Part shown: piece after piece, positions 1-64,000 of the stretch
Position numbering within the stretch: the stretch's first letter is position 1
Layout of the letters: every line of letters begins with the position of its first letter
Assembly (NCBI GenBank): GCA_040954595.2
Contig: CM082588.2
Span: forward strand, 434,001 to 498,000
Reading direction: 5' to 3'
Length of the DNA: 64,000 nucleotides
Origin: Balanoglossus misakiensis
Taxonomy: Eukaryota > Animalia > Hemichordata
Notes under the pieces: model-generated
What the model saw: the letters and a program-made list of their open reading frames with translations, nothing else
Told to the model about the DNA's origin: nothing
The model's database searches: none
Made by a program: the position numbers and the translations under genes

Positions 1-254
1 TAGATTTCTTACAGTTTAGTGTGAAGGGTGTGGTCTTGTTTGGATGTGAGACCAGAACAAGCATGGGGAAATAGAAGATGTGATATTTTATCAATTATGC
101 GGGATAGTTTAAGACAAAACTTAGCATGCAACTTTACATCACACACCATACATGCACATTTCCACAAATCAGTGACAAGTCAAAAGCATTGTCACTTCAT
201 GCAGATTTCCAGTGAAAATCAATCATGTGTTGTAATACAGGTGGCTTTACAAGC

Positions 255-720
255 CATGTATGGGTGTACTTTGTGAATGGATGAACTGACAGCTGTGTTT
301 TGGTGTGTCTATTTCAATGTGTGTGGATGGGTGGGTAGCCAGTATATTTGATGGTTGGTTGGCTGAAGATACACGTAGACGAGTGTACATGTACTTGGTT
401 GACAGGTCAAGATAGGAGATCACAGGGAGTAGGTGTAAGTTGATCAATGATGATGGTCATGAGTGCAGCTAGGTATATGGGTAGTTGATGGATCATGGGT
501 CCTGGGTGCAGCCTGGTGAACTTGATCTTGATGATTGGTGAACATGTAGTTGGATGTAGCTGTTGGACCATGGGTAACAAGTGCAGCTACATGTAGGTGT
601 AGTTGAGATGGATGATGTGTGAAGTTGGATGTAGCTAGTTGATGGATGAGGGGGTCAAGGGTATGGGTGGGTTGTTGGGTGTCAATGGGTGGATGGATTG
701 GTGTGTCCAATAGCTAGGTG
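255..720. repeat. Degenerate G/T-rich low-complexity tract (GATGG, GGTGG, GTAGTTG motifs) in an ADGB intron
   Basis: Strong strand skew with recurring short motifs such as atgtagttggatgtagct and gtgcagcta. Confidence 0.55.
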
Positions 721-1711
721 ACATGTACATGTATATTCTACTTTAATGACCTGAGAGTGACTGCTCACCCTGGAGATTTTATTGGTGTGGCCTCACACAT
801 CTTTTAACGTTTCACCCTTTTGTATCAGACATCATACAAACAGTTTTTCTACAATAATACTACACCATGTATTGCTCTGACCAGATAAATTTGCAGTCTA
901 GTTTTACTACAGCATGTTCAGCAAGATTATCTGATAATCTACACCCTATTATTATTAGCTGATAATTATACTGCGCTATATCTCTACAGCGTGTTGATAT
1001 AAGATGATACTTTGCCCACCTTAGCTTTTGGAGATTAGTTGATAATGGGTGAAACTCTGAATTCAAGCAGAGTATGGTACAAACAAAACCGAAGCAAGAG
1101 GCTTATTCCCATGGACGCAGTCACCAATACATTTTTTGTTTGTACCATTATCACATGACTGATGTCTACAGTAGAGTCAGTGTGCAAGGTCTTTTTCGAG
1201 GGAAGGCTGACTTTAAAGGCATTTACAAGCTCTACAAGTAATTACCCTGGCTTCTGTTTAGAAGAAATTGATAAGAGCCGATAAGTCTACTGCGCTACTT
1301 GTTGAGTGTGTTTTCATGGCAGTATGCGTATTACATGTGTTTTGCAAAGCGTGCTGGCTTTTGTAGGGTGTCAGGATGTGTGGTGCTGAGTATAATGTTG
1401 TCATTCCACAATGACTTTAAGATTTGGTGAAGTTTTTCTGACAGGACAGTTAGACTCTTTACTGTTACTGTAACAACACACAACAGAACACTTAACAGTA
1501 CAGTCTTTCACATGCAGTAGTCTTTGGGGGAAAAACAACACACAGTGCATGCATTGCATGATGGGAAGGGACAGTGAAGACAGAAAGCACCTACACACAT
1601 CCCCCACCCTTCCCAAAATTAACCACTGGTTACTACGGCAACACATCACAGCAATTTAGTCATTTTAATCTGATATTATAAGTTTCGTCTCCACTGCTGG
1701 AGTTGGCTTAC

Positions 1712-1804
1712 TTTTGTCCTTGTCTTTATCTTTGTCTTTTTTGTCTTTCTTCTCATCTTTGTGATCTTTTTCTTTGGCTGGCTTCTCCGCTTTTTCCGAT
1801 TTTT
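1712..1804 (-). CDS. ADGB: ADGB exon 8 (K/D/E-rich linker)
   Basis: ctcctttgacag acceptor; KSEKAEKPAKEKDHKDEKKDKKDKDKDKDK; A|gtaagc donor. Confidence 0.85.
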
Positions 1805-4800
1805 CTGTCAAAGGAGAAATAACTATCATCATGAATTCAAGTAACAAAACCATTAGAAGTGTACAAATATCAACATACAGTCTGCAAACGTAAACATTTT
1901 AATGTACCAAATGAGGACAAAAATTGAGCAGATCCAAAAGTAACAGCACCACATAAAACTTGCCTTTTTCCTTGTCTTTCGTATCTTTTGCAGCTTTGTC
2001 ATCCTTCTTACCATCTTTACTCATCTCCTCTGTCTTACTGCCATCTTTCTTCACAGTGTCCAGGTCTGGAGCTTTTTGCTCCTCATGTTCTGGTAATTTG
2101 AATTCAGGCAGTAGTTTTTTCACAAGGTCCCATACCTGGTTGATGTGGCCGTACCTGTAATCAGCAAAGATATCTCTCAGTTTGATCTTCATTTATGTCG
2201 ATGCATGCTTGTCTTTCTCTTGAAAACTAATTTTAATTTAACTGATACTGCATGCCTACTACATGTATTTTCACTTAACTGGTATGAAAATTCACATAAA
2301 GTAATGGTTGAGGAAAATATTCTCTGATATCATTTGGCAAAGTTCTCCTAGTGCTATACATTCTAATCTGCTATACATCTATACTTTGCAATGTACTCTT
2401 TACTCTGCTATACATTCTATACTAGTCTATACTTGCCCTTGACTATTCTGACTATTCTGTCTATCTGTGTCCATGTTAGCCTTTATAAGTAGTTTCCTGT
2501 ATACTTCCCTTTCTGTAATGGAACTACATGTATACACAGAAATGCTGAGTACCTGTCTGAAGTGAATAATCTAAGTTATTTACTGGGAGCTAACTTGTCT
2601 GTAATCACAAAGCAAGTGATTTCATCTTTCAACTTCAGATGCACTGCCCATCCACCAACAGAATCCACAACAAGCAGTCTCACAAGTTATGTAAAGAGTT
2701 TCAAACTTGTTGTGATCTGTTTCACTTGTTTGGTCAGACCATGATGAAAATCAGATGTTATATTTCATCCTTCATCCAACTCCAGCAATATCTCTGTGTC
2801 TGAAGTGGAATGTACTTACTGTAGTGGTATTGTTTCTGGCAACCAGCCACTCAGACAGTGTATAACAGTCACATCTCCAAATTCACAGTTATTGCTTCCT
2901 CCATTATAACTGTAAAAAAAGGGAATGAACATTACAATTCATTCTGTACTGAACTGTTGGACTGTTTCATGTCAATATCGCATAAGCTGTCAGCAATACC
3001 GAAACCATTCAAAATACTTGAACTTTTTTCCTACTTTTCACTTCGTATTCACATTCAGTGGCTTGTTGTAATGCTCAAAACCATTTATTCGACACAGGCA
3101 GCTGACGACAGTGAAATTATTGCCTAGCAGTTGCTCTAGTGTTGTGTGAAATATTTGAGATCACAGAACGAAGTGGCAAGACTCACTCTAATGATGCTAC
3201 TTTGATGAGTGCTTTGGTGAGAAGCATTGGCCACAATTCCTGTTGCAATGTGGTGGCTGGAAGCAGCATCTTCTCATTGTCATCAAATGGAATGGTGTCA
3301 TCCACAACAATCTTACGCCATACTCCCTGTGAAGAAAGGAAAATGTGTGAATGTCTCAGAAGATTGAGCAGAAACACTGTTGAAACTGTTCCATGAAAGA
3401 AGAAATGATTACTTTATAACACCTGGAAAAACTTAATTCTGTCATGATGTATTAGAATGATACAATTTACAACACAACGCAATGCAACGCAAGACAAGAC
3501 AAGACAAGACAATACAACACAAGACAACACAAGACAACACAACACAAGACAACACAACACGAGACAACACAACACAACACAACACAACACAACACAATTA
3601 AAATACAATCCAATCCAATACTTACCATCCAATATAGTTTAACCACATATTTTCCATGTGGATTGTACGAGGGGACATGAGGTCCTTTTCCAACTTTAGT
3701 CATAGAAAAGATCTGTTCCCATGGTTTCCATGTGTGGTTGGTGGGTATAGAGAGTCCGGCACTGGCAGCAATGTCTTGGTCTGTTGTCATAGTAATGCGC
3801 CATAGTGTTGTGATTTGGCTGATTACCCATCTTATCAACTGAAACGGGGAAAAATGGCAGAGATAAAATATGCAAATACAAGGTTCACGATTATCTGCTG
3901 GGCCAGGCTAGTTTACGCAAAGTACGAGATTTTCAGAAACAATATCTAAATACGATATTGAGGTGTGATGCCACTTTCACACATAGTAGGGGTTTATCTG
4001 AAATACTAACCTCACTGTCATGGATGTGTTCATTGACGGCCATCAGATCAAAGTCTGTCACATTATCTTCAAAGACTACTGGGGGTTTATCTAAAATAAA
4101 ATCCTGAGGTCTCTTCCAATGATCCACTCTTCCTTTCAACGAGGGCGGCATTTCGATCTTCCCTTCAGGATCATCAAAGAAATGCTGCTGTAAACAAGAA
4201 AACACACAGGGATTATTATTTGAAATAACATCCATTTCTCAGCAGAGTTATATCTGTTCAAGATTTGGCTTGCAGTTGTTGATGTTGTTGTTGGCATTTT
4301 AAGATGTATGCATCATGTTGGTGGTTGCTTCGAGTTCCAGGAAAGCAGTCAAGTAAATGTTATTTTTCCTAGACTTTTCCATGGGTATCTGTTACTTTGT
4401 CGCTGATTTGCCGAGAGATAATTTTATCTTTCCATGACTGGTCTACTACAGGAGGCTGATCTTTGAAGCATTTGCTTAAAGTAATAGACCATGACTGAAC
4501 TCACCAGGTTTGGACTTTTCCCTTTGTCTTTTTCCTTTCCTTTGTGTGGAGCATCCCATTTCTCTTGATTGATATCCTGTTCTGTGAATTCCGGCCATAT
4601 CACTGGTTTATGTCTCTTGGCTTCTCCTGTTGAACCGATAACACTGGCAGCTATGGACGCAGCTCTGTAGACAACAAAACAGAGAAAACATCCTCAGATT
4701 GACTCTAAACTTGGCTGTCATACTAATAATAGATAGTAGAGAACTGGAGATCTCACTTTATGATGTATTGACTCCAAACACATTCCTACTGACAGAAGTG

Positions 4801-7800
4801 ATCACAGTTTCTCAGTGTCAGTTGCATTTCAAATAATTCACTACTTAATTCCTTTGATCACACACCAATGGCAAACACAAATTGACAACTTTATTGAAGT
4901 ACACTTTCTCAATCACCTTTGATTGAAATCACTTTAGGCATTTCTGATTAAACTGCACACCGCACAAACACAAATGGCCATTAGTACACATAAAAACTGT
5001 GACACCTGTTAAGGGGACTAAAACTCCTAAATTCCTCCAGTACAGAGTAAACAAAAGGCAATCGATTACCCTAATTAGTATTGATCAGTGATGAACTCAT
5101 TACTGTTCTAAATTTCACCAGAAATCAATTCACATTAGGGTCAACAGAAATGTAATACATGAACTTATGTATATTTATAGAATGCAATTCAAGTCAGGAT
5201 AACGTAGGAAAAAAAATTCACTATCAAAAGTACATGATGATTTCATGAGTGGTATGGTTATCAATATGTTCTCCTACAAGTTCACGAAAATTACAAAAAC
5301 CTGCTAGTACAGTAGCAGTATGTATTGTTCAGAATATCAATTCTGTAAATCCACTGCTGGTGACAAAAACTTGAAGAAACACTAATGGTCTTGCACACTA
5401 CAGCTGCAGCGTTTAAAATAAAGCGAAAGTTATCAGAATTCTATAGGACTATATAATTCTCCTAACAAACAAACTTGTATCCAGTAACTTCTCCACTTAT
5501 AGTCTTACCTCATAAACATAAGACTACTCCGCCTGCCACTAGAAGCTCTCTCTGGAGTGGATGCACGATCTTGCAAAATCTTTTTCATTTTTCCGAGACA
5601 ATCACCAGATGTGCGTGCCAAAAACCCGACACAGAACCCTACGCCCAGAAAAATGTTGCTATCAACAGACTTTGCTATCACACAAATTCTTGTAAGTAAT
5701 TTCAATCAATATTAAGACATTCCTACTTTCATTTAAGGGATACTAAACCATTCCTATATAATGTTTATTTCTTGTTCTTTTTACAATTTAAATAGGATAT
5801 ATTAGGACAGAAATAACATCAACATTACTTCTTCTCATAAAGTATAATGACAGAAAATAACCTTGATGATAAAAATATATTGTTATGTTTAATACAATTT
5901 TCTGAGTCTACCCTACTTGAAATGGTAGCATCTGTTAGCACAAGGGATTAAGAAAGCCAACGTTGACCAATTGTGAGGCTCAACCAATCAATAACTGTGG
6001 TACACAGCTACGACTGAAACCATAGAGTGTTGAATTACAGACAAGGAGAAATAATCGATCTAGACAAAGCCAATGAGAAGTCACTTATTGTTAACATCTG
6101 ACACAATCGCGTTACAATAAAAGTTTTCCTCTAGGGACTCATTATGGTACACTAAGGTTTCATTCATAGCTTTGGTGTGAAGGGAAGATTAGGGGATCAC
6201 ATCAATCACTTTTAACAATTTTCCAGAACTTTATTTTAGTTTCTTGTGCTTTATGTTGTTGTGTTCACTGAAATATGCTCCATGATTGGGTTGTCTCACA
6301 ACTCAACTATGTTTCTAGTATGTACAGTGTATGTTATGTGTATCTACAGGATTTTCATGTTTCTTGCAATGCCCAGAGTCCAGTTTGATCTCCATATAGA
6401 GAAATGGGGGTGTTCACACAGCCCCTTTTAACAATGATTTTCAAAAACAGACAACAGGCTTTCGGTGTCTTTCTCATTGATGACAATTTTTTTCAGAATT
6501 TTAAATTATACACATGCAAATCTCACATTCACCAGTGACCCCGTAGTGCAAGTCCCTGATTGGATGTCTCCACCAATGACCAGACACAGGTGCATATTCT
6601 GTGGGCTTTCCATTGATATTTATGAATATTCATTCATTCAAATCAACACCAGTGGTATTCTTGTTCAGTAGTGGTCAGTCTCATGTACAAAATTTGTGTA
6701 TCAATGCATACACACCAGATGTATGAATAATTTGTTTAGATTCATGCCTTCGGAGGTGGCCAAGTCACAGACAAGAGTGTCTTTCGTTCAGGTCAGTCAT
6801 GTTATTCAGGTCTCTACTTGCTGTCAGGACTTTGCCAGGGAAAGACCCATTTCCCTTTCCTCTTTTCACTTTCATTTACTGCCCTTGAAGCTGTCACTAC
6901 CTGAGGTAAGACATTTGTCCATGAACTCCATCTTGTCTTCAAGTCCAGTAGAAATGTCATAGAGTATGGGTGTATACAACTAGAAGGCTAAACCACTCCA
7001 TTTCAATTGCATGGCATTGGACAATACTTGCCCTTGCATAGCTGAACTGAAAATACATGTACACTGAATATAGCTGTTATGACTATTTCATTTGTGTCAC
7101 TTTATTGCTGTATTTGGCAATTGGATTTTACCTTGTTTATGCAGTACTTTTGCTTATTTGGAACTGTGTGTACCTCTTGTATAACAAATGATGTAGTGAT
7201 AGATGCTACATGGCAGAGTGTCATAAAGTGCCATTTAAATTACTGCACACAAGTGTAAAGCGTGTATTATTAGGGGCCGAAGCCTTGAAAGCTACACATC
7301 ATCATGAAATGAACATACGGGATTGTTTGTAAGTCGTGGGCTACGAATGGCCGCTTACTATTAACTTAATTAGATTCGATTAATGAAACTAAATAACTCT
7401 ATTTCCTCGCCATTGCTACTTTACTTTTTAATCAATCACAGCACCGCAGAGTGCACTGTCCGAAGTTGACAGGTAGTGTTTAATTTAAATATGAAGACAC
7501 ATGACGACAGTATTAAAAGACAAGCCCGTGGTTGGCTTCAGGCGGATTCACACTGTAACTCTATAGTCCGGCTAAACTACTGCTGCAACAAACGATATAC
7601 CCATTACACGTGCATACACAAGAAAGCGAAAATGCGATCGGGTACAAACACGGTGTCAAAACAATCAGATCACTCAACCGGTCACAACGACAGCCATCTT
7701 GGATGTCCAAAATAAACAAACTAGTCAAGCACTTACTCTTGTTTTGAAGCTGAACTAACTCTGTTTGATGAATCTTTCTTTTTAGCCTGTTTTGATGCCA

Positions 7801-7801
7801 T
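1712..7801 (-). CDS. ADGB: Androglobin, 5' portion (canonical exons 1-8, calpain-like N-terminal region); continues past the left window edge
   Basis: Spliced translation MASKQAKKKD...IWPEFTEQDINQEKWD...HFFDDPEGKIEMPPSLK...WKPWEQIFS...GKYVVKLYWMGVWRKIVVDDTIPFD...ELWPMLLTKALIK...VIHCLSGWLPE...VWDLVKKLLPEFKL matches vertebrate ADGB as I recall it (MASKQTKKKE...WPEWSEADINSEKWD...HFFEDPEGKIELPPSLK...GKYVVKLYWMGCWRKITIDDFLPFD). All intron phases are consistent. Confidence 0.95.
1964..2154 (-). CDS. ADGB: ADGB exon 7 (ends in a GC donor)
   Basis: attacag acceptor; YGHINQVWDLVKKLLPEFKLPE...KDKEK; AAG|gcaagt donor in phase 1, matching exon 8. Confidence 0.88.
2820..2909 (-). CDS. ADGB: ADGB exon 6
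   Basis: ttttttacag acceptor; YNGGSNNCEFGDVTVIHCLSGWLPETIPL; CA|gtaagt donor; phases 2/2 fit both neighbours. Confidence 0.93.
3187..3326 (-). CDS. ADGB: ADGB exon 5
   Basis: cttcacag acceptor; GVWRKIVVDDTIPFD...ELWPMLLTKALIKVASL (calpain-family WxxxxVDDxxP and ELWxxLLxKA motifs); GA|gtgagt donor. Confidence 0.95.
3468..3598. repeat. Compound pentanucleotide microsatellite (ACACA/AGACA)n in ADGB intron 4
   Basis: Visible 5-nt periodicity; it explains the spurious VLCC and TQHN ORFs. Confidence 0.92.
3626..3838 (-). CDS. ADGB: ADGB exon 4
   Basis: gtttcag acceptor; 71 codons LIRWVISQI...WKPWEQIFS...GKYVVKLYWM; ATG|gtaagt donor. Confidence 0.95.
4011..4187 (-). CDS. ADGB: ADGB exon 3
   Basis: tttacag|CAG acceptor (NAGNAG); QHFFDDPEGKIEMPPSLKGRVDHWKRPQDF...NEHIHDSE; GAG|gttagt donor. 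Confidence 0.93.
4505..4664 (-). CDS. ADGB: ADGB exon 2 (first constant exon; phase-2 acceptor)
   Basis: gttttgttgtctacag acceptor; 1 nt + 53 codons (AASIAASVIGSTGEAKRHKPVIWPEFTEQDINQEKWDAPHKGKEKDKGKSPNL); CTG|gtgagt donor. Confidence 0.95.
5509..5588 (-). CDS. Putative alternative ADGB first exon V1 (MKKILQDRASTPERASSGRRSSLMFM-R), inside canonical intron 1
   Basis: aaaATG start; 26 codons + 2 nt; AG|gtaaga donor in phase 2. Confidence 0.6.
7737..7801 (-). CDS. ADGB: ADGB canonical exon 1 (MASKQAKKKDSSNRVSSASKQ-E), phase-2 donor
   Basis: aaaATGG start; 65 nt = 21 codons + 2 nt; GA|gtaagt donor; N-terminus matches the vertebrate ADGB start MASKQ-KKK. Confidence 0.92.
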
Positions 7802-7899
7802 TTTTGACGCCAAACACGACTTTCTTTGGCGTCAATTTTCGTCCGATTTTGATCGGCGTAGCTCAATTTCTTTTGCTATAGCGTCTGGTACTAAGGGTG

Positions 7900-7947
7900 G
7901 TTGCCATGAACACAGGTCACGCTAACAATAGTGCAACGCATGCGCAC
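7900..7947. promoter_or_regulatory. ADGB canonical promoter: imperfect RFX X-box (GTTGCCATGAACAC) and NRF1-like GCATGCGCA
   Basis: Motifs lie 100-145 nt upstream of the canonical ATG. ADGB is a known ciliary gene regulated by FOXJ1/RFX in mammals. Confidence 0.5.
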
Positions 7948-9235
7948 TGACCCCATCCCACTTTCTCTATAATTTTCATGTATTTCGGGTATTTCGATGA
8001 AATGCATTCTTACAGTGCCATAGTTAAGAACCTCAACAGTTTTTTACAATTACGAGATATCTTGGCGACACATTTGTTTATAATATATGAAAATGCGAAC
8101 GCCATATTTGAAGCGCGCCCTCAAGGCACTTTAAAATTTGCAACTGTCGTTTTCAGTGGTTTTATTTTGGTAGACCACCAGGTACAACTCGTTCTCCCAA
8201 TGTAGACATGAACCTGGGAGTTTCATTCCAGACATTCTTTCAGAAGTTAAAAGCTCCCCAGGGCAGAGAGGTCATGAAAAGACGCATCTCCACTGAGTGA
8301 ACAAAACAACGAGTATTTTGAGATTGGCGTCACTAAGAAATGTTATAAGTAATATTATCATGACAAATTTAATTGCTGTTTGATGTCTCCATGTCAATGA
8401 GATATTGGCTCATTTTGTCGCCAACTTTTGTCGACTTCACCTATCATCATTACGTAATTCACGATTGAAGCATATGACAAGGCAGCTTTCTTGAGACAAA
8501 TTACGTCACTTGTTTGTAATTCTTTTGTCTTTCTAGAGTCGGATACCAAGAAGAAACAAACTTAGATATTGCAAATAAACACTGGGCTTATTAATTATTC
8601 GTCCCTTGAGCCTGTTGAGCCCAGACAACTTTTAGTATTGACACGATAGCCTTCGATAAAATAAAGTTGTTTTAGTCTGTAGTGTTCTTGTAATCAGGGT
8701 ACCGTTACTAAGCAACTGTAAAACATATCAACAACTGAGCTGAACAGTGGACAAAATGGCAATGTAAACTTGGGTTCAGAGTTGTATCAATCGGCGCAAT
8801 TATGTTCTACATCAATCATGGCGCCATTTTAAGGTAATTGTTCAAGGCAGAATAAGGGAAACCAGTCATTTGCCAAAGATAATGACAGACAATGCTTTTG
8901 CCCTCCGGCTTTGAGTTTACAGAGTGAACAGTTAGCATCAATTGAGTGAAAATGGACAATGCAAACTTATTGGAGAAGGCGGTTCAAGACCGCAGGCAGT
9001 AGAGCCACTGGTTTTTGGATTGAGTTTCAAAATGAAGCTTATGGATTGAAAATAACTGTGGAACCATAGGCCCTGGGGTCTATGGTGGAACTGTTTGTTG
9101 AGGGATTTACTGACGATATTGGCCTTTTAAAAAAATCTGGCTGTGGTTGTGTATGGATACGGTTTGAAACCAGTTTGGAAACAGATTTAAACTGTCGTAT
9201 ACAACACGATATCGTTATCATGGTGATGAGCTCAC

Positions 9236-9753
9236 CTGTCCCGCCAATAGTCGACATCGATACCCGATGGAACAATCATACGTCTGACATCATCGCCCAG
9301 TGGTGCAGACATTTTACGACCTGCATTCAAAACCGATTCGTCCATTCCTGGCAATGATGCTAATTTATCACCAGTGGGACTTGGAAACGCCGATGCTCGT
9401 CTCCCACCTCCCGTCCTTGTCATCTCGCTACCAGACAAATTAATGCTACTGGTCTTCTTGTCCCCGGCACCGCCACCACCACTGCGGCGGTCACCCCGAT
9501 TTCTACTCCTTTTCCCGGTCGTTGGAAGCAGATTGAGTTCCGGCACATTGTCTTCTTCTTCAACTTTGTCTTCCATATTAACGTTCACGGGAACTTCTAA
9601 TTTCCGTCCCAAGAGTTTCGAAGCTCGTTCGTACACCTCTTCAAGAGGGATCGGCAGTGTCGGATAAACGATTTCCCGATTGTACGTGGACATTTTCTCG
9701 GTTTGCCGATCCTTGTCCGGGTCAGGGGACACTCGGTCTCGTTTGGACGTCAT
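9236..9753 (-). CDS. Putative alternative ADGB first exon V2 (172 codons, MTSKRDRVSPDPDK...GIDVDYWRD-R)
   Basis: Longest ORF in the window, locally GC-rich and protein-like; 518 nt = 172 codons + 2 nt; CAG|gtgagc donor in phase 2. Confidence 0.72.
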
Positions 9754-9983
9754 CTCGCTTCGACAGACAAAATTCCGAGAGACTAGGTCAATCCATAAGT
9801 GTAATTTACGACCAAACGCGTAATAATGAAGCGCCCAGAATAGATTTCTTGTAGTGTTGATGACCACGAGATCAAAGTTTGTCTCCTCCGGTGGAACTTT
9901 TCGCCCGGGACGGTCACGATATCACCACTCGAAGTTACACAAAATCAAATCACGGTGACAAAATATAATGATAACGAAGTTAC

Positions 9984-10030
9984 CCTTTGCTTGGTGCGAA
10001 CATGTTTACTATTTGAACTCCACTGATCAT
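9984..10030 (-). CDS. Weak candidate alternative first exon (MISGVQIVNMFAPSK-G)
   Basis: Phase-2 GG|gtaact donor at the end of a 99-codon open frame. The first ATG is late and the donor is weaker. Confidence 0.28.
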
Positions 10031-11430
10031 GATCGGTTGGTGTGTACGTCTGTCAATCACTCCATTCTCTTCAGGTGAACCCAAATATTCGATTAAAACG
10101 CGGAGTGTAGGTAGATCGGTACGTAGCGATCTGGTCACTCTGGTAGGAATTTTAATGCAGCGCAAATGTGGTCCATATAAAGAATCCCAAACACAAATTC
10201 CCGTCGGAAATCGTGATACACGAACAAACAAGAAGTGTACTTGATACACGAACAAACACGGTGTCCACTCGGTTAGCAACGAAGCGTTGCGTGGCTAAAA
10301 TGCCATCAGGAAGAGGGCGCTTTGGTGATAATCCTTTTCACCTGGTGGAGATATGCGTTGCGTTTCAGAGTGCTTCGTGCACAACCACCTGATAGTCAGT
10401 AGCTGAAGTAGCTAGGCTCCCTGTAGTTTTGTTTGCGGTCGGATACGCTTTGATGTCTCAATCGATTGATACGACAGCGATGGGCTGCTGCAAGGTTTTT
10501 GTAAATCTAATAGTTATTTGAGTATTTTGTTTACCTAACGGTTTACAAACCTTTTCTTTTTACTTGTGGAGAAAATCACGGTGAATACAGGCAATGGACA
10601 ATGAAGCTTTCAAGGCAGTGGAAACATAAATTTGCCTAACACTGAGACCTACGCCGGTTGCAACGTCGTGTTAATGGCTGAAAAAATTCAGAGTAAGTCC
10701 TTTAGATTCATCCATCCAGACAGGTCACTGACCATTAGCTAAAACAATTGAATATTTACTTTGTTTGAGTGTTAATCTATTACGGCAACATGTATACGCT
10801 AAAGATTAAAATTATCTATATTTTTGAATGGCAAAACTGATTAGGTAATCTTAGAATCCCATTTGTGATTTAACCGTTATCTTTGGATAACTGTCTGTTT
10901 TTAGTCATGGTCCTATCCTAACGGAGTGCCATTTTTCCGCGCTTCAATTGTGAGTCGAGTAATCACGGCATTTCCTTGTCATAGATATCTGAGCATCTGT
11001 AGTATAAAACCATTCGTGGATCAATATTAAATCGTTACGTGATATCGATTCACAATTCTATCCCCTTTCCCGTCGTAGAAACCGTGATAGGCGCCATCTG
11101 CGGTAGATTCTATAATTCTGTCTCAACCAGGTGAAGTTTCAGTAAACACAATCTGTCTCACACTTGTTACAGGCTATAATGTTAGGGATTCTATGTAGAT
11201 CGCCTAGGAAGTACATAGACATTCATGGCATACAGGAGCTCGTCTGAGTAAACATTGTCCCCTTAATTCGATTTATAAAGGACTTGTTCCTCTTTTAGTC
11301 TTTCATTAAGCTTATCACAAAATATTAATGGTTGGAGAGTCTGCTATGTTTTGATAACCTCAGGGAGAGTTCAATTAATTCTAAAGGTGAGGGCCGAGAG
11401 TTTCTTCAGGTTATTATATACCCTACTTAC

Positions 11431-11705
11431 CCTCTGTGTCTAACGACTGGCAATTGCACGTGTTGAGATGAAGAACCCTGGTGCACATGTACTGCCGGGG
11501 AAGTTGGTGGTGGTTTTGACGAGACCATACCAGGAGGTCTTTTCGTCTGATCTCGTAAGTCAGACTGTGACACAGTCCAACTGACGGACAGAGTTTGCAT
11601 CCTCGCAGTGTCTGGCAGTGGTGGGCTGCCATCGCCTGCACCAGACGACGAGCCAGAGGCACTGCTTTCTGGCGGCGTGGCTGGTTCGATACTTATACGG
11701 TGCAT
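11431..11705 (-). CDS. Putative alternative ADGB first exon V3 (MHRISIEPATPPESS...VVRHR-G)
   Basis: aaaATG is the first ATG after an in-frame stop; 91 codons + 2 nt; S/P-rich; AGG|gtaagt donor in phase 2. Confidence 0.68.
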
Positions 11706-14625
11706 TTTCTGTCACGGTTGTGTCGGGGAAAATTTCCGGTACCACTTATCGGAAAGTGTACGGTATTAGGTGCAGTAATGGTTAATATTCCTCACAACCT
11801 TTCTCCGACACTTTCTGTTTCTCTAAGCAATTGCTCTGACGATGGCGACTGACAAGATCACAGTCCATCGGAATCCAGTGACAGCTTCATTCCAGCAAAA
11901 TGTGAGATTAGTTTTTGTATAATTCAAACAAGGCCACGTTCAAAATAAACCGGCTGAAAAATCCCACCTGATGGAGAACCGGTTTCTTGAAGTGGTAGAG
12001 AGCTTGAATTGCTGCGCTCGCCGACGTCTTACAAACCAGTCGATACTTCTTTGCAGTGTGAACCTCGATTGAAATATGATGCAAGCTGAACATAGAGGGC
12101 TGTAGCGTTACTTTCGTGTTTAGTAATTAGAGTCGTCTCGGATTTGTTCAAAATCGACGATTGCGCGTTAATGACGATGCAGCCACTCACGGGATAATCC
12201 AAACCGTTGATTGAAAAGCGTTCAACCAAACAAACAATTGAACAATGGTGGCGATACCCACATGAGGATGAAAACGATCATCACTCCACAGTTTCTTCAG
12301 TCGGTTTGATCTTCAAAAAATTCTCTTCAAACGAAAGCGTCTGTTCTGTCCGTTCGATGGAGAATTATCCCCGTATCACTGTCGCTCTAAATACATGTAG
12401 ATCAACCGTAACGATGGGAATTTATATCCAGATAAAAAAAAACGATGACGATGCTGTGTCTGTAACTACATGGTTTTACGTCGACATCAGAGGTAAAGCC
12501 AATCGCATTACGCCTCTATATCTGTCAGTATTGACAAATCACGAGTAAAGTAATGTCCATTGTGTTGTGATTTCCATCAACCTTTTCCGTCAATGCACTT
12601 AGATGACCCCGAGTGAAGTAGTCCGATAGTGAGTCTGGGCGCTAACGCTCTCTCAGCCTCTGAGACTGCTATACTCCGCTATGGATGTGATTGAATGTGA
12701 TAGTCACAGTTTAGACGCCGGCGAATTTCACATAATTACACACCTGGGTCAGTACACGGAGATGCGCCCGTCGCCTTCCGTTTCATCTAATGACAATGAA
12801 CCTGACCCTATTAGTCACAAACAGAAAGCTTTCCAAAACACCAACATGAGACGAAACCTCCGGAAAATCAGCTTCAAGTACATAAAAAACGCATCAGCGA
12901 CAATTGCTCAGTAAGCAGGTTCCACTTGGGTGTTACTTAGCAACCGAATGGAAAGATGAAGATTCAGGGAAAGATGCTGCTTCTCCATGGAAACGAAACC
13001 CCGACAGAAATCAACAGAAAGGAGTTTCTTTCACTAAAATGGCTTAATCAGTTTATCTCTAACTCGAATTATTGACTGGTACATGTAGTAATGAAGCTCA
13101 ATATGATTATCGACCAGTTTATATTTCAATTTCAAAATGACCTTGTCGCTAAGGTAGTTACATGCATGGGATGTAGACTTGTTTCGACGCTTCACTACAC
13201 ATTAGAGATAAAACTTAAAATCCCAGTATAAGGTATCTCCAGCTGGATCGCCGCAGCAATAGAGTTCTTGTAAGCAACACATTAATATTGATTCTTCAAA
13301 ATACACCATGGCACCATGCCAATCAAAACGAATCAATTCGCTGATTTCAGAAGTCTGTATTCATTTTGGAGGAGACGCGAGCGTACTTGATGATAAGGAA
13401 ACATTTTTGTTAACAAATTTGAAAAGTAACTCCGGACAATGAACTTTGGAGTTAGAATGAAATAACACTATTGTGGGCATGACCAGACATTCTTCATTAT
13501 ACATATCAATGGGATGACTCCATCTCACTTTGTTCTCACAAATTCACATAGGAAGCGTCACAACACGTGTCTGCAGGATATTCGTGACACACCAGAGGAT
13601 ATTAGTGACCTCCCCAGAGAATTTCTGTGACCTCCCTACAGGATAATGGTTAATCCCAGGTGGTTTCCCCCATGGGATATCGGCGACTTCTCTCAACACG
13701 AGCAAACCACATGAACAGGAACTTTTAACTCTTTTCATCAACCCGCTTCAAAGCGCGTCAAATTATAATCTTACTAACATCTATCCCTTGTCAGGTATTA
13801 AGAATTTTAATCTCCGTGATTTCATTGTTAACTTTAAAATGATCTGTTCATTCTTAAACCTTGGACTGATTCACGTTTATTTGAAATCCGCTGTGAATTC
13901 CATTCAAACCACGTAGCATTTTAATGTCATATTTGTTAATGTCTGTCACAAGTAGCTTTCTCTAATAAAATCTTTCATCGATGAGATGGAATTAACAACT
14001 ACCATGGCATGGCAGTGTTATACTCAATAATAAAACCCACAGAGGGGTTTCATCATTAACAAGCATTATGATTTGTCAGTAATAGCGCTGTAGAAAATCT
14101 GACTCGTACACAAACAAAACTGTCAAATACCTCAGTTATTCTTCAGCGAGATTCCTTTGAAACTGGTTTACATTTAAGATGGCTTCGAGAAATATCTGAC
14201 ACAAAATGTCGATGGATACGGATGCTTTCTATCCTGTGTTATCTAGCTCTGCGGACAGATGTCTCTTAGGTAGAATTTAATAAAAACGTAAAGTAAAGAT
14301 TGATTACTCTGTAAACACTAGAGAAAATTAATGACTGGATACATGTAATTGTAAACGTACACAGTGGAGTGACGCTGCTAAAATTTACACATCTAACTAA
14401 AACTCAGTAATTTCGAACTTATTCCTGTATACATCCAGGACTATATTAACAATTTCTGACTTGGATATATTTATCTTTCAAACCTGTGTTCTGAGAGGAA
14501 GGTTAAGAATACTCATCCGTCTATCCATAAACATGACAGACAACCGCGGGCAGTGACGATTGCATTTTGTTCGTAACCTTGTCACACACTAAAAACCCAG
14601 ACTGATTAATAGCGCTGGAACATGT

Positions 14626-15789
14626 ATTGTCATGGCAACGCACCTTATCGAAATCCCTGTTTTTACGAGAGCAGAGTCTCTGGTTGGGGTCAAAGGTCGT
14701 TGTTAATAGCTTGAAGTACTTGCCATCACATGACCTGATGCTTTCCGTCGATAAATTCGATTCTGATCAAAGTTAACCCTTCCTCTGAATCTCTCCGCAC
14801 ACTAATAGATTCTAGTTACCATGACAACTCTGGTGTGAGGTTTTCCTTCTACATTTTTCGGCCACAAATCAGGCATTGATTTTTATTTTCCAAGCTTTGT
14901 ATCACATAGAAAATGTATACGCGTAAGGGTGTTCTCATTAATTTTAAGAGGGGGGCAGGAATAATCAAAACCTGTCACTTCTGATTTTGATTTCTTCTTC
15001 TTCTGATTTTCACATTTGAGAGAGAGATTGAAACGTGTTATCAGTGAAAAGATGAAAAACTACGGCACTGTACCAAATTTCTCAAAATGCATCAGACCTA
15101 CAGGATGCCAAGTGTCCGCGATTTGTTGTCATGGAAACGGCAAACTCCGAGTTCTCATTAGTGATATTTCACTGCCGATGTAACACTTCGATAGGGAGAA
15201 AAACTGCAATAATCGTGTTATCTGTAGAACCCTTGTTAGTTTCCTTGGTAACGAAGGACTCGATAGTGAAATATTAACGAAACTTTCAAGTGTGTGTTAG
15301 AAAAGTCCTTCACATTGACCTGTTTCAGATAAATTATTATTTCAACCCGAGGATTCTCTTGTGATAAGAAAAAACATCGAAACTGTATTATTGTTTTCAT
15401 TGTGACCTGTGTCTGTGTGGACGCTAAGCCCTGTCTGTATTCAGCGCTATAGTCGTGCATGGACCAGACCTGTCGCTGTGTACAGGCCGTGAATAGGGCA
15501 GCCCTGCCGCTGTGTCTGGCTAACATGTGGAGTGATCCTAAGTAAAGATCTGAATACAAATAATGTCAAATCAGGTTTGATAAGCACATATCCACTGTTT
15601 TAGAATGAAGCTAATTATTTCAATCATTTGGTCTGATTGCTCTCCGGGCAGCAGCAACATACCAACTTTAAAAACGCATTTTCCTACTTTTTGACACCTC
15701 TTCTTGACATCACTTTGGTTGTCATGGTAATGGTAATCACACCATGTGAGAACCATAAAACGATAGCATTTCATTGTTGCCAAGGTGAT
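14626..15789. promoter_or_regulatory. Dense cluster of RFX X-box-like palindromes
   Basis: ATTGTCATGGCAAC 14626, GTTACCATGACAAC 14815, GTTGTCATGGAAAC 15125, GTTTCCTTGGTAAC 15239, GTTGTCATGGTAAT 15718, GTTGCCAAGGTGAT 15776. Confidence 0.6.
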
Positions 15790-16428
15790 CAGCCGATCTA
15801 CTCAAGTACATGTAATCCGACTCTGATCGTAGGTGGCGCACCACCATTCCTAACAAACTATAGGTTCCAAGGAGATAATGCATTGTTGTGTGATCATGGT
15901 CATGATTTGGGCTCATGGTCGTTCTAAAGAGCGTCAAGATTCATTGAAAATCACTGGTGTCTGCAAATCTACACCAACCACATTTAGACCTAGAGGGATT
16001 GATCCTCAGAATTAAACCAAAGAATGAAATACAATTGGTGTGCTTTCATGGAGTAAACGAAATGATTTCTCGCATGAAAACACACTGTGTCAATAGAACC
16101 ACTGTATTTCAACCTCCAAGTTCTCCAACTAGGCTTTCAAAAGACCGCTTCGAAACCTACTTGCTTGTAGTTAATTATAGAACTACAGTTCTTCAAAACA
16201 CTGCTTTCATAATTACTTTCAAGACGTCTGGTTTGTAAACTTTGGTCAAACTGTCACGATAGCAAAGTTCAGTCACTTTTGAGAAACTCTAATGAGCTAA
16301 TTAGCGACTTAAATGGAAACTAATTAATCTAACACAACACCAATCTGGACTACAAAAGAATCGCTTGTGTTGGTCGCAAGAAATTTCGAGAAGACGCAAC
16401 ACAGAAAAGAAACTCAAAATTGACTCAC

Positions 16429-16613
16429 GATTCCGACTTCGTAAGTTTACTTCTGTCGCTGCCCGCCGAGCGTTCTCTTTCTTTCAGTAATCTTCTTTTC
16501 TCTCCCGGCATATTCGACAAGCGACTGACCCCACGGGCCGACTCGGCTATGGATTTCAAGGGGATAAATTTTGGTTGCTGTGGGTTGCTGTATCCCGTGC
16601 CTTTCTCCGCCAT
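16429..16613 (-). CDS. Putative alternative ADGB first exon V4 (MAEKGTGYSNPQQPKF...SKLTKSE-S)
   Basis: aaaaATGGCG start; 61 codons + 2 nt; TC|gtgagt donor in phase 2. Confidence 0.68.
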
Positions 16614-16906
16614 TTTTACACACTGCGCGACACGATACAGCGGACCCCAGTTACCTACCAACTATGAGAATGAATTATTCAGAAGTTTTTTTGTAGGGCT
16701 TCCGGATTCATAATGTTTTCTTCGCGTAACACCTGCTTGTAATTACTTAGACCTAATGATATGCGAGGCAATTACTGTGTGGACGAATTGAACTGCATTG
16801 GAATGCATTACCTTGACTTCAGACTAATGTTTTGTACACGTCAAATAAAACCATATGTGTGGAAAATGTTCTCTGACACCGAGATGTTTTTTTCATTTGC
16901 ACATAC

Positions 16907-17013
16907 CTCTTCTGGCTCGTCATGGCGCTCAGTCCACCTGCGTCACCTTTTTCTCCCTTCCCTTTCTCGGCAGATTTTGCTGCACGGGTCGTGGGACTCG
17001 CTGGAGGTTCCAT
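16907..17013 (-). CDS. Putative alternative ADGB first exon V5 (MEPPASPTTRAAKSAEKGKGEKGDAGGLSAMTSQK-R)
   Basis: attATGG start; 35 codons + 2 nt; GAG|gtatgt donor in phase 2; X-box-like site 140 nt upstream. Confidence 0.68.
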
Positions 17014-18975
17014 AATTAAAATGCTTTCAACTCAATCTTTCACAGTCCATGATCAAAACAGGTGGTGCAGACAGAAATTCGTTGTTGAACTTTCTGAGCA
17101 GTCCTGAACGACAGGTGCTTATTCTGAGACGTTTAAACAAAGGTTAGGCGCCGTTGCCTTGACGACAATTTTTAGAAGCAACAGAACAGGGCAGTATCAC
17201 TTTCTCTGCCTTTTGTCACCGTTCGGACGTCGAATGGGGGATAGTTTTACAAATATTGTTTGTAGAGTCTAATGTCTCATTCATAAGTTATCCGATACAA
17301 TTTGACCGGTACCAACACGTAAGAACACATACTTTCATTTGACACTTAGAGCTGCGATCGTATACGATCTGCGCCTGTCCAATTTTCCTATTTATAGGCA
17401 ACGTATTCCATTTAAAATATCTGAAGGGCGGCCATTAATTGTCAGCGTATCGGAGCTGTGGCTGACAAACTTTCCTGTCAGTGTGTATAGACAACCATTT
17501 CAGCTGAAGAAGACTGCCCTCAACAAATCAACAGCTGTTACCGGCATTTGTGGCCTGTGTATCAACTATACTGTTTCTTGGTCAAGCTTTTTCTCCCAGG
17601 GTACTTTGCATAAATATATAATTTGAGTCAACTGATGAATTCGACGGTGCCTTGTCCAATGCATGACTTCCGCTATGTTGACTTCTGCGCGACCCTTGCT
17701 TGTTGACACAAGAATTTATAGTATTCAGCTCTGTCGTTATGGAAACAAACTGACCCACACTCCAGCCTTCCCGAGTAACAGTAAACAGTTCTCAATGCTA
17801 ACAATAAAACGCAACACTTTAACAACATGTTCTGTCCGTCGCTCGACAGCACATGGCCATAAGCAACTTGTAACGGTGGACTTATGTTTGTGAAACATTT
17901 TGAAAAAACTACAATAAAGATTAACTTGCTTGTAAATTTGGTAAAGGTACCATCAAAGTCGATTTCATAACGTGGGTTAAAAGTACTCGTGGTATCGCTA
18001 CAGGGTTAGGGATTTTGGTAACTTGAAATACAATGTACACGCGCTGAAACCCTAACTACTGCAACCTGCTTCAACAACCGTTGACCCGAATATATCTGTA
18101 AGTGGCTGCAAATTGCCACTGGATTGATTTAAAATGAAACCTTTGCCAGCGTCAACTTCATGCTGGCCTCTCTCAAGTGACATTTTATTCGGGTCAGCGC
18201 TACACTGGCAACTAAAAGGTCTGCCCTCATAGGCCTATCCTCAATGCCACCTGTTGTACACATGTTTGAAGACAATGAACTGACCAATCAGAAACAATCT
18301 CACAGACCCCTGCACATATTCTCTTTGTCTATTTTACTAAGGAGTTTTGGCCAATCGATATTTGTGAATCTTCTCGTCACAAATGATTATCTGTTATGCA
18401 TCTTATTGCAAGAACCAGCTGACCAAGAAATTAACCGATCACAAAATATCACTGTGGACCATTCAGAGACATTCGAAACCTTTTTTTCTCAACAAGAAAG
18501 ATATGAACCCCATAGCTATATACTTGGTACATGTATGTACTATCGCAATGCGTGAAGTTGCCGAGTACACGTTTCTACATTTAGACATTTGTTTATCTTG
18601 TGTTGAGTGCACTTGAGTGTCCGAGCACATGTTGTAAAACAAAATTTCTTCATATTTTGCTTTGTATCGACATTTTACACTATCAATTTCATATAGCTTC
18701 GGATAACGCCACGATCCGAGTCATAATGTCTGAAAGTTAGAAGTAAGATGGACTTTCGGTGCCAAGATAGAATTTTGTCGTCGCTTTGTGCATGGATTCT
18801 GTTGGTTGTTATTGTACCTTCTCAACAAGTCCCAGAAAGATAACGGTTGTAACTATGGACAAGAGTACCTATGTGTGACAACCGGGTTGGACGCCGTTCG
18901 CGTCGTTGGTAGGCGCGCACGCGTTGCCAACTTCATGGAGGTTTGTCTGAAATAATGGAGGCAAAGGCAACTCAC

Positions 18976-19055
18976 CTAAATATACTTTTGATACTGAATC
19001 TTCGTTTTCTTGCGGTGGGTGGGGTGTGGGGTAGCGGCGAAGAAGATGACGTCAT
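18976..19055 (-). CDS. Putative alternative ADGB first exon V6 (MTSSSSPLPHTPPTARKRRFSIKSIF-R)
   Basis: gctATG start; 26 codons + 2 nt; TAG|gtgagt donor in phase 2; X-box-like site about 170 nt upstream. Confidence 0.65.
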
Positions 19056-21506
19056 AGCAATCGATTTGGTGAGCGTCTATCGGTTTTTGGCCAATACGTC
19101 ATCTGTAGAATTCAGCGCAAGCCCGCCTGCAACTTGGACAGCATTTTGTGTACTTTGTGACACTGACGAACAGAGCGGTAGAAGTAACAACCTGCGACCG
19201 ATGACGCCGATAGGCTAGGTACAGTAGCCTTGGCAACCGGTGACGCCCTCATCTAGTACTTGATGACTCTTACAGCAGGGCAATATACCAAGTTTGTTTA
19301 TAAATACCCTATCGGTACTAGACTTGTTCAAAACTGATCACACTAAGACAGCAATCACCTGATTGGACAGTGCCTTTACTTTGTATATGTGGGATGTGCG
19401 CACAATCCACCAGGCCAACTTTCTGTAAAACTGACTGTACAAGAATAAAAACCCCTCTCCTTCTCAGAGCTTCAAGACAATAGCACCGACGCAGTATACA
19501 AACTGCAATGACAGTTGATATCAGAGAATAGAATGTACAGGTCATTAAGAGCAATCAGACCCAATTATTTAGATTAATTTGATACCAGTTCTCGTTACCT
19601 TGACGACATAACTTTGCTCTTATACTATTTGACCGGCGGCTCGATCACGATCCATTGCGTCGCTGCCAAAGGTTATAACATCGGACCAAAGAAGCCTCCA
19701 GACAAAAAACAAGTCCCATTATTACAATGTGCATATGCTTGTCGGCGTAAACGTGAAAATACATGAACTGCAACTACTCAATCGTCGTATTGAGAAAGAC
19801 TTTAAGGAAAATAACACGAGTTCTTTCAACGGGTAACAGTTAAGAGTCAGTACAAGCAAGTGCTAACACCGCCCTCAAGCGGCCCTCCAGAAAGGTCCTT
19901 GGCAAGGATCGTCAACAGTAAGAAACACAACAGATTCAATGAAGCGTACAGAACCGTCTTAAGCCGATAAGCGCACACCATAACAAAGAGAAAGACTAGT
20001 TTTCGAAGTCCATAAACACCCTAACGTTTAGTTTATGTGTGTATAGTTCCCGTCTATACAGAAGACAGAGACGTTTCCCCTGTACTGTATACTTGCTATG
20101 TGAAACTTTAATTTATTCAGGAGTCCAATTGAAGTGAGTGTTAACAAAGTATGATCATATATATTAGAAGGCAAAACTTCCCCACCCATCTAATGCCAAT
20201 GGTGCGATTTCATTTCTGGATGATCGACCTACAAAGGAACAAAGACCCTGTGGCATCCTCATGTCTTATGTTAGAATGTAGCCTTGAGGGAAACAATGAC
20301 CCACGCACGGTACGTGTCATACACATGAACCAAAGTCGAATTCAACCGGACAGACGCTTGTTCAACGCTGATTTATTTTGCCCGTATTTTATTTGGTTAT
20401 GTTTGTCAATAAAAAGAAGACACATGTGTATGTTGGTGTCACCTCTCGTCGCGAGATACCCACATTGCTGTCATTGTTATCAACCGGTTGCCAAGACAAC
20501 GGGTCGTATATTTACGAGAATGCGACTCCTCTTACAGAACTGGTCAACTGTGTTATTTCATTGATGGCACCAACTACCACATAACTTCTCTGACGAAATA
20601 ACTACTTCTAAAAGTGTTCATTTGAAGTTTGATGAACCCTGCCATGTGTTGTAGGCTGTACTGAAACTTCTCAGTTTAATTGATTGATCACAATCGAAAT
20701 AACTGGAGCACGGTTTCACAACAGATAAAATACCATGGATGTCCCCTGGGCTACATGCATGATATCACTTGTAAACATAACAAAATGAAATACAAGAACG
20801 ACAACTTTTAATATCATTTGCAATGCCTTTCATTTTGGTCAGACATTTTTTCTCTCCATAGTACCGAAAATGATAGTCGTTTTACCGCTGATTGGCGTGC
20901 CTAGGTGCAGCAATCAGCACACAATTTTGTACCATGCGAAAGCTTATGTTATTTTAATACAAAGATATAAAATGTCAACGGGTAGAATGGAATGATTAGT
21001 TTTAAGAAAATAAACATGTCATGATTGAAAGGTGACTTAATCCATCCTGAACGAACGGACCGGTGTAAGGTAGCCAAAAAGCGCGCACATACCTATTTGA
21101 TCACCCAAGTTAGTTGATATCTTAGTAAAAGTTTCTCCAATAAGCGTGATCATGGTATGTACAGTCGTCCAGACAATAACACTATAGTATTCTGACCTCA
21201 GACGATAACGCCATCATTGCCAAGTTCTCCTTGAAGCGTGACATTCTGCTGTCACATGTAAAGATTCACAAACCACCAAGGTAAAAGACAAACGCTGGGA
21301 AATAATGCGTAATCAAAGCGCTTAAAATCCAATGTCATATATTATGATCAGCAACACTTACGTGCAATTGCCAACCACCAGGGCAAAAAGTGACCACAGC
21401 TAAACCTGACAAATTGGCATATAAGTGTTTGAAGTTCTCTAAAAAACCGTTGTCAATAAAAACATGAGGTCGTATTGTTGTGGTTTGATGAGGAGCCGTT
21501 ACTTAC

Positions 21507-21631
21507 TTCCACAAATTGGCCGTTCTCCTCGATCCAGGACGGGAACCAGCACTCGACCGGTCATCGTGTTCCTTGTGATGATGTTCTCGAGCAGCGCGTA
21601 CTTGAGCTTGTTTCACTAATTTAAGAAACAT
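21507..21631 (-). CDS. Putative alternative ADGB first exon V7 (MFLKLVKQAQVRAAREHHHKEHDDRSSAGSRPGSRRTANLW-K)
   Basis: ataATG start; 41 codons + 2 nt; GAA|gtaagt donor in phase 2. Confidence 0.65.
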
Positions 21632-24600
21632 TATTTTGACTTGACTTGACTTGGTTTTGCATGGATTGACCTCGTTGTGCTCTGGCCACCGTTATATTCC
21701 TGTGAGTCACACACACCGCCTCCACAGGTTGACACCAGTAAAACACCGTACAACAGACAAGCGATACAACACGCTCACCAACACCACTATATTGGCCCGA
21801 CATGACCCACAGCTTTGGAACATTCCATTCAGTAGGAAAACCAACGGGTTTGCTTACTTTGCTATCACCATAAAAAGAGAGACTTTAGATGAGAAAAGGC
21901 CAAAATGTTGATGTAGGATTAACTTACCAAAACTTATTTTAAACGAATAATTTATTGGACTTTATTGCAATCAATTTATTAGTAATCCTTGATTGGTAAA
22001 CTCACACGGATTAACTACAAATGCGTCTCTGCTAGACGGGACAACCCATCTTTGCGAGGTGGGTAGGGGTGTTTAATAGAAACCCAGGCTGTGGCTGCAA
22101 GGCCAAACACCCGGACAATATTGCAAGACCTTCTAATACATCATGATTTGCACGATCTTAGGCAATAGCTGCCTTAAGGTAGAATGGACGATTCTGTTGC
22201 TGGGCAACGTCAGCCACGCCGACTGATAATAGTGTCATTCACGGTTCAACTGGCTCAGTAAAGATTAACAAACGACCTAGGGCCCATTGACGACCAGGAA
22301 CCCGACCGATTTATCATGCGAAGTTTCATGTATGCCACTGATGGCGCCATTCGTATGGTGGCCCTCAGTAAATCAATCCCTGCATACGGATCGTATTAGT
22401 GTTTCTATACCTTTGATGTATTCAAACAGCTAATATCTCTTTGCAGAAACACTGTGTCTACAGAAGAACTAATGGATATCGTTAAATCGAATGACGCGTC
22501 AAGCTAACATGTCTTTAAAGCAGGTTATGAAACAGTTTCATTTCATTTAAAATGAAGGATTTTTGCGAGCAAAATGTCATTTCCTATCGAACAGGTGGTT
22601 GAACACAGTTATTTATATATTAATGCCAATTAAGGATCTCTATATTTATTAATATCAACGTACACACAATTTTTGTGCGACGTCTGGCAAGTCACGTGGT
22701 TTCAGCCATTAATCACCATATTGAATTAAAGTAATTTAATCAGAAACGCCATTGTTCGGATCATACTTGTAACCATGGCAGCAGCTTCTAGCTTAACCCT
22801 AGAAATGTTAGTAGCCAGCAGTTGTGACCCTTAAGGGGGAGAAATGAGGCGTGTCCAATCGCTTTACTGAAGTATTATAAGCATTCAAGACAGAACAAAA
22901 AGATAAGAATGCGTTTCAGCTTTGTTGCTTTTAATATCTTCCAACCTCATAATATTTACTTCGAGTTGCGTAGTGGGACATTCCAAGGATACTTGTTGGT
23001 CCACAATCGCTAATTCCTTTAAAATTTGATCCGTTTTACGCGATTCCCATTGAAAAGAATATCTTCTTTTGCCTATCTCTTTCATTTCCTCAGCTCTCTG
23101 GACTGGTCCAACAGAATTGTGCAAATTAGACGTGCGTGATAAAGCTGTTGCGTAACACAGATCTCGTCTATTTGCTCACTGATGCTTTTGTTTCCTGGCA
23201 ATTAGCAGTTCTATGCCACTTATGCGGGAAATATACTCATTTTGGAAAGCAACCAAATACGGCATCCTCATCAGGCTATGACAAAGTTTTGTTAACCACA
23301 GACTCCCTATGTGATGTGTGCCGGCAGGGAAATGATATATCAAAGCTATTTTCCCTAATTTATAATAACAACGATTTTAATATCCCATTATTATTGCCCG
23401 TAAGCCTCGGTTTAACTATATAGATCATCAGAGACATCTTGTACCAAGTTGTTGATAAATGTCCAATATGGTAGAATCTCCAAGGCAACCAGCTAACAAA
23501 CAATACCAGAAGGCATACAGGTAATGCTGTTTGAAATCAAACTACGAACATTTAAATCATCATGAATCTTCATTATGATATTGAGTTGATGGATTAATTT
23601 AAAATTGGTTGCACATATCTTAAACGTTTCGTATTATCAGGAAATTAAGACGATCGATTATTTTTTTAATGGCTACATACAATCATTTGCTGTGTGCATA
23701 ATTATCGGAGAACCGTGACATTTTGAATACTCTCACATCTGTGAATGTTTCAAGAATGGAGAGCCCTGGGCAAACCATTCTCTGGTGTATATGCAAAGGC
23801 CTGAATGTTCAGTTTACTATGTAGTAATGAAAAACATGTCAGCAAAGGATATATACCTTTTAAACACGTTCCCGTGGAACGTCACAGAACGGTTCGTTTT
23901 ATCGTTTCTTTTTCTCTTCATTTATCGACGACCCGGGTTATTCGTGTCTCCAACTGCGTGCACTCCAGGGGAGCGTGAAATTATTCATGATTATTTTATT
24001 TAATAATTCATCATACTCGTGTGAAAGAGAGTACATTTTTAATTTTTAAAATGCATATTATCGCTCTCTGTAGATAATTTCTCCACAGTTGTCATCCGGG
24101 CCACCGGGGACGTCATAGGAATTGAGATGACACTACAACATGTAAAAGAATCTCTGAAAAGGATGGTATACTTTCTACCTCCAGGGCTTGACTATCTAAA
24201 CTGTTCACATAATGCAAACTGTTGGTATCTGCAATTCGTTGACAATGCAATGTACATTGACTCACATTGAGTTGAAACTGAATAGAGTGGCTCTACAAAT
24301 ATACACGGTGTGCGTTGTGCAATGGTGATCGACACTACAAGCGTCAACTCTTTCAAATCAGCCAAACATTTCAGAGAATCACAGCCAATCCTATCAGGCT
24401 GAATAAAAACGCTTTTAGTTCCGTATACTAGTAAGTGGGTTTTCTGAATAACAAACTGGATATCCGGAGAGCATTTAAAGTACCAAAACTTACTGCAGAA
24501 CAAGTTGTCACCTTAAAAGCGATCTCTAGCCATTATTAAGTTATAATTACGAGCTTTTGTGGTGTGGTTCCGTGTTATATTAGAAACAGCAATCGGACGT

Positions 24601-25012
24601 CAATATAGAACATTTGGAATAACTCACTTATTCTGTAAATTTTAACTGAAGCTTAGGTATGTATGGCTTGGTTCCAAATAGCTTTGGAAAACACGGTGTG
24701 TATAAACGACCAAAGGCTTGAAAAGGTGCGAAAACAGGTGACACAATGTAACTGAACACACAAAGCTAATAACAGCTACCGACAATAAAATAGAACCAAT
24801 TAAGGGCCTTTTCAGAAGCTCTAAAAGCTATGATGTAGTGGGAATAGCTACCAGTACTTGAATACAGTTAACTCAGAATATAAAACGACAGATAAACGTC
24901 AAAAGTAAAAGCGAAGCCTGTTTTAAACAATCTGAAACTGATCAGAATGTCCACATTCAAACAGGTTGTTGTCGTTATCAGTATAATTGCTAAGTAACAA
25001 GCGTTTACTTAC

Positions 25013-25128
25013 GCATGTTTGAGTGACATTCGTCGCAACAAGCCAGCTGTCCTGGATGGCGTTCGCGGTGACGTTGCTGCCATGGTACCCGCAGCTGGTA
25101 GACGCAGAAATGGGTTTGACTCCTGCAT
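25013..25128 (-). CDS. Putative alternative ADGB first exon V8 (MQESNPFLRLPAAGT-MAATSPRTPSRTAGLLRRMSLKH-A)
   Basis: Two in-frame ATGs (25128, and accATGG at 25083); GC|gtaagt donor in phase 2. Confidence 0.62.
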
Positions 25129-26088
25129 TTGTCGGATTTTTTTCTAACCAACAACGTCAAAGGAATGAATGAAAAACGTTCAATGCGAGACTATCATTCT
25201 TACGGTAGTCAATGAATTAACAACTTAACAGGTCCTTTTATGACGTCACTTAATGGCTCCTTAAGCCGGTACGCGTAATCTTTATGCGAATTGGGTCTCA
25301 GAAAACTATTGATTTTTAGATTATCTTGTCTAATCGAAAACTTTGTCCCAGAAATTAAATAGGACAGTTGAAACTTGATTGTGTTTCATTGTTTATTATA
25401 CCCAATATTGTCTCTGTCCCAGTTTTCTGAGGTCATGATACAGATTATAAATCCAGTATGTCACCCCATGATAGTTGTACATTTTTGGAGTAGTGTTCAC
25501 GAAATTTGTTGACAAGCCACTCGTGGTAGGAATGTCTCTGGAGAATTCACTATGGAAGGAAAACACAATAATGTACTTATCTCTGCAAGACAAGCCTCTA
25601 CTGCGACTAACGACAACTTAACAGTTATTTCAAAAGGGACAATTACATAACGGAATGATACCACTTCAAATTCACCCAATTTATGTCTGTTTCGTCAATG
25701 AAAATCTTTCTTTGTTAGAGTTAGACGTCAGTAAAACGGCCTAAACCTTTGGTCAGGGAAGTCACACATTTTCACAATGAGTATATGGCGGGTGTGAGCA
25801 GTATAACTCGGTTACTAATACTAGACCCAAAGGCCAAATTAACCATGGTAACCAAGTAACCACGACGACTTTACTGCATTAGTGAAGACAGGGAACGTTC
25901 TGCTTTGGTGGGAAACATTTGTAAATTTGTCTTTTTATGTATGATTTTCATTTTCAGTGAATTATTTACACCAAGACAGTGACTGGGGTAAAGAAATATT
26001 CACTTTGAGCGAAACACATCAACAGAGGCCAGGTTGTCATGCAAAAAAATTTTCTGCAAGCAGCGTCATAGTTGCATGACCTCTCCAA

Positions 26089-26118
26089 TGCGCATGTGCA
26101 TTTGGCAAAGATGGCGGC
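26089..26118 (+). promoter_or_regulatory. VTA1 core promoter motifs: NRF1-like TGCGCATGTGCA and YY1-like AAGATGGCGGC overlapping the ATG
   Basis: Direct motif match next to the start codon; typical of housekeeping promoters. Confidence 0.5.
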
Positions 26119-29100
26119 ATACGCAGCCAAGATTCCGGCCGTACCTGCTTCACTGAAAGCTCTCCGTCACTACCAGGAAATTGCTAAAGAACACGACGTG
26201 AGGGACCCTGTTGTTTCTTTTTATTGTAAGTATAAGCATGCAAAATGTCAAGGTCAAACATCATTTAAATCATAAGTTATTCGAGCTATATCGCAGTGTT
26301 TTGATTTACCACATACTGTGCACATAGCCATGGCCCACGTCCCACGTCTGTGCATGCACTACGTTACCCGGACGTTCAGATATTGCCATCAAAAACAGGT
26401 ACTTGATAGGCCCGGTATAACCATGGAGGTATTAAAGATATACCCCTACCTCCAGGAGTGGTTGGTATATTCCAACCGAGAGTTTCCGACTTGAATTCAG
26501 TGGGGAGAGGCGGGGCGGCCCTAGCCGGACACTCACCTGGCCAATGCATGTGTTACCACCATGATCTTTGCTCTGAATCTCGAAATCGGGTGACAATGCA
26601 ATTGTACAATAATGTTTTGACAAGGCAGATGGTTGACAAATGTCACCAACAATGGCATGTTGAATGAATGTTTTTAATTCCTGCGATCAACTAGATACTA
26701 GTATTAGTACATGTGTATAAATAAATGGGCGTGTCTCTCGATATGATCTTCAGTGACATGTTCACGCAATAAATGTATGTGATATCTCGAAAACGTGGCT
26801 ATTGGCAACCATTATAATCAAACTCATCGTCAAAAGCCTAACTTGTCTAGCAGAATCTGTAGCCATTTTCTTTATACCTAAAGCCAAATCAGGTTTGAAA
26901 AGAAACCCATTCAAACTGCTCTGACAAGTCCAGACAATATCTGCAATGTTGCTATGGTAGTGAAATCGAAAAACTAAGTCTTCAAGTTTAATTTTACCTC
27001 TCATGGACAGTTTACCTTGGACAACTACCGCTGTGTTAACATAATGTATTTCCAGAGCTTTGCCACCTATGTCATTACCAGAGTGTCCAAACATTGATCT
27101 ACTAATGGTTTATCCACTGACCTTACTCCAAGAGACGCTGACCTGAATTTGGATGCACTTGACATTGTCGTCCAGACACGGTCAGGTCGAGAAAGTTCCT
27201 CTAATTCCGCTGTGTTTTTCACTGGTTGTAATAGTGGTGCATTTGGTGTGGCTTTGTGTTACTATGCTGGCAAACAGAGTCGGGAAATGTCAACAGTATG
27301 CATTGCCATCGGGGCTTTTGCACTCTGTATGGAGATGTTTGCACTTCACTGTCACTATGGACAATGAATTGGTCTCTTCTAACTTCTAAGGGACATCTCA
27401 CAAACTGAAAACTAAAGCTTGACATTGAACGGACAAATTCTAATGTCAAAGTTTTCTCCTTTCATTTCTTCTGTCTACGTTTAGAAGTTTGTTCCTGTTC
27501 TGTTCTTTTCAGTATGATATTCTTAGGAGTATACTAGTATGTGAGGCTGATTTTAATTAAAAACGTATTACTGGGTAAAATATGTGAAGACACTGGACAA
27601 AGTCCATATGGCACAGAAAGAGTTGCCCCTTCTCTTTGTTTTCTGGGAGACCAAGATTGTGGGTTTTGTTGATGCTGTGGTATTCCAGCTCCACTTGGTT
27701 GAAGATACCTTTACACATGATGACATACATGCACCCACACGTGATTGATACTTCCAAGTATCGGTATTGTTAGTGGAAATCTTACTTTTCTTAGCACTGT
27801 GTCGTTTGTAATCAGTGCCTACACCTTAGTCTGCCCATGAAAGACTGCAGATGGTTACCACTAAAATGTCAGACACACTGAAGTACAGTGGTGGACATTG
27901 TATTTTGGAGTAAGTCTCTTAATTAAGTTTGGCGAGTTTTGAAGTTTCTCTCTGTTGAGACAACCCTGATCATGCCTTGAAGCATTGAATTAATAGCTTA
28001 CAGGGAACCCACATAATTAGTTGTTGTAATATGGCACAGTGTCAACAATGGACTTCGCAGAACAGAACTTGTAAATGGTAAGAAACAATAGAACTTACTT
28101 AATTACATGAACCGCTTTCTTGAAGAGTTTGAGTTCCGCCATTTGGAGTGGGATTAGACGGATGTCTGTGTCGCGGAATTGCAGGGAATCTAAAACCCTG
28201 AAGCCAGTGAAAATCCTCTGTCGTAAAATAATTTGTTTTGGCTCCTGCCTTTGGCACTGGAATCCTTTTACTGGATATTTGAAACTCGCGACAAATAAGA
28301 TAAACTGCAGACAAGAGGTGTATTGGTGCGTGCTTGTTGCCATGGTTTTTGCTTATTTTGTTTGCTCCGTGTCTTATGATCCAACAATGCGTCAGTTTAC
28401 ACCTTGGAACAAGTGCAGACACTTAGATATAACTTGCTAAGTGCTTTGAAAGTGAGTCTATGATTGTATTACACTGGAAACAATCACACAGTTGAAGCAA
28501 TGGCTGTACAGTTACATTGTAATTATAATCATGCAGACAGCAAATGATACAGCCGATCTACTTGATGATGAAAAGATGGCCTTGTAATCCTGATGATTCT
28601 AAGATTATATGCTTGAAACTTTACATGTGTTGCAGTGTACACATCAGGGAACCTACAGTGGATGTGAAAGGAGAGAGGGAATCGGTAGGGGTTTTCACTG
28701 GAACTCCTAGCAGTCTTGTCAAACTGGAAAATTACACACTGTCACACACCAGTAAATCTGGTTCATGCTTTCTACAGTGTAAAGTGTTTGACCAACAGTT
28801 TCTTTGAACATACATGTGAAAGTTTCAAAATCTCAGGACAATATATTGTGAAGACTGAGTACCGTAGTTAAGTTTTCAGGCACACATAGTACCCTATATT
28901 ACCCAAGACATTAAGTCCATTTCAAAATAGCTTGGAGTTTCTTTGTTTCTGGCGATAAATAAACATCTCCTGTGACATGAAGCAACGTCTGTGGCTAGGT
29001 TCGCTGTCTCTTTGCAGTGCTTTGAAGTTTGACAATATGTATTCGAACAGTGCCATTTCTTGGCAGTTGAGAAAAAAAAATATGCCAGTGCACCCTTCAA

Positions 29101-31610
29101 TTGAGATTGTGGATGAGTCCAATGATGTTTCCACTGTTTTTGAGACCCAACTGATCTGTTTGTATTCTTTTGTGCAGTCGATTTCTACAGAGACACTTCT
29201 GAATCACCAGTTGTATTTTCTCACCAAACTCACAGCACACCTGTTCCCCAAATACATCTGCTACAGAACAAAACATGGCTGTAGGTTACCGTGGATACAA
29301 GGTGTCCAATAAGTTGCTGGATAGTCGCACAAACAAAACCATGCACATAAATATTCAAATATAGATTTGTTTGCACACTTCGTTTTGACCACAATCTTTC
29401 CAGTTGTCAGTTGTGGGACCTGGTTATGCACTGGCGATGGCATGAAAAGTTTCCTGAAAACAGACTTGGGTTGTTGTTCATGTAGAGAGCTTATTTTTAT
29501 TGTACTAGTGCTATCTGTGATTCAATAGCATTCTTCCAGAGTGTATTCGAATGTACATTTAAACTATTTGGTTCCATAATCAACATGTGTGACGTGAGAG
29601 AGTGCACACACTCCAACGCACACACCCATGTTTCATGTATGGCTCCCCCTAGAGGCTCAGTTTGAAGGATGCTTGGTAGTGCGCCCTCAGCATTCTGATT
29701 TTCCTTACGCTTTTATTTTTCAGGTCGCCGCTATGCCATTGAAGAGGGGATGAGGATTGACAGCAAATCACCAGATGCCAGGAAATACCTGATGGCATTA
29801 ATGGACTGCTTAGAACAGGTAACATCTGACAGAAAAGTGAAATCAGAAGGGTTCAAATTTGAACCTGATTCTTATTTGCTTTATCGATTCTGTCAGTTAT
29901 TAATAGTTATTGAAATGTTATTTTATCGTACAGATGAAGAAAGCTCTAGCAACCAATGAGTCCGTACACAATGAGGTTGTCGGACAGGCTCATATTGAAA
30001 ATTATGGACTGAAAATATTCCTGTATGCTGATAACGAAGATAGAGGAGGGAGATTTAACAAGTAAGTATAGTATCTAAGTGATCATAATCATCTGTGTGT
30101 GTTCATGAAACCTAAATATGTCCCTGTGTGCAACATGGCTTGAAATCCCTTCATCTTTCCTTTCTGTCTATTGCAGGAATGTTGTGAAATCATTCTATAA
30201 AGCTAGCATGATATTTGATGTCCTTCAAACATTTGGTGAGCTCGGTGAAGATGTAAGTTTATGTACACTATTCTCATCTCAAAGATTTGGAAATAAACTA
30301 CTCAGAATCAACTACTATTTGAATTAATTTCCCTATTTTAATTCACAGATATAAAAAGGGTTTACTCAATCAGGATATATTCATCATCATTATTGTATTT
30401 GTGGTCGTTTGAATAATTTCAGATTAAGAAAAACAGGAAGTATGCCCGGTGGAAAGCTGCATATATCCATGATTGTTTGAAGAAAGGCGAAACTCCACAT
30501 GCAGGACCTTTAGATGAAGAACAGGATGAGGATGAATTTGGAGGTAAGGGAGACCCTTAATCATTGCCAATCCTTTGAGGTAGAACTGCATGTTAAGAGA
30601 ACCTCTATAAACCAGATTATTTCTTCAGTCCTTTTGTGTCCGGTTCAGACAGGCTTCACTGTACTTTTTTCAACGGTAAAACATCGACTCGCGGATAATT
30701 AATGAAGACGCATGCATACTTCGCGTGACAGATCGACACCCATGCTTCAGAAAGCTCTTTTTAGGATAGCTACAGAAAAGATCGACATAGACGCAGCTCT
30801 TTTTCGCATAGCAACAAAATCATCGACGTAGATGCCGCTCTTTTTCGCATAGCAACAAAATCATCGACGTAGACGCAGCTCTTTTTCGCATAGCAACAAA
30901 ATCATCAACGTAGATGCAGCTCTTTTTCGCATAGCAACAAAATCATCGACGTAGATGCAGCTCTTTTTCGCATAGCAACAAAATCATCGACGTAGACGCA
31001 GCTCTTTTTAAGATAGCTACAGAAAAGATCGACAGAGATGCAGCTCTTTTTCGCATAGCAACAAAAGCATCGACAGACTCCGCTCGTTTTGGGATAGCTA
31101 CAGAAACATCGACGTAGACTCAATTCTAACGCGACGTAGTCACGGGAGGACAGCGCAACTTCAAAGACTTCTGTTAATCGCAACCTCCGTAGTGGTAGAA
31201 ACCATTTTACAGTAAAATAGGGGTGAAAGTATGAAAAAGTCACACCCATTCTGCGCTTGATTGCAGCTGCCGGTGGGGCACCAGCTGCACCTACTAATTT
31301 CCCATCGCAAATCCAACCCCAAAATCCATCGAGTGGAGGCGGTCAGAACAAGCTCGTTATTCCTCCTGGCACCCACGCACCACCAACAACACCACAAGAT
31401 CCTGGTCTCAGCCAAGGAGTGATTCCGGGACCATCTCAGCCGCACGTACCAGCACCCGTTTCAGGAGGTTTCCATTTAACTGCAGAAGACTACACAAAAG
31501 CCCAGAAGTTCTGTCGATATGCCAGCAGTGCGTTACAATATGAAGACGTACCAACAGCTGTTGAGAATTTACATAAAGCACTCAGGCTACTGCAGACTGG
31601 GAAAGAGTAG
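26111..31610 (+). CDS. VTA1: Vacuolar protein sorting-associated protein VTA1 homolog, complete, 292 aa. Exons: 26111-26225, 29724-29818, 29934-30061, 30177-30252, 30423-30543, 31267-31610
   Basis: All introns are GT-AG with consistent phases (879 nt in total). The N-terminal MIT region reads EHDVRDPVVSFYCRRYA...FLYADNEDRGGRFNKNVVKSFY...RKYARWKAAYIHDCLKKGETP. A Pro-rich linker precedes the C-terminal VSL motif AQKFCRYASSALQYEDVPTAVENLHKAL. Confidence 0.97.
30750..31120. repeat. 41-bp minisatellite, about 9 copies, in VTA1 intron 5
   Basis: Unit GCAGCTCTTTTTCGCATAGCAACAAAATCATCGACGTAGAY recurs at 41-nt spacing (e.g. 30793, 30834), with diverged variants at the edges. Confidence 0.93.
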
Positions 31611-32102
31611 GGAAAACCTGACCTCAGACTTTGAACTTTAACCTTGGGTCATCAGAGGTCATTTTGACATCAGAGGTCATAAGCATCATCCTATAATTAG
31701 ATGTACAGATTTCTGTCACATTTGTGCCATGGCGACAGGACAATATCACTAGTAACCATGGCGAGAGGAGTAACTGGTTGATTAAAGTGAATGTTCCAAA
31801 ATATTATGTTCTAATTTTCAAGAAGGTAATTTAATTATCAGTGACCGTATATTTAGTTGTTCGTTCAAAATGATGCTTATGTAGGGCAAGGTAGTTGTCA
31901 TATTAATCTTTTACAAATCAGAACTGTCTGCTTTTCTCCATCAGTTGGGCAGGTCTTGTTTCATGTAAATAGTAAAACGCATGTAATAGTACTGTAAAAG
32001 TAACATAATTGAGTAATTTTATTAAAAGCACATATTTGGTGCTCATTATGAAATGAACAAATGGTGTATACAGTAGTTATACAGTAATGCCAACTGTTTC
32101 TC

Positions 32103-32178
32103 AATAAAGTTATGTATTTCTTTTTTATTTTACTTTTTGCATTTGAAGAACAGAGAATCATTAAATGTATAGAAATAA
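32103..32178 (+). terminator. Candidate VTA1 polyadenylation signals (AATAAA at 32103 and 32173)
   Basis: AATAAA about 500 nt after the stop codon; the first is followed by a T-rich tract. Confidence 0.45.
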
Positions 32179-32384
32179 AAAAGCACCAAGTTTGTGTTGA
32201 AACAAGTACTGCAAGAAGAAGAAAGAGGACTTGGTTGAAATCAACACTGGACGCCATGTTTAAAAAAGCGCCCTCACAGACCAACCTACTGCTTTTGTTT
32301 TTATGTAGTTTTCTTATATACATGTATGTCACAGTCCCTCTGTGTATATGTATATGGTGATGAGCATAGAACTAGAATACACTA

Positions 32385-32404
32385 GAGAGAGAGAGAGAGA
32401 GAGA
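32385..32404. repeat. (GA)n microsatellite
   Basis: Seen directly. Confidence 0.85.
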
Positions 32405-33368
32405 CCATTGATATGTAGCTTCAGCCAGCGCATTAATAGGGTCAGACCGCCGCCCATACGACTTCCATGTTTTCACAAATTGGCCATTTGTGACAAAAAT
32501 CGCCATTTGTAATGATATTTTTTTTATGTTTTGAAAATCGAAAGTACTACCCGTCTTTACCCTGCTTACGTCACTCCCCTTTCTTGTCTACCACATATGA
32601 CATGAACACGTCCACGTCACATCCCCTTCACCAATATCCCCGTCTTCTCCGATGTTGTAATCCTTGTGTATTTATTCCCACTCTTCCATCCTTGGAACAA
32701 CTCTCCCGACACCCATAATTCGCTCCAGCTCTATTCTTCTGTCCTTGCCCTACTTTGTCGCCCATTTGTTTTCCTTTTCATTTCATACACGATTACCGAT
32801 TTCTTTGTCTGCCTGCTTTTCCTCTACGCCCCCTCACCATTTTAATTCTTCGTGCGTAGAAGACAAGCTAAATACGAATGACGGGAACAAAACATAATGA
32901 CGTGCAGCTGTGCAAAGACCCAGACGCTTTAGAGCGACCTCTCACAATACACACGCTAATTCTTTTCTCTTTTCTGTCAGGATCGAAGTAATGTATTACA
33001 GAGCTCGGTGCATAGCGCCACCAGTCAGACCATCGTTGTTGTGAATAATAGCTAGTGCTATTTTCCGACAATCAGTTATTTTGTTCTGCCGTGGACAGTC
33101 CCCGCTATGCCCATGTTTCTGATCATTGAGACACGCTGAATTGTCAGTAGTTCCCGTATCATTTGCCCCTGTTTGCAATAGTATCATCTATGCATTGTTT
33201 TATGATACATGTGTTCCAAACATCATGTCGTAGGCCTACACGTTTTTTTGTTCATCTTGAGTGGAGAGTGTTTCAGTTCACATAACCACGTGAACAACCC
33301 AATACGCACACATAATGTCAAAGCAGACCGGCTTCTCCAGTGATATAGTGTCTTAGCTTCTCACACCA

Positions 33369-33414
33369 TCCCTCCCTCCCTCCCTCCCTCCCTCTCTCTC
33401 TCCCCCCTCTCTCT
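33369..33414. repeat. (CCCT)n/(CT)n polypyrimidine microsatellite
   Basis: Seen directly. Confidence 0.8.
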
Positions 33415-36400
33415 AGCTGTATTCTACGAACAAGTTCAACATCACCCTTGATTTGCATAACTCTATGCAGAACACAAACCCATGCCCCAGGTGATTGACG
33501 CAAAGCTCACCAAACAACCATAAACGTGATTGTGACGGCGACGATGGTTCCTTCAGGGCAGATTTACCTGCATTAAGGGACTGGTGACATTCACAACTGG
33601 CGCGTCCTTGAGATTGTCTATATTCGCTGTACGCCCTTCGTTGCCAAGTCGCCTATCGCAGGATCTTACCATCGCCAGAGCTCCGTTTGAGAGAGAAAGT
33701 TTTCAGGATCCTACGTTCAGTTTTTCAGAAATTCCTTGTGTTGTCATTTTTAGTGCCAAACCATCGAAACGATGTTTAATATCACGTCGTGTGTTTAATT
33801 TGAAATGGTATGATAGACACTTTGCCAAGCCGTTCAATTCAATGTGTGCGGCATCTTATGTTATTGCGACAACATGTCGATATGCATATGTAGTCGTGGT
33901 AGATAGAATTAAAGGAATATAAGTAAGAGAAAGGGTGACTTGAGTACAACTGTTGGGGAAAAATCAAAACACACTATAAACAGAAAGACATATGTGACCT
34001 CACGTGAGTTTTTGGTGACCCACCTGTCGAGAATTATACATTATATATTTCAGTCCAAATCGGATTTCTATAAGCCGATCGGCGTCAGTCAAATTGACCG
34101 GAAGCATCGTCACTTTCTGTCTTGAATTACATATCGCCTTCATTTCATTGTTTATCTTAAATCATAACCTTTAAGTTTGACATTTGAGTGAATGGATCAC
34201 GGTGTGTAATAATTATTACTTTATGAGATTTTGTAATGTCATGAGAAAATGTGAGCTTGGAAATTTGATCGTATTAACTGCTGGACAAGTTTTTTTTGCA
34301 CATTTAATATGAGTTCTGGCGAATATAGCATTGTAGCTTCTCTTTGACTTTCTGCAACTGGCTTTTGATTATTTTTATACTGAAAAACAAGCAGTTTGCA
34401 AACAAAAAAGTCAATGCAGTTTTACAGACTCCAGTTTATTGAGATTGTTATGGATATTTTATAATCACAAAATACACATGCATCTCTGAAGAGCAGTAGA
34501 CTATCATATCGTTGGCTGATTAAGCCATCCAAACCTTGTGGAACTCACGTTTGTGTTGGAGCAGATCTAGACCACGCGGTATAAATGAAACTGAAACACG
34601 TCAACCAAAACTTCCATAATTGTCTTTCCTTTGTGTCTCAGTTTTTTTATCACCCGTTTACCTGCGTTGCCCATGAATATCTCATATCACAAAATTAGTG
34701 TCATTTGATATGGTATTCAATGAGAACACAAGATTATTTGGGTCTGATTATAATCTCTGTCATCTTTGCCCGCAAGTATGATGAACGATCACCAAGTTCA
34801 ATCTCGACATCAGACGGTTAGGGATCTGAATCACAGCACCACCCATCTGTCTCCTCAAAAAACAAAATTGATTTTCTTTCGCTCGTGCAACGCCGGCAGT
34901 ATCGAGTAAAATTCCTGGTGCGTTGAGTAATTATGACTGCAACTCATTGAAAAGATTTTAGAATTGAATGAAGATTGCAATTTATGGCATCATTTTAACA
35001 ATTAAGATAATTATAGATCCCATGTGAGATGACAGTGATGAATTTTGTGATTTTTTTTAATGATAAGCTTCGGTTTTTACTCCTATTTCGCTGGGTTTTA
35101 ATGCCGCCCTAACAGTAATGAGGGCAAGAGGCCGTCGGCTTGTGTTTGCTCGTCGGTTGGCTTTTGCTTGGCACTCTTCTAAGTTACCTGCTCGCTCACA
35201 GCTAGCTGCAATAATTGTAACGGGTGCTGCGAACACCAGTCAACCTGGCAGTACCCGCTACTATCATTACAGCTAGCTCACAGCGTCTGGCGGAGAAAAA
35301 GAAGGATTTTCTCTGGGTTTAATCTCCAATGCTGTCCATCCACTTTCAACAGGTTGACATTTGCGCGTAGCCCTTCAGCTTGACCACACTGCCTTCTTTC
35401 CATGACGACCGCAGTCACGTGACTGGATCGAGATATAATGATCTAATTCAATTTTCGTATTAGTCACTTTCTGTAGGTAGTAGAGAGAGACTCATTCTGA
35501 AAACCAAAGCGGCTCAGTTGAAAGAAGTGAGCAGATGATGCTCGCGAATATTAAGCTCCCTTGGTGCACAATTGAAAATTAATACCATAGCAGAGAACAA
35601 TCTATTCCTATCTTAAGAAGTATCACTTTACAGCCCGACTAAATACACCCTCATCTGTTTTATGAATATGATAACAAAGATTCCACCTAAATGACAAATA
35701 GTGAATTAGGCCTTGCAGAAATGCCTAATTTATTCATTACGCGCAATGTTTCTCTTCCCAATGTCGGCCTTTCTTTATTGCACCGACACCGACTCATTAT
35801 TCCGAAGAACCCGTACAAATTCCTGGTGGAATATGAAAGTCAAAACATAAAGAGGGGAAATCAACTCTAGAAAATCAAACCAGAAAATTGTAATGCCGTT
35901 GAATGTTGGTGCATAATATGCTTGGATGATGAACAGTTGGGTCTGTCTTGATAGGTGTCTTCCGGTGGTGTTGATAGGCTTGTGCAAAACGTCTCTGTGC
36001 TGCGTCACAGATCTCCCTATTAAAGTATAAAAAGACAACGTGGTATTAATTTGATTATTCTACTACAGCTGTCTCGTAGTGGTCGTGAATGTCTGGTTTT
36101 GAAGGTTTGATGAGAGGGGGGATTTTGTTCTTGCAATCGTTTTCACAATCTGTGATTTGGTCACATTAAACGTCACTATCTTGAAAGTGACGTGTGTCAC
36201 CAACGCCCAAACTGCTTATTTTTTGGCGATAATTGCAAAATTAGAGAAGTCAGAGAGAACACTTTAACAGTAAAGTTATTATCAGTTAAATACCTGTGAT
36301 TGTCATAGAAGTCGACAAAATTGGCTAAATTTCCCTTCAATTTTGGGATTTTACGGCTGGATACCTTGCTGACCTGAATTATTCATATTGGGCAATTCTA

Positions 36401-38746
36401 AGAAATAAACGTCACCCCAGAAACAAAATTGATCAGGTTCAACACAGTTACACAAATTGTGGAGTTGTGTACATAAAGCATGTAACATGACCGTGAGTGT
36501 TTCAAGTTTATAGTCAATGATCATGACCTCGCGTTGACTTTAAAATAAGCAAACTCTCTCTCATACACACCCTTATTAAGTAATAATGAGAACTCGCTTT
36601 ATTGAACCCGTATCGTTTTACACCGTGGAGTTTTGATGATGTCATTGGTAGCCATAGGGAAGCAAAAACACCTCTGTATGCTTGATTTGTAATTTGGGTT
36701 GATAGACTGCATCGATGAGAGAATCTATTTAATTAACGATTCGGGCCACGATTAGTAAGGCAATACTTCAGAGTAAACTTATTGTTGATTTCAAACATAA
36801 CACAGCTGTACAATTACAGCGATCGCCTTTTACAATATGTATCCAGGCCTTATCCAGTTTCTTTCGCACTTTACACACGACGTTCAAATATGCTCGCTTA
36901 ACTGTTTTTCCCCCTGATTTTCGTAATCTATCGATTTCCTGTTGCCAGACAACGTTTTCTAGGGAAAAGTGATAGTTGTATTTAAGGCCTACATGTTTGA
37001 TCGGAAAGCGACGAAATTGAATTGTTTAAAAGTTTTTTTTATACAAATTTGAAGCTGTTATGAACTCGCATGGGGGGTCAACAAATGTTGGAAAAGCTTC
37101 GAGTGACTTCTGCATCCCTAATGAGTAGTGGTGTAGCTTTGGACCTTGCCAGTATCGCACGGGAGATCGACATATATTACCGCCCCAGGCAACTTTTAAT
37201 ATTCCCAATATTTCCAACATTCTGTCAAATCCATGCAATAATTACCTGAATAATTTCTGTGAGACGAAGACTATTACCAAATGTATATGTTACGAGGTCG
37301 TTATCTTGGCTTTGACATGTTTCATGCACAGTAAATTACACTCGCACACGTGTCCACTTCAGCAGGCCAACTTCCGTCAGATCATGCGTTTCTCGGCAAT
37401 GAACGCTGTCTGTCTGTCAAAAACACGCGAAGGGTTGACTGCTCTCATTGCAGTAACTCAAATACACATAACATTCTGCGAATCATGCACTGTTTTCTGC
37501 ATTAGTGTCAGTCCCCATTCAAATTCTACGTTTGCCTCATGAAATATTTCAGTCTTTACCAGTTTACGATATCCACTTTCCTATGATTGGGTGGTCTCTA
37601 ATTGATGTCGACTTTCAAACATTTTTGTCGCCAAAACCCCCCATTCAGAATTTTATCCATCGTGCTGTCTCTTTAACAAAAATACATTTTTCAATTTCGC
37701 CGGCACCTGTGTCAATAATCCCCCAAACAATCATATCTACAATTAATACGTTTTATTTATTTTCAGTAATATTTGGCCATCACAAGGTACTCCCTAACTT
37801 CCTCGTCTATAACTTTATATTTCTACTAAATAAAGTGCACTCGGAAATGTTTTAATGAATAAAAATAAATATTGACCAACGATTAGGTTCATTGCTCGCT
37901 GATTTCAATGTAGAAAGGAATGTATAAGTTCTGCTACAGACAGTTTTTGCACGCCAATAGGCCCAACACACAGACACGTATTAACATAATTGTGTCACGT
38001 GACTACCACCTGCTGACTCGTCTGACCACTCATCGGACGCGTTTCACCTATGTATATTACCCGGCTACGACAAACAACCCAATCTTGTGTACGATTGGAA
38101 ATTTACTGTCAATAAATGTGCCGACTTTGATTTGAACACCCACAATGGGATGGGGTGACCCATAGCGTACAGGTCATTTCTGGTATAGAATTGGGGGGAT
38201 TGACCTATTTCAGACAAGTAGGAGAAGGGGTCAATGCAAATCTGTGAATCAGAGCAACGTAGACATGTAACACCTGTGTAGAAGGAAATCTGATTGGTCA
38301 AGCACATGACTTGCTCTACTTTGTTGTATTTGCTATTGGCCAGCAAGAAGGCATTCAATGTATACATGCAAATGATTGGTCGAAAGCAATAGTTTGCGCA
38401 TGCATATTCAGTTAGGTTCATGTCACGTGGATGACCTGCCACGCTATTTACGTGTTGACCACTGGTCAGGATGGATCTTGTCAACTTCTCTGATATTTCT
38501 GATACGATAGTGACATTGAACGGTTTGTGTTGTTACAGTTTGACCGTGTCCGTGGTAATACGCGACTCCCATGGACACAAGACGAAGCCAAGACAGACGA
38601 GGCGATGGTGGGAGAATTGAATCTGACCAAAGCACAAGAACGTGAGCGGTTCAACCGACCCAGAAGACGTCATCAACGCTTCTCATTGGGACATGAAGGT
38701 ACGTGATTGCTGTGTTATTTAATGTGTGTGAGTGATTTGAGTTTCT

Positions 38747-38907
38747 CGACTGCCGTCTTGTTTTCATGCAAATTAGTAAACAACCATACTTTTATTCTTT
38801 ATTAAATAATTTTTTGATATGATAATATCCTCATTTCATAATAATGCCGTAAATACTTATTTAAATATGGTTGTTTACTATTTTGCATAGAAGCAATGGG
38901 GCAGTCG
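38747..38907. mobile_element. MITE-like imperfect inverted repeat (arms about 42 bp, AT-rich spacer)
   Basis: CGACTGCC..ATGCAAATTAGTAAACAACCATA pairs with TATGGTTGTTTACTATTTTGCAT..GGCAGTCG; the 23-bp core has one mismatch. Confidence 0.5.
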
Positions 38908-41900
38908 TGTTTTTATTGGATAAATGGATGGCAAGAGCAATGGGTCACATGACCTGGAGTGGTATAGTCAAACTATTTCTGCATTTGCAAGGGATAGGGC
39001 TAGCTTGACGAGACTTTAAAATAAACCACGTGATTCAAATCGTACTTCAAAATAATATCCATGTAAACCAAATGGTTTGCTCCCGTCTATATGTGACATA
39101 TCCCTGAAACATGTCAACATATGGAGGCATCGGAACCAGGAGAAACAAGCGTGGCCTCGTCAACTAGTTTGACACTCAAAACCCCACCACAAATTATCTG
39201 TCTAGGGTTTGATATTCCTCTTACGGCCCATCGCTAACTCTAAACAATATGGCTTAGTTTCGTGGTTTTTAAATGACTTTAAACAATTTCAAGTGAGCGT
39301 GTGCATTTTTACCGCATGCCTCGAGATCATAGGCTGCCGTTGGGGTTAATGACACGTGTACAGCGGCCAATGAATACGGTGAGGGTCTGAATTATTACCG
39401 AACGCGGCGCCTAGTAACATCAATCTTGGTGACCACACAGCTGTCGCCACCGACTGTACCCTAAAAATTAAAACTCGTTTGCCAACTTTTCATCAGTCGT
39501 ACAAGCACATAGATAGCGGCGGAGAAGATCGCCACGTTCCGTCGATGCGCCTGTCCAGGACTTAACAAAATAGCAGTTGCATGAAAAATGGCGATGAGCA
39601 ACACGCGAGATTCAGGTCATCGTCGGTTTAATTAATCATATGGGCGTCAAGAATAGACAACTGTCATGGATATGTGTTAAATTATATCCTTAATGCGTTT
39701 TACGTACCTTGGAATAGTGTTTGCGGGGTAGGGAGCGTTTCAAGCCGCTTAGAATGGACTTTACCTTAGAGCGATATGCATTTCTGGGTGTCTTTTGGAG
39801 AACACTGATTCGCGCCTTTCAAAGGATAATTTTTCTCGGTAAACGCCCCTGGAAATTTAAAAATGTTGTATTTAATGTGCGTGTATTTGGAACGGCATTT
39901 TTTGTTATTTTGTCTGGATTCATTGCTGATAGATACAGATAGTCAAAGGTTTGAATGAAAAAATGTCGTTTTCATCGCCTCTTTTTTCAATTTTACGCTC
40001 AGCATGCGATTGGTTCTTTTCCGACTGACTTTTCCTATTCAAGTGGTGAAATTACACCGTGGCTCTATAAAATGTAGTTATACAAACCGGTAAATATAAT
40101 ACTGCAGAACTACCACTACATCGAACCAATCAGAGGGCCCGATTACCGAACCCTGCAAGGCATGATTGATGTCATGACAACAAAGGGGTGCATTGTGGGA
40201 CTGACAGGCGATAAATGAGAGAATGAGAAAATCGTAGCAAGAGGGACGTCTTAGATTGTTGGGTGTTCGTGGGTATATATTTGGCAGTTATTGTGATGAA
40301 ATTGGTTTCATAGAAAATGCCGGCTTTAGCACGTCATTAATTGAAAACTATGGTATCGTATTTTAGCACTGGTTGGTTACAAGTGATAATTAACATTACA
40401 CTGGTGGTACCAAGACCACACCATAATGACAAACTTGTTGTATTCCCATTCCTGCTAGACATAATAATGTTAACATATGAAAGCAACCCCTCCCCGTCTC
40501 TGATAGATTGTATCGTAAAAAATAAACCTCCCTTCCCCGACAGAATTTATCGCAAAAATGCAGATATATGTCTACAGTCAGCGTACCGCCAGCCTGTTCA
40601 ACAGTGTTAGGTTTGAGAAGGCGATCAAAATTGTATCATATGATTTTAAATGAAACCAAATGCAAAGAACGACTGTTAGAAACAAGCGCCTGTCTGACAC
40701 TCGTCGGGTAAATCCCATCACGCCACAGATGTACTCGAAGGATGTCACACTAGATGGTTTATGACATAAACCAAGAGAGTGACAGATTTTGGCAGAATTG
40801 TCAATAAATTAAAAATGCCCCACCGCATGATCATACTCGTCGCAGTCGTAAATTATTCCCCAATTAAAAAAAAGTCTAACTGATGTTGTCTAATGCGATG
40901 ATGGTTTAAGACTCATTCGGTCAGCCAGGGTTCATCTCATGCATAAGCCGTATTATGGATAGTCTTGTGAAAAGCTGATAATAGTCAACTCTGGTGTAAG
41001 AGATATCTTCATTTGGACAAAAGAGACCAGGCATTTCTTGATCCTACGTGCCATGGGAGGGGATGATAAAAGTATGCCGTTGGCTGAAAACATCTTGTTT
41101 TACCTCACATAGAGCATAGGGTTTAGGCTGAAAAGCTTGTTTCTAAAAGAAGGGGAATTGGTATAATACCAGACATCCAAAACAATCAATGAATTTCTTG
41201 AACTGTACAAATCTTTGTAAAGTGTTGTCACAATCTCGTGGTTTTAATTTTATACCGAATTCAAAGGTCAGATTAGAATCACGCTTTCCATATATTTTAC
41301 AATCCGAAAGAAATTAAACTTGTTTGCAGAACACAACATGTTGCCTTTGTGTGATATGCCGCTACGCCTTGCAGCTATCGTCGCCAACGCCCTGCGCAGT
41401 TGTAGTCGCCCGCAGTTTCCCGACGCCGTCGCTCAGTGATTTACAATCGTCATTCGTAATCGCTCATCGCTGTCGCCATAGCTTTTGCCTGTGGTCGAAT
41501 CCACTCAAAGTCCGCTGTTGGTTTCAAACCATTAGAAGAAGTTCTATGCGGAGAAAAGGGCCTCGCAGTCCAATTTCATTCATATTTTTGTTATATCGAT
41601 ACATCATTGAATATGCATGACCAGGGTACAAATTTCTTCAAAGCACAGAGCCGTAATTGTCGACGTTCACAAAATTATGACGGAGAAAATCTAGGAGGTC
41701 TTTGTTATTCAATGGCGCACAATTATCTCAAAACAAAGAAAATATAAATGTTACGGAAGCTTATCGATGTCTTATTATAAACTAATCAGACCGAATACAA
41801 AATGATGGATGACAGTGTGCCCAAAAACAAACCAGAGTTGGTGAGCGGTGTCATTATTTTATGGACGCGCATCCACTAAAATCGTTTTGAACTTGCCATG

Positions 41901-44900
41901 GCAACATGTAATGTTTTTAGCGAGCAGTCATTTCCACGATTATATTCACCAACGAAGTAACACTGTGGTAATAAGCGGTCAAGTATGATTGTGTTTATCG
42001 ACAAGTGTTCCTTTCCTGTGTCTGTATAAATTTACGAACGGCACAAACTAGAACTATTTCGTGATTTTAAGAGTCCCGGAATTAATATTGCACAAATCAA
42101 TTGAAATCTATGAAACTGCATTGACATTTTCCAAATTTCTTATTTTTCAGTAAAAAATATTATATAAAAATAACCGCGTAGAACAGGGAAATGTAAACTA
42201 TTTTCAGACTATTTTCAGACTATTTTCGAGATCTTATATCACAAAGTATTTCCAATCGTGTTTTCGCAAAAATGATAAGAAAGGGCACCATCTTCAGGAA
42301 AAAATATCCATGCGCACTTCGACTATGGTTCCTCTATTAAGAAACCGCCCGAGGCCGTTGATAGGCTATGTATTTGACTGTGATATTATAGAAGATTTCT
42401 ACGCAATTACCAACGACCGGCCCGTTTGATGTCATCATTGTTGGAAGCAATTTGATATTTAAATTGAAGTATTGGATGGAACGGACGGAAAAAAGAAAAC
42501 ACCACTTTCGCGTGATTTTTTATCTTTCCGCGAAAATATTTAAATCGACTTTGAAAATCGTTAGCGGGAAAGAATGGGTTTTGTGCCCTTTGTCGCCAAT
42601 TATGTGCAGTTAAATCGAAATGAATGTCAAATTTCGATGTTGAACAAGGCTTTCATATTGAGCAAGGGTTAGCTTTTGGTGAAAGGGGACTGGGAAATGA
42701 AAAATAAGTTTGTTGATATGTCACTTATATTATTCGACGTCGTTTTTAGACGTGACGCGTGATAGCAAGAGAGAAGAACTCGAGCCAAAAGGCGAAATGT
42801 CAGGATACACGTTTGCCTGTAGTCGCAAGTGTCATTTGAAGGGTGAAAAAAGCTGCCAATTATGGGTCTATGTATTTTGAATGATAGTAAGAGGTCTCTA
42901 AATGACAGCGAAGGTGAGGCGATCAAACACGACAGCCGAAAATGAAATCGTTTTGTTGTTGGTCTCCAAATGAAAACGCAAGAGCCATGGTATTCACTTC
43001 ATTGAGACTCGACACGCGTGCTTTGAATTCAAATTTGGTTTCAGCCCCAAAGAAGCTTTAGCCGTCCTTTCTCTTACACCCGATTATGGTCTCAACACAA
43101 AGGGCTGCGTTGCCAGTGGCAACCATTCGACGCATTATATGGTGCTTTTAAACTTGAACAATAAGCCGAGACGCGTGGACGCATATGGCAGGCAACAATG
43201 TCACTGTAGTGTTGAACAACACAACCATTTCATCAACAAAGATGCATAGAATAAATTCAAAGTGATTCTTGGAGTAGCCAAAGTTCAAATATAGGGTAAG
43301 TTTCTTCAATTCAGCACACATTAAAAGCGAACCATGCATGATTATTCAAGATTGGAATACTCAGCTCCCCTCAGACTACCCCCACCCCTGCCTACAAGAC
43401 ATGATGCACTTCAGTTTGAAACACAATCTACTTCATTTTGTTATCGCGTTTTCTACACAAACCTATCAGTCCATCTATGAAATCCGCGAAATTGTGCAAA
43501 ACTTTCCTCCTCAAATCTTGTTAAATACTATATTACATAACAAAACAAGTCGCGGTGAAATTGCCGCCGTGTGTATTTCAGATAGTCGAGACCATAGCGG
43601 CATGGAGTTGGCTATGTCCACAATGAAACACGCAGATCTCCACTAAGCAGCCGTTTTGGTTGTATTCCAGTTTCCATAGTTACCGCAGCCTCTGATAAAG
43701 TATCTTGACTGAGACGGAGTGTTGATCTTAGTCATAATTGTCTTTCAAGTACGCATTGATAGCGATAAGAGACAAAGAACAACTAAAGTTATGTGTGCCA
43801 CAACTGTTATAGTAAGTCCACTCCTAAAGATCGGTTCAACAAAGACACAACATACATTCAGAAACGATCATAGATTATTATCTCCGGCGAATTTTTTACC
43901 GATATTAGAATATCCACAAATTTCTTTTATTCGCGAAAATAATACACTTTTGGGTTGCTGGTCATTAGGAGAATCTGTAGCATTTGGGTGGCAGTCTGGC
44001 TGAATTGCTGAAATACAAACACAGAGAACTTTATAAAATCCACAGCAAAGAACGTTGTAAATCACTCACTTTTCCACGGAGCCATTTACACGAGAAGTGG
44101 TCCATCTCAGCAGAATTGTACGTAGACCAGCAACAATGTCAAATAACAAACCTCTGGGTGCGTTTCTGGGGCAATGTTTATGCCAGAAAAATCGCTTTAT
44201 AAAGTATATTTTAAATAAAAAAATTGTGAATAATATTTGTCCCGAAAAGATTACGTAAATGTTATCGAGGCGTCCAGGATCAGTAGAAAAGATTCTTTAA
44301 CTTGATGAGTTTTGAGTAAGACAATGTGTAAAATTATTTTATCTTCGATAGATTATTATTATTAATCAATTGATATACGAATGTGTAATATTTCATCTGT
44401 ACTACAATAAATAGATAAATTGACCCATGAAAAACAAAGGCGAATTGATCAATAAAAACTGTAACGAATTATCAAATCGAACTATTATTAAAATCGATCT
44501 TGTGATAAAAAGTAGACTAACTAACGCGACCACGAAGAAAACGAAAACTTCTGTTCAGGAATAAAGTGTACCAGAATGCACGAATTCATTTATTGGTTGC
44601 AGCCAGAAAAGGGCATTATTTAGAGATGTTTACAGGCGATAGGTTTTGTGGTTATTTGTGACAAATACGGCATGAAATCACATTGCTTCTCGCTTGACCT
44701 ACAGACATTGCTATTGTTCTGATGAACTGAGGCTGTAGCCGCCTCGTCTATAACCATCGTCGCTTTACAACTTTGTAATTCACACATTACTATTCCCAGT
44801 AATCCTATATTTTCTTGACTAGAACTTTGCGAAATGTCCGCCGTGTTTTTTTATAATTAGCTGTAAAATAAAATAGCTTTTCATGGCACAAACACTTTAA

Positions 44901-47900
44901 ACTATATCAACGCACATGCGGTTTCTGGAATCGTTTTAATTTATCCGAATGGAAATTTCGTCACGGCTGGTAACCTGTAAATCTCGTATCGGACTGAATA
45001 TTTTTTCAGGTTCAGATTGTGAATAGAATGTGTAAATACAGAGAAAGTGGGGCTTCGTGCCTACGCTATCTATTGTATATCGAGGCCTATCTCCCGACAC
45101 ATCTGTCAAAAATCGCAGCACCGCTCACCACGCATAAACAACACTCCGCAATGCTTAAATTCAAGTAAAACTCTGAAAGTTTGCTTTACGTTTGAAAACT
45201 GCGACCGCGTTATATTGAACATGGGCGACTACGGGCGTAATCTCTTTGTTAAAATAAAATTCGGAACCGTGTATTATACAGGCCATAACATAATAACTTT
45301 ATTTGATAAGTAGCTGATCCAATATCGTTTCATCCCCGAAACGTGGAACGCCAGATCCAATTGAAAAGAACTTGAACGCGAATAATCGGATGTTGTCACC
45401 TTGACTTCAATTTTTCAATGGATGTAGTGTTGATTGCTCGAAGACACGAAATAGGGAACAAGGTCTTTTAAGACCAGGCATATTTGACTCTCCTTTCGGC
45501 GAGCCACTTACAATAGGATCAATATACAAACTAGAGGCCGGTTTTCCCATTAAGAGATTAAGACTTAGTTCCATATGTCAAGTGGACCCAGAAAAAAGTT
45601 AAGAACCAAACAGTCGTCATGTCTGATGATTTTTGTTGTCACTGAGAGGAAAGTCAACTAGCACCCTCTGTTCATTTTCTGTGGAACTTTGGGAAATCAT
45701 ATTTCAAACTAAGGTCATGTTTCAAAACCATGAGTTAGCGTTATCCTATGTAATTACTAACGACCAATGCTGATATCAACTTTACATCAATCTTGTGCCG
45801 GCGAACGTCAAAACCACTCGTCGTTACGGATTGCTTAGATCTGCAGTTCAGTTTGTCTTCTAAAATCACACAATAATTGGTCACATGATAAAGAACTGAT
45901 CCGGGTCTGTAGCGTATATTCTCTTCTTTGACACGAAAGAAATTTGAGATTTAGACCTATACATAAACTCTAGGTTGGTGGTTTAAACATAGTTTTGGTG
46001 GAAGGGAAACATATTTGTTCTGAAACGCCAATTTTCGGAAATGTTCTAAAAATCAATAAAGAAAGCACAACAACAACGGTCATTTCCATTGAAGCACACG
46101 CATGCATTCAGCACGTGCACCCCCCCCCCCCCAGAAAGTAAGAAGATAGTAGCGGGATATCGAATCATTTGAAAAACGTTGTGATAAAAAATGTTACAAT
46201 GCATAAGTGGAAATTTTAGAATAGATTTGTGAATGGGGTACAGCTCCGTGTGATTAATCACAGCCAGCGAGTTATTCACAAACTCTCGATTCGATAAAGA
46301 GCCTTTGTTTCCCCCGCAAAGTCAAAGCGGACAGCAAATACAAGATTATATGCAAGGTCTTCTCAGCACAAAGAGATTTCGTTTTAATTCAAAATTGAAT
46401 TAGAGGATTAGGCCCGCGCGCCAAAAATTACACCTACACTTACATTAGCCCCATTCGGCTTCTGCTGATTGTGTCGAGATCTGTAATCTATATTTGGATG
46501 ATAATACGCCCAGAAACCTGTAACCCGACTGCAAAAACTTATTTTAATACGTTTAAAGTCAATATATCGCCATTTTCCAAAGTTATCGTAAAATTTCATA
46601 ATTTTTTGAATTGTAAAATTTTAAGAGACCTTGTATTGAAATAATACCTTCTGTCCACTTGACTTGTAACTGTCGATGTACGCGACACGTTTTATGATGA
46701 GTTTTGGCTGAAAATGTGGGCTGTAATAGGATTAAACGTGAAGCAGACGACCTAATAAAGGTCATGGTGAAATGAAGTAAAGGGACATAATTTTCGCAAT
46801 TTGCAGTTTGCAGTCTGTGTCAAGTAGGAGCAAAATAGAACCGACAGTTCACTACAGAAAAAAGGCAGATATCTCAAGAGGACAAAAAACGTAAACATTA
46901 ATTTGTTTCATGCAGACATGACAGAACGATGTGTGCAGTCTATTCTACTTCTTCGTGAGTTCAAATTTTAAACGAAAAGACGCCTACGCATAGAGAGTGT
47001 ATCGCTAACAATGTCAACAATATCTAAGAGATTTCCTTCCTTTTTTGCCAAAACTCTAAAATGTCGTCTTGGAAGGAACATGAGAATGCAGATCAAAATT
47101 GAAGGGAAGGAAATGTCAATGCCCATTTTATATAATTCTAACAATTGTGACTGAGAGGTGTAATTTGTCTTGGAATAGCATTATTTTTGTTTGTCAAACA
47201 GTAAAACGATTTAAATAATCAATTCTGTTTGCTTTAATCAGTCAAATTTGAATCAATCCATAAAACCGTCGCGATGTGTAGATGATATGTGATAAATATT
47301 TGCTTTGAGTAAAATGTTTCGCGGCAACGTATCTCAAATCTCGTGGTGCACTGCAAGTCGATGAATTAAAGTTGATATGGTGACGGTTCCGTAATACTGA
47401 GAACGTACAAAAAATTATATGGTGTATTTTGAGGGGGTTCGGTCACTCTGTTAACAATATAACTGTAAAATTGCCCGATAGTTCATCACATGGCTAGAAA
47501 TCGTCTGGCTACCGAGATTTTCTTGGTTAGTTAAAACGCACTATTTCGTGCAAAAACAGATACACTCGCTTGACGAATGCTAAAGAAAAGTATATCAAAG
47601 AAATGTTCAATTTCAAAGCATTATAATTTTCCACTTCTTCGATGAAAGAAATGTCATTCAAATTAATGTTGAGCTTTTTTAAAATTTAGTTACCGGAAAA
47701 CTTTTAACATTTCTCCTCAAATATTACGTACTTCCATTTTTTACGTTTTTGATTTAAAAAAGATTACAAATTTGGGTTAGGTGACATTTTGAAAGCAAAA
47801 GTAGCCGCTGTCCCCCCATCATCTATTTGGCAAATTGCCAACTGTCCACCCACCCCACCCCACCCACACATACCAACTCCTTGCGCGTGTGAGCGCTCCA

Positions 47901-50900
47901 ATACGGTCTGGCTATTCTTTGTTTCAGTTCATGCATGCCTGCAATGCGATTCTGGGAAACCGCTACTCGTTTCGTGGCAACATGGCCACATTTTAGACAT
48001 ATTTCACTGACATGGTCACTATATCTCGTTTAGTTGTTCCACATATAAGACATATTGATATTAAGTCAGATTGGCGTGGAAACACTCCGGGTTCAAGTTC
48101 ACCCACTATATTTAAATTATAACTTCCAATTTCTAATTTTGTCGCAACGCTTTCATCCCCCGACCGCCATTCTCTCCGTTTGCTTAAACTGAATGGCACT
48201 CAAGACTTATTACACGTGGGCATCTAGTACATTGTTCCTAATTAATTTACGAAATCGAATTTAGTAAATAATTTACGAATTTTCTAAAAGACCTCACTTC
48301 TTTCAAATAGGGGAGGCTGAACTGAGAAACCGTTTTAGAGTCGGTTGAGATTTCGATTCAAATGTTTTAGTGAAACCGACAAAAATGTTTTTTTACTTGT
48401 GCGAATTACACTTTTTCTCGCTCAAACTCTCATTGGTAAAACAGTGGTGAAACTGACCACAGTATTCTGAATTATAGCTGCTCGGGAAATAAACGACTTA
48501 AAAAACAGAACCGTGAGCACGAACAAGATACATGATAGACTGCGGTAACTGTTTCATAATTTGTGTATTTTTGTGACATTTGGTGACCTTCGCTTCTTAT
48601 TCTCTGTCGTCAAAAGAGCTATGTGTTCCAGTGGCGCCAATAGAAGACAGACAAATACAAACTCGTTTTTTCCAACTTGAAAAATAGTGATATATATATA
48701 CAGACGTTCTGATTACATATCGAATGGTATCTCTTTCAATATCCGATGATGAGAATCATTGTGGAGTGAATTTAAACACGGCAAAAATTCTGACCAAATT
48801 ATCGAAAATCAAAAAGCAACCAGAGAATCCATTGGCAACAATATTTCTGTCGGGAAGGAAACATTTCGCAGGATCAATAATGGTCAATTAGCAAGAGATT
48901 CAGAGTCATCTTCAAGAATTTTTTGAAATAAAAGTGTGACATCGTTGGCGAACTTCATTTTCTGCCGGTTAATGAAAAGCGTACCACGCAGTTGCATTCT
49001 TTACATCTTTACTTCAAAGACTCGTGGTTCTTGCAAGCACGGAGATAATTATGAAATTTTTATTTCAAAGAGTCGTGGACCTTGTGAGCATGGCAGATAA
49101 TTATGGCATTTAAACGACGGGAAATGGCACGCTACAACCCCGATGAATTGCTGATCGTAGTGGGAACACCTTCACTGTATAGAAATGTTCAAAATTAATT
49201 TATCGGTCAGTGGTCTGTCGTTCGTTAGTTGTTTGTTCGGGGTTTCTTTCACTTAACTCTCACGCAACGAGCGTAGAATCTTCGATGTGTAAATTGTATT
49301 TTTTGGTTGTTCCAATGTCATTGTTTTGCTTTTGTCTCTGTACCTGGAAATTGTCGTCCGACGATGGTTTTTTTGCCACCAGATGCGATTTGCGTGCCGA
49401 GAGTTGGTCAGGCTACTCTTACTTCACGGAAAGACGCATAGAATGCCGCCTTACACATTTCTGTTTGATCTCGGAAAAAAATCATTGTGCGAAAAGCCTA
49501 AATTTCATCAACTCCATGACAGCTACGACGATTTTCGAATAATTGCAGGAAAAAGACGAACAGAGAAAAATCCCCATCCATTGAAATACTTTTAGTGTGT
49601 GTAAAAGTGACACTATAATAGCTGGATTGTATATATGTCGATTCATATCCGCAGTTCAGAACGGGCACAAATAATTTCCGATGATTTTCATGGCACCCAT
49701 TTCGTTCAAGCTGTTCCATAAAATTGCAAATTTAATCAAAGTTGACACCTTTATGCAGAAAATCTTTATTGTGTTTTGTGAGTTTGGTGCCAATAAAGAC
49801 TCGACGGGGTATCTCGGTGTAATACCACGTCGATTCGTATTCTCTCAATTCGCCAAACGAGATTGTAATTTGCCGTAACATGCATAGTTAATGTCGGTGT
49901 AGAAATATGGATGGACGACTCAACAGAGACACCAAACTTAACGATTTCCTTGATCTGTCGTCTAAATGTCATTTGACAATCACAAAAAGCAACTTATTCG
50001 CAGTTAATTTGTTGATGGATGTTCACATTTCTCCGGGTTCCAACAAAAAACACGAATCTCGCGCAACAATATGAGCAATTGTCGGTCATTCTACAGTAAC
50101 ACGATCGTTGTGATAAGTCGCCATTTTACTGTATAGATCCCAAAGAAGAGAGTAAGCTTTTATCTCAAAATATCTTTATTTAGGTATTGTTGGTTTTGAT
50201 ATAAATGGGACTATCACAGCACTCCCTCCGCCTCGTTTCGATAATCTATCAGTCAATCGGAACAATTTCAATCTCAATCAGACGTTCTTTTCTCCCTATT
50301 TACTTTCACTGTACACAATGGTTACATTTGCCGCCAAAAGTGCTGCAAAGTTGACTGCACAGTTCACAGTAAATACTCAAATCAATTGTGACGGGAAACT
50401 GCCACATACCGTCCACGTTTCGAGACAGGGCTACGCCATTTACGCTTGGAAAATGATTTCTTCAGTATTCAATCATTTATTAGAATCGAAAGAAAGTCAC
50501 CTCATGCAAGGTCATATTCCAGAATTATCGTGAATACTGGTTCCCTTTGCAGCGAACATACACTGAAACTACCATATAGATAAGAGTCCGTTGCCAACTT
50601 GATATTATAGGTTTTAAATATTTTATTTATTTTTCAAGAAACCACATGTGCCCATGAAATGAACCTTGAAGTGCTATTCAAAGAACAAAAAGCAGAAATG
50701 GAGAAGAGAATATTAAAGCTGGCAAAAAGATGATGACAAAATACCAATCGCGGTCACCCCCAAAATATCAGTAGAATCGGTGGATATTTTACTTGAAGAA
50801 CCCAAACGGGAATTCATAACCTGTGCGACTTGTCTCCACAGACCGTCTTTTGTCTCTTGTGTTAAACGAGGTTCACTATGGTAATGACCGAGTGAAATCT

Positions 50901-53900
50901 AAACATGATTTTGTAAATGGATGGAATGCTTCTAATCACGATTTTTGAGCCTGGGGCGAAAGTGTCTGGAATTCCCTCGTCCATTGTCGTCAACCTTCGT
51001 GCCCTACGGCTGTCTCAAATCATTAATTGAGTTTCCAACTCTTGGCATTGCAGGACTGTCATTCCGTAATTTACTATTTTAAAAGACTTTTCTCGTGGAA
51101 CAGGAATAACCATGCGCGTCAGCGACTAATGTTTGCAAAATGGATGTTCAACATTTTAATGACGAAATTGGCTTATAATATTTTTATGTATTTAGTAAGT
51201 TTACACGGATGATTCTTTGCAATGTGTCATTTTACTAAATGTTTGGTGAACTGTTCATCTCTATAGATACAAAGAATTTATTCGCATCTTACCAAAAGAA
51301 AGTAGAGTTTCTGTTGATGTCGTCAGAACATCTAAGGTTGTAGTGTTCCCTTCGCCACTGAGGTCAACGGTTTGTCTCTTACGCCATTGGGGCCAAAACA
51401 TAATTACGAAATTACTTCTCAAATCATTTCATTAATAATTTATTATTTCTATTTCTTGTTGAAAACGTTAATGAAGTCAAACATGAAAAGGTTGTTACAA
51501 CCGCCACCTTGTATTCTACACATTCTCAATTGTCCTTCATGATTTACAAGTACACAAAATTTGAATATGCTTCTTTTAAAAAAAATTGTTTTGGTAGTTA
51601 GAGTTTTTGACTACACGTTGGCTTCGTGAAACTGATATCCAAGGTTGGTTTCTGCCAACCTTGAGAACAGTAGTTGCAGATATGTATCAACCATCATGAT
51701 GCGCGCTAGCAAGCTCCAGAAACATCATAAAATCCCTTAAGACTCGAAGGTCCCCATGGAAACACGGTAACTCGTTGCATCGACAGGATTCAACTAGACG
51801 TGGTCACAAGATGCGAATTTTTAACTTTGTTCAAAATCGTGCCAAATCGCTGGAAATTCTTCAAGTCTACATCCTTCTAAGCATCACATTCCGAAAGACA
51901 GGAAAATCCCGAAGGATAACGAAGAAAGAGTTATATATTAACGGAAAAAATATTATACTTTAGATAAATAATCATCTGATTGCAACGTTTCCTTTCTGGC
52001 CAAAAATAGCTATTGTTGTTGGCCGTGGTGGTGGTGGTGGGGGTTCTCCGTTTTCGTCCGTCATATTAATGAAACGCAACGAGATCTATTCGGATCACAC
52101 ATCGAGTAAAAGGTTTGGGAAATTTATAATCAAGGGGAAAATAAAAAATAAATGATATTTAAGGGTGCATATGCTATGCACAATAAACAGTTCCATGCAC
52201 AGACAAAGGGTTTATTGTTTATAGCTATAAGAAACTCCCACGTCCAGAAATACGGGCCTTTAAGTATCTGTGCTTGCGAGATACAGTGCGACTATATGAT
52301 CAGTTCTTTGTTCCGCGAAATATCCACAAAATGTCCATATTTTCAGAAATACAGTGTATGTTAACTATTTTCCGTTGTTTGATTTTATCGTTTAGGTCGC
52401 AGGATTGAGTGCCTTGGCAGATAGTGACAGGACTGAAGGACTTTGCGGATAGTGGCTTCACCGCTGTTGGAAGAGAAAAGGAATACAACGCGGACGAGGA
52501 TGGGATTACTACGCGGAGACAGAGAGGCGTGCATCGTTCAAGGTGAGTGGTTGAGTCACGTGACGCGGCCAATAGCTCGTCTGAAGACGAGCACACATGT
52601 GATAACTGTAGTTGGTTTTACACTTTTGTCTTTCACGGGCGAAAAGTAGAGCAACATGTAAAGGTTTAACAGCGTGACAATTACGCGTCTCTCATATACT
52701 CGCTCCTCTTCTAAAACTCCATTATTCTCAATTATTAAAGTCATCGCGAATTCGCGTTAATTGGCTGCGTATGACACAAATTGTCGCGTCCCGGCTAAGG
52801 GTGTGTTGATACGTCATGAAATTGTTAGTTCCCCAACGCGGTCCATAAATTACAGTGCGCTAGAAGAGCTCACCTGTTCTCGGGCGATAAAACATGTCAT
52901 ATTTAATATCAGGGAGAATGAATTCTAACATTTGTGAATTTTCAACGTGTCAGAAACGTGTACCCGCACGCTAAAACCTCAAGGTTTGAAAATTATCTTG
53001 GCGAAATAGGCCAGGAAATCTCTAGGGCTCCCCACAAATTGATTAGTTATTGCCGAATCTGACACTTACCTGACGGCCGACAAAGTTGAAATACCGCGTC
53101 ATTTTTGTTCGATCATGAGACCAGCAAGCCCAACAGTACACTCTGTGTTCCAGACTTAAACTGGAAGTATAAAGCTTTGTTCATTTTAGAAATAGGACAG
53201 ATTTCTAGAAAACTAATGCGAGGAAATACGGCGTGGGTGTATGCGATAAAATAGACGTTTTAATATAGAGAATAGGGTGGCCTTCAAAGAATCTGTTTCT
53301 GTGATCGTATTGGTTGTTCCGACCTATTAACCCCCCAACGGCCCTTTTAACCAATAGGTCGAGGTAGAGTATAATTTAATACTGACACACGACTCGACAT
53401 TATGTCAATGAGGGTGAAATTGAAGTCCACATACAGACGTACACGGAATATAAATCGGGCATATTGAGAAAAAAAGTCGACTGACAGAAAAGGAAAGCGA
53501 TAGCAAATGGAATCGGAAGTCACTTAGCAACAAGAATACATAGGTAAGGTTAAATACTGACTTTGGCACTAAACATCTCAGCCAAGTTTTAGTCGCAGGG
53601 CCATAATTTTTTCCCTAAAATTGAAATAGCAGTTGGATGGTTTTTGTTGAGATTTGTCTTTGTTGTGGAAGAGGTCCGAGTGGTTGTGATATAAGACAGG
53701 AGGGAATTTGTGGAGGCCAGGCAGAGACGTCGATGGCCACGGTGAAGTGGAATTGTCTGCCCAGAGCGAGGGCTAGTCTCCCCTCCGATATATCATACAG
53801 CGATCCTTTATGCAAACATATGTAATGAACTCTGGCAAGTAGTATATCGTACTTCAAGCCGGGTTACTGTTGTTTCCCAGGCTGTGATTTATGTCTTGTT

Positions 53901-56900
53901 GATATAAGCTGGCAACGCCAGAAGATAGGTGGGTTTAGCCGAAACGTGTCAGTCGACTCCCGCTAGCCACTAAGACGTATGCGTGGGAGTTCAAACTACA
54001 GTCATTAAATCGGCGACACATTTTTTGTGGTTACTTTTCGGAAGTAGTGATTCTGATGGTTGTGAAGGACGATAAAATTAGAAGCGCTACATTTGATTTG
54101 TGCCTGTCTTGGGGCAGATAGTTAGTTCTGTGTTGACCGACGCACAAGAAAATGAAATTATTAATGGTTTTATAAGGTGATAGTTTTTTTGTGGTGCGTA
54201 TACCTGCAGCATCGTACATGACTTCAGGTGAGGAAATATTAACCATCAAACAAATCAGCAGAAACAAAATAATAAATCTATGGCCGTATTGTCATGTGTT
54301 GTCTGTGAGTGCACGACAAACTCTACCACCGAGTTTCGTAAAAGGCTCATTTTTATATCAGTAATTTTTTTCCTCCGGATAATTGTGAGATTTTTAAAGT
54401 GAAGCGTAACAATGGACGATGGCTAATAGCAGTTGACGATATATGAGAAAGGCGGGAATTTGATAGATCAAGTAATGCGGGAAGCGCACGCGTGATCGAT
54501 AATTTTGTCTTTATTATCACTACATCAAATAATTTGCCTGTGATCTGTTCTTTCCGGTTGCTATCCATCCCAGCTCTGTACATTATTGCGTATCCAAGCA
54601 TCGGAAGTCATTTGGTTGAGTAGATAAGAGATAGCACAATTTCTCTCTCGTTTTTTGAGACTAAGTATTTTCGATTCAACAAAGGGATGCAAACCTTGCC
54701 AGTGCCAAACAGGCCACCACTGGCATCATGGTCCTCACATCAAAAGCACAGTTTGGCCTCTGTGCATTGGTGCCCTTTTTGATGAAACCCAACTGGGGAA
54801 ACTTTACAGTTACTTAGTTGTAAAACGGGAGTTATACCACTTCGATTCAGTCACTTTGCCGCAATATTATACCAATGTATAGCTACACAAAGGTGAGATT
54901 GAATTCGACCTCTGAAATGCACAGCCTCGCTTTGATCGATAATCAAAATTTAAGATGCCTGTAACACAAAAACTGTCAATCATGATGTCACGATTTCTGT
55001 TCATGTGCTGATCACAACGCATGCATGTGGATCGACAGTGTAAAAACTGGGGGTTGTTGTAACTAGCTGCATCCAGCTTGAGCCGACATCTTTTGTGTCT
55101 CGTGAAATGATCCTCAGTAGAGCACATGCAAAACCCTGGAAACAAACAAACTCGTTTACAGAGAAAGATGATCGGTGCTAGGGAAGAAAAATCTGCATAT
55201 TCCATAATTTCTGTGGATGAACTGCTTCTGTAAATCGAACGATAAACACAACGCGATAATTAGCGTCCAGTGTAAAACTCCACGGTGGCGAGATCACACC
55301 AACAGATGTCGGTGATGGTTTTACTGGGAGGAATCCAATAAAACAGAGCTTGGCTAGATAGATGGATTGAATTGAAGTCATTAAATTAAAACCTGTTCCG
55401 TGCGATAAATCAGCGTTGAAATTGTGTAACAAGACCCATACACCCATTGCAAGCTTTTAAGTTGTATTTCGGTAAAAATGTTCTCCTGCTTGATTCGCCA
55501 CAAGAGACTCGCTTGATCTCCAAACTGACAGATTTGGTGATTTTTAGATAAAATGACAGCCGACACGAAGTCAACTAGTGACGTCATTGCCTTATCAAAA
55601 ACACGAAATTGGTGTATTTTCCTCTTTCTCTCGGTGTGGGTCAAAGGTCATACAAGCCCCCGCACTCATATCTAGTTTGACATGTGTCAACTTATTTTTC
55701 GCTTCACTCTTTAACGTCGAGAGAGCCAGCTTCGATGTTTGGTGGTGTGGTATGCTACTGAGTAACAAAGGAATAGGTAGACAATTGCTTCATACAGGCG
55801 CCCAGCTTCCATCCCTAGCCTTGCAACCAATAAAATGCCATTTTCGGACTTGAATTTCTACTGTAGAGTGACATTTGAAAAAAAAGTGCAGCGGTTTGAG
55901 TACAATGACGCTTCAGTTGAAACTGGCGGCGTGTCGCTGGCTCCAAAGCTTCACTATTCAATTTTGCACGGTTCAGTCGATGAGAGACCGCACCATTGCT
56001 CAGGCAACTATAATTTTACCTCACAATGCGTAAAGGTTTATTAAATGGCATTTGCCAAATGTATAGATATCCACACCAAGAAATAAATCATTAAAAATTA
56101 ACAAATTTGTAGAATAGGGCTGCTGCAATGAAACAAAGTAAATTATATATTTTTAAGTTAATGGTTATCAAACCGCGTCTCCGATTTTAAGCAATGGTCG
56201 AGAACTTAATTCAAACATAACGTTGTGTTTTTAAAACGAAATTCAGAAAGTTGGCCATGTAATATGTTTCAATTGACGTCCAAAAAATCTGTGGTTGTTT
56301 TTCGGAACGGGGCAGCACAATGCATGCGGCAGAACGAGTCGTTGTGTTCGATTGAAAAGCGTTGTTAGGAATACGTGGGTGTTGTCCCCTCGCCAGATAA
56401 GAAGATTCCGCTCGCCAGCACTTGTCTCTACACTCTGATCATAATGATTAAAGACCGTGTTCTTTTCTGAGTCTCAAATAACCGGTCATCTGTGTATAAT
56501 GTATTGGCTCCATCGAGTCCTGGTCTACCATTGGTACCCCGATATCGGTCACAATATCACGTTTGGTGACTAACTGACCAACGACGTAAAAGCGCGGTCT
56601 GGCTATTAAACGCCAAAATTGTTGTAAATCATTGGAACCATTGCTCCACTCGGAATATTAAAACTATTCTGTCGCTTTCACGCTGTTGTATTCTCCCCGA
56701 GATTTATTCAATTGTACAGCCTATCTACGTTTTGTCAAAATTATCCATTTGCCATATGCAGATAGCGTGGGTGTGCTCGCAGAGGCGCAATTACAACGAA
56801 CCAAACACGTGTTACCTCTTTCCTATCTAAATACAGTCCGCTTTCATTTCACAGAAGTTCCCTGGTTTGATCCGCCAATGGATCGTCGCTATCCACCGTC

Positions 56901-59900
56901 AAGCCCGTTCCCCCTCTATCTCTCCCCGGCCAAAGATTTCACGGCACGCTATATGGTGTTCTCGTAAGGGGTTTGATGGGGTTCTGTCCCGTCTCCTCAA
57001 TATTGAGTTTAATGAGTTAAATTGGTCTTTCTCTCGCTTTAGCAATTTGCTAATCACCTCGCTTGGCAGGCGCTTGTTTATGTTCCCTATGAGTTGAGTT
57101 GCTGATTGACAATTTCATGCGTTCCATGGTGTTCTCCGTCCATGACATGAGTGCATTGTAAAAGGTTTGTGACAACTCCGTGAATATGACCGTGTTGTTC
57201 TCAGTCCTCTTGGGTAAAAGGGACCCGAGTCTCGCATCGAGGGAGATCGGTTATCTGCATTTCTCCACCAGCCCGTCATCACTATATTAGAGTCATTTGA
57301 TCGATAACTTTTCGAGAGCAGTGACAGTGAACGAGAGTAAAATAATTTGAAAGACTGGAATCGGTACCACCCTTACTTGAGTCGGGGGGGGGGGGGTCGC
57401 ATGAGTAAGTCTTTGTCAATAATACAGTCCCATGTTTGAAGCTTAAACCTGTCTGACAGCACTGATGTGATAGTGCTACCGTTGAATCTCTGTAGTGCAC
57501 ATTGCAGACCTCTCCTGCCGTGGGGACTTCTTGTTCCCCCCTCCCGTGGGAGAAACCTTCCTCCCTCCCTCCTCCCCCTCTCGTGGGGGGCCTCTTCCCT
57601 GTTGTAACTTCATGCCTTGGGAATGCCCTTTCCCAGTCCGGAATGAAATGCATCAATAGTCCTCAATTTATTATGGTCAATCTTCCTTGACCGAGTAGCC
57701 TGTTGAAGTTGTAAGCAATCCGGTCATGAAATTTGACAGAAAGAGTTGCCATGCAATGCTGATCGCGTATCCATTCTGTTATTCTCCCTTCCCCAATGGA
57801 ACAGAAACAGAGGATTGAACTCGCCTGACAGCCAGCTATGCATATACTCGTTCGGACAACCTAGTCACTGCGTTTATTTTTGTCCATTAATTTTGACTGT
57901 AAATTGTCGACTTGAGACGATATTTAAAAGCAGTGTCCATTTTCTGCGACAACTAGAACTGTTGTGAGGGTCTCTGATGCTTTCCAATGAGTTCTGGCGA
58001 TAACGTGTAATACAAATATGTATATTAGGCAGGCATTGTGTAAAATTAGACGGTGATTTTGTAGGTGGAGGCCTGGGATTGAAGTTATAGTGGATACGCC
58101 ATAGTGGCTTTACGCTGTGGAGAGAACCGCCTTTTATCGCCTGCGGACAAAAAGCGCTGGTCCGTGTCCATATAGACCATTGCTCACAAGCTGGCATCAT
58201 CATCATTCCCGGAGACTAAAATGATTTTCCGTGTCGTATCTTTCGCAGCCGAGATGTGATCGCTAAAGTGGTGAATTTGTGCCTAGTTTAGTTGTATTGC
58301 CATGCACAGGTTGAAACGAGTTTCACCAACATAAGCTTTCGATCCTAGCATCACCAAAAAATATGCAGAAAATTCACAAAAGAAGTCTAAATTCCAAATT
58401 TAAACCTTGGTCAGAATATTCCAACAAATTGTTTTCGATGATGATTAATTTGCTACCAGTTCGTTCTTTAATAGTCTGCTTGTAGCGCTCTAATTGCCAA
58501 ATATCAAGGACTCTAGTACGACCATTCTGATTGGTCGCTACGCCACCGCCAATATCGAACAAGTTCAGAGTAACGCTTACAGAAATACACAGCTCGCCAT
58601 GGAAATGAACTCGGTTTCAGTCACGGATCTCTTGGTTTCATTTCCAGTCACGACACAAAAAAGACGAAAGCACTGAAGTGGGTCGTCAGAATGACTTGCA
58701 GGTAAATAAAATGGCCTGGTTATTGATGATTTCGACGTGTCATTTTGGGCGCGGTGGTTTCTGGAAGTGGCAGCCCTTGTGGCAAACGTTGTCGTCTGGC
58801 AACCTGTTAGATATTGCATTGATTGTTGGTTTTGTTAACGTCTCCGCACTTGCTGTAGTGTGATTTATTAGTGTACAGCTGTGGATGTTAAACATAGGCT
58901 CTACTCTACACCAAATATAACCATCAACAAAACGACGATAATCAACATGTTTTTGATGTTGTACTGTTTGAAACTATGATGGGCAACCGAGCGCTTGGCC
59001 AATTAACATAATCCATCGGCCAATTTTGATATTATATCTCGGCTCTCCTTCCATGTAACAAGGCCTTTGTCTGGAGAGACCGAGTCTTCAACCTACAGTT
59101 TCGCTGTTATTGCATATATGTCGTCTGAGATTCTCTCTTGGAGGTTTTTCAAAAAACAAGTTCTTTAAGATATGGCGATTTCCAAAAATAATTGGCCTGT
59201 CTAGAAACATGAAGACCAAAAACGCCACTAAGAACCATCGCCGATCCGTCGATTCAGATAACAAATGTTTCGGGATCTGGAGTTAAAATTAAATGGTAGA
59301 TATTATAAACGAAACCAATCTGATATATAGTGATACGATACTTGACGCTGAATCTGATGAAGATGACGTGCCAATAAAATCCGTTCGAACCAAAATGACA
59401 GAGTTTTGAACACATTTCACCCCGAGCTGCTCCAGAAATGTCCTCATTTTATAAGTGAACATCGAAACAGTCACAGTTATGACATTTTTCATTCTGATTT
59501 CAGTTGTTCTTTTTTAATACACGGAGTGGGATTTGAAGGCAGTTCTGTACCGCCATACGATAATACACCAAGCGTGAAACCGAACAAAAACCTAAAGAAA
59601 GGAATTGGAGAGAGCGAAAAATATAATATCAAGGAATCTTGGTCCGAGGGGCTCATTAGAAAAAGCTTTTGTGTTTGCAGCCAGCTAATCTTTGCTCATA
59701 CATCGATTGAAAGTGTCTTCCCTATAGAACATGAAATTGTAAGTGTTATAAACACAACGACCGTGAGGTTGTCTTATTGTCTGCCGAAGAGAGATTCCCC
59801 TGGCCTCCAATCTTCTATTTATGGCTAGGTATTGTTCTCGGTCGCGAAATGGAAGCTGCGATAAAATTAAAAGAAAATGTTAATAACAAGAGCTGAGCAT

Positions 59901-59926
59901 GGCAATAGTGCGTGTAGATGTCTTTG

Positions 59927-59961
59927 TGAAGCGAAGCGAAGCGAGGCGAGGCGAGGCGAGG
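59927..59961. repeat. (GCGAA)n-(GCGAG)n pentamer microsatellite
   Basis: Seen directly. Confidence 0.8.
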
Positions 59962-61050
59962 GGGAGGGAGATGGTAGAGTTTGGGGGATGCCGTCTAAGA
60001 TGACCCGGTGTTGGTCTAACCAATGGGAGGACTCCCTACTTATAACACACTATTCTGTCTGAAAAGCTTCGCCTATATTAATTGCTCACATTACTACTTT
60101 GTCCTGTACAATACAAGACCATTCAGTACAATAAGACGAGTCATTTTCCCCGAGTATGACTCAAAGTTGCTATTTTAGTAATAGGACTCGGTCGAAGGCC
60201 TGGATGCCCACATCTGCCAGTTATTGGCTCTGATTGCCAAGTGGTTCCTTCTGGAAAGAACTTCAACATCCAACAACTGTCAATAACAACAAATCTAGAC
60301 AACTCAACTCAAGCGCCCTTTAATTAGTCGTTTTTGGAAAAGAAGGGAAGAAACAAAGAAATTAAAAACAGGATCGAGAAAAGCCTCCTTTAATATAGTT
60401 TCTATTTCTCAAGGGGGATAGTCTATATGTCTGAAACTGTATGCATAGAGCGCAGCTCTAGTTGGCAAGTCACCTCTAGCATCTGGCGGGCATTTGTTCC
60501 CCTGCACGGTGCACGACGTTTAGCTGTCAACTGTCCACAGCGGTGTTAGAATACAGACGGGCACAAACCGCAGATTTTTGATAATTACTTTTTTCATGCC
60601 TAATCATTAAATGCAAAAAGGTTTCACAAACTCCGAATCATTTTTTGCGTAGGTGGCTGCCATACAAAGTAGGAGCGACCTCAGTAAGTTCACATTAAAA
60701 CTGATGTTGTACAAGCTAGGCGGTCGGCACCTGCCGCACATGGAGATTTTCAAAAATAAAATGCTTCTTTAGTTTTATTTGGACCCCTTAATTATAGAAA
60801 AAATCAGTCGGATTCAATCGAGCCAAAAATCGTCGTCTGCTACTTCATTTTTTTCGAACCGCGTTAAAACTCAAAACTTGTTGGCAGAACTTTTTGTAAA
60901 GCACACAAACTTTTTCGCAACTTGTTTCTCTGTATAACAGGCTAAATTTGACGCACAAAGTGGAAAAAATCGACAAAACAAGGAAGAAAATTACGGACCT
61001 AAAATTTACAGCAGATAAAAGTGAATGTAAGGGACAAAGAGTAAGTTAAA

Positions 61051-61114
61051 GGGGCTCAGCCGTTGAAAGCGATCTCGCTGTTAACGCGTTTAGCTGCGGT
61101 TCGAGACACCCACG
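61051..61114 (+). pseudogene. Degenerate tRNA-like segment (tRNA-Asn-like pseudogene or tRNA-derived SINE head)
   Basis: A-box-like GGCTCAGCCGTTG, anticodon-arm-like CGCTGTTAACGCG (GTT) and B-box GGTTCGAGAC. No good acceptor stem. Confidence 0.33.
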
Positions 61115-64000
61115 TTTAGACCACAGTGATTGCATATTCGGTAAGCACGTGCGCCCTACTACACTGCGTGGGATGGCAATTCTTCAGTCTGGGGTTTTAG
61201 CAGAAATTTTCCCGTTTAAGTAATCCCTATCTTTGATTTCACACTAGAGGGTGGCTAAATCTTCTGATCATCTAAATGGAATATTTCATTCTCCAAAAAA
61301 TCCCGAAGATTTGGACAAAGATTCAATCATGTCTGAAATCCCATCAAATCATCAGAAGTAATCCACGAAAGAAAAAATCATATTTTAAAACAGAAAATGT
61401 CAAAAATATGGTTATTATTCGTTACTGGTGAACATGTTGACGTTTTCTGCAATAATCTTAGTAAATTTCCAGCTTCTACTAATTTGGGTCAAATCACGTG
61501 ACTTCATTAATTCGTTAACGGCAGAATGAGATGGAAAAGTGCTTGACTGAGTTCGACAACAATGCTTTTCGACAATAATAGACAGAGATCCAGCACATTT
61601 GACAAACCCTCTGCTGTAGCTCGTCTGGATATGATGGCCATCATTTGACACGGCGGAGGTGATCGCGGTGCTCAATAACTATTCTTTCGGAAAATTTTGC
61701 CCGTATTGCCTGGAAAGATTGGCTCAGATAAAGGGATTTGGTCGCGTAATAACCGGGTTGAATTGTACAGTAGTACTTATTCGCCGTGTCCTGTGTGCCC
61801 GGTACGTAGAACATGGACGGTTTGGCTGGCATAGCCGTCACCACCACAATCTGTCCACATCATTTCATTCGAACCCGCTTTTCAACTATTTTCAAATGAA
61901 GGCATTTATTATAATCCACCTTAGGGGGAAACGCGGCAGATTTTTCGTTCAAATATTTAACAAAATGACAAAGCGCGCATGAATTTATGAAATCTAAATA
62001 CAGAGGAGAGAGAGAATATTTCGCTGCAGAGTATGTACGCTGAAAACCATGTGTTCTCTGTTTGAAGTCAACATGGGTGATTATTAATGTAAACACCAAA
62101 TACGCTTCCAAACGCTTTCAATTTTAAGCCAAGGTCATGAAACTTGTCAGAAATGAATATTTCGCAGTCTTGTAAGCTATCTGTTTACAATGGACACAAA
62201 AGAGCACATATCCCCAGACTGCGTTTCGTCTCAGATTACGAGAGGGAAATGGAGGTCTCTTTTTCGGTCCAGCTATCTGTCATTCCCGGTCTCGCTGAAC
62301 TACAGCGAGGCTCATCACCGCTGTATTGACAATTAAACTGTGAAGGCGGACGTAACGTGCTCAGCGACGGGTTTTTCGCTATCCGTTCTCTTAATAGTAC
62401 TGCAAACTTACGCAACAATATAAAACAATAGGGACATACAGACATCGCGTTCGCCGGTTAATGGACTTTTAATATGTAAACCCGTGACAAGTGTTCTGCA
62501 TGGGCTTGGCATCTCACTGCTCAAAATGACTCCCCGATTCCGTGATATTACAAATGATGCCAGCGTTTTCTGTATGGTGCAATGTCGCCCTTCATTTCCC
62601 GCCACGTCATTCTGTCAGGTGACCCCGTGTGACCCCAATAAGGTAAAGGCAAGAACGTACAGCCATGCCTGAAATATCGGTGTAATTAACGTGCTGCTTG
62701 CAATTTGCCGCTACACGCATTTCCGGTGAATATAAGTTTAACAGCAAAGTCAACTGGATGGATTCGCGGCGTTTATTTCAAAAGGCCAGGCGACACATAT
62801 ATACTCACTGAATAAACTCTACATGAAATTGCTTTTATGTTGTCGGTTTCTGTTATGATGTTCCTGCTGTCAGTGGAATTCGACTTTTTAAGGGAACGGG
62901 CAGATTGCTGAAGCCCCACATGTATTGATAAGCGTGGGTGTGTGCAGCAAATGTGTAAATGATATTACTATGGTAATACGCGGCAGCCTCATCAGGCCAC
63001 AATCACGGACAACGTTTGGTCCCTAAGGACTGTCCATAGTTTGCCGCTGGCTATTGTCCATTCAGCTCTGTGAATAGTGGTAACGGGCAGGGCCGTGTAT
63101 GTTGGTCGGTCGGTCGGTCGGTGGTGCAGTACGTGAACGGGGCCGACGTGGATATGCGTGATGCTCAGACGGTAACTTTACGCTCTGAATCACAAGCTGG
63201 CATCAGCGTCGCCCCGCGATCGGTTTCCCTACACATCGGGAGTCCCTCGCTCGATCGGGGATATCGATTGATAGCATTCCGGCCAACATTGGTCCGATCA
63301 TGGACGTATGGTCCGATCAGTAAAGTGTTGGCATAGCTTTGTGTTATAGTGATCGAGTTCCTGATCTGACATGTAAATACAAGGCATACGATGCAATTAA
63401 AGCTTATTGGTTAACTTGATGTTTAATTTCAACCACGGACTCGGAGGCTCTGGAGCAAAGGGTATTGGGAGCTCTGCGGTCGAATATTCAGATGTCTTCA
63501 CAGATTCTGATATTCGCCGATGTCAACAACAGCAAAAATTGCGTGGTCTTCTGGTCATTAAATGTACTTTGTCTCTCAGAAGGATATTTTCTCAGTTTTC
63601 CCCCATTTTTGGCTCCGTCTACTGGCAGATAACGCATTCCCTGTTTTTTTTAAGTATGAAGGTGACGCAATTTCGCGAGTCAGATTTTACACCATCGGGG
63701 CGATTTGACATCTTAAAAGGGATGAGGAAACAGGCACGTCAATATGGTGGTTAGTTTGTGGTGAGTTTATGAGTGCCTTTATTGGTTAGCGTATCGGACT
63801 GCGGCCTGACGACAGACTTGTTCGGGCACGCGCACGAGTCTGCCATGCAGAACGATGATCCGCCGACGTTAAACACAATCAAGCTTGACCAGACATCAGC
63901 TTCGACCAGTTGTGGACGCAATCAGGGTCTGTTTCCCCTCTTCTCCATTTTATTCAAAAATTATTGTGATGCATAATCTCTTTCCATTTAGGGGGCGGGG

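What the first reader, a model, noticed from the sequence alone, without database searches (positions are those of the whole stretch)
5509..25128. Tandem array of variable first exons feeding a constant androglobin body (protocadherin/UGT1A/plectin-like architecture)
Seen in sequence: nine minus-strand units over 20 kb (5509-5588, canonical 7737-7801, 9236-9753, 11431-11705, 16429-16613, 16907-17013, 18976-19055, 21507-21631, 25013-25128). Each has an ATG in a plausible start context, an uninterrupted frame and a good donor (gtaagt x4, gtgagt x2, gtgagc, gtatgt, gtaaga). All are in phase 2, matching the ADGB exon 2 acceptor at 4664. I found no other constant exons between them, and the encoded peptides (21-172 aa) are not similar to one another. 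Established: variable-first-exon arrays exist for clustered protocadherins, UGT1A and plectin; I know of none described for androglobin. Inference: promoter choice yields at least nine ADGB isoforms with different N-termini, perhaps for different ciliated or flagellated cell types. Caveat: an ORF ending in gTAA or gTGA automatically mimics a phase-2 donor, so my search was partly biased. V5, whose donor does not create a stop, is free of this bias.
Basis: partly seen in the sequence, partly recalled or inferred. Interest (0 to 1): 0.9.

Follow-up and report, generated by a model that had tools for sequence, protein, structure and literature searches.

The report
Androglobin with nine swappable front ends
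In this acorn-worm-like genome the single cilia gene androglobin has a row of nine unrelated start exons, five of them matched by annotated isoforms in a related worm; separate promoters likely pick among them, giving the protein different floppy front ends that are predicted to add kinase control sites, a layout seen in many marine invertebrates but apparently not in vertebrates.

Summary
All nine units exist as described, are phase 2 and fit the exon 2 acceptor at 4664. Five (7737, 9236, 11431, 16429, 18976) match, start to junction residue, N-termini of Ptychodera flava RefSeq androglobin models (59-100% identity; 15 of 34 models seen). The other four lack a homologue but share the same composition, unlike chance frames. 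Database models show unrelated N-termini at the same exon 2 start in amphioxus (10), oysters (9), abalone (6), mussels, a nemertean, corals and an ascidian; 75 of 77 full-length vertebrate proteins carry only the canonical start. The long unit has an echinoderm orthologue; other tails are lineage-specific, yet across 39 of them the PKA-type motif RRxS/T occurs 31 times against 6.8 expected. The layout is plectin-like, not protocadherin/UGT1A-like: the exons are not duplicates and encode mostly disordered tails. Separate promoters, cell-type use and phosphorylation are inferred; no RNA of this species could be laid. My paper searches found no description. The scan had no earlier androglobin note, only a similar array on another gene.

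The parts
1712..4664 (-). ADGB constant exons 2-8 (4505-4664, 4011-4187, 3626-3838, 3187-3326, 2820-2909, 1964-2154, 1712-1804); the gene runs off the window's left end
   Evidence: tblastn of P. flava P0005, 75-98% identity for exons 2-7; boundaries; exon 8 read
5509..5588 (-). Variable exon inside intron 1, downstream of the canonical exon; 26 codons, one RRxS site; no homologue seen
   Evidence: composition matched by 2 of 244 chance frames; donor 9.5 bits
7737..7801 (-). Canonical first exon, the form shared with vertebrates and corals
   Evidence: 22 of 22 identical to P. flava X30/X31
9236..9753 (-). Long variable exon, 172 codons; conserved stretch at about residues 24-50 with a predicted helix at 37-48, otherwise disordered
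   Evidence: 67% identical to P. flava; Saccoglossus 51%, five echinoderm species 27-32%; model
11431..11705 (-). Variable exon, 91 codons
   Evidence: 54 of 92 identical to P. flava X22, same junction residue
14626..15790 (.). Cluster of RFX X-box-like palindromes with no coding unit beside it; possible shared enhancer (inferred)
   Evidence: 6 of the 12 array matches to a recalled X-box consensus lie here
16429..16613 (-). Variable exon, 61 codons
   Evidence: 52 of 62 identical to P. flava X23
16907..17013 (-). Variable exon, 35 codons; donor makes no stop; X-box-like site about 145 bp upstream; no homologue seen
   Evidence: 0 of 140 chance frames match its composition
18976..19055 (-). 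Variable exon, 26 codons, with an RRxS-hydrophobic site kept in P. flava; X-box-like site about 175 bp upstream
   Evidence: 22 of 27 identical to P. flava X28
21507..21631 (-). Variable exon, 41 codons; no homologue seen
   Evidence: 3 of 116 chance frames; donor 10.1 bits; no hit
25013..25128 (-). Most distal variable exon, 38 codons, one RRxS-hydrophobic site; weakest donor of the nine; no homologue seen
   Evidence: 1 of 124 chance frames; below 5 bits with the matrix
26111..31610 (+). VTA1 gene, head to head, bounding the array about 1 kb beyond the last unit
   Evidence: Vta1_C, E 7.6e-18, in the last exon; first exon 26111-26225 assigned by my reading against recalled VTA1, no Pfam hit; boundaries

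Best explanation
This is the 5' end of a single androglobin gene with nine unrelated phase-2 start exons, five matched by isoform models of a related worm; each is likely transcribed from its own start site and spliced to exon 2, giving one constant ciliary protein with swappable, predicted-disordered basic tails that would tune it, most likely through cAMP-dependent kinase sites. Shown: the exons, their phase, five orthologues, non-homology among them, the motif excess across species. Inferred: own promoters, use of the four unmatched exons, RFX/FOXJ1 input, cell-type choice, phosphorylation, and a position in the C1b projection of the central pair as modelled for mouse.
For: Five units align end to end with P. 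flava N-termini joined to exon 2, junction residue right in 5 of 5. Unseen P. flava models X24-27 and X29 fall, by the length order of the 15 seen, at 1859-1892 and 1853-1859 aa; the four unmatched units would give 1873, 1870, 1867 and 1858 (consistent, not proof). Phase-2 excess. Same layout in amphioxus, molluscs, a nemertean, corals, an ascidian. Two unnamed assembled contigs of 6358 and 5752 bases encode whole 1736 and 1827 aa proteins with non-canonical starts (P0050, P0269), so they are most likely spliced mRNA. No acceptor above 6.8 bits within 300 bp upstream of any of the nine ATGs, five below 3.5, against 6.6-11.9 for the seven true ADGB acceptors. RRx[ST]: 31 vs 6.8 expected in 39 non-hemichordate tails, RRx[ST]-hydrophobic 13 vs 1.0, reversed spacing 9 vs 6.8; 15.9 per 1000 aa against 1.2 in low-hydrophobicity body segments; 0 in 21 canonical starts. 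X-box-like sites 12 in the array vs 2 in 31.7-64 kb; mammalian ADGB is FOXJ1/RFX2-regulated (PMC7949040, passages). cAMP generally regulates invertebrate ciliary beat (PMC7017327, passages).
Against: No RNA, start-site or protein data for this species. Four of nine units have no homologue in what I could see. RefSeq models are predictions and I could not see their read support. X-box-like sites are not placed upstream of the units more than chance (1-3 of 9 for six patterns) and two of six patterns showed no regional excess. The whole 7-26 kb region is CpG-rich, so separate islands cannot be resolved. Four units have middling acceptor-like sites (5.8-6.8 bits). Only 4 of 8 non-canonical window tails and 15 of 39 foreign tails carry RRx[ST]; two neighbouring spacings were also mildly raised. 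All 6 Glandiceps models show only the canonical start and both Saccoglossus models only the long one.
Confidence: 0.72

Rival explanations
1. One upstream promoter and a shared non-coding leader; the units are mutually exclusive second exons, each with its own ATG, chosen by splicing rather than by promoter.
For: X-box-like sites cluster away from the units; four units have 5.8-6.8-bit acceptor-like sites upstream; protein records cannot show 5' UTR exons.
Against: Five units, including three with orthologues, have no acceptor above 3.3 bits within 300 bp; the 5509 unit lies downstream of the canonical first exon; human ADGB exon 1 has its own promoter (PMC7949040, passages).
Confidence: 0.12
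2. The promoters are real and selected for expression in many ciliated cell types, but the peptide tails are tolerated by-products without a function of their own.
For: Tails are predicted disordered, mostly lineage-specific, some as short as 4-7 residues in other species; about half lack the motif.
Against: 59-84% identity and kept length between two acorn worms; the long exon's core is kept across hemichordates and echinoderms; the motif excess is spacing-specific.
Confidence: 0.12
3. Only the five matched exons are used; some or all of 5509, 16907, 21507 and 25013 are chance frames or decaying exons.
Against: Their composition is matched by only 2 of 244, 0 of 140, 3 of 116 and 1 of 124 chance frames, while four other phase-2 frames fail; three have donors of 7.8-10.1 bits; 19 of 34 P. 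flava models were not visible and five fall in the right length slots.
Confidence: 0.2
4. The units belong to another gene or are artefacts of stop codons that mimic donors.
For: gTAA/gTGA donors do close an open frame in phase 2.
Against: Refuted for five units; the unbiased enumeration keeps the phase excess.
Confidence: 0.02

Closest known systems
Plectin (PLEC) alternative first exons
   Same: About a dozen first exons splice into exon 2 and give short differing N-termini on one large cytoskeletal protein (PMC8468861, passages; 5-180 residues, PMC2064082, abstract start). Here nine exons of 21-172 codons.
   Different: Plectin tails are shown to set expression and disease pattern; here function is untested. 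Here the host is a single-copy ciliary calpain-globin chimera, the array is an invertebrate feature, and unrelated tails converge on a PKA-type motif.
Clustered protocadherins and UGT1A
   Same: Tandem variable exons upstream of constant exons, one splice phase.
   Different: Their variable exons are very similar duplicates that encode a folded domain (PMC1885805, passages); these are non-homologous and mostly disordered.
RefSeq 'androglobin-like isoform X1-X34' models of Ptychodera flava, and like sets in Branchiostoma, Crassostrea, Haliotis, Mytilus, Lineus, Stylophora
   Same: They already encode these alternative N-termini.
   Different: Automatic annotation only; my searches found no paper that describes the array.
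Mammalian ADGB locus
   Same: Canonical exon 1, constant body (calpain-like, globin, IQ), RFX2/FOXJ1 control (PMC7949040), modelled in the distal C1b projection with SPEF2 and calmodulin (bioRxiv 10.1101/2025.11.10.687652, passages).
   Different: One described promoter; 75 of 77 anchored full-length vertebrate proteins start canonically, the other two are bird models that lack the canonical start.

Membership tests
Androglobin | Calpain-like, permuted globin, IQ and androglobin domains in one chain | tested here: met
   Window exons 2-7 are 75-98% identical to P0005, which carries Peptidase_C2, Globin, Androglobin II/IV/V and a weak IQ hit; the window itself holds only the first exons
Plectin-type multiple first exons | Several dissimilar coding exons each joined to the same exon 2 | tested here: met
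   5 of 9 shown through P. flava orthologous models; dissimilar
Plectin-type multiple first exons | Each exon is the 5'-most exon with its own promoter | tested here: inconclusive
   No strong acceptor upstream; promoter motifs not placed at units; no 5'-end data
Plectin-type multiple first exons | Isoform-specific expression or localisation | not testable with these tools
   No RNA run could be laid
Protocadherin/UGT1A-type cluster | Variable exons are paralogous duplicates | tested here: not met
   No protein or DNA similarity among units
Protocadherin/UGT1A-type cluster | Each variable exon encodes a folded recognition domain | tested here: not met
   Seven of nine are 62 residues or shorter; no Pfam hit above cut-off for six units tested; long unit pTM 0.21, one confident helix, single-sequence model
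Protocadherin/UGT1A-type cluster | A shared conserved promoter element before each exon (recalled for protocadherins) | tested here: not met
   No repeat family tied to the units; X-box-like sites at only 1-3 of 9
PKA substrate | R-R-x-S/T-hydrophobic consensus (recalled) | tested here: met
   3 in 8 window tails vs 0.2 expected; 13 in 39 foreign tails vs 1.0
PKA substrate | Phosphorylated by PKA in vitro or in cilia | not testable with these tools
   needs kinase assay or phosphoproteomics

The most novel reading that the evidence does not exclude
Animals with many kinds of neuron-controlled cilia diversify a central-pair protein that cannot be duplicated by building, lineage by lineage, arrays of unrelated start exons that converge on PKA sites: a promoter-chosen kinase-tail switchboard that sets how each cilium type answers cAMP, present from corals to amphioxus and reduced to one exon in vertebrates.
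Probability: 0.3. Interest if true: 0.82.

Novelty: new member of a known kind. Interest (0 to 1): 0.62.

Why it matters
A 2026 study calls androglobin a rigidly single-copy core ciliary gene and sets aside same-species variants as possibly isoforms or annotation artefacts (PMC13331133, passages and Discussion). This locus shows a route to diversity without duplication. It offers isoform-specific probes for cilium types in larvae, gills and sperm, and names candidate sites through which cAMP could act on the central pair. It also means invertebrate ADGB expression data pooled per gene may hide up to nine or ten proteins.

Tried and rejected
No whole genome is held for this window. Sequencing-run search for 3000-12000: no RNA holder was listed (no evidence either way; single search used), so no reads were laid. 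Protein atlas unreachable three times. A second look-up of the P. flava cluster listed the same 15 of 34 members. Exon 2 search for longer proteins gave 36 hits, no new hemichordate start. The 21507 peptide found 0 hits among 50%-identity representatives (isoforms are collapsed there, so weak). A tenth unit at 28099-28142 inside VTA1 intron 1 was considered and set aside: composition like chance (162 of 337) and a 10.1-bit acceptor 55 bases upstream. Homology of the ambulacrarian long exon to the mollusc long exon: not shown (hhalign probability 1%, E 0.052). Blind k-mer comparison of array and 31.7-64 kb: nothing survives correction; top 8-mer is forkhead-like (label recalled), 8 vs 0. Two of six X-box patterns were half-sites I wrote after seeing the sequence; the other four are recalled consensuses. 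PDB sequence search hit only Chlamydomonas-type FAP42 from residue 73 on, nothing for the tails. Rfam: 0 matches. Rival host gene (for example RAB32, recalled as the human neighbour) dropped. The original 2012 androglobin paper was not held under the id I recalled; no supplements were read, and they may mention isoforms. First clustering of tails chained unrelated short strings, so I picked 39 non-redundant tails by hand; searches had misregistered acceptors, corrected.
Full report
Observation. All nine units are in the sequence as stated: ATG, open frame, phase 2, consensus donor. The acceptor at 4664 opens ADGB exon 2; exons 2-7 follow at 75-98% identity to Ptychodera flava androglobin, and no constant exon lies among the units. 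Exon 2 identity is 98% to P. flava, 91% to Glandiceps and 83% to Saccoglossus, so the window is most likely from an acorn worm near Ptychodera (inference). VTA1 sits head to head from 26111 and bounds the array.

Chance. I scored every donor in all three phases, looking only upstream. Phase 2 made up 13 of 22 units of 20 or more codons in the array against 10 of 43 in controls (p 0.005). A donor matrix trained without array units agreed at three thresholds and was not significant at the strictest.

Orthologues. The 172-codon unit found one protein among 1810 candidates: P. flava androglobin-like isoform X9. Of that cluster's 34 models I saw 15; they hold five N-termini, all joined to exon 2. 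They match units 7737 (22 of 22), 9236 (116 of 173), 11431 (54 of 92), 16429 (52 of 62) and 18976 (22 of 27), with the junction residue predicted from the window in all five. The four other units have no match. Their composition, scored on foreign tails, is reached by 2 of 244, 0 of 140, 3 of 116 and 1 of 124 chance frames, like the confirmed ones (0-13 of 116-321), whereas five other phase-2 frames and the 28099 candidate are ordinary. Unseen P. flava models fall in the length slots these four would fill; this is only consistent.

Spread. Among the 120 best of 547 homologues and 20 clusters read in part, distinct N-termini meet the same exon 2 start; my counts by eye, pooled over related species, are Branchiostoma 10, oysters 9, Haliotis 6, Mytilus 5, scallops 4, Lineus 3, pocilloporid corals 3, Clavelina 2. 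Against: Glandiceps shows one start in 6 of 6 models and Saccoglossus one in 2 of 2. Only 1 of 99 distinct tails ends in a residue needing a pyrimidine third base (background 14%; many tails related), as expected for one phase-2 acceptor. Two unnamed contigs barely longer than their coding sequence carry non-canonical starts that equal or nearly equal oyster and coral models (P0050, P0269), which points to real spliced RNA. Of 95 vertebrate records, 18 were fragments or lacked the anchor and were dropped; 75 of the other 77 start canonically. Vertebrate sampling is tetrapods plus coelacanth.

The tails. They are not duplicates. The long one has a core shared by hemichordates and echinoderms that overlaps the one confident helix in a single-sequence model, the rest being low-confidence coil; a link to the mollusc long tail was not shown. 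All nine window tails are net basic. In 39 hand-picked non-redundant tails from outside hemichordates, RRx[ST] occurs 31 times against 6.8 in shuffles and RRx[ST]-hydrophobic 13 against 1.0; of 46 RR pairs 31 have S or T two places on; reversed and most other spacings are flat, two are mildly raised. Density is 15.9 per 1000 residues against 1.2 in low-hydrophobicity body segments. In the window, 4 of 8 non-canonical tails carry it (p 0.02) and 0 of 21 canonical starts do. The motif is the textbook PKA consensus (recalled); other basophilic kinases fit too.

Promoters. None of the nine ATGs has an acceptor above 6.8 bits within 300 bp, and five are under 3.5, against 6.6-11.9 for the true ADGB acceptors. 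CpG is depleted in the ADGB and VTA1 bodies and not in 7-26 kb, which fits an unmethylated regulatory stretch but does not resolve single promoters; 31.7-64 kb is CpG-rich too. X-box-like sites exceed shuffles (4 vs 0.5 at one mismatch) and the distal control for four of six patterns, yet do not sit upstream of units beyond chance; half cluster at 14.6-15.8 kb. Promoter choice is thus the likelier reading (about 0.8) but not shown.

Mechanism. Shown: one gene, nine phase-matched start exons, five conserved. Inferred: ciliogenic factors open the region, as RFX2 and FOXJ1 do for the human promoter (PMC7949040, passages); a cell starts at one exon; the tail lands on a protein modelled in the C1b projection with SPEF2 and calmodulin (bioRxiv 10.1101/2025.11.10.687652, passages); phosphorylation of the basic tail would change its charge and contacts. 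cAMP generally sets beat frequency in invertebrate cilia (PMC7017327, passages). ADGB is held single-copy (PMC13331133, Discussion read whole), which would favour 5' variation over duplication.

Known. The layout works like plectin's (PMC8468861, passages) and fails the protocadherin/UGT1A test of similar duplicated exons (PMC1885805, passages). Full-text searches for androglobin with 'alternative promoter' and ADGB with 'alternative first exon' gave 0 papers; broader searches listed none on this (with 40 of 143 shown, 69); term look-ups in four ADGB or globin papers found no such description. Subscription papers and supplements were not covered. The isoforms do stand, unremarked, in RefSeq. 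The scan held no androglobin note.

Verdict. Real, conserved, and a new member of a known kind, with an unexpected cross-phylum pattern and a testable kinase signature. Interest 0.62.

Noticed in passing
window 1963-1958 (minus): The donor after ADGB exon 7 is GC (gcaagt), a GC-AG intron; the frame into exon 8 fits.
   Followed up: partly
window 28099-28197 (minus), inside VTA1 intron 1: A 99-base segment with a strong acceptor and a gtaagt donor, a local CpG rise and an X-box half-site at 28340; could be an exon of an antisense RNA or a far ADGB leader. Composition is not tail-like.
   Followed up: partly
window 19599-19609 (minus): A three-codon ATG frame with a phase-2 donor overlapping an X-box-like site; amphioxus and abalone models have 4-5 residue starts, so a missed tiny exon is possible, chance equally so.
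   Followed up: no
window 1464-1642: Two near-perfect X-box palindromes in the intron after ADGB exon 8, in a CpG-poor stretch; possible intronic enhancer.
   Followed up: no
window 30753-31119: Nine copies of a 41-base minisatellite in the last VTA1 intron.
   Followed up: no
window 31700-64000: CpG-rich 32 kb in which I recognised no gene among frames of 80 or more codons; not searched against databases.
   Followed up: no
P0040, P0048, P0059, P0070, P0085, P0155, P0292: Several mollusc, nemertean and amphioxus tails hold a basic amphipathic stretch (F/W-K/R-K-L-A/L type) that by recall resembles calmodulin-binding helices; not tested.
   Followed up: no
P0001-P0015: P. flava bodies range from 1762 to 1831 residues, so internal alternative splicing multiplies the N-terminal choices.
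   Followed up: no
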